From assembly GCA_038045145.1 (NCBI GenBank), contig JBBSYQ010000006.1, forward strand, positions 1 to 46,057: 46,057 bases of DNA, in the 5' to 3' direction. Below the pieces are notes generated by a model. That model was given only the letters and a program-made list of their open reading frames with translations, had not been told where the DNA came from and ran no database searches. The position numbers and the translations under genes are program-made. This DNA is from Nanobdellota archaeon (GTDB lineage: Archaea > Nanobdellota > Nanobdellia > Pacearchaeales > GW2011-AR1). Positions 1 to 46,057 of the stretch are shown piece by piece (positions within the stretch are counted from its first letter, which is position 1; each line of letters opens with the position of its first letter).

Positions 1-226
1 TTGTTCTTGATTTTTTGTATCTTTCATATTTTTTTACATAAACCATTCTTTCAAATTCAAGGGTGATTCTCTTGGGAAATTTCCTTGTAATTATCCCCTC
101 AAATATTCGTCCTCTCGCTTTTAAGTTGCCGTGTATGTTGCATTTTTTGTCGCCGCAGTTTTCTGTTTTCACAGCTACCGCTGGCACTTTCCCTTCTGCA
201 TTTTTTGTTTTTTTGTTCGCTTTCAT
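1..226 (-). CDS. rps17: 30S ribosomal protein uS17, 3' end cut by window edge
   Basis: Hand translation from ATG at 226: MKANKKTKNAEGKVPAVAVKTENCGDKKCNIHGNLKARGRIFEGIITRKFPKRITLEFERMVYVKKYERYKKSRT... The C-x4-C-x-HG..RG and KYERY motifs are typical of archaeal S17. It follows L29/SUI1 as in archaeal clusters. No stop lies inside the window. Confidence 0.8.
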   Translation of the reverse strand, partial: MKANKKTKNAEGKVPAVAVKTENCGDKKCNIHGNLKARGRIFEGIITRKFPKRITLEFERMVYVKKYERYKKSRT

Positions 227-237
227 TTTGTGTATGT

Positions 238-537
238 TTAATCGCTTATTGATTCTCCGTCAAATCCGATTTCCACGAGGAGGGATTTGATTCTCTTCCT
301 GTGGTCTCCTTGAAGTTCAATCGCGTTGTTTTTGTAAGTTCCGCCGCAGGCAAGCCTGTTTTTCAGCGTCTTTGCGATGTTCCACACATCAATTCCGCTC
401 TCAAACCCCGAGACAATAGTGTTGATTTTCCCGAATTTCTTCTTCTCGGTTGTTATCTTTATTTTTTGTGAACTTTTTATGATTTGTTCACATACACATG
501 CCTGCTTAGGCAGGCCGCACTTTGGACATATTTCCAT
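238..537 (-). CDS. sui1: translation initiation factor aIF1 / SUI1
   Basis: 99 aa with an N-terminal CPKCGLPKQACVC zinc knuckle followed by a SUI1 fold signature (KITTEKKKFGKINTIVSGF...LKNRLACGGTYKNNAIELQGDHR). Its position after L29 is common in archaea. Confidence 0.9.
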   Translation of the reverse strand: MEICPKCGLPKQACVCEQIIKSSQKIKITTEKKKFGKINTIVSGFESGIDVWNIAKTLKNRLACGGTYKNNAIELQGDHRKRIKSLLVEIGFDGESISD

Positions 538-538
538 G

Positions 539-715
539 TTATCTGTTGAGTGTGAGTATCATTGCTATGATTTTTTTTATTTCTCCTGTTCTTGAATTTT
601 TTGATCTTGACGAGTTTACTGACGATTTCACAAGTTCCATTTTAAGTTCTTTAAGTTTTGCTTCCCTTTCCTGCCTGCTCATCTTCATTATTTCCTTTGA
701 TTTTTTTGTCGCCAT
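539..715 (-). CDS. rpl29: 50S ribosomal protein uL29
   Basis: 58-aa ORF missed by the track: MATKKSKEIMKMSRQEREAKLKELKMELVKSSVNSSRSKNSRTGEIKKIIAMILTLNR. The ATG at 715 directly abuts the uS3 stop (716-718). Its TAA (539-541) lies 1 nt before the SUI1 ATG. The pattern is L29-like (EIRKMS..EL...L.ELK.EL...IKK.IA..LT). Confidence 0.8.
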   Translation of the reverse strand: MATKKSKEIMKMSRQEREAKLKELKMELVKSSVNSSRSKNSRTGEIKKIIAMILTLNR

Positions 716-1399
716 TTATTTCTTTCCTGATTTTGATTTTATTTTCTTTTGCGGTTTTGTTTCTTCTTTACTCCTTTCCGTGTTGTTTTTTATTTTTTCC
801 ATGACTCCTTCATCAAGGTATATCTTGTCTTTTAATATCGCATAAGGCGATAGTATTGCAACATTCACGCCGACGGTTCCGGGTTTTGTTTGCGCAATTG
901 CCTGCGCCCTGTCGACGACTTTCGCGCTGTCGCCGACTTTTATCATATAACCCTGTGCAAATCTCCACTGCTTTGCCCTCGCGCTCGGAAGTTTTCCGTT
1001 TAATCTTATTTCCGCCCCCAATGCTCCGGCACTCATTATCTTCTGCAGGGTTCTGTAAGCGATTATTTTAAATTTCAGCGGTCCGATATTTTCCAGCGAC
1101 GATGCAATTTCATCCGCCATTATTTGCGCATCAAATTCCGGATTTTTTATTTCATCGATGTCAACATGTGGATTTTCAAGTTTGAATTTATTTTTTAACA
1201 CGCTGGTTAATTCGGCAATTCTTTCCCCGCCCCTTCCGATTACAAGCCCGGGTTTGTTCGTGGATATGACTATCTTCTCCCCGACTGGAGTGTATTCTAT
1301 TCTGACCTTGCTTATTTTCCCTTTCCCAAGTGAAATTTTTATGTATTCCCTTATTGCGAATTCATCTTTCTTGAATTTTACGATATTTTTTTCTTCCAT
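716..1399 (-). CDS. rps3: 30S ribosomal protein uS3
   Basis: KH domain (KPGLVIGRGGERIAELT) plus the S3 C-terminal domain (GAEIRLNGKLPSARAKQWRFAQGYM). The ATG at 1399 has a GGAG 9 nt upstream, whereas the track start at 1429 is TTG. Lys-rich C-terminal tail. Confidence 0.93.
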   Translation of the reverse strand: MEEKNIVKFKKDEFAIREYIKISLGKGKISKVRIEYTPVGEKIVISTNKPGLVIGRGGERIAELTSVLKNKFKLENPHVDIDEIKNPEFDAQIMADEIASSLENIGPLKFKIIAYRTLQKIMSAGALGAEIRLNGKLPSARAKQWRFAQGYMIKVGDSAKVVDRAQAIAQTKPGTVGVNVAILSPYAILKDKIYLDEGVMEKIKNNTERSKEETKPQKKIKSKSGKK

Positions 1400-1463
1400 T
1401 ATGAAAAACTCCTGTTTTTTATTATGCAAAATATTGTCATTTTTGAAAAATTTTTTTCTTCCA

Positions 1464-2120
1464 TTAAATTTTAACCTTTGATTTTATTTTTTCTTTTCTT
1501 TCCATGGCGACAATTTTAACATGCGTTCTTTTCTTTCTTACTCTCCCGAATTTTCCAAAAGGTCTTGAAGCAATGTTTGAAACAGCTTCGCATATTATAG
1601 TATCATTAAGTCCGTTGACGCTTGAATTTGCCGAGAGTGTTTTTAGCAATTTGATAAAATGCTGCGATGTTTTTTTAGGATATCTTCCCGACATGACATT
1701 TCCCCTTTGATGGGGAATTTCCCCCCTCATCGGAACAACTCTTTTCTTTTTTATCACTTCCTCCAAATCCCTGATTGCATCCTCAATTTTTTTGTTTTTG
1801 ATGAACCTGCATACTGCAATAGCCTGCTTTGTTGAAACGGGAATGGAGTAGGCATTGACAACTGCATTTGTTTTTTTTGATTTCTCATCTTTTTTTGCGA
1901 TTTTTGTTTCTTGTGACGTGAACTTCTTGTTCGCGGAACTTTCTTTTTCTTCAATTTTCTCGTCGGACTTTATGTTTTCTTCTTTGTTTTCCTTTACCTT
2001 TTCTTCAATTTTTTCTTTTGCCTTTTCATCGGATTTTATTTTATCTTTTCTCTGCGCAACTTCATGCTTTTTCGCGGTTTTCATTCCCTTCTGTTCTGGA
2101 TTGTAATTTTTTTCTGTCAT
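1464..2120 (-). CDS. rpl22: 50S ribosomal protein uL22 with ~85-aa Lys/Glu-rich N-terminal extension
   Basis: The C-terminal ~130 aa match the uL22 pattern (VSTKQAIAVCRFIKNKKIEDAIRDLEEVI...VPMRG...HQRG...GRYPKK...). Residues 1-85 are a low-complexity K/E-rich stretch. Confidence 0.9.
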   Translation of the reverse strand: MTEKNYNPEQKGMKTAKKHEVAQRKDKIKSDEKAKEKIEEKVKENKEENIKSDEKIEEKESSANKKFTSQETKIAKKDEKSKKTNAVVNAYSIPVSTKQAIAVCRFIKNKKIEDAIRDLEEVIKKKRVVPMRGEIPHQRGNVMSGRYPKKTSQHFIKLLKTLSANSSVNGLNDTIICEAVSNIASRPFGKFGRVRKKRTHVKIVAMERKEKIKSKVKI

Positions 2121-2121
2121 T

Positions 2122-2463
2122 TTAAATTAAACTAGCTAAATGGGGATATTTAGTTCCATATGTGAAAAAAACTTTTGATGACAACACTCCTTTATCTGTT
2201 ATTGTTATGCATTTCCTGTAAAGATGATAACCTACAAAACAATCTTCTGTATTAGCATGCGGTCTGCAAAAATCAAACCCCTCATCTCCTGTTCCCTTCA
2301 ATCTCTCTCCAATAAAAATTGCAGGCCCGTAATACTCATTATGTTCATTAAACCCATTTATTTGTCCGCTTCCTAAACTAATTATAACAATGTCTCCTTC
2401 TTCAAGTAGTTCCATGTCTTTTTCATTTTCTAATTTTTTTATTTTAATTAAATCTGTTTTCAT
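2122..2463 (-). CDS. hypothetical 113-aa protein inserted between uS19 and uL22
   Basis: Its ATG at 2463 abuts the uS19 stop (2464-2466). Its stop at 2122-2124 lies 1 nt before the uL22 ATG (2120). The sequence is non-repetitive and globular-looking, and I recognise no family. Confidence 0.6.
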   Translation of the reverse strand: MKTDLIKIKKLENEKDMELLEEGDIVIISLGSGQINGFNEHNEYYGPAIFIGERLKGTGDEGFDFCRPHANTEDCFVGYHLYRKCITITDKGVLSSKVFFTYGTKYPHLASLI

Positions 2464-2880
2464 TTATTTCTTGGATTTTGATTTACTTCCTTTTGTCGCG
2501 CCCACTCCCGCCTTTCCGTGTTTTATTCTTCCTCTCGAAGGTGCAAATTCCCCGAATTTATGCCCGAGCATTTCAACTCTTACTTCAACAGGCACGAAAC
2601 TTTTTCCGTTATATACACTGATTTTCATTCCAACCATGTTTGGGACAATGAGAAAATCCCTGTTGTGGGTTTTTATCAATTTGTTCTTCTGTATTTTTGT
2701 CTTCGCTCTGTTGATAAAACTCTCAATTTCCTGAAATTGCCTGAGCAAAAATCTTCTCTGTCGCGACTTTAAATATTTTGCAAACTCACGAGTGTCAAGC
2801 TCTTTCAGCTCTTCAATTGTTTTTCCCCTGAATGTGAATTGTTTTTTCTTTGTTTCTTCAACAGATTTTATTTCAGCCAT
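2464..2880 (-). CDS. rps19: 30S ribosomal protein uS19
   Basis: FTFRGKTIEEL...NRDFLIVPNMVGMKISVYNGKSFVPVEVRVEMLGHKFGEFAPSR is a canonical archaeal S19 core. Confidence 0.95.
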   Translation of the reverse strand: MAEIKSVEETKKKQFTFRGKTIEELKELDTREFAKYLKSRQRRFLLRQFQEIESFINRAKTKIQKNKLIKTHNRDFLIVPNMVGMKISVYNGKSFVPVEVRVEMLGHKFGEFAPSRGRIKHGKAGVGATKGSKSKSKK

Positions 2881-2881
2881 T

Positions 2882-3580
2882 TTATCTTTTTCTCCTTCCT
2901 GTTCTTCTTGGTCTTAGGTGTCCGACTCTTCTTCCCGGCGGAGCATTTCTTTTTGCGATTTTGCTTTTTGGATTTTTGCCTCTTCCCGAGCCGAACGGAT
3001 GGTCAATTGCATTGACTTTAACTGCAGAGGTTCTCGGCCATAATTTACCCCTGGATTTTTTTATAAAATGTTGCTTCCCTGCTTTTACAATAGGTTTATC
3101 CAGTCTTCCCGCGCCTGCAATAATTCCGATAACAGCTCGGCAATTCTGGTTGAATTCTTTTTCTTTTTTCGACGGCATTAGCACAAAAACTTTCTCTCCC
3201 ACAACTTTGTTCACGACGGCGGAACTGCCGGCTGTTTTTATGAAAACTCCGCCGTCTCCTGGGCGTGATTCAACATTATAGATTCTTGTTTTTACAGGAA
3301 TGTCTTTCAATTTCAAAATATTGCCCCCTTTAATTTCTTTTTCAAAATTTATTTTTTGTCCTTCAATCATTCCGCTGAATGCAGGCATGAAAAAAATTCC
3401 GTCGCGGTATTTTATCTTTGCGATTGGCGCGGTGTGCCCTTTTGAGTTTATCAGATTTATAACTTCCCCTTCTCCGTTAAGTTCTCTTGGATATTTCAGC
3501 CTGTAAATGAACGCCCTTCTCCTGACTCTGTATGTCCCGCTTCCCTTCCCTCTTGCCTGTGAAATTATTCTTTTTGCCAT
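2882..3580 (-). CDS. rpl2: 50S ribosomal protein uL2
   Basis: GRRNAPPGRRVGH..., HPFGSGRGK and GDGGVFIKTAGSSA are uL2 hallmarks. Position in the operon fits. Confidence 0.95.
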   Translation of the reverse strand: MAKRIISQARGKGSGTYRVRRRAFIYRLKYPRELNGEGEVINLINSKGHTAPIAKIKYRDGIFFMPAFSGMIEGQKINFEKEIKGGNILKLKDIPVKTRIYNVESRPGDGGVFIKTAGSSAVVNKVVGEKVFVLMPSKKEKEFNQNCRAVIGIIAGAGRLDKPIVKAGKQHFIKKSRGKLWPRTSAVKVNAIDHPFGSGRGKNPKSKIAKRNAPPGRRVGHLRPRRTGRRKR

Positions 3581-3581
3581 T

Positions 3582-3821
3582 TTATATCATTCCCAATTTC
3601 GTCGCCACGTCGATGGCGGGAAATTCTTTTTTTAATTTGACATACGCATATTTTTTGTTTCCTCTGATGAGTGTCCTTACTCTTTCAACTTTAACTTCAA
3701 ATAATTCCTGAATTTCTTTTTTTATTTCTTCGCTTGTTTTTTCTTTTTCAGTTTTAAATGTCAAAACATTTTTGCTCTCTATAAGCATTACCGCTTTCTC
3801 GGTTGTTATTGGTTTTATCAT
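3582..3821 (-). CDS. rpl23: 50S ribosomal protein uL23
   Basis: 79 aa: IKPITTEKAVMLIESKNVLTFKTEKEKTSEEIKKEIQELFEVKVERVRTL... has the uL23 pattern and sits directly upstream of uL2. Confidence 0.9.
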   Translation of the reverse strand: MIKPITTEKAVMLIESKNVLTFKTEKEKTSEEIKKEIQELFEVKVERVRTLIRGNKKYAYVKLKKEFPAIDVATKLGMI

Positions 3822-4483
3822 TTTATCAACACCTCGGGAATTTCATGTTGTGAATATTCAGGAAAAAGATTTTCTCCAAACATCAGTCTGTAAAAACATT
3901 CTGCTGTAAGTTTGCAGTCTTCAAGCGCGTTGTGCGGTTTTCCATCGTGGACAACTTCTCTTCCTTTTAGTTCTATTCTCTCGTCGGGAATTCCGCAGAA
4001 TTTCAAAACATTTGAAAGATTCATGTTGCTTTCATAACTATTTGCATCTTTGCTTTGCTTGATAAAAAATTTATTATAAGTATCAAAATATTTTATTTGT
4101 GCAATTGTATGTGTATCAAATGCCCGATACTGAAATGTGCGTTTAAGGTTATACTTGTCTGCCTTTACCCATAAAAATCCAATGTCAAACTGGGGATTCT
4201 GGCACAAAAAAATTCTGAATTTCCTTTTTTCAATCCATCTAAAAAATATCTCAAGCATTTCTTTCTGTGATTGTTCCTTGGGATTTCTTAATTCGTCCTC
4301 GGTTTTTCCTGTAACTTTCAATGAGTTCTCATTAATTTCATCTTCATCGTCGATTCTTGAATCCTGTAAAAATTCTTCTTTGGTGTTTAAGTCAATTGCA
4401 CCTATCTGCCAGATTCCGCACTTTTCCATGCTCAAACCAGACGTTTCCAAATCAACAACAATCGGCAATAATGTTTTGTTCAT
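3818..4483 (-). CDS. DEDDh-family 3'-5' exonuclease (DnaQ/RNase T-like)
   Basis: Exo I is VVDLETSGL, Exo II is QNPQFDIGFLW and Exo III is HNALEDCKLTAECF (H-x4-D). It has ATGA overlaps with the upstream ORF62 (4480-4483) and the downstream uL23 (3818-3821). Confidence 0.82.
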   Translation of the reverse strand: MNKTLLPIVVDLETSGLSMEKCGIWQIGAIDLNTKEEFLQDSRIDDEDEINENSLKVTGKTEDELRNPKEQSQKEMLEIFFRWIEKRKFRIFLCQNPQFDIGFLWVKADKYNLKRTFQYRAFDTHTIAQIKYFDTYNKFFIKQSKDANSYESNMNLSNVLKFCGIPDERIELKGREVVHDGKPHNALEDCKLTAECFYRLMFGENLFPEYSQHEIPEVLIK

Positions 4484-4668
4484 ATTTCTTCTCCTGCTTG
4501 CATTTCAAGTCCGCTTATGATTGGAGCATAACTCTGGCACATTGTTGCATCTCTTTTATCATACTCATTTCCTGGAATAAATCCTTTGTCACATTTTCTT
4601 CTCGTTTCACATGTGTCTCTATAACTGCATTCTCCTAATTCTCGTTTTTCAGTTCCGTACTTGTTCAT
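4480..4668 (-). CDS. hypothetical 62-aa Cys-containing protein
   Basis: ATGA overlaps at both ends, with uL4 (4665-4668) and the exonuclease (4480-4483). Four Cys residues (C14, C20, C26, C44). Support comes only from translational-coupling geometry. Confidence 0.45.
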   Translation of the reverse strand: MNKYGTEKRELGECSYRDTCETRRKCDKGFIPGNEYDKRDATMCQSYAPIISGLEMQAGEEI

Positions 4669-5462
4669 TTTAATTTCTCCGCGAGATTTTTAATTGCATT
4701 TTCAGTGTAAACAACAAGTCTTCCCAGCCCGCCTTTAGCCAAATCATTCACGCCGAGATTTCCCGCATTTGCAACGTCAAAAATTTTCGTTTTCATTTTT
4801 TCATTTTTTCCTGTTACAATAAGCACTCCCGCGCTTTTTTTGTATCTTCTTCCTCTTGATTTTCCCTTTCCGCTTCTTATTTTTTTGTTTCTCTCTGAAA
4901 TTTCAGACAAGTTGCCGAGAATTTTTTTCACGCTCTCAATAAGTTGTTTTGTTCCTAATTCCGTTATTCCCGATTCAACTATAAACGGCAGCGATTTTAT
5001 TTCAGTATCTTTTAATCGCGCATATTTTTTTCTTATCATCTTCTCGTTTGCCGTCGCGCTTAGCGCAGATTTAAGCGCGGTTTCCATTTCTTTTTTGTTA
5101 ATTCTCTTTTTTTCAAGCATTGAAGAAATTTTCGGCGGATGTGCCCTCATTCCGCCTCTTGCAAAAGGAACTTCTGCCGCTTCCCAGTTAAACTGGCTTC
5201 CTTTTTGCGAAAATATTTTTCTCGGAACTCTTGAACTTCCTCTTCCGTAGCCGCTTCTCCATACATGCCTTGCATGGCTTAGTTTTCCTTTTGCAGAATG
5301 CTGTTTCCCTGCAACGGGAGAAGGCGAATATGGTTGTCTCCTTTTTTTCGTCTCAAGAACTTTTGCAACAATGTCCTCGCGGATTTTCTCTGAGAAAAAT
5401 TTCGGCAACTCAATGCTTCCTTTTTCCTTTCCGTCGATGCCGAAGATTTTTGTCTTTGTCAT
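4665..5462 (-). CDS. rpl4: 50S ribosomal protein uL4
   Basis: GRGSSRVPR, FARGGMRAHPPK and SGKGKSRGRRYK are archaeal L4 (L1e) hallmarks. Position between uL3 and uL23. Confidence 0.95.
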   Translation of the reverse strand: MTKTKIFGIDGKEKGSIELPKFFSEKIREDIVAKVLETKKRRQPYSPSPVAGKQHSAKGKLSHARHVWRSGYGRGSSRVPRKIFSQKGSQFNWEAAEVPFARGGMRAHPPKISSMLEKKRINKKEMETALKSALSATANEKMIRKKYARLKDTEIKSLPFIVESGITELGTKQLIESVKKILGNLSEISERNKKIRSGKGKSRGRRYKKSAGVLIVTGKNEKMKTKIFDVANAGNLGVNDLAKGGLGRLVVYTENAIKNLAEKLK

Positions 5463-5653
5463 ACTTTTACCTCAAGTCTCACCGACTTTAATGAATCATT
5501 TTCTTTAATCATATTTCTTATTTGCGCTTCATATTTACGAACCATTGTCAAAAATAAATCCTGGTTGGTTGACGGCTCTTCTTTGCCTTTTTCATAAAGC
5601 AGGTAACTTATGCCTTCTCTTTTAACCCTTGCGACAAATTCATAGTCTTTCAT
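5459..5653 (-). CDS. hypothetical 64-aa protein between uL3 and uL4
   Basis: ATGA overlaps with the uL3 stop (5650-5653) and the uL4 start (5459-5462). No family recognised. Confidence 0.5.
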   Translation of the reverse strand: MKDYEFVARVKREGISYLLYEKGKEEPSTNQDLFLTMVRKYEAQIRNMIKENDSLKSVRLEVKV

Positions 5654-6594
5654 CTCAACTCCACAAGTTCATAATTTTTCTTTACTTGTCTTCTCGTTTC
5701 CCTCAAAGGTTGGGTTGCAATAAGTTGCCTTTTCGCCGCTCCTTGCACGCTTCCGTTGACAATTATATAATCCGTTTTTATGTTTCCGTAATTTTTTATT
5801 CCCGTTATTTTTCCGTCGGCTTTTTTCACGCCGATTATTTTTCCGTTATAAATTGCTCTTGTGAACATTCCAAGCTGTCCTGCCATCGGCGTTCTGAAAG
5901 TTACTCTTGCAGGATGCCATGGTCCCAAGCTTCCAGGTCTTCTGACACCTTTCTCCGACTTGTGGCTTTTTAGTGTTATCCCGAATCTTTTTACAGGACC
6001 TTGAAGTCCTTTTCCTTTCGTGAGTCCGCGAAGGTCAATTAAATTTCCCTTTGCGAAAACATTTTCCACAGGAATTTCCTTGTTAAAATTTTCTTTGACA
6101 AAATTGAGTTTCTCCTCGACACTTCCTCTTAATCCTATTTCCGCAATGTCGGGAGTTTTTTTTATTCCTGTTTTTTTAACTTGCGAATAAGCAATGACTC
6201 TCACGTCGTCGTAATCTTTGACGTCTTCAATTTTCTTTTTGCTCTTCGGCAGTTTTAATTTTCTCTTCAGTTCCTTGTCAAGATTTTCAGCAATGACTTC
6301 ATTGGCAACTTTTCCGTTTTTGTAAAATCTTGCGGAGAAAATTTTTAACGGCGGGCATTCAAGAAGTGTTACAGGAATTATCGTAGTTCTTCCCTTTGTC
6401 ATCGAATCCGGCGTGTTGTCCTTGACATAAGCTGACTTCATTCCTACTTTGTAGCATATAAATCCCTTCAAACCAATCAAATTAGAATTATTAGGATTAA
6501 TTGCATTCCAGTTCACTCTAGGCAAGAATTTACTGGCTCTTTTCCTCGGCCAGAACTGCAGACTTCCTTTCCTTGGTGTTCTCTTCGTAGGCAT
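5650..6594 (-). CDS. rpl3: 50S ribosomal protein uL3
   Basis: MPTKRTPRKGSLQFWPRKRA is the canonical archaeal L3 N-terminus, found at ATG 6594. The track start at 6702 adds 36 implausible residues. FRTPMAGQLGMF and WHPARV motifs are present. The stop codon is TGA. Confidence 0.95.
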   Translation of the reverse strand: MPTKRTPRKGSLQFWPRKRASKFLPRVNWNAINPNNSNLIGLKGFICYKVGMKSAYVKDNTPDSMTKGRTTIIPVTLLECPPLKIFSARFYKNGKVANEVIAENLDKELKRKLKLPKSKKKIEDVKDYDDVRVIAYSQVKKTGIKKTPDIAEIGLRGSVEEKLNFVKENFNKEIPVENVFAKGNLIDLRGLTKGKGLQGPVKRFGITLKSHKSEKGVRRPGSLGPWHPARVTFRTPMAGQLGMFTRAIYNGKIIGVKKADGKITGIKNYGNIKTDYIIVNGSVQGAAKRQLIATQPLRETRRQVKKNYELVELR

Positions 6595-6730
6595 TTCTAA
6601 ATGATGCGGATAACATTTTATGTTAAGTTCCCTGGAATGAAATATGTAGAAAAAACAGGTTTTTAAAGATTTGCAGAAGAATGTATTGTAACATAAAAAC
6701 ATTTTTAAATTCCATTCCTGAAAAACTATT

Positions 6731-7171
6731 ATGCCTAAAAGGTCAGATGATCCTGAAGAGAAAGCGTATATGCGTGATGTGTATGAACGAAGTGGAAAAA
6801 GTCTTTCAAGAGCGGCAAGAATTTCTCAACTGGAAGGGAGGGGTTTTAGCATACCAACACTTCGTAAGTTATTGAGAGCGGAAGGAGCTTATACCCCTCA
6901 AAGACAAAGATACCCTCTTGGTTTTGATGAGAAGTATTTTAGACAAGTATTTGATGAACGCGGGGGAGATATTACAAGAATGGAGGGTTACAACGACGGC
7001 ATAAGTCCTTCTTTAAAAATTATCTATTTAAGATGCCTCACACTTAATTTGACACCAGTAAATGTGCCAAAAGAACTTCTCAATAAAATTAATGGGAAAG
7101 TTAGAGGAGAGCACAATGATTTTGCGGTGGATCCTAGTACTATTACTGCCGGTTCAAGGCACCATTATTAA
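6731..7171 (+). CDS. hypothetical protein, possible helix-turn-helix
   Basis: 146-aa ORF. GKSLSRAARISQLEGRGFSIPTLRKLL looks like an HTH segment. No family recognised. Confidence 0.45.
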   Translation: MPKRSDDPEEKAYMRDVYERSGKSLSRAARISQLEGRGFSIPTLRKLLRAEGAYTPQRQRYPLGFDEKYFRQVFDERGGDITRMEGYNDGISPSLKIIYLRCLTLNLTPVNVPKELLNKINGKVRGEHNDFAVDPSTITAGSRHHY

Positions 7172-7185
7172 TTTCTAATTTTTCT

Positions 7186-8178
7186 TCACTCCCACGCAGC
7201 ATAATAAATTCCCGTCTGATGTCCGCCGTAATACATAAGCCATTTGTTGTTTATCTTCATCAGCGTCGGGTCGCCTGGAGGATTTGTAGGAAAGAGGTCT
7301 GTTGAATCTGGTGAATTAGTGAAATCAAATTCAGAATCCGAAAAAACATTATTGTTAAAAATAACGTGATAAACCCCCTTATATCCCCAGAAATATAATC
7401 TCATTTCTCCGTCCCAGTTTACAAATTCAGGTCCGTCAAGCCATCCCTTAAACACGCTGTTTCTGCTGTCAACAGCCATGCCCTTTTTTTCAAAAGTCAA
7501 GCCGTCCTGCGAAGTCGCCCACATTAAGATATGAGTTTCGCTGTTCGGCACTTGCTCTGCAGAATACTTTTCATCTATCGCGCCGCCGTACACCATGACA
7601 TATTCGCTTCCGGTGTTTATCACCGTCGGCGCTACTACATTCACGAAATTTAATCCAAGATTATTATTCGCGTCTATTCTCGTTCCAGCTTCATCCTGCC
7701 ATGTCAATCCGTCGGAAGAAATCGCGCTTTTTATGACTCCTGCATTTTGAAAGTACATCCTGTATCTTCCGTCGGAAAGTTTTATCACAGACGGAAATGT
7801 TGAACTTTCCTTTCTTGTTCCAGATTCTATGTTCCATGTTATCCCGTCGGAAGAAACAGAGGAATACACTTGTCCGTTAAATCCTGCAACCTCAGGTTCA
7901 AGAGAGTAATACATTCTGTAATTTCCGTAGCCAATATCAACAACATCTGCGTCAGCGTATGTTCCTGAAATCGCTATTCCTTTATCTATCCATGCAGGAA
8001 CAATCTCTTCATTCCCGCTTTCTTCACCAACACCATTTCCATTTGCCGGTTCGTTTGGATTAACATTATTTTCTCCTGCAGAATTTTCATCTTGAAATTG
8101 TTTCGGAAGGTAAAAAACAAGGAGTAGAAAAACCGCAACTGCAATAATTCCTGCAACAATTATCACATTCTTTTTCAT
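7186..8178 (-). CDS. membrane-anchored/secreted BNR (Asp-box) beta-propeller protein, glycosidase-like
   Basis: N-terminal hydrophobic anchor (IIVAGIIAVAVFLLLVF). Three Asp-boxes are present: SSDGITW, SSDGLTW and SQDGLTF. Confidence 0.6.
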   Translation of the reverse strand: MKKNVIIVAGIIAVAVFLLLVFYLPKQFQDENSAGENNVNPNEPANGNGVGEESGNEEIVPAWIDKGIAISGTYADADVVDIGYGNYRMYYSLEPEVAGFNGQVYSSVSSDGITWNIESGTRKESSTFPSVIKLSDGRYRMYFQNAGVIKSAISSDGLTWQDEAGTRIDANNNLGLNFVNVVAPTVINTGSEYVMVYGGAIDEKYSAEQVPNSETHILMWATSQDGLTFEKKGMAVDSRNSVFKGWLDGPEFVNWDGEMRLYFWGYKGVYHVIFNNNVFSDSEFDFTNSPDSTDLFPTNPPGDPTLMKINNKWLMYYGGHQTGIYYAAWE

Positions 8179-8209
8179 ATCATTATCTGTGAAACATAAT
8201 ATTTAAACT

Positions 8210-8911
8210 TCACGCCTCAAATTCTTTTTCTTCTTTCATCTCTTTTCCGTCGGTGTTAATGCATCTTACGATTTTTCCTTTTCTCAACGCTTTTTCCCTA
8301 ACAACTGCGAAATCTTTTTCGTTTTTTGGAAAAATAAGTTCTTTGATGGAAATATTATGTTTTACATTTATTTTCTTTCCTTCTTTAACGTCCCAGAACA
8401 AATTCTCCCTGATTATTGAATAAAATTTTTCATCCGTTTCCAGTTGGCAGAATTTGCCATCAATCTTGTTTTCATTTTTTCCCGGCTTTGGAAGTTTTTT
8501 CTTCATTTTCAGGCTAAAGCCGTCGCCTTCCATGTCCAAAAGCATGAAGTAAGAAACCTCCGCCAATTTTCTTATCTGTTCCCCGCTCATTTCCTGATTT
8601 GAGATATTACTTTGATAATACAATCCTCCTTTTTTTGTTTCAGAGTTTCCTTTTATGTTATTTTGAGACATAATTTCCGAGATGTCTTTTTTGCTCAGCA
8701 CATCTCCTGAAACTTTGCTGTTTCCAAATTCAGAGCATAACAGAACTAAGTCATTCGCCAGTTCAAAGCTGGTTTTAACCTTGATTTTTTTTGACTTCAC
8801 TAAATTAAGAATAAATCTTCCGTTGAATTCTCCTTTCCCGAATCTGATGAACTGCAGATGCGCGTTCTCGTCGGTTTTGCCGTCAAAAATATTTTTTATG
8901 AAATTTGTCAT
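8210..8911 (-). CDS. hypothetical protein (233 aa)
   Basis: Long non-repetitive ORF with no recognisable motifs. Confidence 0.55.
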   Translation of the reverse strand: MTNFIKNIFDGKTDENAHLQFIRFGKGEFNGRFILNLVKSKKIKVKTSFELANDLVLLCSEFGNSKVSGDVLSKKDISEIMSQNNIKGNSETKKGGLYYQSNISNQEMSGEQIRKLAEVSYFMLLDMEGDGFSLKMKKKLPKPGKNENKIDGKFCQLETDEKFYSIIRENLFWDVKEGKKINVKHNISIKELIFPKNEKDFAVVREKALRKGKIVRCINTDGKEMKEEKEFEA

Positions 8912-9120
8912 ATTTTCTCTAAAATTTTATTTTACAAAAATTGCAGTATATGAAATTGTGAAATTCTGTTTTTAAATTTTTATCCTGCCAACTCATTAAG
9001 AAAAATCAATGTTAATCCGTAATAAATTTCCATTAACGCGAAAAATGAACATTCTTTAATCATCGGCTAGCATTTGCACGAGTTGCATAAATTTATAAAT
9101 TTGTTATGTTTTATTATCCG

Positions 9121-10167
9121 ATGGCAGGAATGGTTGTCGACGAGGAATTTTTCAAGAAGATTTTCATAAGCGTAATTCTTGCGGTGCTCCTTCTTTTGTC
9201 ATTTTTTATCCTTAAACCGATTCTTCTTTCAATAATTATGGGGGTGATTTTAGCAATTGTTTTGGAAACCCCGTACAATAAAATTCTTTATTATTTGAAA
9301 TCAAAAACTCTGTCGGCGGCGGTAATATGCATTTTGATTTTGTTAAGCATACTTATCCCTCTCTGGTTTTTAACCCCGATATTCATTGAGCAGTCACTTG
9401 AAGCATATCATCTTTCACAGCAGATAGACTTGGCAAGCGTTCTAAACAAATTTTTCACTTTTGCCTCGCCTTCAGATACTCTCTCTGGAGAAGTCGGCGG
9501 AATTTTGAACTCTTTCATAGCAAAGGCAACCAACTCGCTTCTGAATTATTTTTCCAAATTAATACTGGAATTCCCGTCGCTGCTTCTCCAACTTTTCGTG
9601 GTGTTCTGCACACTCTTTTTTGTTTTAAGGGACAGTGAGACAATTATCGCCAACATACACAACCTGATACCTTTTTCAAAGAATATTGAAGATAAATTAT
9701 TCAAGTCGTCAAAAGACATAACTCTCTCTGTTATTTACGGACATATCTTCATTGGTATTATGCAGGGAATAATAGTCGGACTTGGATTCTTGATATTCGG
9801 AGTTTCAAACAGCCTGTTCCTGATGCTGCTTGCAATTATCGCGGGGATAATTCCAACTTTCATCGGAACAGCAATCGTCTGGGTGCCGGTAATTGTTTAT
9901 CTTTTCCTTGCGGATAATAATTTTGCAGCATTCGGGGTTCTCGTCTTCGGTTTGTTTGCGGGAAGCATTGACAATGTGATAAGGCCGATATTTATATCTA
10001 AAAAGTCCAAGATGCATCCGTTTCTCGCTTTAGTCGGAATGATTGGCGGATTTTTCTTTTTCGGATTCCTTGGTTTCATCCTCGGTCCGTTGATAATAGC
10101 TTACATAATAATCTTTTTGGAAGTTTACAGGGGAAAGGAAGTGGACGGGATTTTCATAAAACGATAG
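9121..10167 (+). CDS. AI-2E family transporter (PerM/UPF0118-type permease)
   Basis: Multi-TM protein with the family C-terminal signature (GIIPTFIGTAIVWVP...GSIDNVIRPIFISKKSKMHPFLALVGMIGGFFFFGFLGFILGP). The ATG at 9121 lies about 20 nt after TATA 9091-9100, matching the leaderless spacing used elsewhere. The track start at 9106 is only 6 nt from the TATA. Confidence 0.8.
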   Translation: MAGMVVDEEFFKKIFISVILAVLLLLSFFILKPILLSIIMGVILAIVLETPYNKILYYLKSKTLSAAVICILILLSILIPLWFLTPIFIEQSLEAYHLSQQIDLASVLNKFFTFASPSDTLSGEVGGILNSFIAKATNSLLNYFSKLILEFPSLLLQLFVVFCTLFFVLRDSETIIANIHNLIPFSKNIEDKLFKSSKDITLSVIYGHIFIGIMQGIIVGLGFLIFGVSNSLFLMLLAIIAGIIPTFIGTAIVWVPVIVYLFLADNNFAAFGVLVFGLFAGSIDNVIRPIFISKKSKMHPFLALVGMIGGFFFFGFLGFILGPLIIAYIIIFLEVYRGKEVDGIFIKR

Positions 10168-10288
10168 TGCGTTCTGTCGCATAATCGGCTTCTCTGAAAA
10201 TTTCCGACGATAAAACCTGTAAAAGTTCTGCAAATTAGGCAATCGGACCGAGCGTTAATATTTTAAACTTCATTTTCTATTTTTATTA

Positions 10289-10576
10289 ATGATAAAATCG
10301 GGTTACAGGAGAAAAATTGTGGAATACTTCAAGAAAAATTTATTAAAAGGCTACACAGAAGAATCGTTGAAGTGGATGCTGATGAATCAGGGTTATACAA
10401 GAACAGACATTACCGCAGCCGTTGCCGCGGCAAAGAAAGAATTGTCTGATAAAGAAAAAATAGCAGATAAGGAAAAACCGGAAATAAAATACGAGGCTTA
10501 CGAAGAAGGTAGCACGCCTTTGTCTTCGGGCAATAAAAAAACTTTTTGGAGAAGAATTTTTTTCTGGAGGAAATAA
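10289..10576 (+). CDS. hypothetical 95-aa protein
   Basis: ORF only. Charged, with a basic/aromatic C-terminal tail. Confidence 0.4.
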   Translation: MIKSGYRRKIVEYFKKNLLKGYTEESLKWMLMNQGYTRTDITAAVAAAKKELSDKEKIADKEKPEIKYEAYEEGSTPLSSGNKKTFWRRIFFWRK

Positions 10577-10859
10577 TTTTTTTATTTCTTTAAATTAGTC
10601 CCACCCGCCCACCCTAAAAATTAACTGATTAATGTTAAATAGTAGGATTTTCTTTTAATTTAGATTATCAATGAATGAGCGACAGCGAGTTCGTAATCTC
10701 GCAAAATTCTCTTATAGCAAATCTTTTTAATTCTTGGAAATTAGGGATTTATGCGGAGTAAGCCAGTTTACTGAGAGATTAATTCTCTGCCCAAGTTTTA
10801 TTGGGCGCTTACTTCGAGAAAGCCTCTTTCCCAACAAGGGAAACGAGTGAACGCAGTGA

Positions 10860-11029
10860 GCCTCCGTCGCATAAGGGTATTGCACCGGTCTTGAGTTTGA
10901 TAATTCGTGGGAGTTAGCAGACTCTGACGGAAAATCCAAGATTTTCCGGTCTAGAGAAAAAGTAAAATAAAAAACGAACAAGTCAACCGGGCCTTTACAG
11001 GCTTCCAGGTTCGATTCCTGGCGGGGGCG
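10860..11029 (+). tRNA. tRNA-Ser(UGA) with 89-nt intron at canonical position 37/38
   Basis: Hand fold: acceptor GCCTCCG/CGGGGGC (one G-U pair), D arm GCA/TGC with a GGG loop, and anticodon stem CCGGT (10885-10889)/ACCGG (10986-10990). The anticodon loop is CT-TGA-G. A long variable arm (GCCT-TTAC-AGGC-TT) marks it as class II. T arm is CCAGG-TTCGATT-CCTGG and the discriminator is G. No CCA is encoded. Confidence 0.8.
10896..10984 (+). other. tRNA-Ser intron with bulge-helix-bulge splice motif
   Basis: A 4-bp central helix pairs CTTG (10890-10893) with CAAG (10979-10982). It is flanked by 3-nt bulges AG|T (10894-10896) and TC|A (10983-10985), which puts both cuts after the 2nd bulge nucleotide. 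The intron contains a perfect 8-bp hairpin CGGAAAAT/ATTTTCCG (10928-10948). Confidence 0.7.
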
Positions 11030-11037
11030 TTTTTTTT
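11030..11037 (+). terminator. T8 run directly after tRNA-Ser
   Basis: Eight consecutive T immediately 3' of the discriminator base. Oligo-T is the usual archaeal termination signal. Confidence 0.5.
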
Positions 11038-11539
11038 ATTCAAAATAGAAGTTAGGTGTGTCGAGTACGATTTCTTTTGCAAATTGAAGTAAAGTGCCGA
11101 GATTATGTCTTTCAAATTTTTTTGAAATTGTTATATGTGGATTAAATTCAGGATAAATTGTGGCTGGTTCTTCTTTGGAAAAATTTCCAAGAATTTTTCT
11201 TCCATATTCGTCTAAATTTGGCCAGACATGTCTTATTTGTCTCTCAATATCGGAAAGCAGCATTTTATTTATTGCTCTGAATGTTTCATTTTCATACCTC
11301 AAAACCAAACAACCTTCAAAAATATCAAAGAAATATGTTCTGAAATCCAATTCTATTGGTAATTTCTTTTTTAGTCTGTCTAAAAGTTCGCTATCAAAAA
11401 ACACAGGAATTCTCGCGGAAAAATAAACCGTTGAGTGAAAAATGTCTTTAGGATTTAAGATTAATCCTTGTCCTTTACAATATTCCAAAATATCTTCTCC
11501 ACTTCCTCTTTCAACCAAAAGTTCAACGACACTTTTCAT
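11036..11539 (-). CDS. 2H phosphoesterase superfamily protein (LigT / cyclic phosphodiesterase-like)
   Basis: Two H-x-T/S-x motifs about 100 aa apart: FHSTVYF and PHITISK. Size of 167 aa is typical. ATGA overlap with the upstream helicase (11536-11539). Confidence 0.65.
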   Translation of the reverse strand: MKSVVELLVERGSGEDILEYCKGQGLILNPKDIFHSTVYFSARIPVFFDSELLDRLKKKLPIELDFRTYFFDIFEGCLVLRYENETFRAINKMLLSDIERQIRHVWPNLDEYGRKILGNFSKEEPATIYPEFNPHITISKKFERHNLGTLLQFAKEIVLDTPNFYFE

Positions 11540-13464
11540 TTTTCAAAAAACTCCAGCACTCTCGTGTCGGGCGATAAAAGATAAACATGGTCTTCTCTGA
11601 ATCTTAATCCGCGATAAATTTTCTGCAATAATTCCCTTCTTGCCTTGTCTTTATACATCTCCCAATAATGCATAGGTTTTGTTTCTTTAAGAATTTTCCA
11701 GAAAGCATCCTCGGGATTTGGATTCGGGAATTTTGTAAAAACAATGCTGTTGCATTCTTTTCCAGGAAAATCAATTCCTCTTGAACAGCGCGTAGTAAAA
11801 ATAACGTCTGTTTTTCCCTTTTTAAAATCTTCCACCAGTTTGTTTGATTTGTCTTCGCTCTGCATTTTCATGAGTTCTTCCTTGCTGATTAAATTCTTGA
11901 AATCAAATTTTTGCTTCTCGTTTTCCGAAGGCAAATCCGAGAACGCGCTCACATGAACCAAAACAGGTTTTTTTGCCGTCTCAAGACACTTGTCAAGCGA
12001 CTTGAGATAATGCTCCCTGCTTAATTTTCCGTTGGAAAAATTTTCATATTTGCAGTCTGTTTCCATTCCGGTTCTAATTACTGATATCGCGCCTTGTTGC
12101 TGCGTTTCAGCTTCTATAATCTTAAAATTATCAAGCCCGAAAATATTTTTAAGAACCTTATCTGAATGAATTGTTCCCGACATCAAAACAAGAACCTTGT
12201 TTTTTTCAACCATTCCCCTGAACTTTTTGGCAAGGTTTGTTGTTACAAGATTTATAATTAAATTATTTTCTTTTTTGTTAAAATCCAAATAAGTCTCGTC
12301 AAAGAAATCCTTGAACATGATTGCTGTTTCCTCAACATCCGAGATGTAACTTTCCTCGTCTATTTCTTTCAAAAAATCATCGGACTCAAGAAATATCCTG
12401 AATAAATCATACAATCCTGTGTTTTTCAGCGGGATTATTTTCTTGGAATAAACTGCTTCGTTGATTCTCCTGTCTTTTCTAAGATGATTTATTATTTCAT
12501 ACATCTCCTCGATAACTTTTAATGATGATTCGCTTTCCGTCGCCATTTGTATGAGTGAATTCTGGAATTTGTCTATGTTGATGCTTCTTTGATTTGTAAA
12601 ACTGTCAAGAAACTCGTCGCACTCGTCAATTATTTCAACCTCCGTCAGCGGCTTCCTGTTTAAAGCAGATTCAAGCTGGTATTTTAACGAGTTAAAAATA
12701 ATCACGTCGGAATCAACATAAGAGTTAAACTGTTCATAAAATTTGCATCCTGGTTTTCTCTGATAAATCGTGAATTTTATGTTATTCAACCCAAGATATT
12801 CTTTTTTATTTTGATAACTGCCGTTTTTTAATTCATACTTCTCCGGCAGAACAGGGCTCCAGTACGGGCAAACGCTCGCAACAGGAAGTCTTTTTACATC
12901 GTTGATTTTATTTATGTTTTTTATGTTGACATTATTATTTTGTTTAAGATATTCGCGGAGTTTGCCGAAATTTTTTTCTTTTATCTCTATCTTGCAGGGT
13001 ATTTCTAAATTGTCCGCGGATTTGTCCTCTGGTTTCGGCTTTTCCACGGAATCAAATATGTCATTCAATTTTGAATTTATTTCTCTTTTTATTTTTGGAA
13101 TTCCTATGTCATTGTCTTCGAGAAATTTGCATGCGTGATTGTTTCTTCCGGTTATAACGCTGATTTTTAATCTGCTTCCGTCATTTTTTAACAGATACTT
13201 GTCTGTTTCATAATCTCTTTTATACTGATTTTGCAGGTTCTTCCCGGGCACAATGATTGATGTCTTTCCAAGATTCTTCGCAATGTTCAGCGCAATTGCA
13301 CTTTTTCCCGTGCCGCAAACGCCGCGGATGAAAATTATTTTCTCGCCGCTATGAATAGTTTCCAAAACTTCGTCTACAATATCATCCTGCGTTTTCCCAT
13401 TGGAAAAAACTAAAGGTTCTAAGAATTTTTCTTTTTTGTATAAATTCCACATTTTAATTAACAT
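11536..13464 (-). CDS. SF2 DNA helicase, XPD/Rad3/DinG-like
   Basis: Walker A is GVCGTGKS and motif II is IIDECDEF. The C-terminal TTRCSRGIDFPGKECNSIVFTKFPNPNP resembles the XPD/DinG motif VI region. Four spaced Cys residues between motifs I and II (HACKF, IPCKI, SVCPYW, PGCKF) could be an Fe-S cluster. Confidence 0.7.
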   Translation of the reverse strand: MLIKMWNLYKKEKFLEPLVFSNGKTQDDIVDEVLETIHSGEKIIFIRGVCGTGKSAIALNIAKNLGKTSIIVPGKNLQNQYKRDYETDKYLLKNDGSRLKISVITGRNNHACKFLEDNDIGIPKIKREINSKLNDIFDSVEKPKPEDKSADNLEIPCKIEIKEKNFGKLREYLKQNNNVNIKNINKINDVKRLPVASVCPYWSPVLPEKYELKNGSYQNKKEYLGLNNIKFTIYQRKPGCKFYEQFNSYVDSDVIIFNSLKYQLESALNRKPLTEVEIIDECDEFLDSFTNQRSINIDKFQNSLIQMATESESSLKVIEEMYEIINHLRKDRRINEAVYSKKIIPLKNTGLYDLFRIFLESDDFLKEIDEESYISDVEETAIMFKDFFDETYLDFNKKENNLIINLVTTNLAKKFRGMVEKNKVLVLMSGTIHSDKVLKNIFGLDNFKIIEAETQQQGAISVIRTGMETDCKYENFSNGKLSREHYLKSLDKCLETAKKPVLVHVSAFSDLPSENEKQKFDFKNLISKEELMKMQSEDKSNKLVEDFKKGKTDVIFTTRCSRGIDFPGKECNSIVFTKFPNPNPEDAFWKILKETKPMHYWEMYKDKARRELLQKIYRGLRFREDHVYLLSPDTRVLEFFEK

Positions 13465-13509
13465 TTCAGCGTCTTTAAAAAAGCGACGGGATACAAATTT
13501 TTAATTTGA

Positions 13510-13581
13510 AGCCTCAGGCAGGATTTGAACCTGCGACCTATTGATTACGAATCAATTGCTCTACCACTGAGCTACTGAGGC
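13510..13581 (-). tRNA. tRNA-Thr(CGU)
   Basis: The reverse complement reads GCCTCAG-TA-GCTC-AGTGGTA-GAGC-A-ATTGA-TTCGTAA-TCAAT-AGGTC-GCAGG-TTCAAAT-CCTGC-CTGAGGC-T. This is a clean cloverleaf with no intron. Confidence 0.92.
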
Positions 13582-13614
13582 GATGTGGTTTTGCGGAAAT
13601 TTATTTCCAGCTTG

Positions 13615-13632
13615 CCACTGAGCTACTGAGGC
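13615..13632 (-). repeat. 18-nt perfect duplicate of tRNA-Thr positions 1-18 (orphan 5' fragment)
   Basis: ccactgagctactgaggc at 13615-13632 is identical to 13564-13581. The copy lies 33 nt upstream of the intact tRNA on the same strand. Confidence 0.85.
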
Positions 13633-13773
13633 ACAAAATTTTCATTTTGTTCCATAAGTTGTTTTTCAAAACACCTAAGGCAAATATTTTGTATTTTCAA
13701 ATCAAATTAGAATTAGTTATAAAACTTATTATGAGAGTTCAAACTATGAATTAGACTTGACTGCTAAAATAAC

Positions 13774-14061
13774 CTAACCAAACAGCGCAGCCAAGCCTTC
13801 TGCCGCAGCTTCTCTTTTCTCTTCCTTCACGGTTTCTTTCTTTTCTTCTTTAGCCACTGCACTCGTCGCAGGAGCTGCTGAAACCAAGCTTGCGTTTTCA
13901 AGTTCCTTGTCAATGTTCACGCCCTTTAAGCTGACAACAAGCGATTTTATTTTTGATTCATCTGCTTGTACGCCGGCAGCTGCAACAATTTTCTTCAGGT
14001 TCTCTTCGTTGATTTCCCTTCCGAGTTTGTGCAACAAAAGCGCTGCATGTATGTATTCCAT
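13774..14061 (-). CDS. rpl12: 50S ribosomal stalk protein P1 (aL12)
   Basis: MEYIHAALLLHKLGREINEENLKKIV N-terminus, then an Ala-rich hinge and EEKK region, ending in the conserved tail EGLAALFG. Confidence 0.92.
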   Translation of the reverse strand: MEYIHAALLLHKLGREINEENLKKIVAAAGVQADESKIKSLVVSLKGVNIDKELENASLVSAAPATSAVAKEEKKETVKEEKREAAAEGLAALFG

Positions 14062-14104
14062 TTATTTTTCCTCCCTGTTAATTTTAATTAATTGTAAAAT
14101 CATT

Positions 14105-14911
14105 TTATGATTTTTCCTCCGGATTTTTTTCACGGACTTTAACAAAACCGCCCAATGATTTTTCATTAATCGCGGCTTTTCTTATTAAAAATTTAATCGT
14201 GTCTTTTGAAATATAGCCCATGCCGACGGCAAATGCGAGCGATTTTGAATTAATTTTCTTAAGTTCTGCAAGAGTTTCTTTCCGGTCAATTTTTATTTCA
14301 AGATACATTTTTTTCTCCCTGTTGTCAAAAGCCGATAACGGAATAAATCCGATTGAAAAAGGTTTTATGTCAAGCTTGTTCATGATGCTCGCGGCGGCGT
14401 CTGAAATTTTCTCGCCCTTTTTGACGATGACTTTGGGTTCTTTGATGCTTATCTTTCCCTTGTCTACTGTTGTTTTGATTCCCAAGGCGCCGAGTTCGCT
14501 TATTGCAGGTCCCGGTGTCAAATCCGTGGGTCCCGCCTCAATTTCTATGTCATTAGGGGCTTCCTGTCCTATCTTCGCTTTTGCCGGACTTTTATTTTCA
14601 ATTAATTCCGAAGCAAGTTCAAAACAGTCAATGTCGGAAAAAAGAATTGCTACATTGTCGCCTGTTTGTTCTTTTATTTTTTTTATTTTTTCATCTCCGC
14701 ATTCTTCTATCGCCCTTAGAATTATGTTTTTCTTGACAAACTTGACTATTGCTTTCCCCCTTAATTTCTTGGAGATTTCCTGGAACTCCGATGCAGGCAG
14801 ATTTTTTATCGAAGCCAGAAGAATTGTCCTCTTGTTTTTCAGCAAATTCGCAAGTTCTCCGACTATCCTTGCCTTTTTTTCATGAGCGGGATTTTTTGTC
14901 TTTGCTCTCAT
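14105..14911 (-). CDS. rpl10: 50S ribosomal stalk protein uL10 (P0), short form
   Basis: The N-terminal domain has the uL10/P0 pattern (KKARIVGELANLLKNKRTILLASIKNLPASEFQEISKKLRG). It overlaps the uL1 stop by 4 nt. At 268 aa it lacks a P1-like C-terminal tail. Confidence 0.88.
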   Translation of the reverse strand: MRAKTKNPAHEKKARIVGELANLLKNKRTILLASIKNLPASEFQEISKKLRGKAIVKFVKKNIILRAIEECGDEKIKKIKEQTGDNVAILFSDIDCFELASELIENKSPAKAKIGQEAPNDIEIEAGPTDLTPGPAISELGALGIKTTVDKGKISIKEPKVIVKKGEKISDAAASIMNKLDIKPFSIGFIPLSAFDNREKKMYLEIKIDRKETLAELKKINSKSLAFAVGMGYISKDTIKFLIRKAAINEKSLGGFVKVREKNPEEKS

Positions 14912-15537
14912 TTTGTTTTTATTTTTACAGGTTTACTCATCGTGAATTTTATTTCAAGATTTCTTATATTATCTTTTTCCTGCGGCAATGCTTTAAGCAT
15001 CGCGTTGTACACAGCGACGATATTTTCAATAATTTCCTCGTCTTTCATGCTTTGTTTTCCGACGGACATTTTTACGCTCGCTTCTTTCGTTCTTATTTTT
15101 ACGCTGTTGTTTATTTTGTTTTTTATTTCACTTATGCTTTTGTCATTGACATCTGTTAAAATTCCAAGCTGCGGCGACGGCATTTTTCCCGCAGGCCCGA
15201 GATATCTCCCGAAAGTTGTAGCAACATTTGCCATTAAATTCGCCGACGCGATGAAAAAATCAAATTTTTTAAGCAGTTTTCTTATTTCTTTTTTGTCGGA
15301 ATATTTTTTAAAATCGTCCTTTGTTATTGTTTCAACATCATTTCTCCTTGAATCTAAAAAAGCCGCTATTCTTTTGTCCTTGATTTTATGCGGCACGGAA
15401 ACAAAAATATTTACCTGATTTTTCTTAACATCAAATTTCTGCAGATTTAGGACTAAGTCTAAACTCTGGTCAAATTTTCTCGCTTTTTCTTTTCTTAATT
15501 CAGTCAAAGCTGACTTTAAGTTTTCTTCAAGTTCCAT
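14908..15537 (-). CDS. rpl1: 50S ribosomal protein uL1
   Basis: FDQSLDLVLNLQKFDVKKNQVNIFVSVPH... and GRYLGPAGKMPSPQLG are uL1 hallmarks. A GGAGG lies 7 nt upstream of the ATG. Confidence 0.92.
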   Translation of the reverse strand: MELEENLKSALTELRKEKARKFDQSLDLVLNLQKFDVKKNQVNIFVSVPHKIKDKRIAAFLDSRRNDVETITKDDFKKYSDKKEIRKLLKKFDFFIASANLMANVATTFGRYLGPAGKMPSPQLGILTDVNDKSISEIKNKINNSVKIRTKEASVKMSVGKQSMKDEEIIENIVAVYNAMLKALPQEKDNIRNLEIKFTMSKPVKIKTK

Positions 15538-15548
15538 TTAAATACCTC

Positions 15549-15594
15549 CTACATTACGCGTCGCAGACATAGAATCTATTCCGCAACGATGTAG
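15549..15594 (-). promoter_or_regulatory. structured, GC-enriched 5' leader of the uL1-uL10-P1 operon (candidate autoregulatory element)
   Basis: On the minus strand, CTACAT...ATGTAG forms an outer stem. Inside it are a GTTGC/GCGAC stem and an ATAG/CTAT stem. The 3' arm abuts the GGAGG Shine-Dalgarno sequence. Confidence 0.3.
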
Positions 15595-15690
15595 TTTATC
15601 GGTGCTTTTGAAAGAAAATTTGTATTTATAAAACTTTTCTCATATGTGAATTATAGCAATACTTATAAATTAATTTTATTTTCAGGATTC

Positions 15691-16041
15691 ATGGAACTTA
15701 TTGCATTGCTTTCATCGGGGGAGGGAACATGGGCGCAGGTTGCAGGACTGATAAAATTTGGGGAATGGGAAAACATTATTGTGCTCGGCGACGATTTTGC
15801 AAAGAAGTTTACTTCTGAAAAAAAAATTGAATTTATAAAAATAGATTTGGGAAAAAAAATTAAGGACCTGCGCGACGAGTTTATGGACAAGCTGAAGGGG
15901 AAAATCAGCGGCATGGAAGTTGCATTGTCTGTTGCAAGTGGCGACGGAAAAGAGCACATGGCTTTAATTTCCGCTCTGATAAATATTCCCGTAGGAATAA
16001 GATTTGCCGCACTGACAAAAGAAGGAATTATTGACTTGTAA
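15691..16041 (+). CDS. hypothetical alpha/beta protein (116 aa from ATG 15691)
   Basis: The track start at 15646 is GTG, only about 13 nt after TATA 15624-15633. The first ATG (MELIALLSSGEGTW...) is at 15691. No family recognised. Confidence 0.5.
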   Translation: MELIALLSSGEGTWAQVAGLIKFGEWENIIVLGDDFAKKFTSEKKIEFIKIDLGKKIKDLRDEFMDKLKGKISGMEVALSVASGDGKEHMALISALINIPVGIRFAALTKEGIIDL

Positions 16042-16473
16042 TTAATTAAGCGGTTTCTGCGGAGGTTCGGAAGGAGATAGAGGGTAGGGAATTATGCTCG
16101 TGGTTGGCTTGGGATATTTGCTAAGGAGTTCATCCTCTTTAGTTTTGTATAAAATCATTGCCTCTTCAAGAGTAATATAGTCATTTCCATTCGCAGCCAG
16201 TCTGTAAAGGGACAATAGCTGGCCTGAAGTTATCTTATTTTTATCTTCGGAGTTTATGGACATTTGAAGAAGTATAACTTGAGACATTACTCTCTCTGCT
16301 TCTTCATCCATCTTGTATCTTGCCATGTAAAATAACGGATCTGGCGACGTTATATACACTATTTCTGTTTTAATTTTCGGGGTATCTCCGTTATAACCTG
16401 AATTTGGATCGGATAAAAAACTGCATCCTGCAAGTCCGGCTGACAATAAAACAGCTGTCAATGTTTTTCTCAT
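16042..16473 (-). CDS. putative lipoprotein
   Basis: Signal peptide with a lipobox (LLSAGLAGC). Pro-rich C-terminus. Confidence 0.6.
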   Translation of the reverse strand: MRKTLTAVLLSAGLAGCSFLSDPNSGYNGDTPKIKTEIVYITSPDPLFYMARYKMDEEAERVMSQVILLQMSINSEDKNKITSGQLLSLYRLAANGNDYITLEEAMILYKTKEDELLSKYPKPTTSIIPYPLSPSEPPQKPLN

Positions 16474-16608
16474 AAAATTCCTACATATTGCCGGTTAATA
16501 AAAATAGTTATGACGGAAAATATAAATTGAATTAAAAAATAATAAAAAATTAATGGAAATTGTAAACACAAAATAAATTAAAAATCACAAAAAAAGAGCA
16601 AACTGAAG

Positions 16609-16680
16609 TTATCTTCTTTTTTTCTTAGTTCCAGTTTTCCTCTTTGTTGTTTTCTTTTTTGCTTTTCTTTTAGCTGGCAT
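16609..16680 (-). CDS. candidate 23-aa highly basic micro-protein
   Basis: Hand translation gives MPAKRKAKKKTTKRKTGTKKKRR*. A GAGG lies about 10 nt upstream. It sits in an otherwise empty 320-nt gap. The composition resembles tiny basic r-proteins, with no proof. Confidence 0.25.
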   Translation of the reverse strand: MPAKRKAKKKTTKRKTGTKKKRR

Positions 16681-16793
16681 TTTATAAACCTCTTTTTATT
16701 TATTCTAATACGCAGAATAGGTTTAAATACTTTTCTGAAAAATTGCAGAATTATAAAAAATATTTTTTATTGTAAATATTCTCCGTCGGTAAA

Positions 16794-18221
16794 TCAGAAC
16801 ACTGAAATAAACCAGTAAACCATTAATATTAAAATTATGAAAAGAATCAAATAAGTTGAAAATGAAAAAAGTTTTTTCGCTTTTTGTTCGCTTTTTGTAA
16901 GTGCTAACACTGTAAGGTAAAAGAATCTGCCGCCGTCGAAGATTCCGACTGGAAGCATGTTAACAAGTGCAACGCTGATGCTTATTAAAGCAAGCCACCA
17001 CAATAAATTGTAGATAAATATGCTGAATCCGTAGAATCTTGGCTGATAATATGTATTTGGTTTTTTAAACGAGGATAGTGCGGAATAAAAACTTGAAACT
17101 AATCCCGTTTTTTTCTGCGAATAAAATACGATGCCGAGCCAAGCTTTTTTATTTATGGGATTTTCTCCGAGGACAACATCCTTGTCATAATCTGTTCCGT
17201 CCTTGTCCAGGACAGTGAGGGTTATTTTTTCTCCTGGAGAATATTTTGAGAGTTCGCCTTCAATTTCTCCGACATTTGTTATTTTTTCTCCGTTTATTTT
17301 TGTTATAACGCTCTCGAGATTTGCATTTACCGCCGGAGCATCATAATATAAAACAACTCCCGTTTTATCTTTTTGCTCTTCAAAAGAATTTTTTGTGACG
17401 ACATATTGCATTCCGTCGTCGGTTTTTATCTTGTTTAATCCGTCATCGTTCATCAAGCTTAATGCATTTTCATAATTTGCATTTCCAAGATTTATCTCGT
17501 TTACTGAAACCATCGCAGATAAGCCCACAACATTGTAGGGGTAGCTGTCATAAATAATTCCCGCGGGGCTGAATGCTAACGAAAAGAAAATCCATATAAC
17601 GCCGAAGAAGATTATTGCTGTAATGACATTTGCAAATGTTCCAGCGGACAATATTGCAAGTTGGCTGCTGATTTTTTTCTTCACCATTTTTTTCTCGTCA
17701 AGCTCAACAAATGCCGCGAGAAAAATAGGAAGGAAAAATGGAAAAAATCCAAATCCCGTAGATTTAATCCTTATCTTGTTGTATGCTGCGAAAATTCCGT
17801 GGGAAAATTCGTGGGAAATTGCGATAATCGCAATTATTAAAATCCAATAAGTAAAATAAAACGGCGGCAAAAAATCAAGTTTAAGAATCTGCGGCAAATA
17901 TGGAACAAGCGGCGTTATCGGCGGAATTTTAATTTCTTTCACGACGGCGGGAAAGCGTATGTACAAATAAACAATTTTGCCAAGCAGATAAAACATCGAC
18001 ACCATCAGGATATACCCCGTTATTATCGAGACGTAACTTAAAATTCCGAGAGTTTTGCTGTATTTTTTCCCGACGGCATTTATCAGTTTTATTCCCCAGC
18101 TTTCTTTGTAAAGAAAAAGCAAACCCTCTCTTTTTAGTTTGCTCCTGTTTTTGTAAAGAAACAGCGATACAAATACCGCGAATAAAACAAGGAAAGTTAC
18201 ATCATAAAAAAGAAAATTCAT
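16794..18221 (-). CDS. site-2 protease (peptidase M50) with PDZ domain
   Basis: HEFSHG zinc motif inside a TM helix and a C-terminal NMLPVGIFDGGRF motif, with a PDZ-like insert between them. Polytopic membrane protein. Confidence 0.85.
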   Translation of the reverse strand: MNFLFYDVTFLVLFAVFVSLFLYKNRSKLKREGLLFLYKESWGIKLINAVGKKYSKTLGILSYVSIITGYILMVSMFYLLGKIVYLYIRFPAVVKEIKIPPITPLVPYLPQILKLDFLPPFYFTYWILIIAIIAISHEFSHGIFAAYNKIRIKSTGFGFFPFFLPIFLAAFVELDEKKMVKKKISSQLAILSAGTFANVITAIIFFGVIWIFFSLAFSPAGIIYDSYPYNVVGLSAMVSVNEINLGNANYENALSLMNDDGLNKIKTDDGMQYVVTKNSFEEQKDKTGVVLYYDAPAVNANLESVITKINGEKITNVGEIEGELSKYSPGEKITLTVLDKDGTDYDKDVVLGENPINKKAWLGIVFYSQKKTGLVSSFYSALSSFKKPNTYYQPRFYGFSIFIYNLLWWLALISISVALVNMLPVGIFDGGRFFYLTVLALTKSEQKAKKLFSFSTYLILFIILILMVYWFISVF

Positions 18222-18222
18222 T

Positions 18223-18384
18223 TTATTTTTTCCTTAGTGGACCGAAAGCCCTCTTTTTGCATTTCCTGCATTTAACTTTTCCTTCAAGAATTTTTATTGG
18301 TCCGGCTCTTATTTTGCTGTTGCAGTTTTTGCATACAAATACATTTTTGTAGAGTCGGTTCATCGCTTCTAATATCTTAGCCAT
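18223..18384 (-). CDS. rpl40e: 50S ribosomal protein eL40
   Basis: 53-aa ORF missed by the track: MAKILEAMNRLYKNVFVCKNCNSKIRAGPIKILEGKVKCRKCKKRAFGPLRKK. It has the C-x2-C...C-x2-C zinc ribbon and GPLRKK tail typical of L40e. Confidence 0.8.
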   Translation of the reverse strand: MAKILEAMNRLYKNVFVCKNCNSKIRAGPIKILEGKVKCRKCKKRAFGPLRKK

Positions 18385-18433
18385 GATTAGTTTTGGTAAA
18401 AATAGTTTTTAAGGTTTTTCTGTGTTTCAAACT

Positions 18434-18820
18434 TTATAATTTTCGCTTGATTATTTTTTCACCTTCAATATCCCAGTATTCAACATTTGAATTTTCTTCA
18501 AGCTGTTCCTTAATCTCCGGATCGCACCGAATATCCATGTTTTCAAAGTTTTCAAGATCCATTATATTTACATTGTCTCCTATGGATAAAACCTGTCCCT
18601 TTCTTTTGTCTACATTTGGAACATCAAATCTTTCATGCCCTGGAACAACAAAAACTTTTTTTTGTCCGCTTATTATTCCAACCGCCTCAACTCTTACCTT
18701 GGCATGCCCGTGCTTTCCTGTTTTTGAAATATCAATGCTCTTGACGGTGCAGGGAGTCCCGTCGATTATTATATTTGTTCCAACCTTTGCCTCAGTCGCG
18801 TTAATAATCTTTAAAACCAT
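18434..18820 (-). CDS. eif5a: translation initiation/elongation factor aIF5A
   Basis: Hypusine loop is SKTGKHGHAKV. Size and OB-fold C-terminus are typical. Confidence 0.95.
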   Translation of the reverse strand: MVLKIINATEAKVGTNIIIDGTPCTVKSIDISKTGKHGHAKVRVEAVGIISGQKKVFVVPGHERFDVPNVDKRKGQVLSIGDNVNIMDLENFENMDIRCDPEIKEQLEENSNVEYWDIEGEKIIKRKL

Positions 18821-18870
18821 GGACTAATCAAAAAAAATATATTTATAAACATTTTTAATTAGGAATTTGA

Positions 18871-19533
18871 ATGACACTGCAGAAAAAAGATTTCATTGAA
18901 ATAGAATTTACGGGAAAAACAAAAGAAGGCGGGATATTTGATTCAAACATAAAAAAAGATTTGGAGAAAGCCCGCATTGAAATAGAGGCGAAACCTTTTG
19001 TATTCGGTCTCGGAGAAGGCATGTTTCTTAAGGGTGTCGAGGATTTTTTAATTAACAAGGAAATAGGAAAATATGAAATAGAACTTTCTCCGGAAAAAGC
19101 ATTCGGAAACAGGAACTCAAAACTGATTCAGCTAATGCCTGTAAAAATTTTCAGGGAGCAGAAATTAAATCCTGTTCCGGGAATACTTTTCAACTTCGAC
19201 GGCAGAATTGCAAAAGTGCTTTCGGTTTCAGGAGGAAGAGTGATGGTTGATTTTAACAATCCAATCGCCGGAAAAGTAGTTGTTTACTCTATTAATGTTC
19301 TTAGAAAAATAGAGGATATGAATGAAAAAGCAAAAGCATTGATAGAATTTTTCTTCAAACGCGACTTTAAATTTGAAATAAAAGACAAAAAAATAATGAT
19401 TGAAGCTGAAAAGGGTTATAACGAATTTATCAAACTTTTTGAAGGAAAATTTAAGGAAATTCTTGGCTTGGATTTGGATACTAAGGAAGTTGAAACTAAA
19501 GAAGAGAATAAGAAAACTGAAGAAAATAAATAG
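18871..19533 (+). CDS. FKBP-type peptidyl-prolyl cis-trans isomerase
   Basis: FIEIEFTGKTKEGGIFDSN...FVFGLGEGMFLKGVEDFL...G matches the FKBP core, with an insert-in-flap-like segment. The ATG is about 21 nt after TATA 18841-18850. Confidence 0.85.
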   Translation: MTLQKKDFIEIEFTGKTKEGGIFDSNIKKDLEKARIEIEAKPFVFGLGEGMFLKGVEDFLINKEIGKYEIELSPEKAFGNRNSKLIQLMPVKIFREQKLNPVPGILFNFDGRIAKVLSVSGGRVMVDFNNPIAGKVVVYSINVLRKIEDMNEKAKALIEFFFKRDFKFEIKDKKIMIEAEKGYNEFIKLFEGKFKEILGLDLDTKEVETKEENKKTEENK

Positions 19534-19535
19534 AT

Positions 19536-19555
19536 AACAATAATTCTTATAAATA
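19536..19555 (+). promoter_or_regulatory. extended TATA/BRE promoter motif AACAATAATTCTTATAAATA (copy 1)
   Basis: Identical 20-mer to 20052-20071. An ATG lies 19 nt downstream, at 19574. Confidence 0.55.
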
Positions 19556-19616
19556 ACAAATCTATTTTTTTCTATGGCAATTTATCTCGACGGAAGATTG
19601 CTTCTCCGGAAGAAAA

Positions 19617-20036
19617 GTGTTTGACAATGCAAGAGATTGGAAAGAAATGTCTGAAAGAGAAAAACGTCTTGGCTCTTATCCAAAGATGCATCAATGGGGC
19701 ATTTACACCCGGAATTCCGAGGGAAGGTTGACTGAAACAGAAGAAACTTTTTCTGATAAAGATTGCGTAACGCCAAGATTAATCCGTTACGAGCAAAACC
19801 CCGCAACAATTGAATTCATAAATAACGGAATTGTCGTTCCGCAGCATGTAATTGAAATTTTTTCTTCAGGTAGATTAATACTGGAAGAATCCCTGAAAGA
19901 GATTTTGAATGTGCTGGGAAAACGCGAAATTCCGTGCCTGTTGAGTGCAGGTGCGCCAATTGTTTTAAATGCTTATTACATTTCTGAAGAATTAAGAAAA
20001 CAGAGGAAAAATCGGGTAGAAGAAGTCCTCTTATGA
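19617..20036 (+). CDS. hypothetical protein (start uncertain: GTG 19617 or ATG 19647)
   Basis: 139-aa ORF upstream of ftsZ. No family recognised. Confidence 0.5.
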   Translation: MFDNARDWKEMSEREKRLGSYPKMHQWGIYTRNSEGRLTETEETFSDKDCVTPRLIRYEQNPATIEFINNGIVVPQHVIEIFSSGRLILEESLKEILNVLGKREIPCLLSAGAPIVLNAYYISEELRKQRKNRVEEVLL

Positions 20037-20051
20037 TTTCTCTCCGTGAAC

Positions 20052-20071
20052 AACAATAATTCTTATAAATA
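20052..20071 (+). promoter_or_regulatory. ftsZ promoter, AACAATAATTCTTATAAATA (copy 2)
   Basis: The motif ends 20 nt before the ftsZ ATG (20091), which implies a leaderless or near-leaderless mRNA. Confidence 0.6.
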
Positions 20072-20090
20072 GCAATTAGTTATCTCAAAT

Positions 20091-21182
20091 ATGGACAATA
20101 TCTACTCAAGTTCTGAAGCTTCTATGTCCGATGTTAAAGCAGTTGACCGCGAGCTGGAAGAAATTTTAAAAAAACAGTCGGCAAAAATAAAAGTTATCGG
20201 CGTCGGCGGCGGCGGAAATAATTCTTTGGACAGAATGAAGGAAATAGGAATTAAAGGGGGGGAGTTGATTGCTGTAAACACCGACGCGCAGGATTTGCTC
20301 TACACCGACGCAGACCAGAAAATTTTAATCGGAAGAGAACTCACAAAAGGGCTTGGAGCGGGAAGCAATCCAAAAGTTGGCGAGGAAGCTGCAAAAGAAT
20401 CCGAGGCAGAAATAAGAAAAAAGATTGCTGGAAGCGATATGATTTTTATAACCTGCGGTTTGGGCGGAGGAACAGGAACCGGTGCGGCGCCGTTCATCGC
20501 GTCGCTGGCAAAAAAACAGGGCGCGTTGACAATTGGCGTTGTAACCATGCCTTTCACAATTGAAGGAAAAAAAAGAATAGAAAATGCAATGAACGGGTTG
20601 GAAAAAATGGAATCAATTGTTGATACGCTGATTGTAATTCCAAACGACAAACTTCTTGAGCTCGCTCCTGAACTTCCCCTGCATACTGCATTCAAAATTG
20701 CCGACGAGATACTTACAAATGCGGTAAAGGGAATAACAGAACTTGTAACGACAACAGGTTTGGTTAACTTGGATTTTGCAGATGTCAAAGCCGTGATGTC
20801 TGAAGGAGGCGTTTCATTGATAGGAATGGGGGAGGCAAATTCAAGCCAGAGAGCGTTGGAAGCTGTTGAAAAGGCGATACAAAATCCGCTTTTGGATGTT
20901 GACATAGTTGATGCAACAGGAGCATTGATTAATATCATCGGCGGAAACGACATGAGTCTTGACGAGTGCAAATTAATTGTTGAAGCCGTCGGCAGCAAGC
21001 TTTCTCCGGAAGCGAAATTAATTTGGGGAGCACAAATTTCTCCAGATATGGACAAATCAATCCGCGTGTTGCTAATAGTCACCGGCGTAAAAAGTTCCCA
21101 GATTTTCGGACACGGCGAGGATATTAAGGATATGAGGCACAGAGAAATTGAAGAAGAACTTGGAATTGAATTTTTTGAATAA
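20091..21182 (+). CDS. ftsZ: cell division GTPase FtsZ
   Basis: GVGGGGNN, GGGTGTGAAP (tubulin signature) and NLDFADV motifs. Confidence 0.97.
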   Translation: MDNIYSSSEASMSDVKAVDRELEEILKKQSAKIKVIGVGGGGNNSLDRMKEIGIKGGELIAVNTDAQDLLYTDADQKILIGRELTKGLGAGSNPKVGEEAAKESEAEIRKKIAGSDMIFITCGLGGGTGTGAAPFIASLAKKQGALTIGVVTMPFTIEGKKRIENAMNGLEKMESIVDTLIVIPNDKLLELAPELPLHTAFKIADEILTNAVKGITELVTTTGLVNLDFADVKAVMSEGGVSLIGMGEANSSQRALEAVEKAIQNPLLDVDIVDATGALINIIGGNDMSLDECKLIVEAVGSKLSPEAKLIWGAQISPDMDKSIRVLLIVTGVKSSQIFGHGEDIKDMRHREIEEELGIEFFE

Positions 21183-21190
21183 AATTAAAT

Positions 21191-21210
21191 CACAATAATA
21201 ATTATAAATA
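21191..21210 (+). promoter_or_regulatory. promoter motif CACAATAATAATTATAAATA (copy 3)
   Basis: Related 20-mer that ends exactly 20 nt before the ATG at 21230. Confidence 0.55.
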
Positions 21211-21229
21211 CTTAACAATTTTATAAAAA

Positions 21230-21790
21230 ATGCCACTCGCCAAAACTTTTATTTGCATTTACTCCCCTGTTTGCCCCGTGCTTCCAGAAGATTTTTCCAG
21301 AGAAAATTTAGTTGATTATGAAAAAATTACCCATTATCTTGTTTCTAAATTAAGGGAATTGAATATTCCTCATTTGACTTTTCCTGGCTCTGGCAGTGAT
21401 GTAATCGCTTATTGGAAAAATAAAAAATATGATTTATATGAAAGGGGATTGGATTTAGAAGAAAATATGTCTTTAGTTGATTCTTTTGCAAATGAAATAA
21501 ATCCTTCAGAGTTTTACGAATGATGGAGAAAAAGAAATCTTGGAAGAAATTGCGCAGTATCCGTTGGGGCAATTTTTTCAATAGATTGGGACAGAGGAAA
21601 TGGCGAAATTTCAGCGGATTATTTTTATTTTGGAATTAGCGATGGAAAACCAATCCTAAAAAGACATACTTATGGAAAAAGCATGGTATCATACAAAGAC
21701 GATCCCGAGTTTGATATAATGAATGAAGATATATTTGTGAAAGAAATTAGACTTAGCGAAGATCAAGATATTGAGTGCTTAGCTTCATAA
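21230..21790 (+). pseudogene. hypothetical gene interrupted by an in-frame TGA (21521-21523) or by two compensating frameshifts
   Basis: The reading frame of 21230 stays open to TAA 21788-21790 apart from a single TGA. No start codon follows the TGA in that frame. An alternative frame between 21522 and 21583 reads DGEKEILEEIAQYPLGQFFQ. Confidence 0.5.
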
Positions 21791-21841
21791 AAATTTTGCA
21801 TTATTCTAAAAACTTAAAAACTCTTTTTCTCTTTCTAAAAT

Positions 21842-22024
21842 ATGTTAAAGCAAAAATTTGAGGAAATTAAATCCTTCTTCCTTAAATGCAAAAGGGTTTG
21901 GTTTGCTTTAAGAAAGCCGACGAAAAAAGAATTTATACTTGTCGCGAAAATTTCCGCAATCGGAATTTTGATTATCGGTGCCGGCGGATTCGTGATTTCT
22001 GTCGTTATGAATTTATTTTTCTGA
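21842..22024 (+). CDS. secE: protein translocase subunit SecE (Sec61 gamma)
   Basis: 60 aa: an amphipathic N-terminus, then KPTKKEF and a single TM (ISAIGILIIGAGGFVISVVM). This is the classic SecE architecture. Confidence 0.8.
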   Translation: MLKQKFEEIKSFFLKCKRVWFALRKPTKKEFILVAKISAIGILIIGAGGFVISVVMNLFF

Positions 22025-22132
22025 TAATTTTATTTAAAAAACAATTAATGCTTAACTTCGTTTCTAAATAAAAAATAAAATTGATTCACTTTATTCACTA
22101 TTTACTGGGAATATTAACTAAAATATTTTAGG

Positions 22133-22185
22133 TTTTACATTAACAATTTAGATTAATCCCGAGTGTAGCGAGGCAATTTAAACAA
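22133..22185 (+). repeat. intergenic repeat, copy A (~53 nt)
   Basis: TTTTACATTAACAATTTAGATTAATCCCGAGTGTAGCGAGGCAATTTAAACAA. The first 15 nt and the last 16 nt are identical to copy B at 26984-27035. Confidence 0.7.
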
Positions 22186-22232
22186 ATCTTTTTGAACAGA
22201 TAGATTTTTAATCCCCCTGTTTTTTTATTGAT

Positions 22233-23984
22233 ATGGGTTTGGAAAAACTTCTCGGATTTGTTAAAAGAAAAAAAGGAAATTTTAGGAATCTGCTTCTTAC
22301 AGGAATTGTGTCTTCAGCGTTGGTTTTATCTTCTTGTGGTAAGGGGAATAATAACAATGAAACCGACGGCGGAACTAACGGAAATAGCGGAAATGGAAAT
22401 AACACAGAACAAACGCATGTTTTAACTAGCGAAGAAGTCGCGCAGGTATCTTCTGTTTATGATAACCGCATTGTATTTTCAAACCCTGTAGATTATCCCG
22501 TAGGCAGGATAATAGTTTCAGGCGATTTAGATAACAGCTTTTTGCGAAAAATAACAAGCAAATCCCCCGACGGAAGAACATTGTATACAACAAATTCAAA
22601 TTTCCCCGAGGCGGTGGAAAACGGAGTTTTAAGATATTCCGAACCAATTTCTCCGCATAACACATCATTTCGCCCGTTAAAAGAAGGAGTTTCAATTTCA
22701 AATAATTCTCCCTTAACTTTAGGGGATTATGATTTTAATATAAATTTCGACAACGTAGTTCTCTCCGACGGCGTAATTGCAAATGGTTATGTTTTATTAA
22801 CGCTTACACCAGATGTAGAAGCCACTATAGTAAATCATAATCTTGAGAGTTTAATTTTTGGATTAACTTCCGAGGAAATTTCGCATCTTGAGATAACTTC
22901 ATCTGGCTCAGGAGATATAAACAGGGAAATAGATGTTGCGGAAATTAATCCTGTTCCGTTTATAGTTACTATTCCAACTCCAACGCCGATACCGGTTGTA
23001 ATTTTTACTCCTGTTAGATTTTATGTAGGATTAAACGGAAATATCTCTGCCTCTGTGCAAACTTCTGTAACGCAGAACGCAACACTAAACGCAGGAATAC
23101 GCTATCAGAATAATGCATGGACTAAGCTATATAGCTTTTCAAATGATTTTGCTTTTTCTCCACCTGATTTTTCCGGCAATTCAGATTTTGTTGCTTATGC
23201 AGGAGCAGAATTAAAATTTTTATTGTATGGAGTTGCAGGACCTTTTGGACAGATAAATGGTTCTCTTGAACTTAAGGTAACAGATTCATCTTTGGATTTA
23301 TATAGTGGACTTGAAGTTTTATTGGGCGTTGACGCGGAATTTTTCGGAATAGACGACTATTCCACGACGGTTCTTAGCGACAGGGAACTTTTGTTTCATG
23401 ATGAAATTTCACAGCCGCCGCCTGAGCCTGAATTAAACACAATTATTCTCCAGCCAAATTCTGCAGAAATGGAAGACGCCTTTGTTACACTTTATGTTTT
23501 GCCCGACGGAAGTAATAGTTATTCCGGAAGCGATACGACTTATTTGAATGTCGACGAGGACTATTGGTACGGTTCTGGTTCTGAAAGTGAAACTTTTATG
23601 AGATTTCCTCTTGATTTGCCTTCAAATGCAAATATTGAATCCGCCAAATTAAAACTTTATGGGCAGGGAGCTTTTTTATTGGAAACTTCAACAGTTAGCG
23701 TAAGAAAAATATCAAGTGATTGGAACGAGTCAAATGTCAAATGGGACACTAAACCTTCTTACGGGAGTTCTGTTTCAAGTTCTGTTTTACCCGGTGAAAC
23801 AACATGGCATGAATTTAATATAACCTCTCTTGTTCAGGAATGGGTAAACGGCGAGACAAATTACGGGCTTGCACTGACAACAAACAGTCACCGTCCTTCT
23901 GGAGAAAATGCTTTCCAAAGCAGCGATACATCTAATTCAGATTTAAGGCCGATGATTGAGATATCTTATTATTTACAGCAATAA
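22233..23984 (+). CDS. secreted lipoprotein with C-terminal DNRLRE-like domain
   Basis: Lipobox is LVLSSCG, followed by an Asn/Gly-rich linker. The C-terminus (AKLKLYG...VRKISSDWNESNVKWDTKPSYG...WHEFNITSLVQEWVNGETNYGLAL) matches the DNRLRE-type pattern. Confidence 0.65.
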   Translation: MGLEKLLGFVKRKKGNFRNLLLTGIVSSALVLSSCGKGNNNNETDGGTNGNSGNGNNTEQTHVLTSEEVAQVSSVYDNRIVFSNPVDYPVGRIIVSGDLDNSFLRKITSKSPDGRTLYTTNSNFPEAVENGVLRYSEPISPHNTSFRPLKEGVSISNNSPLTLGDYDFNINFDNVVLSDGVIANGYVLLTLTPDVEATIVNHNLESLIFGLTSEEISHLEITSSGSGDINREIDVAEINPVPFIVTIPTPTPIPVVIFTPVRFYVGLNGNISASVQTSVTQNATLNAGIRYQNNAWTKLYSFSNDFAFSPPDFSGNSDFVAYAGAELKFLLYGVAGPFGQINGSLELKVTDSSLDLYSGLEVLLGVDAEFFGIDDYSTTVLSDRELLFHDEISQPPPEPELNTIILQPNSAEMEDAFVTLYVLPDGSNSYSGSDTTYLNVDEDYWYGSGSESETFMRFPLDLPSNANIESAKLKLYGQGAFLLETSTVSVRKISSDWNESNVKWDTKPSYGSSVSSSVLPGETTWHEFNITSLVQEWVNGETNYGLALTTNSHRPSGENAFQSSDTSNSDLRPMIEISYYLQQ

Positions 23985-24113
23985 CAAATTTTATAAACCT
24001 CCTTTTTTATTTTATATTACTACTCCTTTTTTATTAGGACGTAGCGGAGCTCGAGCGATTTCGTGTAGAAAGTAAATTCCTATTCATGATTCGTGCGAGG
24101 TCGGGAGATAAAA

Positions 24114-24563
24114 ATGATTTTTATAATAAGGGTAATGACGAATAAGGAAGAGAAGGCAGTCGACATGATTTCAGACAGAGCCGAGAAAAAAAATCTTAAT
24201 GTATATTCTCTTTTGCGCCCCCATGGATTAAGAGGATACATTCTTCTTGAAGCCGAAGACAGAGAAAGTGCGGAGGAAGCTGTTTTCAATCTCCCGTATG
24301 TAAAAGGGATTATCGGAAAAACAATAAGTTACGAGGAAGTTCAGGATATGATTAAGCCGTCTGTCGAAAACATTTCAATAAAAGAAGGCGACATCGTCGA
24401 ATTGCTCGGTTCACTGAAAGGCGAGAAAGCAAAGGTTTTAAGAATAGACAAGCAGAAGGAAGAAGTCGTCGTGAGTTTGCTGGGAGCGGCAGTTGCATTC
24501 CCTGTAACATTAAAAATAGATAATGTTAAAGTCATAAGGCGCGAGGACGAGGAAGATGAATAA
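24114..24563 (+). CDS. spt5: transcription elongation factor Spt5 (NusG)
   Basis: NGN domain (IFIIRVMTNKEEKAV...GYILLEAED...) plus a KOW motif (IKEGDIVELLGSLKGEKAKVLRID). The ATG at 24114 is preferred over the GTG at 24093. Confidence 0.9.
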   Translation: MIFIIRVMTNKEEKAVDMISDRAEKKNLNVYSLLRPHGLRGYILLEAEDRESAEEAVFNLPYVKGIIGKTISYEEVQDMIKPSVENISIKEGDIVELLGSLKGEKAKVLRIDKQKEEVVVSLLGAAVAFPVTLKIDNVKVIRREDEEDE

Positions 24564-24762
24564 AATAAAAAAATTTTACTATGAGTTTAGATTGGGGGCG
24601 GTTAAAAAAGCGATTAGAATTAATGGAGAAAAAATGGGAAGGTTGTTTAATGAAGAGGGTAAAGATTTTAATTACTCTTACAACTGGATAAGATTAGTGA
24701 ACAAACGGCTGCGTTTAATTTCAATAAATAGTTATTTGGAAAATGAATTGTCTAATTTTTAA
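24556..24762 (+). CDS. hypothetical 68-aa protein wedged between spt5 and rpl11
   Basis: It overlaps the spt5 stop by 8 nt and ends 1 nt before the uL11 ATG (24764). Basic, with no family recognised. Confidence 0.4.
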   Translation: MNKIKKFYYEFRLGAVKKAIRINGEKMGRLFNEEGKDFNYSYNWIRLVNKRLRLISINSYLENELSNF

Positions 24763-24763
24763 A

Positions 24764-25426
24764 ATGCAAATTAAAATTTTGGTTGAGGGCGGAAAAATGA
24801 CTCCAAGTCCTGCTTTGAGCCAGAAGCTCGGGCCGATGGGATTGAACATAAACAGCGTTATTCAGAAAGTGAACGAGGCAACGCAGAGTTTCAATGGATT
24901 GAAAGTCCCGATAGAATTGGAGATAAATCCGTCGACAAAAGAGTTTGATATTAAAATATTCTCGCCGCCGGTTTCAGAACTTTTGAAAAAAGAATTTAAA
25001 ATTGAAAAAGGCTCGGGCGCGCAGAAAAAAATCAAGGTCGCAAATGCTTCAATAGAGCAGATAATCTCCGTTGCCAAGACAAAACTTCCAAATATGCTTT
25101 CAAAAAATCTCAAATCCGCAGTCAAGAGCGTTGTCGGAACATGCGTTGCTCTCGGAGTTTTAATTGAAAACAAGCCCGCCGTTGAAGTTGAGCGGGAAAT
25201 TGAAGAAGGGAAATACGACAAGGAAATTAACGGCGAGCAAACAGAAACTCCCGACGACAAAAAGAAAAAACTTGACGAATTCTTTTTGGAGTTGAAGAAA
25301 AAACAGGATGAAATACTCAAGCAGGAACAGGCGGCAAAAGAAGCTGCCAAGGAAGCTGCTGCAACGACAACACCTGCCGCCGCAACTGCTCCTGCTGCCG
25401 TCGTGAAAACTGCCGCGAAAAAATAG
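24764..25426 (+). CDS. rpl11: 50S ribosomal protein uL11 with ~55-60-aa C-terminal extension
   Basis: MQIKILVEGGKMTPSPALSQKLGPMGLN is the canonical uL11 N-terminus. After ...EEGKYD comes an extra K/E coiled-coil-like segment and an Ala/Thr/Pro/Lys tail. Confidence 0.9.
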   Translation: MQIKILVEGGKMTPSPALSQKLGPMGLNINSVIQKVNEATQSFNGLKVPIELEINPSTKEFDIKIFSPPVSELLKKEFKIEKGSGAQKKIKVANASIEQIISVAKTKLPNMLSKNLKSAVKSVVGTCVALGVLIENKPAVEVEREIEEGKYDKEINGEQTETPDDKKKKLDEFFLELKKKQDEILKQEQAAKEAAKEAAATTTPAAATAPAAVVKTAAKK

Positions 25427-25427
25427 C

Positions 25428-25435
25428 TTTATAAA
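25428..25435 (+). promoter_or_regulatory. TATA box for tRNA-Pro
   Basis: TTTATAAA centred about 28 nt upstream of tRNA position 1. Confidence 0.5.
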
Positions 25436-25458
25436 TTTGCTTAAGCTATTTTTTTCAT

Positions 25459-25531
25459 GAGGCTGTGGGGTAGCCTGGTAGCCTTCGAGGTTTGGGACCT
25501 CGCGACCCCGGTTCAAATCCGGGCAGCCTCA
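25459..25531 (+). tRNA. tRNA-Pro(UGG)
   Basis: GAGGCTG-TG-GGGT-AGCCTGGTA-GCCT-T-CGAGG-TTTGGGA-CCTCG-CGAC-CCCGG-TTCAAAT-CCGGG-CAGCCTC-A. Confidence 0.9.
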
Positions 25532-25640
25532 TCGACGATGCGTCAGCAGCGTCGATTGACGGAAAGCGAAGCTTTCCAGTCTTTGGACAAGAGATTTATA
25601 TTCAGAGATATTCACGAAATTCCATATTTGAAAAATTAAA

Positions 25641-25859
25641 ATGCCATCAAAAACAAAAAAATCAAAATCATCTGCTCGATTTGGAGCAAGGTACGGAAGG
25701 AAAATACGCGCCAATCTTGTTGCAGTTGAAATTAAACAAAGGTTGAAACAAAAATGCCCTTTTTGCGAGAAGAAAGGAGTTGAGAGATTGTCGAAGGGAA
25801 TCTGGCGCTGCAAAAAATGCAAGAAGAAATTTGCCTCAAACACATATTACCTTGAATAA
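25641..25859 (+). CDS. rpl37ae: 50S ribosomal protein eL43 (L37Ae)
   Basis: SARFGARYGRKIR... followed by a CPFC...CKKC zinc ribbon. Confidence 0.92.
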   Translation: MPSKTKKSKSSARFGARYGRKIRANLVAVEIKQRLKQKCPFCEKKGVERLSKGIWRCKKCKKKFASNTYYLE

Positions 25860-25896
25860 CCGAAAATTAAATAAATCAATATTATAGAACAATAAA

Positions 25897-26034
25897 ATGA
25901 CTACCTATAAATGTTTCAAATGCGAGAAGAAAATTCCAAGTGCAAATCTTGAAGCAAGATTTATTTGTCCTTATTGCGGAAGCAAAATATTCTACAAACC
26001 GCGAACAAAACCAAAAAAAATAAAGGCGGTTTAA
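25897..26034 (+). CDS. rpoP: DNA-directed RNA polymerase subunit P (Rpo12)
   Basis: 45-aa ORF missed by the track: MTTYKCFKCEKKIPSANLEARFICPYCGSKIFYKPRTKPKKIKAV. It has the C-x2-C...CPYCG zinc ribbon. The eL43-rpoP-pfdB neighbourhood is typical of archaea. Confidence 0.8.
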   Translation: MTTYKCFKCEKKIPSANLEARFICPYCGSKIFYKPRTKPKKIKAV

Positions 26035-26039
26035 TTCTT

Positions 26040-26348
26040 ATGGAAAATCAGAAAAAAATTCAGGAAATGCAAATTTTGGAGCAGAATATGCAGAACTTGT
26101 TGCTGCAAAAGCAGAGTTTTGAAATGGAATTCTCGGAAACCAAGTCCGCTCTTGTGGAAATTGAAAATGCCGACGACGAAATTTTTAGAATAATCGGGCA
26201 ATTGCTGATAAAATCAGATAAACTGAAAGTAAAAGACGAGCTTTTGAACAAGGAAAAACTGATTGGATTGAGGATAAAGAGCATTGAAAAACAGGAAGAT
26301 GCTTTTGCAGAAAAACTCGAAAGATTAAGGAAAGAAATTCTTGATTAA
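26040..26348 (+). CDS. pfdB: prefoldin beta subunit
   Basis: From ATG 26040: MENQKKIQEMQILEQNMQNLLLQKQSFEMEFSETKSALVEIE...IFRIIGQLLIK. This gives a coiled coil, beta hairpin and coiled coil layout. Confidence 0.8.
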   Translation: MENQKKIQEMQILEQNMQNLLLQKQSFEMEFSETKSALVEIENADDEIFRIIGQLLIKSDKLKVKDELLNKEKLIGLRIKSIEKQEDAFAEKLERLRKEILD

Positions 26349-26374
26349 AATATTGGTTAAAAAGTTACGAAATC

Positions 26375-26384
26375 TTTATAAATA
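26375..26384 (+). promoter_or_regulatory. TATA box for sepF
   Basis: TTTATAAATA ends exactly 20 nt before the ATG at 26404. Confidence 0.5.
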
Positions 26385-26403
26385 TCTCCCGTTTAATTTT
26401 CAT

Positions 26404-26784
26404 ATGGTTTTTGACAGGATAAAAAAGGCTCTTTCATCTTCAGGTGATTCCGACGGGGAGGAATATATTGAAATAGATATAGGAAAGGAAAAAAAAGAAA
26501 AGAAAGTTGTTGTAAGTCTCTTCTACTTAAAAAATTATGATGATGTAACCCCGATTCTTAATGCAATAAGGGAGGGTTACACAATTGCGATCATTGATTT
26601 TAAGATATTAAAGCAAAAAGACCCGATTGAATTGAAGAGGGCTGTTTCAAAAATAAAGAAAACAACCGACGCGCTTGAAGGAAGCATTGGCGGTTTCGGG
26701 GATAATATTTTGATAGTAACTCCTTCATTTGCAAGAATTCACAAGGAAGCAGAAGTTCCGAAGGAAAAAAGCAAATTTGCATAA
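26404..26784 (+). CDS. sepF: SepF-like cell division protein (FtsZ anchor)
   Basis: MVFDRIKKALSS is an amphipathic N-terminus. The core (VVVSLFYLKNYDDVTPILNAIREGYTIAIIDFKILKQKDPIELKRAVSKIKKTTDALEGSIGGFGDNILIVTP) matches the SepF/DUF552 pattern. Confidence 0.72.
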   Translation: MVFDRIKKALSSSGDSDGEEYIEIDIGKEKKEKKVVVSLFYLKNYDDVTPILNAIREGYTIAIIDFKILKQKDPIELKRAVSKIKKTTDALEGSIGGFGDNILIVTPSFARIHKEAEVPKEKSKFA

Positions 26785-26983
26785 ATTTATTATTCTTTAA
26801 TTTAAATCCTAATCATAATAGCATTTCTTTATTAACAACTTTTTTTAGAAAACAAATTTTTTACTGACTTATTAAGTATGTGCGTTCACTTTTACTCGCG
26901 CCCCGACTTTGCAATAAATAAAAACAAAATTTGTCAAAGTTAAAACACTCGGTTCACGAGGGTAATACTAATAATCAATGATT

Positions 26984-27035
26984 TTTTACATTAACAATCT
27001 AAACTAACCCAAACGAAGTGAGGCAATTTAAACAA
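26984..27035 (+). repeat. intergenic repeat, copy B (~52 nt)
   Basis: TTTTACATTAACAATCTAAACTAACCCAAACGAAGTGAGGCAATTTAAACAA. It lies between two convergent genes. Confidence 0.7.
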
Positions 27036-27158
27036 GAATTACTTTTTAAACAAATCTTTTATTAACAAAAAATATAAAATAAACTATCTATTCTTATTAT
27101 CTTATGAACCTGTTTTCATTACTTCTGCTTTCATTTTAATCTTATACTACTCTACTTT

Positions 27159-27545
27159 TCAAACCTTTGCAATTGAGAAAACTGTTTTTAAAGCAACGAT
27201 TATTGTTGCCGGCGCGAACAATGCAAGCAAGGCGCCGAATATTGATGAAACTGCATCTCCTATTCCTATCCCGATTAATGTTCCGCTAACACTGTCCATT
27301 CCGAATCTGCTGACTATGACAAGAACCGCTCCTGCTATGAGAAATGTTTGCGAGTCCCTCCCAGTGGCATTCATATATCCGACGACAATTCCAAGAAGGA
27401 CGAGAACGGCATAAATCTGTTTGCTGTAGATTGTTAGCGCAGATATTGATATAAACAGCGTTGTTGAAAGTCCGATGACAACTGCAAGAATAACCCCTAT
27501 GAGAAAAGCCCATGCGCCGATTTTGTTTTCTCTGGACTTTAGCAT
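27159..27545 (-). CDS. small integral membrane protein (4 TM)
   Basis: 128 aa consisting almost entirely of four hydrophobic helices. Confidence 0.6.
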   Translation of the reverse strand: MLKSRENKIGAWAFLIGVILAVVIGLSTTLFISISALTIYSKQIYAVLVLLGIVVGYMNATGRDSQTFLIAGAVLVIVSRFGMDSVSGTLIGIGIGDAVSSIFGALLALFAPATIIVALKTVFSIAKV

Positions 27546-27644
27546 TTTTCTTTTTATAATTTAAGCACGGATATTTATAAACTTTTTTAATCCCAAAATT
27601 TATAAACTATAAATCAGATTTATTGATAAATATTTGAAATTAAA

Positions 27645-28409
27645 ATGAAAAGAGCGAGTTTATGCCTAATTTTTTTGGCGTTAATATTTTCTTCAGTTGT
27701 AGTTTCTGCGGTTAATACTCCCATAACTGTTAAGACTCTTCCAAACCATGACATTCTGATTCGCGCGTTAAAAATAACAGACACTGCAAATAATCTTATA
27801 GAGAGCTTTTACGGCGATTCAGATAGTTTCGGGAATATTTCAGTTACGCTGTCTTCCGACGAGCCGAATTTCAACATCAGGGTTTGGGTAAAAAAGGACA
27901 ATGTGGTGGTTGTTTATGATATATTTGAGAATGAATATCCTGCCGGCGAGCTGGTTTCTCTTGAAGTTTATCCCGAGTGGTATCTTAAGCAGAAAGAAAT
28001 AGAAAAAACCATGAACAAAAATTCATCTTCAGAGGAAAATGCTGCAGATGAATCAGCACAAGTAGTCAACGTCAGTGATGAGAACTCCACAGAGAATGAA
28101 ATTTTAAACCAGTCTGATAAAGACTCTAAAATAATCGGGGGAGTTGTCTCACAAGATAAGGGATTTTTCTCCAACAAAATGCTTAATTATATTCTTGTAG
28201 CTGTTTTCATCCTGATAATTTTATTTACAGCAGGTTTTGTGATAACAAAAAAACAAAAACGCTCTTTTTCAAATCCTGTTTTATATAAAGTTAATCCGAA
28301 TAATAAAACTGACGCAGAAAGGATAATGGAAGCAGAAAAGAGAATTAGGGATTCTAGGGAAGAAATTGAAAGAATAAGGAACAGGGGAAAAACCTTTGCG
28401 GTTTTTTAG
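27645..28409 (+). CDS. type I membrane protein with extracellular domain
   Basis: Signal peptide (CLIFLALIFSSVVVSA), a C-proximal TM (ILVAVFILIILFTAGFVI) and a basic cytoplasmic tail. Confidence 0.6.
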   Translation: MKRASLCLIFLALIFSSVVVSAVNTPITVKTLPNHDILIRALKITDTANNLIESFYGDSDSFGNISVTLSSDEPNFNIRVWVKKDNVVVVYDIFENEYPAGELVSLEVYPEWYLKQKEIEKTMNKNSSSEENAADESAQVVNVSDENSTENEILNQSDKDSKIIGGVVSQDKGFFSNKMLNYILVAVFILIILFTAGFVITKKQKRSFSNPVLYKVNPNNKTDAERIMEAEKRIRDSREEIERIRNRGKTFAVF

Positions 28410-28622
28410 AAAAATTGCAGAATAATTTTCTCTCGCGAATTTGCAATTTAACTTCGGTTTCCAATTCTTCGCTTGATTTCCATGGAACTTTTCTCTTATT
28501 ATATATAAGATATATAAGACGAGAAAGACAGATTTGATGCTGATAATCTATACCAAAATTAAATATATTTTGCAAGACAGAAATGTTTATAAACCATAGT
28601 AACTGCGGAATGATTACAAAAA

Positions 28623-30629
28623 ATGAAAACAAAATTATTGAGTTCATTCCTTACAGGCATATTTTTACTGATTTTGCTAATGACAAGTGTTAGTGCTGCG
28701 CTTGTTTTAACTGATGTCGGAGGTCCCTATACTTCTAATCATGATAGTTCTGTTACGGTTACTTTTAATTTAACTCATACAGGAACAATTATGGACCCTC
28801 AGACCGGACTTGATTGGTCTACAAGTAACCCCCCTAGCATTGGTTCTTGGACAACTCTTCCAACCTTAGCAACAATCGGCACGGCAGACGGAGATGTAGC
28901 TCTTTCAGCTGTATTAAGCGTGCCAAAAAGTTCTTCAGGAACAATAAATGCTAATATTAATGTAGTAAGTGATACTGGTGCTTCCGCTACTTTACCAATA
29001 ACAATCACAATAAACAACACACCAGAACTTCTTGTTTCTTCTTCAACAATGTTGCAATCTTCAAACTTAACAACATTCACCGTTACAAACGACGGAAACA
29101 CGCCTCTTTCAAACATTGTTCTTACCCCAACAGGCGACTTTAATGTTACACTTTCTTCTTCAACAATTGCTACATTAACAGCAGGTGCAAATCCCTCAAA
29201 CATCACTGCTACAAGAACAACTGCATTAAGTTCTTTGGCAAAGGGAACAAATACTGTAACAATTAATGCGACGGCATCAGACGGCACAACCTCAACAGGA
29301 ACAATCACCCTTGAAAATTCATTCTGCAGCGACGGCGAAGTAAATGCAACTGACTTGATATTAAGCGTTGACTTGGCAAACGACGGCGAAGGAAAAGAAG
29401 ACGAATGGTTGCTTCTCGACACAATAAAAGTTGACGCTGAACTCAAAAATGATAAAGACGGCGTTGATTTAAGCGATGTTGTCTTTGAACTGGGATTATT
29501 CAAGGAAGGCTCAAAAACAAATATAGCATCAGACATGATTTGGATTAGCGAAGATAGTGAAGTATTTAATTTTGGAGATGTTGATGAAGGAAAAAAAGGC
29601 AAGCATACTTTTGAATTCAGGGTTAGTCCTGAAGGAATAGACTCCGGAAACTATCTGTTAATGATTAAGGCTTATGAAGACGGAAAAGAAGACGAGCTTT
29701 GCACAGGCGAATCAGATGATTTTGATAGTTTCAGCACAAAAAATTATTATTATGAAATTGAAGTAAAGCAGGAAACAAGCAAGAACAAAATGGTTGTTAT
29801 TGATGAAAGTCTTTTATCAACTCCGATAGACGCGTTGTGCGGCGAACAAACAACCCTCAACTTTGATGTCTGGAACATAGGAGACACAGATTTCGCAGAC
29901 CAGTTTCTTGTTAATCTTATCAACACAGAACTCGGACTTAATTTAAATACAACTTATGTCGGAGATTTGGATGCAGGAGAAACCGCAAGTCTTTCATTCG
30001 TGCTTGATATTCCAAATGACGCTGAAGCAAAAAGCATCCCTTACACACTGGTAATGCAGACATTCTACGAATACGACGCAGACGGAGGAAAATATGAAAC
30101 TTATTACGACAGAAAATCAGAAAATACCTTCGACGCTTTGTTAAAAGTCGGCGGAAACTGCATCGTTAAAGGCGAAGCAACATTTGAAACCGATAAAACA
30201 GATATTGTTTCGGGCGGAAAAGCAGGAGAGCCATTGACTGTCAAGACAACAATCAAAAACTCAGGAACAAAGACAGCCGACTACATTATAAATACGGCAA
30301 ATTATACTGCATGGGCGTCTTCGGCAAACATAGACACAAAGACATTCACGCTAACCGCGGGCGAGTCAAAGGAAATTACAATAACTCTTGATGTAAAGAA
30401 AGGAATTTCAGGAGAGCAAACTTTCAATGTTGAAGTTGTTTCGGGAAATGAAATTGTAATGACTCAGCCGGTTTCAGCTTTAATCGAGGGAAGCAGCGGA
30501 TTGTTTGAAGGAATTACAGGCAGTTCAATTCTCGGCGGAGGAAGCAGTTACCTATGGATAATCGGATTTGTGAATGTAATACTAATTGGTTCAATAATTG
30601 TAGTTGCAGTAAGATTATTAAGGAGATAA
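28623..30629 (+). CDS. large cell-surface protein with CARDB-like domains and C-terminal TM + RLLRR anchor
   Basis: Signal peptide, many N-x-S/T sequons, and CARDB-like segments (LNFDVWNIGDTDFADQFLVNL...LDAGETASLSFVLDIP; LTVKTTIKNSGTKTADY...LTAGESKEITITLDV). The C-terminus is GGGSSYLWIIGFVNVILIGSIIVVAVRLLRR. Confidence 0.7.
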   Translation: MKTKLLSSFLTGIFLLILLMTSVSAALVLTDVGGPYTSNHDSSVTVTFNLTHTGTIMDPQTGLDWSTSNPPSIGSWTTLPTLATIGTADGDVALSAVLSVPKSSSGTINANINVVSDTGASATLPITITINNTPELLVSSSTMLQSSNLTTFTVTNDGNTPLSNIVLTPTGDFNVTLSSSTIATLTAGANPSNITATRTTALSSLAKGTNTVTINATASDGTTSTGTITLENSFCSDGEVNATDLILSVDLANDGEGKEDEWLLLDTIKVDAELKNDKDGVDLSDVVFELGLFKEGSKTNIASDMIWISEDSEVFNFGDVDEGKKGKHTFEFRVSPEGIDSGNYLLMIKAYEDGKEDELCTGESDDFDSFSTKNYYYEIEVKQETSKNKMVVIDESLLSTPIDALCGEQTTLNFDVWNIGDTDFADQFLVNLINTELGLNLNTTYVGDLDAGETASLSFVLDIPNDAEAKSIPYTLVMQTFYEYDADGGKYETYYDRKSENTFDALLKVGGNCIVKGEATFETDKTDIVSGGKAGEPLTVKTTIKNSGTKTADYIINTANYTAWASSANIDTKTFTLTAGESKEITITLDVKKGISGEQTFNVEVVSGNEIVMTQPVSALIEGSSGLFEGITGSSILGGGSSYLWIIGFVNVILIGSIIVVAVRLLRR

Positions 30630-30636
30630 AAATAAA

Positions 30637-30801
30637 ATGGCAGAAAATCAAATAACTCTGGACATGAAATGCTTCGGTACAGATGGCACCTCTGATGATT
30701 GGGGTGACCGGATTAAAATTCTAAGTGCTCCTATTGAAATAAAAGTTCAAGTTCAAAAAAATAGTGAAAATTTTATAAAGTGTACTTCCATTAAATTGTA
30801 A
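30637..30801 (+). CDS. 54-aa ORF, possibly a frameshifted Cys/His-rich small protein
   Basis: AGGAG lies 12 nt upstream. The ORF reads MAENQITLDMKCFGTDGTSDDWGDRIKILSAPIEIKVQVQKNSENFIKCTSIKL*. The +1 frame continues NCKYNHGAHGEYCGHQEGKK*. Confidence 0.3.
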   Translation: MAENQITLDMKCFGTDGTSDDWGDRIKILSAPIEIKVQVQKNSENFIKCTSIKL

Positions 30802-30922
30802 GTATAATCACGGAGCCCACGGGGAATATTGTGGGCATCAGGAAGGGAAGAAGTAGAATGTGTTTATCGGAGAGATTTAACTAATTTTTAATTTAATAAT
30901 AAATTTTAATTTCTTTTAAAAA

Positions 30923-31153
30923 ATGGCAGAAAAAAATATTGACAAGAAACTACTTATCAAGACTCTTAGAAAAAGATTGCCAAGAATATCAAGTGATGTT
31001 GTAACAAAAAGGGAGGAGTATCCTGTTTTTGAGAGGGCAGAAATTGAATTTCCAAATCCATATAATAAAGGACTTTTTGATTTAGTATATGTTCTTGGAA
31101 TAACAACATCCCCAGATAAGGGGAGGGAATTGTATATGCGCGAAGAGCAATGA
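30923..31153 (+). CDS. hypothetical 76-aa protein
   Basis: ORF only. No family recognised. Confidence 0.35.
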   Translation: MAEKNIDKKLLIKTLRKRLPRISSDVVTKREEYPVFERAEIEFPNPYNKGLFDLVYVLGITTSPDKGRELYMREEQ

Positions 31154-31240
31154 GGAACACTGAAGGTAAATTAGTTGGTGTTGGGTACAAAGATTTTACT
31201 TCTTTTAGTTATCTAACTGATTACAGGCCCTTAGGTTTAA

Positions 31241-31858
31241 CTACTCTTTTCTAAAAACCTTCTCATAAACCCTTTCCCAGAATTTGTTTTCTTTTTCAAA
31301 TTTTAAAATAAACAACCCAATTAAATATCCGATTAATCCTCCTGCAATTACATCGCTTAAAAAATGCACTCCGAAATAAATTCTGGAAAAAGATATTATC
31401 GCGGCGAAAAAAATCCAGACATATTTGAATCTCGGAAATTCTTTTGAAAGAATTGGTATTGCGCAAAAAACCAAAGCTGCCTGGAATGAAGGAAAAGAAA
31501 AGTTCCATATGTTATGGCTTTCTTCCGCCAATACGGGAAGGATTTGAACAAGTCCCTGCTGATACGGCCTCGCTCTCTGCATAGATAATTTAATCAGGAA
31601 ACTCGCAATTGTTGTCATTCCAAGAGTGAGCCACAATGGCATAATCCATTTTCTTTTATGCTCCTGCCATAAGAACAAACTTGTGAGAAAAAAGAAAATT
31701 ATTATTTCAGAGCTAAGAAAGCTAAGCCCGAGGAAAAAATTGTCCAATGCTCCATTTCTTGTCATGGAAACAAGGTTTATAATTTCAGAATCAAAATAAA
31801 AACTTGCAATTAGCAATACCGCAAAAAAAACCAACAACGAAATTCCTGTTTTTTTCAT
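31241..31858 (-). CDS. PAP2-family lipid phosphatase
   Basis: KLSMQRARP (KxxxxxxRP), a degenerate PSFQ (in place of PSGH) and SRIYFGVHFLSDVIAG (SRxxxxxHxxxD). Six TM helices. Confidence 0.8.
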   Translation of the reverse strand: MKKTGISLLVFFAVLLIASFYFDSEIINLVSMTRNGALDNFFLGLSFLSSEIIIFFFLTSLFLWQEHKRKWIMPLWLTLGMTTIASFLIKLSMQRARPYQQGLVQILPVLAEESHNIWNFSFPSFQAALVFCAIPILSKEFPRFKYVWIFFAAIISFSRIYFGVHFLSDVIAGGLIGYLIGLFILKFEKENKFWERVYEKVFRKE

Positions 31859-31915
31859 TTTACATACGGCATAAATATTGAATAACTATTTAAATAGATT
31901 TTCATTTAATCGTTG

Positions 31916-32473
31916 ATGAAAAATAAAAACAAATTTCTCGGTATTTTTTTGAGATACGCGATTCTTGTCCTCGCGGCAATTCCAAATCTCTGGATTTTCT
32001 ATTTTATTTTTACTCCCCTGACTGTTTATCCTGTCTTTTTCCTGATAAAAATTTTCTTTGACGCATTTTTGATGGATAACATCATAGTTGTGAATAATGA
32101 AGTCCCTATAGAAATAATAAAAGCCTGCATAGCGGGCTCTGCATATTATCTGTTGCTGATTCTTAACCTTTCAACGCCGAATATGAAATTTAAAAAAAGA
32201 ATAAATCTTATTTTAATTTCTTTTGCTTTGCTTTTAACAATAAATGTTTTTAGAATTTTGGCTTTGAGCGTGATATTTCTAGAGGGATTTTCTTGGTTTA
32301 TTCTGACTCATAAATTTTTCTGGTATTTCATGAGCACTATTTTCGTCGCAGGAATCTGGTTTGCCGAAGTAAAATATTTCAAAATAAAAGATTACCCGCT
32401 GTATTCTGATTTGAAATTTCTATACAATAAATCATTAATAAAATTAAGCAGGAAAAATCTTAAATTATCCTGA
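31916..32473 (+). CDS. short exosortase/archaeosortase-family membrane protein
   Basis: Polytopic. It has Cys (IIKACIAGS), Arg 42 residues later (INVFRILAL) and His (LTHKFFWY), in the order and spacing of the sortase catalytic residues. The ATG at 31916 is 20 nt after TATA ATTTAAATA. The track start at 31913 is TTG. Confidence 0.55.
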   Translation: MKNKNKFLGIFLRYAILVLAAIPNLWIFYFIFTPLTVYPVFFLIKIFFDAFLMDNIIVVNNEVPIEIIKACIAGSAYYLLLILNLSTPNMKFKKRINLILISFALLLTINVFRILALSVIFLEGFSWFILTHKFFWYFMSTIFVAGIWFAEVKYFKIKDYPLYSDLKFLYNKSLIKLSRKNLKLS

Positions 32474-32603
32474 TAAATAATGTTAATAATTAAAAATAAT
32501 AAAATAAATAAATCCGTGCTTTATAATAAATTAGCATGCAGATTTGGCATTAATAATCTTCAGTTAAATTCTGCGAAGCAGACAATTTTGGTTTTTAAAT
32601 AAA

Positions 32604-33230
32604 ATGGCATTTGAGCTTATCTCACAATTGGCCTCATATCTCTTAATGCTGATTCAAAAAGGGAGTTATTTTGGAATTTTTCTAGGCATGGCTGTTGAAA
32701 GTTCTTTTGTTCCCTTCCCGAGTGAAATAATCCTCATTCCGGCGGGGATTTTGGTTGCAGCAGGCAAGATGAATTTTCTTTACGTCTTTATCGCAGGATT
32801 GCTTGGAAGTCTCTTCGGGGCTTTTATAAATTATTTCCTGGCGTTGTTTCTGGGAAGAACGGTTGTTGATTTGCTTATTGAAAAATACGGGAAATTTTTA
32901 TTCTTAACCAAAAAAAATTTGAACAAATCAGACGAATATTTCAAGAAATACGGGGAAATAACAACGTTCATTGGAAGACTAATTCCCGGAGTAAGGCAGT
33001 TGATTTCTCTGCCTGCAGGATTTTCAAAAATGAACTTTCCTAAATTTGTTTTTTTCACAGGGTTAGGCGCAGGAATATGGACATTAACATTGATTTATGT
33101 GGGTTATTTTTTCAGGAATAATTATAATTTAATAAGCAGGGAAATTAATCTTGTTATAATTTTAATTGTCGTTGCAATCTTGATTGTTTATTTTTTGATG
33201 AGAAAAAGAAGAAATAAAACTCACGGATAA
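32604..33230 (+). CDS. DedA-family (VTT domain) membrane protein
   Basis: VESSFVPFPSEIILIPAG and GRLIPGVRQLISLPAG are DedA signatures. Confidence 0.88.
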   Translation: MAFELISQLASYLLMLIQKGSYFGIFLGMAVESSFVPFPSEIILIPAGILVAAGKMNFLYVFIAGLLGSLFGAFINYFLALFLGRTVVDLLIEKYGKFLFLTKKNLNKSDEYFKKYGEITTFIGRLIPGVRQLISLPAGFSKMNFPKFVFFTGLGAGIWTLTLIYVGYFFRNNYNLISREINLVIILIVVAILIVYFLMRKRRNKTHG

Positions 33231-33925
33231 ACTTCTTTGATTTTTGCAAAACTTTCTGTCATAAATTTCTCGGTAACTTTTAGAACTTCACAATTATTAA
33301 CATTGAGATTGTAGCATGAGACTCCTGTTTGCTCGATTGAACTTTCATTTGATTCCCGTATCTGCAGAAACATATATCTTCCGCTCTCGTCGCATGTTGC
33401 GTTTGAATCTTTAATTACATTAACCCCGAATATTCCGATTTTTGCAAGATTTGCAATTGCAATCACCCCGTAACCTTGGCAGTTTAAATCTCCGGTTGCA
33501 TTTATTACCATGTCTTTTTTAAGATTAATTTCGCCGTTAAATGATACATCTTCCAATTTTCTTGGGTCATTTCTAAGATAAATATTGTATGGTATCTTTC
33601 GTCCGTCATACATCACAGGGAAGGAAGTTTGATAGAGAATTAAATCTCCTTCTTTGACAATTTTATATTCAACGCCTTTGTATTCAAAATTAGTTGCGCT
33701 TTTAACAAATAAATAACCGACAAAAATCAAAATAATCAAAACCCCAATTATTATAAAAATATTCCGCAGAATTTTATTCTCTTCTTTTCCCTGATTTTTC
33801 GTTTCTGTTTTTTCTTCTTCCTCGCCAACGGCTTTTACTATTTTTTCTCCGCCGTCTTTCTCAACTTCAAAAAATTCCGTAACTTCTTCTTTTGTTTCCT
33901 TTTTTGATTTTCTCTTTATTGCCAT
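33221..33925 (-). CDS. single-pass membrane protein with extracellular domain
   Basis: Charged K/E N-terminus, one TM (IFIIIGVLIILIFVGYLFV) and a ~150-aa Cys-containing ectodomain. Confidence 0.55.
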   Translation of the reverse strand: MAIKRKSKKETKEEVTEFFEVEKDGGEKIVKAVGEEEEKTETKNQGKEENKILRNIFIIIGVLIILIFVGYLFVKSATNFEYKGVEYKIVKEGDLILYQTSFPVMYDGRKIPYNIYLRNDPRKLEDVSFNGEINLKKDMVINATGDLNCQGYGVIAIANLAKIGIFGVNVIKDSNATCDESGRYMFLQIRESNESSIEQTGVSCYNLNVNNCEVLKVTEKFMTESFAKIKEVYP

Positions 33926-33956
33926 CTTAGAAATTAATTTTCTTCCTTTTTAACTT

Positions 33957-34532
33957 TTATTGTCTTACATCAAGGATATTAAATAAAAATTCATCGGCTA
34001 CCTTAATCAGTTCTTCTCCACTGCCTTCTAAAAAAATGCAGTTCATATCGCGTGTTATTCTTTCTTCCTCACTTTCTTTTATTATAATAAAATTCTCATC
34101 GCATTTTTTTACAGGCAAATTGCCGCTGCAGTTAGAATTTTCAGGACATGCATTTTCAATGCCGGCAACAAACTGGAACATGTTCGCTCTTATTTCAGAT
34201 TCAGCTTCGGCACTCTCGGAATAAACATATAGCATTTTATTTTCGTAATCAATTAATTTTCCTGAAAAATAAATTGCACTAACTTCTTTGGGGTTGTTTT
34301 TAAAAATGAAATTAATTTCATTTTTGTTCAAAAGCCAGAAATCTCCCTGCTTTGTAAATTCAAATCCATTATAATTTATTTTGTCTGTGCTTTCCGCGTT
34401 TTCCCCCACATTTCCCTGAAAAGAATATCCGAGAACGCTAAATAACATTATAAAAACCAGAATCATCCCGAGGAATATTTGATTCCTCCTGTTTTTTCTT
34501 GCATCTTCAGCTTTTGATGTTAGTTTTCGCAT
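33957..34532 (-). CDS. single-pass membrane protein with extracellular domain
   Basis: Basic N-terminus, one TM (IFLGMILVFIMLFSVLGY) and a Cys-containing ectodomain. Same architecture as the neighbouring gene. Confidence 0.55.
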   Translation of the reverse strand: MRKLTSKAEDARKNRRNQIFLGMILVFIMLFSVLGYSFQGNVGENAESTDKINYNGFEFTKQGDFWLLNKNEINFIFKNNPKEVSAIYFSGKLIDYENKMLYVYSESAEAESEIRANMFQFVAGIENACPENSNCSGNLPVKKCDENFIIIKESEEERITRDMNCIFLEGSGEELIKVADEFLFNILDVRQ

Positions 34533-34692
34533 GATAATTATAAACTACCTTAATTTAAAAAATTAATCCTCTTCCTATGCTCTAATTAAATATTTTCTCT
34601 TAATAATATACTACTAAATTCCCTATCTCTAAAAAGCTCCCGCTAAAAGATAAAAAAAGAAAAGAAAAAGAAAATTTATTTTTGTTTTGAAC

Positions 34693-37470
34693 TTAAGCTG
34701 ATGAATTTGTTGTTTCTGTTACAAGCGTAGCGCTTGTCGCAGAAGTTCCTTTATACTTTGTTCCACCGTCTGTTGTTACAGCCTGTGTTCTTAAGTATTT
34801 TGCAGCATTTACAGTGTCATCTCTTTCGTAACCCGCAACAAGCAATGCAATCTTGCCTGTAGTGTACTTGTCAGCAAAGCTTTGTATCAGGAATTGTCCT
34901 GAACCAACGCCTGTCTGCTCTGTAAAGTCAGCACTACAATAAGCTCCTCCTAAAAGTGTAGCAGCAGCGCTGTTAATACAGCTTCCGCCAATAACAATTA
35001 AGTTCTTTGTGCTTACTGATGCAACTTCAGAGTCTGTTACAAGAACATCTCCAAGTGCAGTTACGCCTGCTGAACCAGTTGTTCCTGCAGTTACAGTCGC
35101 ATCGTTTTTAGCAACATACAATTGCGCATACACTTGTTCATCAGGATAACTTAATGTAGCAAGTGGTTGGTCTGAATCTCCAGAGTCAAGTGTCAATATG
35201 CTTCCCCACAAATCAGCAGCTTCTGTTACTTTGCTGTTACTTGATAGAGAAGTTCTCCATAGTGATGAAACATTGCTCCATGTATCTCCAGAACCTGTAG
35301 TATCTACTCCTAGTCCATCATCTCCAGTTCTACCTGTTTCAAGCAAAATGATGTTTGCATGGTATACGCTGTTATCGTCTTTTTCTTCCCATACAATCAA
35401 TGCTGATTGGTTAATCAAACCTCCTGTAACTGGGTCTGCAAGATAAATCATTGCTGGTTGACCTGCTGGCTCGCTTGTTGATGTTCCACCATTAGTCAAA
35501 TTATGGTTCGTAAATACAAATTTAAGTCCGCCTACGCTCCAGTTAAGCGTGTTGTTTTCCATAGTAGTGGCGTGATAACCGCTCGTATTAAGGTATCCAG
35601 TAGCTCCATCACGAGTTATGTTCCACATAGAGTTGTACTCTGCTATACTTCCAGGTGAAGTTTGAACTACTGTAGCACTTTCATATCCATCTCCGTCTGG
35701 AATTTTGATTTCTGTGATGTTGTATTGAATTACATTTCCAGCCCTTATTCCAGTGCTATTGAATAGCAATTCTGTTGGTTGATAAAATGCAACCTTTGCT
35801 CCTTTTGATGTTTGTATCGTTGGGAACAAAACTACAACTCCGTTTCCACTGCTATCTGGATAATCCAAATGAACTTGGTAGCTTTCTGAGGAAATGCCCG
35901 CAGCGCCATCTAAATAAACGCCGTAAGTTTTTCCACCTATTATAACGCTTCCAACTCCATCAGATGTCCAAATAGTTTTTGGAAGAGTTTCTCCTGACAT
36001 CACATCTGTGAATTCAACTTCATCGCCCGCAGTGTTACTTGAAATGTCTGATGAATCGTTCTTGGCATTTGCTAGTTTTAACAAATAACCTTCGTCTTCA
36101 TTTCCTACAACAACATAACTTTGACGAGTGATATTGCCCATTTCAGCTACTGTAAGATTTCTGTTGTCATCATCAATCATTAATTGAGGACCGCCTGTTA
36201 CACCCGGTCTAACATTCCCTACAATATCTTTAGTCCATTGGAATTCTTTTTCATTGCCTCTATATTCTTTGAATTTTACATTCATCTTATCATCACTGTT
36301 TGCAGTTATGGTAATGGCTTCTCTTGCTGTTGAATCTCTTGCGATATTCAATCCAGCAAAATTTACCTTGAATGTTCCGTAGAGAGGGTCAACAAAAGAT
36401 TCCCCTGCTTTGATAGCATCCATATCTGATTCTGGCGCATACACGCTTATAGTCAATGAACTCAAATTATTTGGGTTTCCAGTTTCAAAGTCAACTAATG
36501 TTCCATCAATGCTGGAATCGTCTTCTCCTGTTTTAACAGCACTGTTATCTTCCAGAGTTACTTTATCACTTCCGGCTACAATTGTTGCAGATAATTTTAA
36601 GTTTGTTTCATCTGCAGTTGTTACCGCAATTGTGATTCCGTTAATTTTCTTTGAAGCAGCTTCGTTAATTTCCTTACTATCGCTTTTTCCCGTACTATCT
36701 GTAACCCTTACACTTGCAGCACTGTCTGAAGCAGAAATTAATTCAATAGTATATGTTGCTCCTGCGACAGTTACTTCTGCTGTTGGTGCATCACTGCTTA
36801 AATCTAATTTTTTAGCACTTTTCAAGAGTACAATTGTATTAGTGTCAGTTGAAGAACTTATAGTAAAATCCATTCCAAATAACTTTATGTTTTGACCTTC
36901 TGAATCAGCATGGCTAAAGTTTACAGCTTTGCTAAATGTAGCAGTTGTGTTATATATGTAATTAGCTTGTGTCGTACTTGTTGTTAAAGCGTAGTTTGGG
37001 TCATCAGAAGTTGCAGGTTGCCTTTTAAAGGTAATTCTTGGATTTGAACCAATGTCAATTATTTGAGTCATTGAAGCATCTACATTTCCTGAAAAAGAAT
37101 CGTCCATTAATACAGTTGGGAGATTAGCTTTTGTTAATACGTTTGTTACTGTGTTCAAACTGTCATTAACATAAATCTTTGTTCCGCCTGTAAATAAAGC
37201 AGCAGCTTCTCCTGAAACACTTCCTCCAGTTGTTCCTGATGTTGTGCTCATATATGTCTGCAAGTTACCTTGTATGTTTCCTGCTTCAACAGCATCTAAT
37301 ATAGATACCCCTGAACCAGTTCCATATACAACAGCTACGCTTGCAACTCCTCCGGACACGAATGGTGCCGGATAGGTTGCAGCAGCAGCAACGCCTGCAG
37401 TCATACCAACCATCAATGCACTTGCTCCTATTGCTGATATTTTCTTAAAACTCTTTTTTAAATTAAACAT
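34693..37470 (-). CDS. candidate S-layer / major surface glycoprotein (925 aa)
   Basis: Signal peptide ...GVAAAATYP. Thr/Ser/Gly/Asn-rich with many N-x-S/T sequons and no TM anchor. Strong GGAGGT Shine-Dalgarno 8 nt upstream of the ATG (reverse complement of acctcc at 37485-37490). Visibly less AT-rich than its neighbours. Confidence 0.65.
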   Translation of the reverse strand: MFNLKKSFKKISAIGASALMVGMTAGVAAAATYPAPFVSGGVASVAVVYGTGSGVSILDAVEAGNIQGNLQTYMSTTSGTTGGSVSGEAAALFTGGTKIYVNDSLNTVTNVLTKANLPTVLMDDSFSGNVDASMTQIIDIGSNPRITFKRQPATSDDPNYALTTSTTQANYIYNTTATFSKAVNFSHADSEGQNIKLFGMDFTISSSTDTNTIVLLKSAKKLDLSSDAPTAEVTVAGATYTIELISASDSAASVRVTDSTGKSDSKEINEAASKKINGITIAVTTADETNLKLSATIVAGSDKVTLEDNSAVKTGEDDSSIDGTLVDFETGNPNNLSSLTISVYAPESDMDAIKAGESFVDPLYGTFKVNFAGLNIARDSTAREAITITANSDDKMNVKFKEYRGNEKEFQWTKDIVGNVRPGVTGGPQLMIDDDNRNLTVAEMGNITRQSYVVVGNEDEGYLLKLANAKNDSSDISSNTAGDEVEFTDVMSGETLPKTIWTSDGVGSVIIGGKTYGVYLDGAAGISSESYQVHLDYPDSSGNGVVVLFPTIQTSKGAKVAFYQPTELLFNSTGIRAGNVIQYNITEIKIPDGDGYESATVVQTSPGSIAEYNSMWNITRDGATGYLNTSGYHATTMENNTLNWSVGGLKFVFTNHNLTNGGTSTSEPAGQPAMIYLADPVTGGLINQSALIVWEEKDDNSVYHANIILLETGRTGDDGLGVDTTGSGDTWSNVSSLWRTSLSSNSKVTEAADLWGSILTLDSGDSDQPLATLSYPDEQVYAQLYVAKNDATVTAGTTGSAGVTALGDVLVTDSEVASVSTKNLIVIGGSCINSAAATLLGGAYCSADFTEQTGVGSGQFLIQSFADKYTTGKIALLVAGYERDDTVNAAKYLRTQAVTTDGGTKYKGTSATSATLVTETTNSSA

Positions 37471-37870
37471 CTTTCTTTTTTATACCTCCTTTCACCCCAT
37501 TAACTATATTGCCTAAGGCAACTTTTTTCTCCCCAAAAAAGACAGACATAGGGTAAGACTGCTTTTTCAGGTTGAATATGAATGCAACACCTCTGTTTTT
37601 ATCGTATTTGTCTACCACTTTATCCCCTATTAGAACACCTTATGGTGTACTAAACCAGAATTAACTTCTATTTAAAAAGCTTTTCCCGAAATCTTACCTT
37701 GGATACCCCACTAAACCTTATTTTATGAGTTTTATTTATAAAGGTTATGCTGTCACTTTATTATGATATACATTTTAGGGGTGTTCCTATTGTTATGAAA
37801 TTTGTTGAATTTTCATATAGGGTAAAAAAATATAATATATATTCTAGAAAGATATATAAATGCAAAAGAT

Positions 37871-38257
37871 ATGTTTTTAAGAATAAGTTGGGTATTTGAC
37901 ATGACAACGAGGACAAAAACAAGGGAAATTACAGTCACAGAATCTCAAGGCGCTTTTTCAATATTCAGGAAGGCGGTGTTTTCAAAAGAAGATTATGATT
38001 TCTCCGGAATACTTGCGTTAAGGCAACTTTTAAGCAATGAAAAGGCACGGATTCTCCATACAATAAAGACTCAAAAACCCGGCTCTATTTATCAACTGGC
38101 AAAGATTCTAAAACGCGGATTTAAGTCTGTGAACGATGATATAAAACTCCTTGAAAGATTTGGTTTCATTGAACTAACTGAAGAGAGGACAAAAAACAGA
38201 ATAAGGCATCGCCCAGAGGTTGTAGTGGATAACCTTACAATAAATGTAAAGTTGTAG
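37871..38257 (+). CDS. winged-helix transcriptional regulator
   Basis: LSNEKARILHTIKTQKPGSIYQLAKILKRGFKSVNDDIKLLERFGFIEL has a wHTH pattern. It lies tail-to-tail (convergent) with the pilin-like cluster, 3 nt away (38257/38261). The start could instead be ATG 37901. Confidence 0.6.
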   Translation: MFLRISWVFDMTTRTKTREITVTESQGAFSIFRKAVFSKEDYDFSGILALRQLLSNEKARILHTIKTQKPGSIYQLAKILKRGFKSVNDDIKLLERFGFIELTEERTKNRIRHRPEVVVDNLTINVKL

Positions 38258-38260
38258 TGT

Positions 38261-38749
38261 CTAATTAGATTCGTAATAAGCCGTGAAAGTTATATCAAAA
38301 GATTCTCCTCCTTTGAAGAAAGGTTGTGTTGCACCCTTTAAATTCGTTGTTCTTTCTCCTTCTATTAGATTCATTATCTCCCCTGAACTCGAGCTTATCA
38401 ATAATTCATAACCTTTTACAGGTCTATCGCTCCCTGTTTTCCAGCTTTCCCCAACAATATTTGTAAGAGTTCCTCTTAACACCTCGCACGTGTCTCTTTC
38501 ATCAACACAGATTATATTTTCATTGCATGCAAAAATAAGCTCTTGTATTTCCATATTTCCAAAATTATCAGAACAATCAGATGTATATTGCAAAAACGAT
38601 TGTATAAAACTTTCAACCTCATAACTTTCAACAGGTTCTTTCTGCCCTGTTCGCAGGGAAAAACTCAAGAACACGAGCAAAATCACAGCCACGACTATTA
38701 TAATCAGCGCAAATCCAACCATCTCCTCTTGGGCTTTTTTGTTTTTCAT
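38261..38749 (-). CDS. type IV pilin-like protein (class III signal peptide)
   Basis: The N-terminus MKNKKAQEEMVGFALIIIVVAVILLVF is a short basic leader, then A/Q, then a hydrophobic helix. Cys-containing globular domain. Confidence 0.5.
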   Translation of the reverse strand: MKNKKAQEEMVGFALIIIVVAVILLVFLSFSLRTGQKEPVESYEVESFIQSFLQYTSDCSDNFGNMEIQELIFACNENIICVDERDTCEVLRGTLTNIVGESWKTGSDRPVKGYELLISSSSGEIMNLIEGERTTNLKGATQPFFKGGESFDITFTAYYESN

Positions 38750-38774
38750 TTACTTTTTAACTTTTTTAACAATT

Positions 38775-39266
38775 TTAATCATATCCTGCTGTAAGCAATG
38801 CAATCTCGCATTTGTCATAAACTTTCCCCTCCATGTTTGCTTTTCTGCACAAAGACACGAAGTTTGAATGTCCTGCATTTATATTTGAAATTTTTATTAT
38901 GCTGCAATCAGGATAATTTTCTTGATTGCATTCTGTTCCATCTGAAATTGGATATATTTTTCTTATTTCAATTCCTGAAACTCCCCAGAAATCTGAATAA
39001 TCATTTATGTGATTTTTTAATGCCATTACTTTGTCCGCGTCAATGCAATTTATTTTGCTTCCGAAGGATTCGCCGCACGAAAATTCCGGCGAGTTCGCGA
39101 GTTTCATGACAAGCAAGAGCGCGTTTCTTTCTTCTAAAATTCCTGCAGACTCCCTTAACTGCGCCAAAAAAAATGTCAGAACAAACATTCCGACGAGAAC
39201 AAAAAAAAGCGTGATTGCCATCAGCATAAAAGCCATTTGCTGTATTTTTATTTGCCCGTTCTTCAT
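38775..39266 (-). CDS. type IV pilin-like protein (class III signal peptide)
   Basis: From ATG 39266: MKNG|QIKIQQMAFMLMAITLFFVLVGMFV. That start is 1 nt after the GNAT stop. The alternative start at 39284 would overlap the GNAT gene. Confidence 0.55.
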   Translation of the reverse strand: MKNGQIKIQQMAFMLMAITLFFVLVGMFVLTFFLAQLRESAGILEERNALLLVMKLANSPEFSCGESFGSKINCIDADKVMALKNHINDYSDFWGVSGIEIRKIYPISDGTECNQENYPDCSIIKISNINAGHSNFVSLCRKANMEGKVYDKCEIALLTAGYD

Positions 39267-39267
39267 T

Positions 39268-39708
39268 TTATTTTTGCATTTCATAGTGCGTTATTTTAAA
39301 ACCAAATTTATTGTATAATTTTATTGCTTTTTTATTCTTTACATTTACATTCAATCTAAATTTCTTAACGCCTTTGTTTTTTGCAACTTTAATAAATTTT
39401 TTTATTAATTCTTTGGCAATACCCTTTTTTCTAAATTCTTTTTTAATAAACAAATCATCGACATAGCCTGTTTTTTGAAAAGTATCTGTAAGCAATATCC
39501 AAATTAAATACCCTGTAATTATCCTGTTTTCTTCTGAAACCAACATAAATCTTCTTTGATTCTTGAAAATAAAATCAAATTCTTTTTTTATCTTTTTATT
39601 ATTTATGGGAATTTTTTGTAAAGATATTTTAGAATATTCTCTCAAACTTTTTCTGTTTAACTCCAGATACTGCTCAAAATCTTCTTTTTTTGCTATTCTT
39701 ATTTTCAT
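39268..39708 (-). CDS. GNAT-family N-acetyltransferase
   Basis: The acetyl-CoA binding region is YVDDLFIKKEFRKKGIAKELIKKFIKVAKNKG (Q/R-x-x-G-x-G/A-like). The C-terminus ends ...AIKLYNKFGF. Confidence 0.85.
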   Translation of the reverse strand: MKIRIAKKEDFEQYLELNRKSLREYSKISLQKIPINNKKIKKEFDFIFKNQRRFMLVSEENRIITGYLIWILLTDTFQKTGYVDDLFIKKEFRKKGIAKELIKKFIKVAKNKGVKKFRLNVNVKNKKAIKLYNKFGFKITHYEMQK

Positions 39709-39717
39709 TATTTCATT

Positions 39718-40635
39718 TTACCATAATTTGCATTCGGCAAATCCGTTTTTTTCCTTTAGATTTTCAAGATTATTAATCATCTGATTCAGACTTGCGGAAT
39801 TTTCAAAAGATTCTTCCGAGCTTGTCAACGAACTTAATTCTGGAATTAAATTTGAACTGCATCCTGCTTGAGATACTATTTGTGCTTTGTCTTCATAAAT
39901 AAGGGCAAGTTCCTTGCCTCTTTGCATCAGTCTCTTCAATTGACATTCATAAGTTTCCTTGTCAGAGAAAATTGTGGCATACATCAAAGAGTCTCCGTAA
40001 TATTTTGTTAAATTTTCATCTTTTTCAACGATGTAATTGTTCTCATCAACATTAACATCGCAGTTTCCTCCATTAAAACACACTTCAATTGAATCTGCGG
40101 GGCAATTTGTGAAGAAAATATTTTCAAGATTCAAGTTTGAAATTTCTTCTTTTACTCTGTCCGGCGCGTCGGCAAAACAATAATTGTCGTTTGAGGAAAT
40201 CAAATAAATGACATCCGCGACTTTGAATGGAAATTCAAACGGCTTTGAAAAAAGGAAGAATTTTTTTCCCTCGCTGTAATTCCCTGAAAAGATATTTTTG
40301 TTTTCAAGCCGGATGTTAACGTCGGTATCTGTCCATTTGTTAAAGCTTTTTTGCGAGATTCTTATTGTTTGTCCGCCAAAAACACCTTCATTATCGCATC
40401 TGTTATAAATTCTTGTTTCCGACGGCAGAATCAATGTTGTTTTTTTTCCAGTCTCAAAACCCGTTTCAAGCGGATTTAACAACACGCCTATTTCTTTGGC
40501 GGTTTGCGCATCAACCGCCGTCTGTTCTGTATTGATAATTTTTGTCGTCGCAAAAATAGCAAGAAATAAGATGAACGCGCCAACTATGATTGCAAAAAGC
40601 CATGCAAAGGAAATTTGTAACTGCCCTCTTTTCAT
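39718..40635 (-). CDS. type IV pilin-like protein (class III signal peptide), 305 aa
   Basis: MKRG|QLQISFAWLFAIIVGAFILFLAIF carries the euryarchaeal-type prepilin motif (K/R)G-Q-x-S. Multi-Cys ectodomain. 4-nt overlap with the upstream pilin-like gene. Confidence 0.65.
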   Translation of the reverse strand: MKRGQLQISFAWLFAIIVGAFILFLAIFATTKIINTEQTAVDAQTAKEIGVLLNPLETGFETGKKTTLILPSETRIYNRCDNEGVFGGQTIRISQKSFNKWTDTDVNIRLENKNIFSGNYSEGKKFFLFSKPFEFPFKVADVIYLISSNDNYCFADAPDRVKEEISNLNLENIFFTNCPADSIEVCFNGGNCDVNVDENNYIVEKDENLTKYYGDSLMYATIFSDKETYECQLKRLMQRGKELALIYEDKAQIVSQAGCSSNLIPELSSLTSSEESFENSASLNQMINNLENLKEKNGFAECKLW

Positions 40636-41138
40636 GTTCTTTCAAGTTTTACAAGTGCCTCCCCAAAATCTTTTTTAATTATCAGATTTATTCTGCCGTT
40701 TGCATTTTCAAAACAATAAGGATTTTCATTTTGCACCATTGAATCAATGTCAATATTATTTATTTTATTTGAATCATCTCCTTCGCCGGAACCGACGGGA
40801 TAAAAGAACATATTTTCTTCTCCATAATAAACAAGTTCAAGTTCATCGTAAAAATTTCTGTTGTTTCCTCTTGCTCCGTCGTTGATTTCATAATCCGCAA
40901 AACATACGTATTTTATTTTCGTCGGAAGAAAATATTCTTTTTCCTGGCTTCCTTTGGAGCTCTGCCATATTCTGTCAATGTCTGATTGCAAATCATTTTT
41001 GAATTTTCCGATTTGTGCAGAGTTTTGCCAGCTAAGAAATTTTTGTATGGCGTAAAATGCAAAGATTATAAAAATAATTATCAGGATAATGGAAAAAATC
41101 ATGCCAAAAGATAAGTTCAACTGCCCCCTTTTTGTCAT
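40632..41138 (-). CDS. type IV pilin-like protein (class III signal peptide)
   Basis: MTKRG|QLNLSFGMIFSIILIIIFIIFAF. A minus-strand TATA (reverse complement of 41161-41170) lies about 23 nt upstream of the ATG. Confidence 0.65.
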   Translation of the reverse strand: MTKRGQLNLSFGMIFSIILIIIFIIFAFYAIQKFLSWQNSAQIGKFKNDLQSDIDRIWQSSKGSQEKEYFLPTKIKYVCFADYEINDGARGNNRNFYDELELVYYGEENMFFYPVGSGEGDDSNKINNIDIDSMVQNENPYCFENANGRINLIIKKDFGEALVKLERT

Positions 41139-41189
41139 TGATTAAAAAGAAGTTTCTAACTTATAAAATTTGCTATGGAATTAAACACG

Positions 41190-41218
41190 ATGTATTGCTA
41201 ACTCTACGGGACTTTTAG
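41190..41218. repeat. left terminal inverted repeat
   Basis: ATGTATTGCTAACTCTACGGGACTTTTAG, checked base by base against the reverse complement of 44762-44790 (29/29 match). Confidence 0.9.
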
Positions 41219-41252
41219 AAAACAATAAAAGGTAAAAAATCTTTCCTTTTTC

Positions 41253-41930
41253 ATGAAGAAAGATGAATTGAAAAAAGCCATATTAAAAGAATTAAGAAAT
41301 CCTAAGCTTTACACAGAAAACATAATAAATTATCTTGAAGAAAATCTGGACGATGCTTTTAATGTTTGTTGTCGTAAAAATCTTTCCATAAATGAAAAAT
41401 ATCCAGATTCAAAATATAAAGGGCAATTAGGACAAAAAACAGTTTTTCTAACTGTAAGAATGTTTGATTTATGGGAAAATGCGATTATTGACACTATTTC
41501 AGAACATCTAAAAAAGAAATTTCCAGAAATAAAAGTTATTCCAATTAACGACCCTATTGGAGATATGGGAATAGTTTTTCCAGATGGAGAAATTATGAGG
41601 TGGGAAATTAAATCAAGTCAAGCATTAAATTCCTTTACGGGTGCTACCCATTCAGCTTCAAAATGTGATAATTACATTTTGATAAATTATGCTATTAATA
41701 GAGATTTGAAATTAAGCGAAGATAAAAATAAAGGATTTATTACAGAATTGGCGGTTTTTGTTTGGGATGATATGGAAGCAAAATGGCTCGGAGAACATAG
41801 CGAACATAGTAGTTTTACATCATTGAAAATTCCCGCTGAAATAAAATCAAGTCGTCCAGAAATCATTGTTATTGGAAAATTAGAGCCAAAAACTAAATGG
41901 TCCAATATAGTCAGAAAAAAATTATTTTGA
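41253..41930 (+). CDS. putative type II restriction endonuclease (PD-(D/E)xK)
   Basis: The candidate catalytic core PIGDMGIVFPDGEIMRWEIKSS gives D...E-x-K. It is convergent with the methyltransferase gene and overlaps it by 9 nt. Confidence 0.5.
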   Translation: MKKDELKKAILKELRNPKLYTENIINYLEENLDDAFNVCCRKNLSINEKYPDSKYKGQLGQKTVFLTVRMFDLWENAIIDTISEHLKKKFPEIKVIPINDPIGDMGIVFPDGEIMRWEIKSSQALNSFTGATHSASKCDNYILINYAINRDLKLSEDKNKGFITELAVFVWDDMEAKWLGEHSEHSSFTSLKIPAEIKSSRPEIIVIGKLEPKTKWSNIVRKKLF

Positions 41931-42827
41931 AAATTCGTTAAGGTTTTTATTTGGGAAAGATTGTTTCAATCTTTTTTCTATTAAGTCTATGTATTTCTGA
42001 TTAACATCAAAACCGATATATTTTCTTTTCATTTTTAACGAAACTTCTGCAACAGTTCCGCCCCCCATAAATGGGTCAAGAATTATATCTCCCTCATCAG
42101 TAAGCCATTTTATAAAAAATTCTGGTAATTGTGGATGAAATGGTGCTGGATGTTCCAACCCTCTTAATGCTGAACCCGTATCAAATCTAAAAACCGTTAT
42201 TGGTTTTTTTCCTAATGGATGTGGTTTACTGCTTCCTCTTTGAGAAAGTTCCGTTGTTCCATCTGCTCTTACAATATCATTACCATGAACTTTATTTTTA
42301 AATCTCTTTAATGAAACCTCTGCATAAGGTTCTCTTATTCTGTCCGTATATGTCTTGAAATTTTTGCTATCTTTTACAAAATGGAAAATATATTCCACTC
42401 TATCATTCAACCTTTTTTCTCCCGTCATAGGCAAAGCTGATTTTTTGAACCAAATATATCTATCAAACAATTTTAATCCTGTTTCTTTAACTATTCTATG
42501 AACCAACTCAAAAACATAAGTGCTTCTTTCTCCGTTTGTAGCTCTATCATTTATGTTAAGTATAAATGAACCAGTTGGTTTTAAAAATCTCTGGGCTTCC
42601 TTAAACAATTCTAAGAACCAATTAACATATTCTTCAGGATTAAAAACTTCAACAAATTTTCCATAAGAAACTGTATCTGCATAAGGCGGAGAAGTAACAA
42701 CTAAATCAATGTAATTATCTGGAAGTTTTTTAGACAATTCCATGCAATCTCCAAGATAAGTTTTATTTAATTCAATCTCATTAATTTTATCCGCCATTCT
42801 TTTATACTTTTTCTTATAATCTTTCAT
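41922..42827 (-). CDS. beta-class N4-cytosine/N6-adenine DNA methyltransferase
   Basis: Motif IV is VVTSPPYAD near the N-terminus and motif I is LDPFMGGGTVAEV near the C-terminus, which is the beta-class order. SPPY favours N4-cytosine. ATGA overlap with the transposase stop (42824-42827). Confidence 0.88.
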   Translation of the reverse strand: MKDYKKKYKRMADKINEIELNKTYLGDCMELSKKLPDNYIDLVVTSPPYADTVSYGKFVEVFNPEEYVNWFLELFKEAQRFLKPTGSFILNINDRATNGERSTYVFELVHRIVKETGLKLFDRYIWFKKSALPMTGEKRLNDRVEYIFHFVKDSKNFKTYTDRIREPYAEVSLKRFKNKVHGNDIVRADGTTELSQRGSSKPHPLGKKPITVFRFDTGSALRGLEHPAPFHPQLPEFFIKWLTDEGDIILDPFMGGGTVAEVSLKMKRKYIGFDVNQKYIDLIEKRLKQSFPNKNLNEFSK

Positions 42828-43744
42828 TTTAAATTATTTGTGTTTGAAAGTTTAATCAAGTCAAGCCATTTGTTATTGCCAAGTTTTAATTCAGGAATGG
42901 CTAATTTGTAAGGTTCACATCCTATGGCTTGATGTGAACGAATAAAATTATAGTAGATTGAAAGTCCTTTCATAATAGCGTTTCTCGCTTCTATTGAATT
43001 ATGAACGCCTCTGAAAGTTTTTGTCCTTGCTCTTATGTTGCTGTGCATTCTTTCAACTTTATGATTGAAGCCCTCATTTTTTAACTGCGTAACTCTGTTA
43101 TGCAATACATTATGTTTTCCTAATTTATTATTGTAGCCGAAAACCGATTTAACGACTTTCAAATATGCAAAAAATCCGTCTGTCGTGCATATTTTTATTT
43201 GCTCATCAGTTTTTTCTTTGGCTTTCCCAATAACTTTTTTTATTTCATTTCCGCTTCTTGATTTGCAGAAATTAGAAGCAACCATAAAACGAGTTTCAGT
43301 ATCAATAGCGTCAATAAACCAAGAATGATTTTTCTTTCCCTTTCTTCCATATTCCATCTCATCAACCTGCATTTCTTCACCGCAGTTTATTTTTAGATTA
43401 TCAGTGAAGCCATAAATCATTTTAGAATATTTTAAAATCCATTTATAAATTGAAACATTAGAGCTGTTGTGCGGATAGAAAGCCTGCAAATGCTCCTGAA
43501 CTTTTCTCGTTGAAATTCCTCTATAAAATAAATCCAAACATAAAGTTACTTTTTGCGGAGCATTTTTCATTTTCCAAAATCCTAAATCTTCAACAAACCT
43601 TTTTCCACATTCTTGACAGCCGTATCTCTGTATTAATCCTCTGTTCTGTGTTCTTCGCTGTCCTCTTTTTATTATCTTCTCTGAATTGCATTTAGGACAT
43701 TTCAATACTTTTTTATATTCTATGTTGTTGTTTGTTTGCTCCAT
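42824..43744 (-). CDS. DDE transposase, IS6-like, with N-terminal zinc ribbon
   Basis: CPKCNS...CQECGKRF zinc ribbon. The DDE triad context is QVDEM..., ICTTDGFFAY and NHKVERMHSNIRARTK. The C-terminus YYNFIRSHQAIG is typical of IS6-type enzymes. Confidence 0.8.
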   Translation of the reverse strand: MEQTNNNIEYKKVLKCPKCNSEKIIKRGQRRTQNRGLIQRYGCQECGKRFVEDLGFWKMKNAPQKVTLCLDLFYRGISTRKVQEHLQAFYPHNSSNVSIYKWILKYSKMIYGFTDNLKINCGEEMQVDEMEYGRKGKKNHSWFIDAIDTETRFMVASNFCKSRSGNEIKKVIGKAKEKTDEQIKICTTDGFFAYLKVVKSVFGYNNKLGKHNVLHNRVTQLKNEGFNHKVERMHSNIRARTKTFRGVHNSIEARNAIMKGLSIYYNFIRSHQAIGCEPYKLAIPELKLGNNKWLDLIKLSNTNNLK

Positions 43745-43839
43745 ATTACTTAATTAACCTTACTTTATTGAGTATACCTTACTATATAAACCTTTCTCTA
43801 TTAAGGAAGATTTATAAAGAATTATTACTTATGATGTAT

Positions 43840-44007
43840 ATGGCTGAAATAAAAATTAAAGAGTTTGGAAAGACAGCTTATAAATGCAATAAGTGCAATC
43901 ATATTTGGTTTTCTCGTGGAGATGAACGACCTCTAACTTGCCCAAAGTGTAAAACTGCACGCTGGGATAAAGAGCCGAGAAAAAAGAAATCACAATTCAC
44001 TAAATAA
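43840..44007 (+). CDS. small zinc-ribbon protein (55 aa)
   Basis: MAEIKIKEFGKTAYKCNKCNHIWFSRGDERPLTCPKCKTARWDKEPRKKKSQFTK has C-x2-C...C-x2-C. The ATG is about 20-25 nt after TATA 43812-43819. Confidence 0.5.
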   Translation: MAEIKIKEFGKTAYKCNKCNHIWFSRGDERPLTCPKCKTARWDKEPRKKKSQFTK

Positions 44008-44415
44008 CTTTTGAGTTTCTGAAAAATCGTAAACTTTAAACTTAAGAAATGACAACCTCTCTTTCAACAATGAGTTGCCTGTTAAAACACAAAATTTTAC
44101 TTTTTTCCAAAATAATAAACTTGAAGCTTTTACTATAGAATCAACTTCATCTTTAGAAAAAATATCTATTTCCTTGCATGCTCCTAATAGACAACTTAAA
44201 GAAATTGGTAGGGCATTGTTAAAATATTTCTTCTCCATTACTTCTTTTGTTTTAGAAGTTATTAATAGTAATCCATCTTTTTTATTTGCGATTAAATCTG
44301 CAGACATTGTTTGTAATTCTAATAAAGGTTTTCTATTGGGATTATCTCCATCATACATAATTTCAAGATAAGAATCACATATAATGCTGTCTATGATTAT
44401 TAAATCATAGCCCAT
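43990..44415 (-). CDS. PIN-like domain protein (possible VapC-type toxin, degenerate)
   Basis: LIIIDS (first Asp), LLELQ (Glu), LLLITSKT and DEVDSIV appear in PIN-like order. The fourth acidic position (VLTGN) appears lost. Confidence 0.38.
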   Translation of the reverse strand: MGYDLIIIDSIICDSYLEIMYDGDNPNRKPLLELQTMSADLIANKKDGLLLITSKTKEVMEKKYFNNALPISLSCLLGACKEIDIFSKDEVDSIVKASSLLFWKKVKFCVLTGNSLLKERLSFLKFKVYDFSETQKLFSEL

Positions 44416-44416
44416 T

Positions 44417-44635
44417 TTAATCTTCCTTACAAATGGAAAGAATACCTTCTGTTGTCAGCGGTGCTGCGTCTTCTATAAATACAGGAGAGTTTATACTAAC
44501 TTTAAGAATAAGATTATCGTTTTGTCCTGCTTTTTCTATTACAGCTCTTGCTTTAATAGACGTATTCTTCTCGTCAAAATTTATTTCTTTTCTTTTCATA
44601 TATTCTATCTTCATAAATTTGTTTTCCATATACAT
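44417..44635 (-). CDS. small protein upstream of the PIN-like gene (possible antitoxin)
   Basis: 72 aa, ending 1 nt before the PIN-like ATG. The call rests on gene-pair geometry only. Confidence 0.33.
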   Translation of the reverse strand: MYMENKFMKIEYMKRKEINFDEKNTSIKARAVIEKAGQNDNLILKVSINSPVFIEDAAPLTTEGILSICKED

Positions 44636-44761
44636 TTTTCTCCTTTATTATTTATAAACCTTTTCAAAAGAAAAAATAGCTCATAAACTTATTATAATTT
44701 AATCAATCAAATATTTAAATCTTTGTGAAAATTTCATAATTTACAAACCTTACAGGCATTC

Positions 44762-44790
44762 CTAAAAGTCCCGTAGAGTTAGCAATACAT
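44762..44790. repeat. right terminal inverted repeat
   Basis: CTAAAAGTCCCGTAGAGTTAGCAATACAT is the exact reverse complement of 41190-41218. Confidence 0.9.
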
Positions 44791-44930
44791 AAACACGATA
44801 ATCTTTAAAAAGTTCTGATTTTGCCTGACTTGTTAAACAAATAAAATGACTCACTCATCAGTTCGTTCGTAAGATTTTAATTGCTAAATTAGGTATCATA
44901 AAATATGATGAAGTTTGGAGTGATTATTTT

Positions 44931-46057
44931 TTATTGTTTGTTGCCGAATGCTCTTATTACTATGCTGCACTTATTTGGCGCCGGCTGATTTCCATACACA
45001 TCCTTGCACTTTATGTAAAAGTCCGACGATGTTTTCCAGTCTGTGAAATGATTTATTTTGTTTATCGCAGTCATTTTTATTCCGTCTTCTAAAGGATAAG
45101 AACAGTCAACATCATCATAAACACACGATGCCTCTTCATTTGTGATTATCTTTAGGTATCTTTCTTCTTTGTAAGTCCTCACAACAATCGGCGATTCGGT
45201 GTCTGATTCAACATCAAAGTTTATTGTTTTTGAATCCGCGTTTCCGCCGAGGTCAATGCATTTTATGTAATAAATGTAGGATAAATCTCCAAGCAGCCAT
45301 AAATCCTGCGAGTGCTGGTATGAATTTGTGTTGAAGAATGCAACATAATCTTTGTCTTCTCCGGTTTCACTGAAGTAGCATACTGATTTTCCCTCGTCAT
45401 AACCCGCAGATGTTTTTGCGTTTAAAGTTACCTTTACAGTATTTGTTGAATCTTTTACTGTAATATTATTTGGAGATGCAGAATCAATTACCAACGGCTG
45501 TGTTCCCTTAAGGATTAATTTATAAGATTCTTCATTGACATTTCTGTCGCTTGCCTGCTGCGCATTTGGCTGGTCTTTGCATCTGAAATAAAACTCGTTG
45601 TCAAATCTGTCTTTCAGTCCTGTAAGCGTCGCGGAACATGAGTAAAGCATTCTCGCGTTCATTTCAATTGTTCTTAATGAGCATGTCATTGTTTCTTCCA
45701 TTTTGTCGTAACTCTGGTCGCGATGACTCCACTTGCATTCCGCAGGCTCGTTGACAAATAACTGCATATCTACTGAACTCTGATTGTAAGCAATAGGCAT
45801 TTCATTAGGTATGCTCGTCGAATCTATTAAAGGAGGAGTTGTATCAGGACCTTGTTGAACGCAGAATCTGAACACGAAGTTTGCAACATTTGCGTTGCCG
45901 CTTGCATCCCTGCATCTTACGAACAATCCAACTTGTCCGTCGCCAGGCATTTCAATTCCTTCTGATTCAAGATTTTTAGGTCCGGGCAGAGACATTGTTT
46001 GAGTATGGTTGTATATTGATAAAGTAGTTCCCCCGAAGAAATAACTCATGTTCTCAT
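44931..46057 (-). CDS. large extracellular repeat-domain protein, 5' end beyond window
   Basis: At least four ~100-aa repeats each end in a [FY]-x-[FIV]-[RK]-C-x-D-x-x-G-N motif (LFVRCRDASGN, FYFRCKDQPN, YYIKCIDLGGN, FYIKCKDVYGN). The frame stays open to the window edge. Confidence 0.7.
   Translation of the reverse strand, partial: ENMSYFFGGTTLSIYNHTQTMSLPGPKNLESEGIEMPGDGQVGLFVRCRDASGNANVANFVFRFCVQQGPDTTPPLIDSTSIPNEMPIAYNQSSVDMQLFVNEPAECKWSHRDQSYDKMEETMTCSLRTIEMNARMLYSCSATLTGLKDRFDNEFYFRCKDQPNAQQASDRNVNEESYKLILKGTQPLVIDSASPNNITVKDSTNTVKVTLNAKTSAGYDEGKSVCYFSETGEDKDYVAFFNTNSYQHSQDLWLLGDLSYIYYIKCIDLGGNADSKTINFDVESDTESPIVVRTYKEERYLKIITNEEASCVYDDVDCSYPLEDGIKMTAINKINHFTDWKTSSDFYIKCKDVYGNQPAPNKCSIVIRAFGNKQ

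Follow-up and report, generated by a model that had tools for sequence, protein, structure and literature searches.

The ribosomal protein operon discussed here belongs to a tiny groundwater archaeon of the Nanoarchaeota (DPANN, Pacearchaeota/Woesearchaeota type), and four of its genes are probably not parts of the ribosome but cargo inserted at junctions of the ribosomal protein supercluster. The inserts would be promoterless cassettes expressed through translational coupling. Two of them, ORF64 and ORF62, would be species-specific genes that were recently acquired or have diverged beyond recognition, and the exonuclease would be an old, conserved housekeeping nuclease. We hold this combined picture to be the likelier account, with real room for doubt. 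The genes lie in a window of 46,057 nucleotides, the whole stretch of DNA that was analysed, on the minus strand in the order uL3-ORF64-uL4-ORF62-exonuclease-uL23-uL2-uS19-ORF113-uL22-uS3-uL29-SUI1:

5650..6597, minus strand: uL3 (PF00297, 6e-58; archaeal L3 model TIGR03626, 6.5e-82)
5459..5653, minus strand: ORF64, orphan cassette of 64 aa filling the uL3/uL4 slot, ATGA at both ends
4665..5462, minus strand: uL4 (archaeal L4 model TIGR03672, 3e-55)
4480..4668, minus strand: ORF62, orphan cassette of 62 aa separating uL4 from the exonuclease gene, ATGA at both ends
4661..4668, minus strand: start of ORF62, ATGAACAA, read directly from the sequence
3818..4483, minus strand: predicted DEDDh 3'-5' exonuclease, 221 aa (PF00929 RNase_T, 3e-13)
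3582..3821, minus strand: uL23 (TIGR03636, 4e-22)
2882..3580, minus strand: uL2 (PF03947 Ribosomal_L2_C, on identical contig L021)
2464..2880, minus strand: uS19 (PF00203, 3.5e-25; NF003121, 2.7e-42)
2122..2463, minus strand: ORF113, a 113-aa acidic protein, predicted all-beta, between uS19 and uL22
1464..2120, minus strand: uL22 (NF003260, 2.8e-21, residues 81-209 only)
716..1399, minus strand: uS3 (KH_2 and Ribosomal_S3_C, on identical contig L021)
539..715, minus strand: uL29 (Ribosomal_L29, on identical contig L021)
238..537, minus strand: SUI1/aIF1-family gene (PF01253, 1.2e-19)

Pfam and NCBIfam identified uL3, uL4, uL23, uS19, uL22 and SUI1, while uL2, uS3 and uL29 were identified via precomputed Pfam matches on L021. 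The longest uL3 ORF reaches 6702, but homology begins near residue 38-42, so the ATG at 6597 is the likely start. The longest uS3 ORF reaches 1429, uL22 has a Lys/Glu-rich N-terminal extension of about 80 aa, and the uL2 of the window is 68-77% identical to the uL2 of relatives.

The arrangement is real. At least eight contigs, drawn from various runs and samples (among them Hainich groundwater ERZ1292645, ERR3858124 and several SRR326966xx runs), carry the identical gene order, and this excludes the assembly chimera that the first-pass annotation had named as a possible source of the insertions. The junctions it described are also there on the sequence. The window has five ATGA stop/start overlaps, all on the minus strand: uL3/ORF64 (5653-5650), ORF64/uL4 (5462-5459), uL4/ORF62 (4668-4665), ORF62/exonuclease (4483-4480) and exonuclease/uL23 (3821-3818). 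The ATG of ORF113 (2463) directly follows the uS19 TAA with a spacing of 0 nt, and its own TAA (2124-2122) is followed by the uL22 ATG at 2120, a spacing of +1 nt. PMC6728339 describes archaeal ATGA gene pairs as translationally coupled, and in PMC6728339 and PMC10666635 coupling requires an overlap or a very short spacer. The five overlaps and the 0/+1 nt spacings have this form, co-directional with ATGA or a few nucleotides between genes. Since the coupling geometry is real, it is reasonable to infer from the sequence that all four proteins are made in step with the ribosomal proteins. The probability of a given sense frame staying open is 0.011 for ORF64, 0.012 for ORF62 and 0.0003 for ORF113, their remaining two sense frames hold 3-14 stops each, and the codon-position composition of ORF64 and ORF62 is coding-like.

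The idea that this block is normally uninterrupted fails in this lineage. We surveyed about 60 related DPANN operons, using simple in-house scripts for gene calls, starts and family clustering, and more than half of them carry insertions. They hold roughly 100 other inserted ORFs (97 surveyed), mostly singletons and about 59% acidic, with a median pI of 6.1 against 10.3 for ribosomal proteins. Five or six of the 97 are unrecognised uL29 genes and about four are unrelated enzymes (a TudS-type desulfurase, a HAD/SerB-like phosphatase, a PNPOx and a nucleoside deoxyribosyltransferase); the remaining ORFs have no match in Pfam, NCBIfam, PHROGs or PADLOC, and marginal Cas matches (E ~4e-4) appear among the 97 in PADLOC. 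In relatives, the slots filled in the window are occupied by unrelated enzymes and orphans. In two relatives, L027 and L028, genes for TIR, HicA and Vsr proteins lie just upstream of the operon.

Turnover at these slots is quick. Among 14 pairs of relatives in which one ribosomal protein or more is 85% identical or better, 87 slots were empty in both members, 19 were filled in one member only, six held unrelated ORFs and three held homologues, or four once a mis-called ORF in L027 was corrected. Families also change place: F3 (161-173 aa, E 1e-35 to 1e-57) is found in uL3/uL4, uL2/uS19 and uL22/uS3, and F11 (E 2e-42) in uS17/uL14 and uL23/uL2. Identity within the uL3/uL4 family F2 drops to 22%, and some singletons could be orthologues diverged past detection, not independent insertions. 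Purifying selection acts on every inserted family for which dN/dS was measurable, the values being 0.13-0.38. In these genomes, conserved genes away from the operon often have small indels between them too, so the operon may just lack protection from insertion without being a favoured target.

In 82 occupied slots of the related operons, the start of the inserted ORF lies -4 to +2 from the upstream stop in 98% of cases and at exactly -4 or +1 in 84%, and both sides are tight in 84%; direct junctions between ribosomal protein genes are likewise dominated by -4 and +1. When filled and empty sites of close relatives are compared, a repeat of the downstream start region flanks the insert, in the examples 15 nt (TAAAATGGAAATAAA), 16 nt with two mismatches, 11 nt and 9 nt. 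An exact match of at least 12 nt through the ATG is present in 12.5% of 80 insertions versus 0.9% of controls (Mann-Whitney p=1e-5 for the start-region repeat). The window's own repeats are weak, with 8 nt at ORF62/exonuclease and 4-6 nt at the other insertions. ORF62 begins (4661-4668) with the same 8 nt that open the exonuclease gene (4476-4483), and GGAGAA precedes both starts (4675-4680 and 4489-4494, respectively). This repeat would fit the start-region duplication of the other insertions, but alone it is weak evidence. The analysis identified neither a recombinase nor a circular intermediate nor a donor element.

We propose that promoterless ORFs repeatedly enter the gene junctions of this operon in the lineage, and that the native junction, either an ATGA overlap or TAA-A-ATG, would be rebuilt at both ends of the insert, often by duplication of the downstream gene's start region. 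With the native junction recreated at both ends, termination-reinitiation at the end of the upstream cistron would probably drive translation of the inserted ORF, which would pass ribosomes on to the next ribosomal protein gene, as the geometry and published work on ATGA pairs suggest. Such an ORF probably must stay open, or translation of the downstream ribosomal protein would be uncoupled. The cargo would be varied and replaced quickly, and the window would contain three kinds of it: the exonuclease, which sits in uL4/uL23 in two clades and beside GINS51-like or ScpB genes elsewhere; ORF113, whose family appears to have moved between at least three junctions; and the pair ORF64 and ORF62.

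Searches of 5.8 billion (5.8e9) protein clusters returned only the query itself for ORF64 and for ORF62. Neither was found in the roughly 60 related operons, so the conservation in close relatives on which the first-pass proposal depended is absent for both. ORF64 (pI 9.0, net charge +2) has no match in Pfam, NCBIfam, PHROGs or PADLOC. Single-sequence AF2 predicts a beta-beta-alpha-beta fold with a best pLDDT of 89.5, the five models spanning 48.6-89.5. The model has no significant match among PDB folds; the top hit, itself non-significant, is to EsaG, a nuclease-immunity protein (E 0.3, probability 0.60). ORF62 has four Cys and a pI of 5.0; its SHOCT_2 score of 17.7 bits (E 0.004) is below the cutoff of 24, and phrog_2996 also matches that stretch, residues 26-54 (E 0.0018).

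ORF113 (pI 5.5) is a different case. It has five homologues at 60-73% identity, and at the profile level its family amounts to six clusters among 1.84 billion representatives; it is absent from the 20 GTDB relatives in which it was sought. Family members occupy uS19/uL22, uL2/uS19 and the position after uL18, and one lies outside the cluster between an amidase and a DHH protein; the supercluster holds 9 of 10 distinct contexts. This is far above random placement and could mean that the function is tied to ribosome production, but a preference for similar junction sequences could give the same pattern. In the comparison with the close relative L031, dN/dS is 0.38 for ORF113; uS19 has 0.075 and uS3 0.034. 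Its range of 0.16-0.38, a constraint 2-11 times less than that of its ribosomal protein neighbours, marks it as a real protein; judged by these sequence comparisons it is a fast-evolving family under relaxed purifying selection.

Of the four, the exonuclease alone is a widely conserved resident of the operon. It scores 51 bits against PF00929 (cutoff 24), and D11, E13, D100, H184 and D189, the last two forming H184-x4-D189, are invariant in an alignment of eight homologues, which gives it the exo motifs I-III (D, E, D, H-x4-D) of the DEDDh superfamily. Its sequence matches include the PolC exonuclease (2p1j, 5e-6), DnaQ (8h18, 2e-5) and RNase T (2f96, 1e-4). Orthology to DnaQ epsilon, RNase T, oligoribonuclease or the PolC exonuclease domain is rejected by NCBIfam equivalog scores far below cutoffs (RNase T 36 bits against 246, dnaQ 33 against 223), and PADLOC matches it only with a generic DEDDh model. 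The uL4/uL23 slot holds 47 of 91 family copies and is kept across two large clades; another 41 lie outside the cluster in contexts that include replication and segregation genes, coupled to a GINS51-like gene in seven loci and to ScpB in two. A second copy sits in uS17/uL14 in L017, and the operon is without the gene in 16 of 20 GTDB relatives. The protein has a pI of 5.3 and is under purifying selection (dN/dS 0.13, L027 versus L028). Retention in uL4/uL23 would also fit a translation-related role, e.g. rRNA 3' trimming.

The first-pass annotation offered the four proteins as lineage-specific ribosome-associated proteins, biogenesis factors or new ribosomal proteins, made in fixed proportion to the ribosomal proteins. 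We find this unlikely for the set. The coupling geometry at all junctions agrees with it, as do the placement of the ORF113 family, the hold of the exonuclease on uL4/uL23 with its low dN/dS, and the translation and RNA-processing genes that reside in archaeal clusters, of which SUI1 is present here. However, ORF64 and ORF62 lack any homologue, ORF113 is missing from most relatives and varies in slot, the exonuclease is missing from the operon in most GTDB relatives, and lineage-wide conservation, one mark of a ribosomal protein, is thus found for none of the four. Nor is the basic, RNA-binding composition of such proteins, which is a tendency and not a strict rule: with pI values of 5.0-5.5, ORF62, the exonuclease and ORF113 count as acidic, against 9.6-11.3 for the ribosomal proteins of the window, and ORF64 has a pI of 9.0. 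Slot occupancy differs between close relatives. Because copies of the exonuclease sit outside the cluster, some coupled to GINS51-like and ScpB genes, and the same slots elsewhere hold unrelated enzymes and orphans, position in this operon by itself does not indicate ribosomal function in this lineage. The proposal therefore falls away for ORF64 and ORF62, and a ribosome link is possible for ORF113 and the exonuclease only.

A slightly less probable suggestion, also on the unlikely side, is that ORF64 and ORF62 are relays with functionless products, whose frames stay open only because an early stop codon would sever coupling to the ribosomal protein genes downstream. Both are orphans that fill their gaps exactly with ATGA at each end, the inserted ORFs as a group change rapidly, most of them being singletons, and coupling needs an overlap or very short spacer according to PMC6728339 and PMC10666635. 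Against this stand the compact and confident best model of ORF64 (although the five models disagree), the coding-like composition of both frames, and the purifying selection on all measurable inserted families. We think it quite improbable that the inserts are selfish or conflict modules (toxin-antitoxin, anti-defence or symbiosis effectors) exploiting the strongest and most indispensable transcription unit, where expression is ensured and deletion is harder. Fast turnover, patchy distribution, slot changes, small size, the non-significant EsaG match and the TIR, HicA and Vsr genes of L027 and L028 are what such modules might leave. But the four window proteins and the 97 surveyed ORFs have no meaningful PADLOC or PHROGs match, viral contigs yielded no relatives of ORF113 or F3, and there are no paired toxin/antitoxin architectures. 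ORF64, ORF62 and ORF113 match no known anti-phage defence or toxin-antitoxin family in PADLOC.

Inserted cargo is the reading we prefer, and it can be set beside known systems. In archaeal ribosomal protein clusters, SUI1/aIF1 and Rpp29, an RNase P subunit, lie between uL29 and uS17, and the end of the spc cluster carries adenylate kinase and SecY. These too are non-ribosomal genes within a ribosomal protein transcription unit, and the SUI1 of the window, a non-ribosomal resident found between uL29 and uS17 in all relatives with the stretch assembled, is exactly in such a position. The known residents are ancient, keep a single slot throughout entire phyla and serve translation or RNA processing, whereas the ORFs here are mostly orphans, differ between close relatives and change slot. 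The exonuclease shares the full catalytic set of the DEDDh (DnaQ/RNase T) superfamily, which includes PolC/epsilon proofreading domains, RNase T and oligoribonuclease. Unlike those named enzymes, it is a stand-alone protein of 200-230 aa with a conserved C-terminal tail (consensus KNLFPEYSKYKIPEVL), and its genomic partners alternate between ribosomal protein genes, GINS51-like genes and ScpB.

Phage morons and integron cassettes are also comparable, being small, varied, often of unknown function and patchily distributed between conserved syntenic genes; integron cassettes also lack a promoter and rely on a resident one. A moron carries its own promoter and terminator, but the ORFs here abut or overlap both neighbours, so there is no room for a promoter, a terminator or an attC-like site. 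Two further differences are that the repeat flanking the inserts comes from the coding start region of the host gene downstream, and that the host locus is a cellular ribosomal protein operon. We therefore reject an integron-type cassette (no room for a non-coding site, no integrase among the annotated neighbours) and a phage moron (seamless -4/+1 junctions, a cellular operon, no relatives of ORF113 or F3 in viral contigs). The overlapping coupled pairs (ATGA/TGATG) treated in PMC6728339 resemble the five -4 junctions of the window and the mostly -4/+1 junctions of related operons. The pairs described there are resident genes, often subunits of one complex, whereas here the same geometry recurs around newly inserted, unrelated genes.

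The block from uL3 to uS3 is a textbook case of a gene order that is frozen, and phylogenies of uncultivated archaea routinely use its genes as markers. In the window the operon runs along the minus strand at 238-6702 in the order uL3, ORF64, uL4, ORF62, exonuclease, uL23, uL2, uS19, ORF113, uL22, uS3, uL29, SUI1, so that four of its genes (ORF64, ORF62, the exonuclease and ORF113) are non-ribosomal.

Features of the window
6598-6702, minus: 35 extra N-terminal codons of the longest uL3 ORF (MFLCYNTFFCKSLK...), outside the L3 model matches
5653-5650, minus: ATGA stop/start overlap, uL3/ORF64, read from the sequence
5462-5459, minus: the same, ORF64/uL4
4668-4665, minus: the same, uL4/ORF62
4483-4480, minus: the same, ORF62/exonuclease
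3821-3818, minus: the same, exonuclease/uL23
1880-2120, minus: Lys/Glu-rich N-terminal extension of uL22, ~80 aa; archaeal uL22 models match only from residue 80-90
238-537, minus: SUI1/aIF1-family gene, 3' of uL29 and 5' of uS17
34693-37470, minus: 925-aa ORF with no Pfam match on record, in a mostly unannotated neighbourhood

Every junction listed by the first-pass annotation is borne out when the sequence is read. There are five ATGA overlaps, and ORF113 starts immediately 3' of the uS19 TAA and ends 1 nt short of the uL22 ATG. ORF64, uL4, ORF62, the exonuclease and uL23 are each preceded by a GGAG or GAGG motif 7-11 nt 5' of the start codon. The true uL3 start is likely the ATG at 6597 (MPTKRTPRKGS). 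The contig (46 kb, from a 'Nanoarchaeota archaeon' MAG, with locus tags AABX28_00395, 00420 and 00430) is not alone in its arrangement; at least 8 contigs, assembled independently from several sequencing runs (Hainich groundwater included), share its gene order, so an assembly chimera is ruled out. Off-frame stops occur at 0.069 per codon in the A-rich coding strand of the operon, which puts the chance of a given frame staying open at ~0.011 for ORF64, ~0.012 for ORF62 and 0.0003 for ORF113. Each of the two remaining sense frames of these three ORFs holds 3-14 stops. An Rfam scan of the window finds only two tRNAs and no RNA element within the operon.

Some smaller observations belong here. 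The SUI1/aIF1 gene sits between uL29 and uS17 in every related operon covering that stretch, and no other gene was detected in the interval there. The same organism has a fifth inserted ORF past the window's left end, 84 aa long and without a Pfam match, in uL14/uL24 (6207-6461 of L021, a contig identical to the window's operon region). The 925-aa ORF has as a neighbour a 649-aa protein with a faint CARDB match.

The first-pass annotation took this block to be normally uninterrupted. That does not describe this lineage. We surveyed ~60 related operons anchored by tblastn and collected every plus-strand ORF filling a gap between anchor genes, taking as start the first ATG after a stop (our own rule) and clustering with phmmer in a small database. 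The uS19/uL22 'gaps' were left out because most of them are uL22's N-terminal extension, which in relatives varies in length or is absent. The survey returned ~110 inserted ORFs, spread over almost all slots, uL3/uL4 through eL19/uL18, a slot being the junction between two neighbouring ribosomal protein genes. They fall into 75 singletons and 11 small families; identity goes down to 22% within family F2, and some singletons may be orthologues diverged past detection. Among the 97 that are at least 50 aa long, 5-6 are unrecognised uL29 genes and ~4 are unrelated enzymes (a TudS-type 2-thiouracil desulfurase, a HAD/SerB-like phosphatase, a PNPOx-fold protein and a nucleoside 2-deoxyribosyltransferase), and the remainder match nothing in four libraries of known, phage and defence families. 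The inserted ORFs have a median pI of 6.1 and 59% are acidic, against a pI of at least 9.5 for ribosomal proteins.

The same family can occupy different slots. F3 (161-173 aa, E 1e-35 to 1e-57) is found twice in uL3/uL4, once in uL2/uS19 and once in uL22/uS3. F11 (E 2e-42) is found in uS17/uL14 and uL23/uL2, and F2, F4 and F5 occupy two slots each with weaker E-values. We then compared 14 pairs of relatives that are at least 85% identical in one or more ribosomal proteins. Their slots were empty in both genomes in 87 cases and filled in one genome only in 19; where both were filled, 6 held unrelated ORFs and 3 held homologues (4 with one mis-called ORF corrected). These counts in close pairs mean that slot occupancy changes much faster than the ribosomal proteins diverge. 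The operon is not established as a preferred target, since the non-ribosomal flanks of close pairs have similar numbers of small indels; the claim is limited to the operon not being protected from insertion.

L012 (1741-2043) and L019 (9249-9575), two relatives' loci with uL23 97% and uL2 91% identical, fill the uL23/uL2 slot with ORFs that are unrelated to each other (100 and 108 aa), and this looks like replacement, not divergence. Between loci L027 and L028 the ribosomal protein genes are 92-99% identical (dS 0.3-0.4), in contrast to 65-77% (dS 1.0-1.5) for the inserted genes (exonuclease, ORF113 homologue, F2 and F9). Either codon bias lowers dS in the ribosomal protein genes, or the history of the inserted genes is a different one, older or involving exchange. 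Directly 5' of uL3 these two loci carry genes of defence or mobile type: a TIR-domain protein and a HicA toxin in L027 (2612-4207), and a Vsr endonuclease in L028 (151-498).

The inserts are seamless. Across the 82 slots that are occupied, the inserted ORF begins -4 to +2 from the upstream stop in 98% of cases and at exactly -4 or +1 in 84%; the fit is tight on both sides in 84%. The same two distances, -4 (ATGA) and +1 (TAA-A-ATG), dominate among 566 direct ribosomal protein junctions. When filled and empty sites of close relatives are aligned, a direct repeat bounds the insert, and it is a copy of the downstream start region.

Start-region repeats at inserts in relatives' loci
L006, uL2/uS19: TAAAATGGAAATAAA, 15 nt
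L045, uL23/uL2: 16 nt, two mismatches
L028, uL23/uL2: ATATAAAATGG, 11 nt
L006, uL3/uL4: AAAATGAAA, 9 nt

For each of 80 inserted ORFs we set the start region against that of the gene that follows, using all other anchor-gene starts of the same locus as the control. An exact match through the ATG reaches 12 nt or more in 12.5% of inserts (0.9% of controls) and 10 nt or more in 20% (5.5% of controls; Mann-Whitney p=1e-5). In the window itself the signal is weak. The starts of ORF62 and the exonuclease have in common ATGAACAA and a 5' GGAGAA, and other pairs share just 4-6 nt.

ORF64 and ORF62 have no match in Pfam, NCBIfam, PHROGs or PADLOC, save a sub-threshold SHOCT-like one for ORF62, and among 5.8 billion protein clusters they have no relative but themselves. 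A uL4-based scan of GTDB species representatives gave 20 Pacearchaeota/Woesearchaeota-type loci (uL4 identity 61-67%), and neither these two nor ORF113 is found in any of them. Duplication of neighbouring sequence finds no support as the origin of these three ORFs, which are without nucleotide or protein similarity elsewhere in the window. A single-sequence AlphaFold prediction gives ORF64 a beta-beta-alpha-beta unit with a best pLDDT of 89.5, its five models disagreeing (48.6 to 89.5), and this fold has no significant match in the PDB (best EsaG, E 0.3). Membership of ORF64 in F2, a uL3/uL4-slot family, was rejected at this sensitivity (hhalign probability 0.3%). The uL3/uL4 junctions left empty in relatives are mostly ATGA overlaps themselves, so ORF64 has occupied what was natively a coupled junction and has restored another where it ends. 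ORF64 and ORF62 are species-specific, and probably cargo.

ORF113 is different in that it has a family. Five homologues are 60-73% identical to it, and a profile search of 1.84 billion representative proteins returned six clusters only. Libraries of known, phage and defence families hold nothing like it, and its AlphaFold model is all-beta, weak (pLDDT 64.5) and matched by no known fold in the PDB, with nothing better than E 0.37. It is 72-75% identical to its counterpart in the close relative L031, where uS19 is 91-94% and uS3 96% identical. The dN/dS between the two is 0.38 for ORF113 at an unsaturated dS of 0.39 (uS19 0.075, uS3 0.034), so ORF113 is a real gene.

Contexts of the ORF113 family, by locus
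Window, L031, L119-121, L122: at uS19/uL22
L027, L028-30, L123: at uL2/uS19
L116: overlapping the end of uL18
L117, L118: between an amidase and a DHH-family gene

In an unbiased search, 9 of the 10 distinct contexts lie in the ribosomal protein supercluster. ORF113 would be cargo at the level of a family, moved at least twice. Among IMG/VR viral contigs there are no relatives of ORF113 or F3.

The exonuclease, 221 aa long, is a DEDDh enzyme (PF00929) with D11, E13, D100, H184 and D189 invariant. It was rejected as an orthologue of any named enzyme, with all NCBIfam equivalog scores far under the cutoff; among solved structures it comes nearest to the PolC exonuclease domain, DnaQ and RNase T (E 5e-6 to 1e-4), and IMG/VR gave only distant matches (25-40% identity). 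It fills uL4/uL23 in 4 of the 20 GTDB loci, and one locus, L017, has a second copy in uS17/uL14. The two L017 copies (10789-11430 in uL4/uL23 and 15224-15850 in uS17/uL14, in one supercluster) pair with each other in the tree as nearest relatives. Scanning metagenomes with an alignment of the exonuclease added 80 loci for a total of 91 copies: 47 in uL4/uL23, 41 elsewhere, 1 in uS17/uL14 and 2 with unreadable context. In the tree the slot copies fall into two clades, and the branches of the free copies lie between these. This distribution and the tree point to a conserved DPANN housekeeping nuclease, and the copy in the window is probably old, conserved cargo.

Free copies keep other company. 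In seven loci (L047, L059, L062, L071, L090, L097 and L100, about 6998-8190 in each) an overlapping or adjoining gene with a Gins51 C-terminal domain lies 3' of the exonuclease. The Gins51-type gene is ~185 aa, the overlap is 4-14 nt in five of the seven and the spacing 5-14 nt in the other two; most of the seven also have a phosphoglycerate-mutase-like gene 5' of the exonuclease. ScpB lies 5' of a free copy in two loci (L091 and L109), overlapping it in one. These neighbours may indicate a replisome-associated role. Depending on the lineage, the exonuclease thus adjoins ribosomal protein genes or genes of replication or segregation. Context does not decide between a role on RNA and one on DNA.

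All these observations are most simply explained if the ribosomal protein supercluster of these archaea takes up promoterless ORFs at coupled junctions. Where the start region is duplicated in the process, the insertion would create a new cistron, which would inherit the resident gene's Shine-Dalgarno sequence and start while the resident gene gains a fresh copy of both. The inserted cistron could then be expressed by termination-reinitiation, which published work demonstrates for ATGA pairs in archaea (PMC6728339). Candidate routes of movement are short-repeat recombination, homologous recombination via conserved flanks, or template switching. We tentatively go further, to a proposal that we think has a real chance of being right but would not yet bet on: Pacearchaeota/Woesearchaeota-type Nanoarchaeota may harbour a previously undescribed mobile promoterless ORF cassette that integrates at coupled ribosomal protein junctions by duplicating the downstream start region, yields a seamless cistron expressed by termination-reinitiation, and hops between junctions and genomes, perhaps by being excised and re-integrated via the short repeat. 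The window's ORF64, ORF62 and ORF113 would then count as cassettes of this kind, and its exonuclease as one domesticated long ago.

The first-pass annotation had instead put the inserted proteins forward as candidates for lineage-specific ribosome-associated or biogenesis factors, or for new ribosomal proteins. The coupling geometry behind that idea stands. As ribosomal proteins ORF64 and ORF62 are unsupported, having no homologues in 5.8 billion clusters and being absent from the GTDB relatives. The weight of the idea falls mostly on ORF113 and the exonuclease, which may have a ribosomal function. The near-confinement of the ORF113 family to the supercluster and the one slot that the exonuclease keeps across two large clades speak for it, and both placements also fit a dosage that tracks ribosome production, as for a ribosomal protein chaperone or an rRNA 3' trimming enzyme. 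However, the ORF113 family is limited to a handful of genomes, both proteins are acidic, and relatives of the exonuclease adjoin GINS51-like or ScpB genes. Overall we consider ribosome factors unlikely. A live alternative is that ORF64 and ORF62 serve purely as relays whose frames stay open solely to preserve coupling, but every inserted family with a measurable dN/dS is under purifying selection (0.13-0.38).

We believe the uptake of ORFs at coupled junctions matters for how these genomes are read. In one DPANN lineage the block is riddled with fast-turnover, seamlessly coupled ORFs, and guilt-by-association prediction of function from position in the ribosomal protein operon is unusable there. 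There is also a testable model, in which promoter-poor, reduced genomes express acquired or newborn genes via insertion at coupled junctions with start-site duplication. If the proposal of a mobile cassette is true, the most conserved operon in biology would be a platform from which ultra-small symbiotic archaea express genes that they gain. Two candidates merit experiments: the ORF113 family, nearly confined to ribosomal protein junctions, and the exonuclease, alternating between the operon and GINS51-like or ScpB neighbourhoods. A literature search, mostly without subscription journals, found no description of insertions in DPANN ribosomal protein operons, and a 2026 preprint on complete Nanobdellota genomes does not mention them. 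A conserved operon that houses gene cassettes and a DEDDh nuclease is a variation on a known kind; the lineage-wide pattern of insertion is undescribed in the searchable literature and is worth following up.

Follow-up and report, generated by a model that had tools for sequence, protein, structure and literature searches.

A distinct DEDDh 3′-5′ exonuclease encoded in the uL4-uL23 slot of an archaeal ribosomal protein operon

RNase T is a gammaproteobacterial DEDDh exonuclease of a single domain (~215 aa) that trims the 3′ ends of stable RNA. It functions as an obligate homodimer with a division of labour between the subunits, the basic patch that binds nucleotides in one subunit acting at the active site of its partner. 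Oligoribonuclease (Orn) and REXO2 are small dimeric DEDDh enzymes with a housekeeping role, and both RNase T and Orn act on DNA as well as RNA. A preference for poly(A) has been reported for the founder enzyme of the Rv2179c-like family. The exonuclease domain of PolC sits within a polymerase of ~1400 aa, and archaeal family B polymerases normally carry a proofreading domain of their own.

Few gene orders in cellular life are as conserved as uL3-uL4-uL23-uL2, and a conserved, translationally coupled enzyme gene inside this string is unusual. Elsewhere among ribosomal protein (r-protein) genes, the gene of the RNase P subunit Rpp29 sits in the archaeal uL29-uS17 stretch. Studies have reported archaeal replication genes within translation gene clusters (PMC2643942, PMC3307487). 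PCNA-PriS-Gins15 adjoins L44E-S27E-aIF2alpha-Nop10 in Archaea (PMC2643942), and the GINS-associated nuclease GAN shares a predicted operon with S15 and S3Ae (PMC3307487). The association of GAN/RecJ with uS15 and eS1 resembles the locus described here in that the gene of a nucleic-acid enzyme shares a predicted transcription unit with r-protein genes. The enzyme classes differ, as GAN is a DHH protein and Rpp29 an RNase P subunit, whereas the present gene encodes a DEDDh exonuclease. No gene was found to have been reported in the uL4/uL23 slot, which is within the most conserved part of the operon. Likewise, no paper was found on Pacearchaeota with exonuclease and ribosomal protein, or on DEDDh with DPANN, and a survey of ribosome biogenesis held nothing specific on DPANN nucleases.

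The window, which is the whole 46,057-nucleotide stretch of DNA analysed here, belongs to a low-GC contig (35.5%) of a Nanobdellota archaeon. Its r-protein operon runs in the order uL3, orf64, uL4, orf62, EXO, uL23, uL2, uS19, orf113, uL22, uS3, uL29 and SUI1 (aIF1), where EXO denotes the exonuclease gene and its product. The features are given below, with A1 an alignment of 26 EXO homologues at 50-65% identity and A3 an alignment of the wider family.

238-6702, minus strand: operon carrying EXO (open reading frame (ORF) list and Pfam)
5650-6702, minus strand: uL3 ORF (Pfam)
4665-5462, minus strand: uL4 (Pfam Ribosomal_L4, 1.8e-21)
4480-4668, minus strand: orf62, a Cys-containing orphan ORF of 62 aa between uL4 and EXO (ORF list)
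4480-4483, minus strand: ATGA overlap of the orf62 stop and the EXO start (tcat on the plus strand)
3818-4483, minus strand: EXO coding sequence, a single-domain DEDDh 3′-5′ exonuclease of 221 aa (ORF list and Pfam)
4442-4453, minus strand: Exo I motif D11-L-E13-T, with the metal-binding Asp and Glu (translation, alignment A1)
4175-4201, minus strand: Exo II motif QNPQFDIGF (D100), residues 95-103 (translation, alignment A1)
3917-3934, minus strand: Exo III motif HNALED, residues 184-189, with H184 as putative general base and D189 as the fourth acidic residue
3821-3877, minus strand: conserved C-terminal tail GENLFPEYSQHEIPEVLIK (consensus in alignments A1 and A3)
3818-3821, minus strand: ATGA overlap of the EXO stop and the uL23 start (tcat on the plus strand)
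3582-3821, minus strand: uL23 (Pfam Ribosomal_L23, 3e-11)
2882-3580, minus strand: uL2 (Pfam)

The true start of uL3 is probably the ATG at 6594, upstream of which lies an AT-rich, TATA-like region (putative promoter). The original prediction had placed an exonuclease gene between uL4 and uL23. Both flanking r-proteins are borne out by Pfam, but in the window orf62 intervenes between uL4 and EXO, overlapping each by 4 nt. With ATGA overlaps at both ends, EXO has no space for a promoter or terminator of its own. The sequence is present in DNA runs of groundwater metagenomes; no RNA run contains it among the listed runs, all of which are groundwater DNA metagenomes. A viral or mobile origin of EXO was considered and rejected: tblastn against 50,697 phage records returned matches of 26-31% identity only, and the GC and GC3 of EXO are those of the neighbouring genes. 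Comparison of the EXO model with viral structures gave only generic or weak matches.

Every operon junction in this lineage often holds small same-strand ORFs, which are also called by independent gene callers. There are 95 of them in 52 loci, of which 67 have no relative among the others. The window has three, orf62, orf64 and orf113. For orf62, no homologue was found among 5.8 billion proteins and no Pfam or NCBIfam family above threshold, while orf64 has no match in any of 80 related loci. For the third, orf113, there are five homologues (60-73% identity), and three of these were traced to another junction, uL2/uS19; the orf113 model has a pLDDT of 64.5 and is without a significant PDB match. 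Such hypervariable ORFs mark the operon as a permissive insertion site, which weakens any inference of EXO function from location. Of the inserts, EXO alone is conserved widely and keeps to one slot.

All three Exo motifs were predicted to be intact, and this holds: DLET is at residues 11-14, QNPQFDIGF at 95-103 and HNALED at 184-189, the last encoded by CAC AAC GCG CTT GAA GAC (the reverse complement of 3917-3934). D11, E13, D100, H184 and D189 are invariant among the 26 homologues of A1, as are W25, Q26, R66, Q73, W83, C94, Y111, D123, H125 and S152, with P97, Q98 and F99 of Exo II nearly so. Of 81 archaeal family members, 79 keep H-x4-D. Among 5.8 billion proteins searched, 646 homologues were found; the best 120 are 190-234 aa long and 50-65% identical to EXO, and the named sources among them are Pacearchaeota or Nanoarchaeota MAGs. 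The family hallmark is the C-terminal tail, with the consensus GKxL[FL]xE[FY]xx[FY]x[VI]PxxL in A1 and A3. Across 47 species, the median identity to the window protein is 55% for EXO, and identities of the flanking r-proteins run from 48% (uL22) to 71% (uL2, uS3) in the same comparison. Identities this close imply purifying selection of the same order on EXO as on the r-proteins, and this level of conservation shows that selection on EXO is strong. The active site is intact, and the enzyme looks catalytically competent.

The AlphaFold2 model of EXO (mean pLDDT 95.9, pTM 0.91) has an RNase H-like alpha/beta fold of DnaQ type, so that by motifs and fold alike EXO belongs to the DEDDh (DnaQ-H) exonuclease superfamily. 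Invariant catalytic residues and a confidently predicted fold are in keeping with the earlier proposal that the enzyme is probably active. The C-terminal tail is ordered (residues 203-221; pLDDT 97 over 201-220) and a beta-hairpin lies immediately ahead of the catalytic His. A Foldseek search of the PDB gave 120 matches at E≤1e-3, of which the best 50 are all DEDDh-type exonucleases or exonuclease domains. The Cas2-DnaQ domain 8h2f (TMt 0.77, 25% identity) ranks first, in a group with many RNase T entries (E ~1e-8, TM ~0.6, 17-25% identity). Below it are 3′hExo, Cap18, PolC, TREX-like and ERI proteins, those of ERI1/3′hExo and ERI2/3 being generic DEDDh fold matches at 13-18% identity. Comparison with RNase T and Rex structures had been suggested, and the fold match to RNase T (2f96, 2is3, 3nh1) is clear at a Foldseek probability of 1.0 and TM ~0.6. 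No Rex/REXO entry was found among the sequence matches or the best 50 Foldseek matches, and Orn structures are absent from the best 50 of the 120. The fold was rejected as a means of separating RNA from DNA enzymes, since RNase T and DnaQ-type domains interleave at a generic TM of ~0.6.

Sequence comparison places EXO near several described enzymes and inside none of them. Against the PDB, the EXO sequence matches the PolC exonuclease domain 2p1j at 5e-6, DnaQ 8h18 at 2e-5 and RNase T 2f96 at 1e-4, while the family profile matches 8h18 at 5e-11, 2p1j at 1e-9, Cas2-DEDDh at 1e-8 and RNase T at 4e-5. NCBIfam likewise ranks PolC and DnaQ models first, with every equivalog far under its cut-off: EXO scores 41.9 bits against 873 for PolC (NF001688), 36.4 against 246.2 for RNase T (TIGR01298), 33.1 against 222.7 and 33.9 against 71.5 for DNA polymerase III epsilon (TIGR01406 and TIGR00573), and 16.5 against 106 for oligoribonuclease (NF003765). 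The lean toward DnaQ/PolC is slight, and what aligns is mostly the N-terminal 110-130 residues of EXO.

The DnaQ, PolC, Cas2-DnaQ and Cas2-DEDDh domains (8h18/8h2f, 2p1j, 8fy9/8fyc) share with EXO the ETxGL signature of Exo I and the HxALxD signature of Exo III. They differ in that EXO is a stand-alone protein of 221 aa in an archaeal host without Pol III. It lacks the C-terminal polymerase-binding segment of Pol III epsilon, its own tail being short, ordered and family-specific, and no polymerase or Cas gene was seen beside it. RNase T differs by its low identity (17-23%) and by two EXO features, the family-specific tail and the beta-hairpin before Exo III. EXO matches Pfam RNase_T (PF00929) at 51 bits (cut-off 24; 3.3e-13) over residues 8-197 and Rv2179c-like (PF16473) at 31.8 bits (cut-off 27; 1.4e-7). 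The latter match is full-length (EXO residues 8-196 on model positions 3-172 of 177) and the precomputed domain is carried by many homologues, but the overlapping general RNase_T model scores higher, making PF16473 weak as a subfamily assignment. No solved Rv2179c structure is among the top Foldseek matches, and no characterised member of the EXO subfamily was found. On these scores, EXO is best classed as a distinct DnaQ-H subfamily, outside RNase T, Orn, epsilon and PolC. As both sequence and fold match DnaQ/PolC and RNase T about equally, neither settles RNA versus DNA as the substrate.

The placement of EXO was surveyed using one genome per GTDB species. There are 220 genomes with a relative; the best 80 loci, which are biased toward the clade of the window, were examined, with operon context scored by tblastn using the operon proteins of the window. 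In 52 of the 80 closest species-level relatives, EXO holds the same slot on one strand (uL3-uL4-EXO-uL23-uL2-uS19-uL22-uS3). By exact ORF boundaries, uL4 and EXO overlap in 42 of 51 loci (4 nt in 39, 1 nt in three), and EXO and uL23 in 43 of 51. These overlaps make EXO a translationally coupled cistron of the operon rather than a loose neighbour, which upholds the view that it is wired into the ribosomal operon. In one locus (L059) there is a second EXO paralogue within the same operon, immediately downstream of uS17. In two archaeal loci, uL4 and EXO are separated by a Nudix gene.

It had been argued that unrelated loci in sister genomes would count against a dedicated role in RNA 3′-end maturation or ribosome quality control. 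This is partly the case, as in 28 of the 80 loci EXO is elsewhere, with no r-protein operon within 4 kb. Gins51 is beside EXO in 15 of the 28, directly downstream on the same strand in 14. The arrangement apgM, EXO, Gins51 on one strand is seen in 13-15 loci with frequent overlaps; FtsY is upstream, and eS1 and eL42 are downstream on the opposite strand. In three further loci, including the complete genome CP061211, the order is uS15, a RecJ/GAN-like DHH protein, a 64-aa ORF, EXO and aIF2-alpha. Another three have an HTH protein, EXO and a cysteine desulfurase, and the remainder are idiosyncratic. The non-operon share grows with distance from the window (4 of the 40 closest loci, 24 of the next 40), so that the operon figure of 65% is too high for the family as a whole.

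In the neighbour-joining tree of EXO, operon and non-operon copies interleave on star-like branches. This does not fix the ancestral location, and the interleaving fits a single orthologous gene that may have relocated several times. The alternative sites are not random, as they are the mixed replication and translation clusters already described for Archaea, and across the survey EXO stays tied to informational genes that are growth-regulated. Since a bona fide replication nuclease such as GAN can sit in an r-protein operon, the operon address cannot separate an RNA from a DNA role.

An exhaustive HMM search over 1.84 billion cluster representatives (50% identity clusters) gave 90 family clusters at E≤1e-30, 411 at E≤1e-10 and 1420 at E≤1e-3. 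Below the archaeal core there is a continuum of ~200-aa proteins that can be aligned with EXO end to end and have the tail consensus GKxL[FL]xE[FY]xx[FY]P[VI]PxxL. The contigs of these relatives are bacterial and CPR-like, with bL9, bL27, DnaK, gyrase A, PilM/N and S41 and M23 peptidases; BipA is also nearby. In a locus search with a 13-sequence alignment, one context recurs in about 14-21 of 80 loci, with Ctp, bL9 and, on the opposite strand, bL27, then a small Ada-Zn membrane protein, EXO and an ORF of 150 aa without a Pfam match. The CPR-like relatives are ~30% identical to the window EXO, and the last Asp of H-x4-D is replaced by Gly in 63 of 78.

Among the relatives there are tandem fusions with altered domains. 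The second domain of P0127 has lost D-x-E and the His and retains a WQIGA motif and the C-terminal tail, while P0151 has D-x-K in its first domain. By their sequences, these fusions suggest a dimer in which one subunit may be purely structural or substrate-binding. A DEAD-box RNA helicase gene is found immediately downstream of P0151, another relative is fused to a PemK/MazF-type toxin domain, and the tRNA-modification genes ThiI, MnmA and SpoU lie upstream of a relative in a third locus (L081). Most of these variants lean toward RNA, as single cases or in distant relatives.

It appears that EXO would act as a two-metal-ion DEDDh 3′-to-5′ exonuclease, removing nucleotides singly from single-stranded 3′ ends. 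The metals would be held by D11, E13, D100 and D189, with H184 as the general base. The enzyme probably works as a homodimer, a state proposed from the tandem fusions. Made as a coupled cistron of the uL3-uL4-uL23-uL2 operon, its synthesis would track ribosome production. The most likely substrate is RNA, and EXO would then do in a reduced archaeal lineage what RNase T, oligoribonuclease or RNase AS does elsewhere. The role tentatively favoured is growth-coupled trimming of the 3′ ends of stable RNAs, as by RNase T, and/or the clearing of oligoribonucleotides, as proposed by likeness to Orn/REXO2. The dedicated role in rRNA or tRNA 3′-end maturation, or in ribosome quality control, put forward in the original prediction is not established.

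This RNA reading is favoured by the invariant catalytic residues, the confident model and conservation at the level of r-proteins, together with the operon slot in 52 of 80 loci, the overlaps at both junctions and the second in-operon paralogue. Translation genes (aIF2-alpha, uS15, eS1, eL42) are beside the non-operon copies too, and the full-length Rv2179c-like match is above its cut-off. Further support comes from the RNA-linked fusions and neighbours of the relatives (PemK/MazF, DEAD-box, ThiI/MnmA/SpoU, bL9/bL27/BipA), and the tandem fusions with one dead domain point to an RNase T-like dimer. Several points weaken the reading. The RNA-linked neighbours belong to relatives of ~30% identity, in many of which the active site is altered. 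RNA and DNA enzymes are not told apart by the fold search, and the EXO protein has no RNA-binding accessory domain. The operon junctions take many unrelated small ORFs, and the position of EXO may be owed to a strongly expressed site that tolerates insertions rather than to function.

The best sequence and profile matches of EXO, being DNA exonuclease domains, also weaken the RNA reading and lend themselves to a role in replication or repair. EXO could be a DNA-directed 3′-to-5′ exonuclease, namely a trans-acting proofreader or a trimmer of 3′ flaps or mismatches with a CMG-type replisome. Co-expression with r-proteins would then follow only from the sharing of growth-regulated clusters by archaeal replication and translation genes. 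The nearest solved structures by sequence (DnaQ, the PolC exonuclease domain, Cas2-DEDDh) and the head of the NCBIfam list agree with this. Proofreading subunits in a DNA-repair context as closest homologues had been named in the original prediction as a finding against it. This is partly the case, with DnaQ, PolC and Cas2-DEDDh at 5e-11 to 1e-8 and RNase T at 4e-5; the difference is small and confined to the N-terminal 110-130 residues. Gins51 directly after EXO in 14 loci, often overlapping, and EXO after uS15 and the RecJ/GAN-like protein in three also speak for DNA. GAN with S15 and S3Ae, and PCNA-PriS-Gins15 beside translation genes, are precedents, and the known presence of replication genes in archaeal translation clusters makes the context non-specific. 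The Nudix gene of two loci could be a MutT-like sanitiser. However, the commonest site of EXO is between two r-protein genes and not beside replication genes, and archaeal family B polymerases normally have a proofreading domain of their own. The conserved tail was also considered as a PIP box or disordered docking peptide and rejected, since it is ordered in the model and lacks Qxx[ILM]xx[FY][FY]; no PCNA-binding PIP box is evident in it by reading of the sequence. Overall, a DNA-directed role is somewhat less likely than an RNA role.

It could also be postulated that EXO is a salvage nuclease, degrading RNA and DNA oligonucleotides to mononucleotides in a host without de novo nucleotide synthesis, with the operon position merely giving strong constitutive expression. 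Pacearchaeota-type archaea and CPR bacteria are generally described as lacking nucleotide biosynthesis, and the EXO family is common to both of these ultra-small groundwater groups. The action of RNase T and Orn on both nucleic acids is in line with such a function; the RNase T structures among the Foldseek matches are complexes with DNA, and the operon junctions of the lineage accept many unrelated genes. Nevertheless, EXO has no signal peptide or associated uptake genes, and its slot and coupling are conserved far beyond those of the other inserted ORFs. Salvage would also leave unexplained the recurrence of EXO beside informational genes at all three main locations, and it is an unlikely explanation. 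The reading of EXO as a chance ORF, or as a remnant that has decayed or lost activity, can be given practically no credence, as nothing favours it and it is refuted by 646 homologues, invariant catalytic residues, conservation at r-protein level and a confident model.

A bolder form of the RNA reading is that EXO and its CPR sister family are a module of ultra-small cells exchanged between CPR and DPANN. In Pacearchaeota, EXO would then be a stoichiometrically co-produced ribosome-biogenesis or ribosome-associated factor that finishes rRNA 3′ ends and does the work of the exosome or RNase R of other archaea, and the uL4/uL23 slot would itself be functional. This proposal is speculative and improbable as a whole.

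The enzyme class of EXO is ordinary, while its subfamily is new and the conserved uL4/uL23 slot is an unusual operon architecture. EXO is a candidate housekeeping nuclease of a large uncultured archaeal lineage. With RNA as substrate, EXO would be the missing enzyme for 3′ trimming or nanoRNA clearing in reduced archaea; with DNA as substrate, a stand-alone DnaQ-like nuclease would be added to an archaeal replisome context. The sharing of the family with CPR-like bacteria and the swarm of small ORFs around it matter for questions of gene flow and of genome plasticity among ultra-small organisms.

In the archaeal relatives, the slot of the DEDDh exonuclease gene (EXO) between uL4 and uL23 occurs in several variants. 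One species (locus L059) keeps an EXO copy between uL4 and uL23 and carries a second EXO paralogue (MKKLPIVLDIEASGLD...) in the same operon, directly 3′ of uS17 at 4955-5152; the locus sequence stops within this paralogue. Two species have a Nudix hydrolase gene between uL4 and EXO (L041, 3615-4001; L047, 456-842). In a further species, a 501-amino acid ORF lies between EXO and uL23 and overlaps both neighbours (L037, 4205-5710); it has no Pfam match. In the metagenome-assembled genome JBDRNS01, the uL4-EXO-uL23 arrangement is found on two separate contigs (L001 and L019); the bin is probably a mix of two strains or species.

Small same-strand ORFs of 40-170 amino acids are numerous at every ribosomal protein operon junction of the lineage, as surveyed in the best 80 of the 220 species genomes with an EXO relative. 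They occupy the uL3/uL4 junction in 19 of 49 loci and the uL23/uL2 junction in 22 of 50. The total is 95 across 52 loci, 67 of them without any relative among the set, and for some families the junction differs from species to species. The window holds three such ORFs at its ribosomal protein operon junctions:

2122-2463, minus strand, orf113, between uS19 and uL22
4480-4668, minus strand, orf62, 62 amino acids with four Cys residues
5459-5653, minus strand, orf64

The orf113 product is a genuine conserved small protein. It has five homologues at 60-73% identity, with many residues invariant throughout, including C66, C75 and H80. The homologues lie between uL2 and uS19 in all three loci where they can be placed:

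L167, 4001-4342, uL2/uS19 junction
L168, 2650-2991, uL2/uS19 junction
L004, uL2/uS19 junction

The AlphaFold model of orf113 is all-beta (pLDDT 64.5), and its comparison with the PDB gave no match. The orf62 reading frame overlaps the uL4 stop on one side and the EXO start on the other, by 4 nt each. As no homologue was found among 5.8 billion proteins, there are two readings of orf62: an orphan gene, or non-coding spacer DNA whose frame is open by chance.

Elsewhere in the window, uL22 (1464-2120, minus strand) bears a Lys/Glu-rich N-terminal extension of approximately 90 amino acids ahead of the Pfam domain. The uL3 ORF is listed as 5650-6702 (minus strand); its true start is probably the internal ATG at 6594 (MPTKRTPRKG...), upstream of which is an AT-rich, TATA-like sequence. 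Other genes include:

11036-13464, minus strand, XPD-like helicase (Helicase_C_2), followed by a 167-amino acid ORF with a weak Acb1-like match
34693-37470, minus strand, 925-amino acid ORF, no Pfam match
41922-43744, minus strand, N6/N4 DNA methylase, adjoining a zinc-ribbon DDE transposase of the IS240 type

In the wider EXO family, some proteins are tandem EXO-EXO fusions in which one of the two domains is catalytically degenerate (P0127 and P0151), and another joins EXO to a toxin domain of the PemK/MazF type (P0277; L083, 6001-7035). In one case, a tandem EXO is followed 40 nt further on by a DEAD-box RNA helicase (L166, 5001-7751). The sister family on CPR-like bacterial contigs (L081-L163) comprises proteins of approximately 200 amino acids that share a C-terminal tail with EXO. 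Gly replaces the last Asp of the H-x4-D motif in 63 of 78 members, and a Glu 11 residues past the catalytic His is invariant among those aligned (alignments A2 and A3). In this sister family, either the active site has been altered or the activity has been lost.

Follow-up and report, generated by a model that had tools for sequence, protein, structure and literature searches.

What do four small genes, each opening on a prepilin-like N-terminus, encode in a tiny archaeon that is probably a symbiont, and what part does an acetyltransferase gene play among them? The DNA considered here, 46,057 nucleotides long and referred to as the window, is an entire contig of a Pacearchaeota-type DPANN archaeon. 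Pacearchaeota are abundant, uncultured and metabolically minimal archaea, and we know of no attachment machinery assigned to them. To judge by size-fractionation data, their attachment to hosts is unusually firm (PMC7906910). Type IV filament systems, including an Epd-like system 1, are present in DPANN archaea (bioRxiv 10.64898/2026.04.22.720090), and nothing specific to pilus genes of Pacearchaeota emerged from a literature search.

An operon of four pilin-like genes

The preliminary description placed four type IV pilin-like genes in one cluster, and all four ORFs were recovered at the same coordinates on the minus strand. Each encodes a short basic leader followed by Gly or Ala, Gln and a hydrophobic helix. 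Gene A (40632..41138) encodes a 168-aa pilin-like protein with the N-terminus MTKRG/Q, the slash marking the predicted cleavage site; the leader MTKRG is followed by QLNLSFGMIFSIILIIIF. Gene B (39718..40635), which overlaps gene A by 4 nt, encodes a 305-aa pilin-like protein (MKRG/Q, the leader MKRG being followed by QLQISFAWLFAIIVG). The longest ORF of gene C (38775..39284) has 169 aa and starts at 39284, 18 nt upstream of an alternative start at M7 (39266). From this seventh codon the protein has 163 aa and begins MKNG/Q, with QIKIQQMAFMLMAITLFF after the MKNG leader. Gene D (38261..38749) encodes a 162-aa pilin-like protein (MKNKKA/Q, with QEEMVGFALIIIVVAVILL after MKNKKA).

Between B and C sits a GNAT acetyltransferase gene, and beyond D comes a convergent winged-helix (wHTH) gene; both positions agree with the initial reading and both proteins have Pfam matches. 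The spacers are likewise as first given, with 9 nt between B and the GNAT gene and 1 nt between the GNAT gene and C if C begins at M7.

The N-terminal 19-residue segments of A–D are strongly hydrophobic, with a mean Kyte-Doolittle value of 2.7–3.4 in each. All six frames of the window were scanned for [KRN][GAS] next to a hydrophobic stretch near the N-terminus. The scan picked out A, B and D; C fell narrowly below the hydrophobicity cut-off, and the remaining matches were internal segments or Sec-type signals.

Conservation of the probable class III signal

The pattern at the N-termini is far beyond chance. It is kept across orthologs from about 75–80 species per family, and site logos of A–D (72–82 sequences per family) are nearly invariant, with K at −3, K or R at −2 and G or A, sometimes S, at −1. 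The protein C of the window has N at −2, where its orthologs have K or R. Taken more broadly, five families of about 41–82 sequences each show K-[KR]-[GA(S)]/Q with next to no variation. Gln at +1 had been put forward as a trait of EppA-type substrates. Among orthologs with a residue at this position, Q is found in all of C (77/77) and in all of D, in which QEE is invariant (76/76), and it occurs in about 90% of A sequences; B orthologs usually carry Y, F or A at +1 and have Q in only 4/82 sequences. C also shows K at +3 and QQ at +5 and +6, and Q at +1 is invariant in f10, a fifth pilin-like family of the locus.

Conservation is not confined to the site. In A–D the frequency of the majority residue is 0.78–0.84 over the 25 residues past the site, against 0.57–0.68 in the remainder of the proteins. 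Two nearby genes served as an internal control: E (33957-34532, minus strand, 191 aa) and F (33221-33925, minus strand, 234 aa) encode Cys-containing, ordinary signal-anchored proteins that are paralogous to one another (hhalign 94%). The same measure gives 0.57 against 0.59 and 0.44 against 0.59 in these anchors. That site and helix are conserved in A–D and not in E and F supports class III (prepilin-type) signals, and the prepilin-like reading of the four N-termini thus holds, the site being kept and the helix behind it being the most conserved part of each protein.

These data bear on the possibility that A–D are uncleaved type II signal-anchored proteins of a Pacearchaeota-specific complex that belongs to the envelope or anchors the S-layer and is unrelated to type IV filaments, with K-K-G/A-Q serving as a membrane-proximal interaction or topology motif. 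The constant linkage to S-layer-like and other envelope genes and to no pilus machinery would suit such a complex, as would the lack of sequence or fold matches to any known pilin and a conservation unusually high for exposed pilus subunits. Nevertheless, five families, among them three pairs without other detectable similarity, retain a small residue at −1 after K/R together with Q at +1, which marks a processing site that they have in common. The true anchors E and F have neither the motif nor the extra conservation of the helix. We therefore consider uncleaved anchors a rather unlikely alternative, if one to be taken seriously.

Family alignments show even numbers of invariant Cys in all four proteins: two in A, eight in B, six in C and four in D. 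Earlier counts are partly borne out: C does have seven Cys, yet one of them lies in the dispensable leader and six are conserved, and B has eight rather than nine. One member of family A is naturally fused to a cupredoxin. Taken together, the even numbers of invariant Cys and the cupredoxin fusion place the C-terminal domains of A–D outside the cell.

Families and predicted structures

Family A has 908 matches at 53–83% identity, and a profile search of a representative library retrieved 1116 50%-cluster representatives at E ≤ 1e-3. The matches listed in this search were all close relatives of A and gave no bridge to known pilins. Family B has 1165 matches at 55–65% identity. The ectodomains had been described as unrelated to each other, which fails for A and B: a comparison by hhalign (95%, 173 columns) shows them to be remote homologs, B being the paralog that carries an additional helical domain at its C-terminus. 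Profile comparison likewise identifies D as a distant homolog of the f10 family (hhalign 90%), whose gene lies upstream, off the contig. The overlapping or abutting genes and the two cases of paralogy (A with B, D with f10) were counted in favour of a minor-pilin-like complex.

AlphaFold2 models A with a pLDDT of 92.5 as a helix (residues 11–59) followed by a beta-rich head, and B with a pLDDT of 86.6 as a helix (residues 10–53) followed by beta strands and then helices. Both models thus show an N-terminal helix of 44–49 residues and a beta-rich head, and their Foldseek matches include no solved pilin. Searched against the PDB, the two models gave nothing significant (best E 0.5–0.7). Sequence profiles searched against PDB sequences gave nothing significant either, the best pilin being PilE1 (E = 1.2).

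Domain libraries gave a similar picture. Scans of the window's A–D proteins against Pfam and NCBIfam matched no pilin or class III family (Pilin_N PF07790, Class_IIIsignal/DUF361 PF04021 and the archaeal flagellin/pilin N-terminal models). Among A–D and their neighbors, only the GNAT, wHTH, DedA, PAP2, methylase and transposase proteins were recognized. When 60 members of family A were compared with Pfam, all matches were single-pass transmembrane noise, including the one to PF04021 (E = 0.063). Members of D and f10, compared with Pfam one by one, gave such noise and no class III match. Matches of A, D and f10 members to DUF7248 and DUF7287 are weak (E ≥ 0.001).

A conserved cell-surface locus

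A–D form a fixed four-gene operon across Pacearchaeota-type DPANN archaea, inside a conserved cell-surface locus. The block A-B-C-D-wHTH is syntenic in 86 related loci, with C orthologs in 82 and D orthologs in 79 of them, and a relative of B is found in 209 species-representative genomes. The usual order in relatives is f10 > BIG > BIG > A > B > C > D, where BIG denotes a family of large Cys-rich secreted proteins. The full locus runs from f10 through two or three of these large proteins and A-B-C-D to the convergent wHTH gene, an S-layer-like gene, E and F.

The BIG family (family 0) counts 127 members, distributed over 68 loci; in relatives its gene immediately precedes A, and it has no Pfam match. 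In the window, the 3' part of a BIG gene (44931..46049, minus strand) is cut by the contig end. It is separated from A by an insertion (41253..43744, unstranded) that encodes a 225-aa protein, an N6/N4 DNA methylase and a DDE (IS240-like) transposase. The inserted genes are singletons among the 86 loci and have a GC content of 29–32%.

On the other side of the operon, the wHTH gene (37871..38257, plus strand) encodes a member of the HVO_A0114 family (Pfam PF25212, 58.4 bits against a cut-off of 27.6, E = 6.1e-16). Its true start is probably M11 at 37901, and its orthologs have 115–119 aa and are also annotated as HVO_A0114 type. The stop codon lies 3 nt from that of D, and the tail-to-tail arrangement with D is kept in 73 of the 86 loci, at 74–76% identity.

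Next comes a gene for an S-layer-like secreted protein (34693..37470, minus strand) of 925 aa with a Sec signal, syntenic in 64/86 loci. Toward the N-terminus the sequence varies, and conservation lies in the last ~170 aa; one ortholog has a weak Pfam S_layer_C match. Archaeal pilus loci are often accompanied by S-layer-like proteins (PMC4858521). A 186-aa membrane protein encoded at 31913-32473 was considered as an archaeosortase and set aside, as it is without Pfam support.

The preliminary description had noted that the 46-kb window carries no assembly ATPase, platform protein or peptidase, and Pfam and NCBIfam scans of the window agree. Contig Pfam annotation likewise shows no secretion ATPase, TadC/FlaJ-type platform protein or A24 peptidase within 10 kb in the 86 loci, and a Walker-A/GxGD motif scan of the 1340 ORFs in these loci found none of them either.

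The preliminary idea of a surface filament implies that at least one of A–D builds a long adhesive pilus as its major subunit. In size and layout A would fit, its 168 aa being modelled as a long helix and a small head with a single conserved disulfide. Pili-like appendages on ultrasmall groundwater cells and the strong host attachment of Pacearchaeota (PMC7906910) point the same way. However, all four genes are single-copy, keep a fixed order and encode proteins with 50–65% identity between lineages. Tandem duplications and hypervariable heads, both usual for major pilins, are absent among the 86 loci, and no machinery is linked to A–D in them. A major pilin among the four is therefore very unlikely. 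Given the identity between lineages, a complex of fixed stoichiometry fits better than a fast-evolving major pilin.

The embedded acetyltransferase

The gene between B and C (39268..39708, minus strand) encodes a 146-aa acetyltransferase of cytoplasmic type (Pfam Acetyltransf_1, PF00583, 3.2e-18). To judge from its sequence, it is a generic GNAT. Its nearest solved relatives are diamine acetyltransferases (1.9e-10), followed by N-alpha-acetyltransferases (Ard1 about 3e-6), and it scores below the cut-off of the RimI family (TIGR01575, 59.5 against 86.4 bits).

It had been suggested, as a speculation, that the enzyme might modify the pilins. A dedicated modifier would be a functional part of the system and might, for example, act at the cytoplasmic face and N-alpha-acetylate the N-terminus freed by cleavage. 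The 9-nt and 1-nt spacers imply co-transcription with the operon; the small subfamily (nine database matches) recurs in the operon at three junctions and in different lineages, a canonical PilA-type pilin is encoded two genes away from one homolog (locus L089), and the enzyme weakly resembles archaeal Ard1 and RimI-type N-alpha-acetyltransferases. Set against this, the gene is missing from 80 of the 86 loci and its position varies, from the B/C or C/D junction in the six loci that have it to A/B in loci L091 and L092. Its sequence is more divergent than those of its neighbors, and its GC content is 22.4%, compared with 33–37% in the flanking genes. Nucleotidyltransferase/HEPN pairs resembling toxin-antitoxin systems occur at the same junctions, which thus behave like insertion hot spots. 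Other homologs sit in unrelated gene contexts, and the best solved relatives act on diamines or polyamines. We hold a dedicated modifier to be improbable.

The presence of the gene in 6/86 loci, its differing junctions and its low GC also mean that a GNAT-in-pilin-operon arrangement is not conserved, and they led us to reject the GNAT as a core gene of the locus. No antitoxin-like partner adjoins it in the window, and it was likewise rejected as half of a classical GNAT toxin-antitoxin pair. It is a facultative passenger, probably acquired horizontally, that is co-transcribed with the operon.

Comparison with known systems

Epd pili (system 1) of Methanococcus maripaludis involve the minor pilins EpdA-C, the peptidase EppA and DUF361/Class_IIIsignal proteins. 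A–D share with this system a short basic leader up to K/R-G/A, Gln at +1 (rare in family B) and a hydrophobic helix, as well as the grouping of several distinct pilin-like genes in one constitutive operon. Unlike system 1, they have no PF04021 match, and QxSxE[FY] is replaced by QMKLSF, [YF]LQISF, QLKIQQ and QEEMVGF in A, B, C and D, respectively. Their locus lacks the ATPase, the twin platform genes and the peptidase, and the modelled globular domains of A and B match no known pilin.

The bacterial quartets FimU-PilVWX (with PilY1) and GspH-I-J-K also comprise four distinct pilin-like proteins encoded in a fixed row. In both cases conservation is above that of a major pilin, and genes for very large secreted proteins adjoin. 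However, no sequence or structural homology was detected between these quartets and A–D, whose signal is of the archaeal class III type, without the bacterial Glu at +5 or the G/F-T-L-I-E motif. The minor-pilin and pseudopilin quartets offer an analogy of organization and, we infer, of a possible role as a priming or tip complex.

ArlF and ArlG (FlaF/FlaG) are archaellum components that bind the S-layer (PMC4425475). These monotopic membrane proteins act at the S-layer through a beta-rich extracellular domain that follows a pilin-like helix at the N-terminus, an architecture comparable to that of A–D, and an S-layer gene lies close to A–D. On the other hand, A–D match no archaellin or FlaF/G family, no archaellum genes are nearby, and they possess a conserved cleavage-type motif.

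The sugar-binding proteins of the Sulfolobus bindosome carry class III signals and form no long pili. Here too, prepilin-type N-termini are found on proteins that work chiefly through their extracellular domain, and the fusion of A to a cupredoxin fits such modular use. A–D differ in having no substrate-binding-protein domains and in being small or of unassigned fold.

A proposed minor-pilin-like complex

The explanation that fits best, and that we favor with moderate confidence, is that A–D are lineage-specific, minor-pilin-like, disulfide-bonded proteins with class III signals that belong to a type IV filament or an envelope complex. Each would insert with its N-terminus inside and its C-terminus outside. 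A class III signal peptidase encoded elsewhere would cut after [KR]-[G/A] and expose the Gln; cleavage and filament formation are both inferred. The strongly conserved hydrophobic helices could then pack together, with the disulfide-bonded heads outside the membrane. A–D would make up a defined minor-pilin-like complex, to which f10 and the large Cys-rich proteins probably also belong and which may act as the tip, the primer or a short pseudopilus of a type IV filament. Alternatively, it may form a filament-derived envelope structure at or through the S-layer, for which attachment is a plausible function. The wHTH protein is a conserved candidate regulator. The finding introduces no new principle; most likely, the toolkit of type IV filaments has here been diversified once more.

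More speculatively, the whole locus from f10 through F may be an undescribed attachment apparatus found throughout Pacearchaeota, in which five new prepilin-like families build a short stalk or tip complex, derived from a type IV filament, to display the giant proteins across the S-layer to a host cell. We regard this broader proposal as possible but doubtful. For some nanoarchaeal ATPases the cognate pilins are unidentified (PMC4858521). Were the proposal true, these five families might supply the cognate pilins 'missing' for nanoarchaeal-type secretion ATPases or, alternatively, assembly would proceed without a dedicated linked motor.

The locus occurs in at least 209 species-level genomes, and each of its proteins is annotated as hypothetical. 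It provides a lineage-wide candidate set that combines five prepilin-like families with giant Cys-rich secreted proteins, one S-layer protein and a dedicated regulator, and it indicates that archaeal prepilin-like proteins reach well past the families recognized by current Pfam, arCOG or MacSyFinder-style models.

A conserved operon of four proteins with prepilin-like N-termini

The window, a complete contig of 46,057 bp, has a GC content of about 35% and carries genes for archaeal ribosomal proteins, for FtsZ and for aIF5A; its genes have homologs in MAGs named Pacearchaeota, Woesearchaeota or Nanoarchaeota. Five consecutive minus-strand genes encode A (41138-40632, 168 aa, N-terminus MTKRG-Q, where the last hyphen marks the putative processing site), B (40635-39718, 305 aa, MKRG-Q), the acetyltransferase GNAT (39708-39268, 146 aa), C (39284 or 39266-38775, 169 or 163 aa, MKNG-Q) and D (38749-38261, 162 aa, MKNKKA-Q). 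A winged-helix gene, wHTH (37871-38257), is convergent to D, with the two stop codons 3 nt apart. The preliminary description correctly gave the four N-termini, the 9-nt and 1-nt spacers around GNAT and the absence of pilus machinery from the window. Its cysteine counts hold for A, C and D (2, 7 and 4, one of the seven in C being located in a dispensable leader); B has 8, not 9.

A and B have 908 and 1165 database relatives, those of B at 55-65% identity, and none carries a Pfam domain or informative name. A family A profile search reached 1116 cluster representatives (50% identity) at E ≤ 1e-3, and among genomes sampled at one per GTDB species, 209 carry a B relative. Using our own ORF calling and BLAST clustering, we compared 86 loci, including 80 of these 209 and five metagenome loci. 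Of the 86, many of them cut by contig ends, 76 have A, 82 C, 79 D, 73 wHTH and 64 an S-layer-like protein. The usual order is PCNA, f10 (a fifth pilin-like family), BIG (large secreted proteins), (f10), BIG, BIG, A, B, C, D, then convergent wHTH, the S-layer-like protein, the signal-anchored proteins E and F, and membrane-protein genes (DedA or another membrane protein, an uncharacterised multi-pass membrane protein and PAP2). The A-D cluster is a conserved core operon and no peculiarity of this contig. A-D retain 50-65% identity across lineages, the level of adjoining housekeeping membrane proteins and above that of the S-layer-like protein; such conservation is expected of subunits of a fixed complex, unlike typical major pilins.

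The N-terminal site and the probable extracellular heads

For site logos, each family was aligned and anchored on the G or A of the window protein. Family A has K at -3, R/K at -2, G/A (64/67; S in 3/67) at -1 and Q (59/66) at +1, followed by M-K-L-S-F-G-M-I-F-S-I-I. B has K, K/R, G/A (76/82) and Y/F/A (Q in only 4), then L-Q-I-S-F-A-W-L-F-A-I-I-V-G. C has K, K/R, A/G (75/77) and an invariant Q (77/77), then L-K-I-Q-Q-M-A-F, and D has K, K/R, A/G/S (76/76) and Q-E-E (76/76) from +1, then M-V-G-F. The upstream f10 (about 260 aa) has K/R, R/K and G, then Q-V-T-I-F-I-I-I from +1. One site is common to five families, three pairs of which lack similarity outside the helix by hhalign. In substrates of archaeal class III signal peptidases (PibD, FlaK, EppA; FlaFind pattern), the K/R must be followed by a small residue at -1.

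Conservation in A-D peaks over the first 25 positions past the site, where majority-residue frequencies are 0.78-0.84 versus 0.57-0.68 elsewhere. E and F serve as controls: their membrane segments score 0.57 and 0.44, no higher than the 0.59 of either ectodomain, and their N-termini are long basic tails without G/A-Q. The logos and this comparison support the earlier reading of the N-termini as class III signals, and it is plausible that the proteins may be EppA-type substrates. A six-frame prepilin-type scan of the window recovered A, B and D, with C just under the hydrophobicity cut-off and nothing else comparable.

By eye, the four proteins had seemed unrelated, which is only partly true; hhalign pairs A with B (95%, 173 columns) and D with f10 (90%) as distant paralogs. 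AlphaFold2 predicts with confidence for A (pLDDT 92.5) a helix at 11-59 followed by a small beta-rich head, and for B (pLDDT 86.6) a helix at 10-53 that leads into a beta domain and then a helical C-terminal one. Invariant cysteines are even in number (A 2, B 8, C 6, D 4), and in one homolog of A (P0184, 271 aa) the A module (residues 1-165) is naturally fused to a C-terminal cupredoxin (Pfam Cupredoxin_1, 6e-12). Both features argue for extracellular, disulfide-bonded heads, and the fusion suggests that the A-type module can display functional domains.

Pfam Pilin_N, Class_IIIsignal and the NCBIfam archaeal models were reached by none of A-D and essentially no family members; the weak matches are to generic single-pass helices. 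In Foldseek searches of the PDB with the A and B models, no match fell under E=0.5 and none was a pilin or archaellin, and profile searches of PDB sequences were negative. Within 10 kb, all 86 loci lack a secretion ATPase, a platform protein and an A24 peptidase. The main rival explanation, that A-D stay uncleaved and form a complex of the envelope or for S-layer anchoring, with no relation to type IV filaments, is in keeping with these negative searches; weighed against the site shared by five families, we consider it rather unlikely.

GNAT and insertions in the locus

GNAT is of a generic small type (Pfam 3.2e-18) and scores under the RimI cut-off; among solved structures it comes closest to diamine acetyltransferases and next to N-alpha-acetyltransferases. 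The embedded gene, previously described as part of the cluster, is not a conserved feature. It occurs in only 6/86 loci, at the B-C junction (window, L014, L045) or the C-D junction (L024, L028, L043), and at A-B in one further metagenome contig (L091/L092). Other homologs have unrelated genomic contexts, and its GC content is 22% versus 33-37% for its neighbours. Pairs of wHTH-nucleotidyltransferase and HEPN-like genes also sit at operon junctions in about nine loci. The junctions act as insertion hot spots, and GNAT is most simply read as a passenger that is co-transcribed with the operon and occupies a permissive site for insertions. Its recurrence inside the operon is curious and lends a low probability to a functional tie with the A-D system.

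The toxin-antitoxin-like pairs lie at A-B in L028 (9065-9990), L033, L038, L041, L042, L061, L063 and L065, and ahead of A in L076; further MNT/HEPN pairs are found among the large genes upstream. One of the GNAT homologs in unrelated contexts (60% identity), from another DPANN MAG (GCA_964543395.1), has a canonical PilA-type archaeal pilin (MINKRGLEDKKG-VSAIVATLIIVLLVIVAAG, L089:4858-5328) encoded two genes upstream.

In the window, the normally contiguous BIG-A junction is split by a low-GC insertion (41253-43744) encoding a 225-aa protein, possibly a restriction enzyme, an N6/N4 DNA methylase and a DDE IS240-like transposase. A TATA-like TTTTATAA (41161-41168), 23-30 nt 5' of the ATG of A, may now drive A-D.

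Surface neighbours and candidate regulator

BIG proteins (about 500-1270 aa, Cys-rich, secreted, without a Pfam domain) lie directly upstream of A in 68/86 loci, as a rule with two or three paralogs per locus (for example, L004:1390-9461 and L083:5403-9517). The BIG tail remains here as a 372-aa ORF at the contig end (44931-46049, minus strand), the gene normally abutting A. One subgroup starts with a Sec signal and then a YCCEKT..GAWCQN motif; in another, the N-terminus reads KRG-A-hydrophobic and could likewise be of prepilin type. Upstream of BIG, f10 ([KR]G-QVTIFIII) is conserved (L004:626-1390 and 4932-5705; L083:4619-5401) and falls off this contig.

The S-layer-like protein (34693-37470, minus strand, 925 aa) has 47-63% identity over its last ~170 residues and 27-56% in the remainder between lineages, as one would expect if an exposed lattice protein kept a conserved module for anchoring. 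The adjacent E (191 aa) and F (234 aa; together 33221-34532, minus strand) are signal-anchored, always lie 3' of this gene and have homologous 4-Cys ectodomains (hhalign 94%); F carries a charged cytoplasmic tail of ~55 residues. A 186-aa multi-pass membrane protein without a Pfam family (31913-32473, plus strand) sits between DedA and PAP2 in 47 loci. A conserved 668-aa CARDB-domain surface protein (28623-30629, plus strand; family f11) ends in a TM segment and a basic tail.

The best-conserved gene of the neighbourhood is wHTH (~75% identity), which is tail-to-tail with D in 73/86 loci. It belongs to Pfam HVO_A0114 (58 bits, cut-off 27.6) and is weakly similar to Lrs14-type regulators (E=0.002, far under the cut-off).

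A candidate minor-pilin-like complex

Motif, motif conservation, topology indicators, synteny and predicted architecture are shown here for A-D, which are most likely minor-pilin-like subunits; their cleavage, assembly and function we infer. The proteins would be inserted N-in/C-out, processed after K/R-G/A by a class III signal peptidase whose gene is unlinked, and assembled via their conserved helices into a defined heteromer. This heteromer would probably take in f10 and the BIG proteins, whose genes directly precede A-D on the same strand. In organisation, the locus resembles bacterial four-minor-pilin-plus-adhesin priming or tip complexes and archaeal multi-pilin Epd/system-1 loci, where the substrates likewise have Gln at their start. 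DPANN have been reported to possess type IV filament systems, system 1 among them (bioRxiv 10.64898/2026.04.22.720090).

We regard A-D as a new variation, lineage-wide, on the type IV pilin-like theme; the surface locus around them is wholly uncharacterised and belongs to a lineage of uncultured symbionts. A role in a filament or in host attachment is plausible, and the locus would be of higher interest if it turned out to be the attachment apparatus of Pacearchaeota.

What the first reader, a model, noticed from the sequence alone, without database searches (positions are those of the whole stretch)
41183..44797. Intact 3.6-kb IS6-like transposon whose single IR pair encloses an R-M system, a PIN-like pair and a zinc-ribbon gene
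Seen in sequence: the terminal inverted repeats match 29/29 (41190-41218 and 44762-44790). A 7-bp direct repeat AAACACG abuts both ends. If the terminal IR bases are counted, the identity extends to the 10-mer TAAACACGAT. Inside are six ORFs, with the DDE transposase stop overlapping the methyltransferase start (ATGA at 42824-42827). Established knowledge: IS6-type elements are usually about 0.8 kb with only a transposase and an 8-bp duplication. Inference: this is a recently inserted, probably still mobile, cargo-carrying unit that moves two addiction/defence modules together. That is unusual for this family and for a reduced archaeal genome. Co-transcription of the transposase with the methylase would tie transposition to protective methylation.
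Basis: partly seen in the sequence, partly recalled or inferred. Interest (0 to 1): 0.8.

Follow-up and report, generated by a model that had tools for sequence, protein, structure and literature searches.

The report
Cargo-carrying IS6-like transposon in DPANN archaeon
This is an intact 3.6-kb jumping gene in a tiny-genome archaeon that carries a restriction-modification system, and it belongs to a large, apparently undescribed family of IS6-related transposons that all carry extra genes, about half of them a DNA methylase.

Summary

**What holds**
- Near-perfect terminal inverted repeats (31 nt, one mismatch) at 41191-41221 and 44759-44789 enclose six ORFs.
- The transposase is IS6-related. 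A profile comparison with ISCpe7 gives 99.1% probability, and the IRs share TGTTAAGTTAAA in the same register.
- The methylase and the 225-aa gene form a type II R-M pair. The 225-aa protein models as an EcoRV-like PD-(D/E)XK nuclease.
- The PIN-like call has only weak fold support.

**Corrections**
- The target duplication is 9 bp (TAAACACGA), not 7. Forty-two of 51 related elements also show perfect 9-bp duplications; IS6 proper makes 8 bp.
- The zinc-ribbon gene is not cargo. It sits divergently upstream of the transposase in at least 49 of 79 related loci.
- Cargo is the rule in this DPANN clade. Fifty-two delimited elements (window included) measure 1.9-8.3 kb, median 3.6 kb.

**Family-level findings**
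- At least 22 of 45 elements carry a DNA methylase.
- In 14 of 45, a methylase from one of four unrelated families abuts the transposase stop (gap -40 to +3 nt). Other same-strand neighbours sit 34-106 nt away.

Four related genomes have the flanking genes adjacent without the element.

Verdict: new variant of a known kind; moderately high interest.

The parts
41182..41190 (.). Target-site duplication, copy 1 (TAAACACGA, 9 bp)
   Evidence: Read directly from the sequence. The 9-bp length follows from the IR tip position conserved in the family; 42 of 51 related elements have perfect 9-bp duplications.
41191..41221 (+). Terminal inverted repeat at the end distal to the transposase start (TGTATTGCTAACTCTACGGGACTTTTAGAAA)
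   Evidence: It matches the family IR position-weight matrix (score 21.6) and the consensus TncATTGtTAcnTtAacGG.
41253..41930 (+). 225-aa type II restriction endonuclease candidate (PD-(D/E)XK, EcoRV-like fold)
   Evidence: No Pfam, NCBIfam or PADLOC hit. It has 90 homologues, all unannotated. D104, E118 and K120 are invariant. The AlphaFold2 model has pLDDT 93.6. The best Foldseek PDB hits are EcoRV (E 8.6e-4, prob 0.99), Hjc, PvuII, DpnI and NaeI. It is found convergent with, and overlapping, the same methylase in L081-L089 and L058.
41922..42827 (-). 301-aa DNA methyltransferase (N6_N4_Mtase, motif TSPPY; probably N4-cytosine or N6-adenine, beta class)
   Evidence: Pfam PF01555, E 1.5e-45; PADLOC MTase_II, 5.6e-49. 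Its start overlaps the transposase stop by 4 nt and its 3' end overlaps the endonuclease gene by 9 nt.
42824..43744 (-). 306-aa DDE transposase with N-terminal zinc finger, IS6-related
   Evidence: PF13610, 35.5 bits against a cut-off of 27. NCBIfam IS6 66 bits (cut-off 125), IS1 55 bits, and the IS1/IS1595 zinc domain 32 bits (cut-off 28). More than 1200 homologues, mostly from DPANN archaea. D128, D189, E231 and R238 are invariant. hhalign to ISCpe7 gives 99.1%, E 8.7e-19.
43745..43839 (.). 95-bp divergent intergenic region between transposase and zinc-ribbon gene; likely holds both promoters (TATA-like TTTATATA and TTTATAAA)
   Evidence: Read from the sequence. The promoter assignment is inference only.
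43840..44007 (+). 55-aa zinc-ribbon protein (CxxC...CxxC), family-typical companion of the transposase
   Evidence: A divergent homologue lies within 77-221 bp upstream of the transposase in at least 49 of 79 related loci. Homologues start MAEIKIKEF, which supports the ATG at 43840. Only sub-threshold Pfam hits.
43990..44415 (-). 141-aa PIN-like protein (candidate toxin)
   Evidence: No family hit and only 9 homologues. D4, D9, E58, E61, D92, TGNS112-115 and D130 are invariant. The model has pLDDT 72.5. The top Foldseek hits are PIN-like proteins (HARP RNase P, AF0591, VapC, Utp24, SMG6) but with weak E-values of 0.015-0.5.
44417..44635 (-). 72-aa protein immediately upstream of the PIN-like gene (candidate antitoxin)
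   Evidence: Its stop lies 1 nt from the start of the 141-aa gene. The pair is conserved together in L005 at the same position in the element (71% and 58% identity). No family hit.
44759..44789 (-). Terminal inverted repeat at the end proximal to the transposase start
44790..44798 (.). Target-site duplication, copy 2 (TAAACACGA)

Best explanation
The segment 41191-44789 is one autonomous DDE transposon of 3599 bp. It inserted into the spacer between two pilin-like genes of a Nanoarchaeota (DPANN) genome and made a 9-bp staggered cut that became the duplication TAAACACGA.

Its engine is a 306-aa IS6-related transposase with a zinc finger. The transposase recognises terminal repeats of about 25-31 bp. 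A small divergently transcribed zinc-ribbon protein accompanies it and is probably a regulator or DNA-binding helper.

The rest is cargo:
- a type II restriction-modification pair, with the methylase gene starting on the transposase stop codon and the endonuclease gene convergent to it;
- a two-gene module that may be a PIN-type toxin-antitoxin.

The element belongs to a large DPANN-wide family in which the same engine and ends carry very different cargo. About half of the elements carry DNA methylases or whole R-M systems. R-M cassettes are exchanged between element lineages by recombination.

**Shown:** the ends, the duplication, the homologies, the family pattern and the insertion relative to related genomes.

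**Inferred:** the transposition chemistry (probably replicative through cointegrates, as in IS6); co-transcription and translational coupling of transposase and methylase, so that methylation is set up whenever the element is expressed; and stabilisation of the element by post-segregational killing.
For: **Ends and duplication.**

**Family-wide structure.** Fifty-two elements (the window's plus 51 relatives) were delimited with a conserved IR tip. They span 1890-8342 bp with a median near 3.6 kb, and 43 of them (window included) have perfect 9-bp duplications.

**IS6 relationship of the transposase.**. The ISCpe7 IR shares TGTTAAGTTAAA in the same register.

**Zinc-ribbon companion.**

**Cargo census.**
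- 130 protein clusters, 108 of them singletons.
- Pfam counts: N6_N4 13, C5 4, D12 4, N6_Mtase 4, plus Fic, MazE, Mrr, MvaI/BcnI and others.
- At least 22 of 45 elements carry a methylase.

**Methylase position.** A methylase sits directly 3' of the transposase with a gap of -40 to +3 nt in 14 of 45 elements. Non-methylase same-strand neighbours have gaps of 34-106 nt (Mann-Whitney p = 1.4e-4). The methylases come from four families.

**Partner nucleases in relatives.** HNH, BsaWI-like, MvaI/BcnI and an Mrr fusion.

**Endonuclease fold.**

**Cassette exchange.** The same R-M pair (86-94% aa identity) lies beside a transposase only 53% identical, in an element with different IRs and its own 9-bp duplication (L084).

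**Insertion.** The flanking genes are adjacent, 107-506 bp apart, without the element in L097-L100.

**Composition.** Element GC is 0.28-0.32 against 0.35-0.39 in the 2 kb on either side; the window as a whole ranges 0.31-0.43.
Against: - No second copy or alternative insertion site of this exact element was found.
- The four other contigs from Hainich groundwater and related runs that cover the junction are all occupied at the same site; two more break at the boundary and none is empty. Current mobility is therefore unproven.
- The empty sites come from relatives with only 42-64% protein identity, so the empty site cannot be compared at nucleotide level.
- Co-transcription and translational coupling are inferred from gene spacing only.
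- ORF starts were taken as the first ATG, which may exaggerate some overlaps (-20 and -40 nt).
- The N6_N4 methylases that follow the transposase may descend from few capture events, so the 14 cases are not independent.
- PIN assignment rests on weak Foldseek E-values and a model of pLDDT 72.
- The endonuclease's TM-scores to EcoRV are low (about 0.34).
Confidence: 0.8

Rival explanations
1. The element is a fixed, no longer mobile relic. It inserted once in an ancestor of this population and is now kept only because the R-M and toxin modules make its loss lethal.
For: Four other contigs covering the junction show the same occupied site, two more break at the boundary, and none is empty or at a second site. 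The exact transposase is recorded on only one contig.
Against: The IRs are 31 nt with a single mismatch and the 9-bp duplication is perfect. The transposase keeps every residue that is invariant in the family. Two assemblies break contigs exactly at the element boundary, as happens at repeats or polymorphic insertions. Many relatives sit on short contigs that end at the IRs (L012, L018, L021, L054).
Confidence: 0.3
2. The transposase belongs to the IS1 family (single-ORF archaeal type) rather than to IS6, so the element is an IS1-type transporter IS.
For: The 9-bp duplication is the IS1 hallmark (established knowledge). The N-terminal zinc domain passes the NCBIfam IS1/IS1595 domain cut-off (32.3 against 28). 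All 31 family members also hit the IS1 model (best 2.5e-16). IS1-annotated plasmid genes match the N-terminal half.
Against: The IS6 model scores better in all respects (best 9.5e-31). Pfam IS240/IS6 DDE passes its gathering score. The full-length best annotated relatives are IS6-like ISCpe7 and hhalign gives 99.1% over the whole protein. The IR core TGTTAAGTTAAA is identical to ISCpe7's at the same distance from the tip. The IS1 model score (55) is below its cut-off (100).
Confidence: 0.12
3. The R-M pair is the real selfish mobile unit. It inserted itself into a pre-existing small IS, and the present six-gene unit has never moved as a whole.
For: The same R-M pair (86-94% aa) is found with a transposase only 53% identical and with different IRs (L084). 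It is also found beside a truncated transposase next to a DUF5906 gene with no IRs (L081, L082). The closest transposases (76-78%, L001 and L002) carry other cargo.
Against: This explains how cargo is acquired but not the present structure. The perfect 9-bp duplication lies outside both IRs, so the last event moved the whole 3.6-kb unit. No repeats or duplications flank the R-M pair inside the element.
Confidence: 0.15
4. The IR pair and the flanking repeat are chance matches or an assembly artefact.
For: None beyond the general possibility in an AT-rich MAG contig.
Against: Zero matches are expected in shuffles. The same junctions occur in independent assemblies from several runs. The same IR consensus and 9-bp duplication are seen in 42 other elements.
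Confidence: 0.01

Closest known systems
IS6 family, zinc-finger branch (clade h, e.g. ISCpe7 of Clostridium perfringens)
   Same: The DDE transposase has an N-terminal CxxC zinc finger and is homologous over its full length (24% identity over 89% of the query; hhalign 99.1%). A basic residue lies 7 positions after the catalytic E (E231/R238). The IR core TGTTAAGTTAAA starts 5 nt from the tip in both.
   Different: In L104, ISCpe7 is 1273 bp with one gene and an 8-bp duplication, ACTCAAAC. The DPANN elements make 9-bp duplications, have a T tip instead of the GG tip described for IS6, have longer IRs (about 25-31 bp against 14-20) and always carry extra genes. They score below the NCBIfam IS6 cut-off (66 against 125). 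The IS6 review lists a single passenger-carrying member, ISDsp3 (PMC7986276).
Transporter IS (tIS), or unit transposons with passenger genes, as described for families such as IS1595 and IS1 (ISfinder usage)
   Same: One IR pair, one transposase, and passenger genes inside the IRs. [quoted passage not shown]
   Different: Here passenger carriage is universal in the clade rather than occasional. The cargo is dominated by DNA methylases and R-M systems, and the host range is DPANN archaea. Details of IS1595 and ISMhu11 passenger-carrying subgroups are from my memory only; no paper was found for ISMhu11.
Transposon-like mobile forms of R-M systems (Furuta, Abe and Kobayashi 2010, PMC2853133)
   Same: R-M genes are bounded by inverted repeats and a short target duplication, for example an 8-bp duplication in Xanthomonas oryzae.
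   Different: [quoted passage not shown] The present element is autonomous, archaeal and one of a large family.
PvuII/EcoRV-type type IIP R-M systems
   Same: A small PD-(D/E)XK endonuclease with an EcoRV/PvuII-like fold is paired, convergently, with a beta-class methylase that has a TSPPY motif. The TSPPY/N4-cytosine association is established knowledge recalled from memory.
   Different: The endonuclease has no detectable sequence similarity to any Pfam, PADLOC or PDB entry. The recognition site is unknown. No C-protein gene is present; instead the methylase is coupled to the transposase gene.

Membership tests
IS6 family (ISfinder sense) | DDE transposase of the IS6/IS240 type with K/R seven residues after the catalytic E | tested here: met
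   PF13610, 35.5 bits against a gathering score of 27. D128, D189, E231 and R238 are invariant. hhalign to ISCpe7 gives 99.1%. However, the NCBIfam equivalog cut-off is not reached (66 against 125).
IS6 family (ISfinder sense) | 8-bp target-site duplication | tested here: not met
   The window has a 9-bp duplication, as do 42 of 51 delimited relatives. The IS6 review gives 8 bp, and ISCpe7 in L104 has 8 bp.
IS6 family (ISfinder sense) | Short (14-20 bp) IRs with a GG tip and internal cTGTt...caaa motifs | tested here: inconclusive
   The internal TTGTT/CTGTT motif is present and the register is the same as in ISCpe7. The tip is T[AGT], not GG, and the IRs are about 25-31 bp. Motif description from PMC7986276.
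IS6 family (ISfinder sense) | Length about 0.7-0.9 kb (up to 1.7 kb) with a single transposase ORF | tested here: not met
   The window element is 3599 bp with six ORFs. Relatives span 1890-8342 bp and none is a bare IS.
IS6 family (ISfinder sense) | Replicative transposition through cointegrates | not testable with these tools
   This needs a transposition assay. Only simple insertions with duplications were seen.
IS1 family | IS1-type transposase (InsAB' or a single ORF) reaching the family model cut-off | tested here: not met
   NCBIfam IS1 gives 55 bits against a cut-off of 100 and is always weaker than IS6 across the 31 members. Only the N-terminal zinc domain passes (32.3 against 28).
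IS1 family | 9-bp (8-9 bp) target duplication | tested here: met
   9 bp. The IS1 value itself is from established knowledge and was not checked in a paper here.
Type II restriction-modification system | A DNA methyltransferase with type II MTase motifs | tested here: met
   PF01555, 1.5e-45; PADLOC MTase_II, 5.6e-49; TSPPY and FMGGGT motifs in the sequence.
Type II restriction-modification system | An adjacent endonuclease with a nuclease fold and catalytic motif | tested here: met
   The pLDDT 93.6 model matches EcoRV at E 8.6e-4, followed by Hjc, PvuII, DpnI and NaeI. D104...E118-x-K120 are invariant in 44 sequences. The gene pair is conserved together.
Type II restriction-modification system | Shared sequence specificity of cleavage and methylation | not testable with these tools
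   This needs REBASE comparison, methylome data or enzymology.
VapBC-type (PIN) toxin-antitoxin | PIN fold with conserved acidic residues | tested here: inconclusive
   No Pfam or NCBIfam hit. The model has pLDDT 72.5, and PIN-like proteins dominate the Foldseek list but at E 0.015-0.5 with TM about 0.5. D9, E58/E61, D92 and D130 are invariant, but the usual fourth acidic position reads TGN.
VapBC-type (PIN) toxin-antitoxin | A small upstream antitoxin with a DNA-binding fold in the same operon | tested here: inconclusive
   The 72-aa gene ends 1 nt before the 141-aa gene and is conserved with it in L005. No fold or family could be assigned.
Transporter IS / unit transposon | A single IR pair and target duplication enclosing a transposase plus passenger genes | tested here: met

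The most novel reading that the evidence does not exclude
DPANN archaea harbour a previously undescribed, very abundant family of IS6-related unit transposons. The family is defined by a 9-bp duplication, T-tipped IRs of about 25 bp, and a zinc-finger transposase that usually has a small zinc-ribbon partner. These elements serve as the main vehicles for R-M systems, orphan methylases and toxin modules in these reduced genomes.

In this family, DNA methylase genes from at least four unrelated families have been captured repeatedly in a translationally coupled slot directly behind the transposase. That implies a functional link between transposition and methylation. Two possibilities are methylase-first establishment of the R-M system in each new genome, and methylation-dependent control of the element.
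Probability: 0.45. Interest if true: 0.75.

Novelty: new variant of a known kind. Interest (0 to 1): 0.62.

Why it matters
DPANN archaea have tiny genomes and depend on hosts, and how they gain and shuffle defence genes is poorly known.

This family would be a concrete, widespread mechanism. A single transposase type moves dozens of different R-M systems, orphan methylases, Fic/Doc and MazE-type modules, and even metabolic genes between genomes.

It also changes the picture of IS6. That family is known as a bare 0.8-kb IS that moves cargo only as pseudo-compound transposons. Here an IS6-related lineage works as a unit transposon and makes a different cut stagger.

The recurrent transposase-methylase coupling gives a testable hypothesis for how a mobile R-M system avoids killing its new host. 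The extreme avoidance of GATC and other 4-bp palindromes in the host contig shows that restriction pressure on this genome is real.

Tried and rejected
- **Target duplication of 7 or 8 bp.** Sequence alone allows 5, 7, 8 or 9 bp depending on where the tips are placed. I rejected 7 and 8 after 42 relatives gave perfect 9-mers with the tip at T.
- **Zinc-ribbon gene as cargo.** Rejected because of its conserved divergent position.
- **Composite or pseudo-compound transposon.** Rejected: there is one transposase and one IR pair, and no second IR copy in the window.
- **ISMhu11 (a passenger-carrying IS1 subgroup recalled from memory).** No paper could be found, so this remains only a lead.
- **Sequence searches for the endonuclease, the 141-aa and the 72-aa proteins** in Pfam, NCBIfam, PADLOC and PDB gave nothing.
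- **Strain-level empty site.** Looking up the exact downstream gene gave four occupied contigs, two that break at the boundary and none empty.
- **Viral contigs.** Only one relative was found, so there is no evidence that viruses are the usual carriers.
- **Guessing the recognition site from palindrome avoidance.** Several 4-mers are depleted (GATC, TCGA, GGCC, ACGT), but none can be assigned to this R-M system.
- **Solved structures by sequence.** The only transposase relative is the IS256-type ISCth4 at E 5e-4, which is not informative.

Full report
**1. The observation**

- The repeat finder gives one outstanding inverted repeat: arms 41190-41221 and 44759-44790, 32 nt, 97% complementary.
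- A 27-nt core of the repeat occurs exactly twice in the 46,057-bp window, once on each strand. None is expected in 100 dinucleotide-preserving shuffles.
- The flanks read ...GGAAT TAAACACGA TGTATTGC... on one side and ...GCAATACA TAAACACGA TAATC... on the other.
- The methylase start (42827) overlaps the transposase stop (42824-42826) as ATGA.
- The methylase and the 225-aa gene converge and overlap by 9 nt.
- The 72-aa and 141-aa genes are 1 nt apart.

**2. Where the ends really are**

From the sequence alone the duplication could be 5, 7, 8 or 9 bp, depending on where the tips are placed. I settled this with relatives.

- The transposase has more than 1200 homologues, almost all from Nanoarchaeota, Woesearchaeota or Pacearchaeota MAGs. 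The window itself is a whole 46,057-bp contig of a 'Nanoarchaeota archaeon' MAG.
- A scan of one genome per species returned 80 loci that encode relatives.
- A search for inverted repeats around each transposase showed a conserved terminal sequence.
- A position-weight matrix built from it found one inward-facing tip on each side of the transposase in nearly every locus with enough flanking DNA.
- Fifty-two elements (the window's plus 51 relatives) could be delimited, and 43 of them (window included) have perfect 9-bp direct repeats abutting the tips.
- The consensus end is TncATTGtTAcnTtAacGGgtgnTa.
- In the window this places the element at 41191-44789 (3599 bp), with the duplication TAAACACGA at 41182-41190 and 44790-44798.

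**3. What family the engine belongs to**

- The 306-aa protein passes the Pfam gathering score for the IS240/IS6 DDE domain (35.5 against 27).
- With NCBIfam it matches IS6 best (66 bits) and then IS1 (55 bits), both below their cut-offs. It passes the IS1/IS1595 N-terminal zinc-domain model.
- All 31 aligned family members behave the same way. The best IS6 E-value is 9.5e-31 and the best IS1 is 2.5e-16.
- Among annotated plasmids the best full-length relatives are the 'IS6-like element ISCpe7 family' transposases of Clostridium perfringens (24% identity over 89% of the protein). IS1 transposases match only the N-terminal half.
- A profile comparison with ISCpe7 gives 99.1% probability, E 8.7e-19, from the zinc finger to the C-terminus.
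- I read the ISCpe7 copy in L104. It is 1273 bp and flanked by the 8-bp repeat ACTCAAAC. Its ends read nnATCTGTTAAGTTAAA.
- The twelve bases TGTTAAGTTAAA are the same as in many DPANN ends (TACATTGTTAAGTTAAAGG) and start at the same distance from the tip.
- 'IS6-like' is therefore right, and the closest known branch is the zinc-finger clade h of the IS6 review (PMC7986276).
- Three of the IS6 hallmarks listed in that review are not met: the 8-bp repeat, the GG tip and the length of about 0.8 kb.

**4. Cargo is the rule in this clade**

- The 52 delimited elements measure 1890-8342 bp, with a median near 3.6 kb. The engine alone needs about 1.3 kb.
- ORFs in 45 well-delimited elements fall into 130 clusters, 108 of them singletons.
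- A Pfam census of the 120 cargo proteins of at least 90 aa gave:
  - N6_N4_Mtase 13;
  - C-5 methylase 4;
  - D12 methylase 4;
  - N6_Mtase 4;
  - Fic 4;
  - MazE 2;
  - Mrr 2;
  - MvaI/BcnI 1;
  - NUDIX 2;
  - others.
- Profile searches built from the methylase clusters show at least 22 of 45 elements with a DNA methylase.
- The IS6 review records a single passenger-carrying member.
- A 2026 survey of IS in 17,237 archaeal genomes does not mention passenger genes.
- The 2010 survey of mobile R-M units found no archaeal case.
- I found no description of this family in the searchable literature.

**5. The zinc-ribbon gene**

- tblastn shows a homologue of the 55-aa protein on the opposite strand, 77-221 bp upstream of the transposase match, in at least 49 of 79 loci.
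- It is therefore a companion of the engine, not cargo.
- Elements without it often have a small AbrB-like or ribbon-helix-helix gene near the same end.
- In L033 and L040 the zinc ribbon is fused to a Fic/Doc domain.
- Its role as a regulator or DNA-binding helper is inferred.

**6. The R-M pair**

- The 301-aa protein is a typical type II methylase (PF01555, 1.5e-45; PADLOC MTase_II).
- The 225-aa protein has 90 homologues, all unannotated. D104, E118 and K120 are invariant.
- The AlphaFold2 model is confident (pLDDT 93.6).
- Its best PDB matches are EcoRV (E 8.6e-4, probability 0.99), then Hjc resolvases, PvuII, DpnI and NaeI. TM-scores are low, about 0.34.
- I read this as a PD-(D/E)XK type II endonuclease of a new sequence family.
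- The two genes stay together, convergent and overlapping, in L058 and L081-L089.

**7. Cassette exchange**

- In L084 the same R-M pair (87% and 86% aa identity) follows a transposase only 53% identical to the window's.
- That element has different IRs (TACATTGTAAAGTTATAGG) and its own 9-bp duplication, TTTCCAAGA.
- Conversely, the closest transposases (76-78%, L001 and L002) carry other cargo.
- Cargo therefore moves between element lineages, presumably by recombination.

**8. Transposase-methylase coupling**

- In 14 of 45 elements the gene directly 3' of the transposase, on the same strand, is a DNA methylase with a gap of -40 to +3 nt.
- The eight non-methylase genes in that position have gaps of 34-106 nt (Mann-Whitney p = 1.4e-4).
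- The coupled methylases belong to four families: N6_N4, C-5, D12 and type IIG N6_Mtase.
- Several are followed by a convergent nuclease gene: HNH in L031, BsaWI-like in L052 and MvaI/BcnI in L013. In L001 the methylase is fused to an Mrr domain.
Co-transcription itself is not shown, and the cases are not all independent.

**9. The PIN-like pair**

- The 141-aa protein has only nine homologues and no family hit.
- The model is moderate (pLDDT 72.5).
- PIN-like proteins dominate the Foldseek list (HARP RNase P, AF0591, VapC Rv0301, VapC4, Utp24, SMG6), but at E 0.015-0.5.
- Invariant acidic residues fit a PIN site only in part.
- The pair recurs at the same place in L005.
- A PIN-type toxin-antitoxin is plausible but not established.

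**10. Insertion and mobility**

- Relatives of the upstream gene were fetched from metagenomes.
- In L097, L098, L099 and L100 (42-64% aa identity) the order upstream gene, 168-aa gene, 305-aa gene is kept, with 107-506 bp between the first two genes and no element.
- The element is therefore an insertion into a conserved pilin-like gene cluster.
- Its GC content (0.28-0.32) is lower than that of the 2 kb on either side (0.35-0.39), although the window as a whole ranges 0.31-0.43.
- The exact element with the same flanks occurs in several Logan and ENA assemblies of Hainich groundwater.
- Looking up the exact downstream gene gave four occupied contigs, two that break exactly at the element boundary and none empty.
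- Current mobility is therefore likely, given the intact parts, but unproven.

**11. Verdict**

The element is one member of an apparently undescribed IS6-related family of cargo transposons in DPANN archaea. The two points of wider interest are the family itself (9-bp duplication, obligatory cargo, zinc-ribbon partner) and the recurrent slot for a methylase behind the transposase.

Noticed in passing
window 1-46057: Four-base palindromes are strongly avoided across the contig: GATC 10 observed against 113 expected, TCGA 44 against 107, GGCC 14 against 54, ACGT 23 against 66 (Markov expectation). This points to heavy restriction pressure on this genome. It cannot be assigned to the element's own R-M system.
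   Followed up: partly
window 39718-41138 and 44931-46049: The element sits inside a cluster of genes whose products start with class III (type IV pilin-like) signal peptides (MKRGQLQISF..., MTKRGQLNLSF...). The gene order is conserved in four related metagenome contigs.
   Followed up: partly
L038 3-133 and 7261-7391: A 7391-nt contig (JAHITZ010000002.1) that carries a family member has a perfect 131-nt inverted repeat at its two ends. It could be a linear element with terminal repeats or an assembly artefact.
   Followed up: no
L033 9291-9884 and L040 9261-9860: At the position of the small zinc-ribbon gene these elements encode a protein of about 200 aa in which the zinc ribbon is fused to a Fic/Doc domain (HxFxDGNKR motif).
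   Followed up: no
L081 and L082: The same R-M pair (94% and 90% aa) lies next to a 5'-truncated transposase and a DUF5906 (primase/helicase-like) gene, with no recognisable IRs. This may be a decayed copy on a plasmid or virus.
   Followed up: partly
L026, L041, L047: The three largest elements but one (6.6-8.3 kb) share a four-gene cargo block of large proteins (460-809 aa; three cargo proteins in the census hit Laminin_G_3, not assigned to a locus) that is unrelated to defence.
   Followed up: no
L012 193-723 and L038 2127-2681: A 177-185 aa protein with a PD...EIK-like motif sits at the opposite end of the element from the transposase-coupled methylase. If it is the nuclease, the R and M genes are separated by the transposition core.
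   Followed up: no
L105 start, L108 start, L090 start: Independent short-read assemblies break contigs exactly at, or inside, the element's terminal repeats. This happens at repeats or at insertions that are polymorphic in the population.
   Followed up: partly
L031 4056-4093 and 17176-17213: A 38-nt inverted repeat pair lies 13 kb apart and encloses a family member together with other genes. Its meaning is unknown.
   Followed up: no
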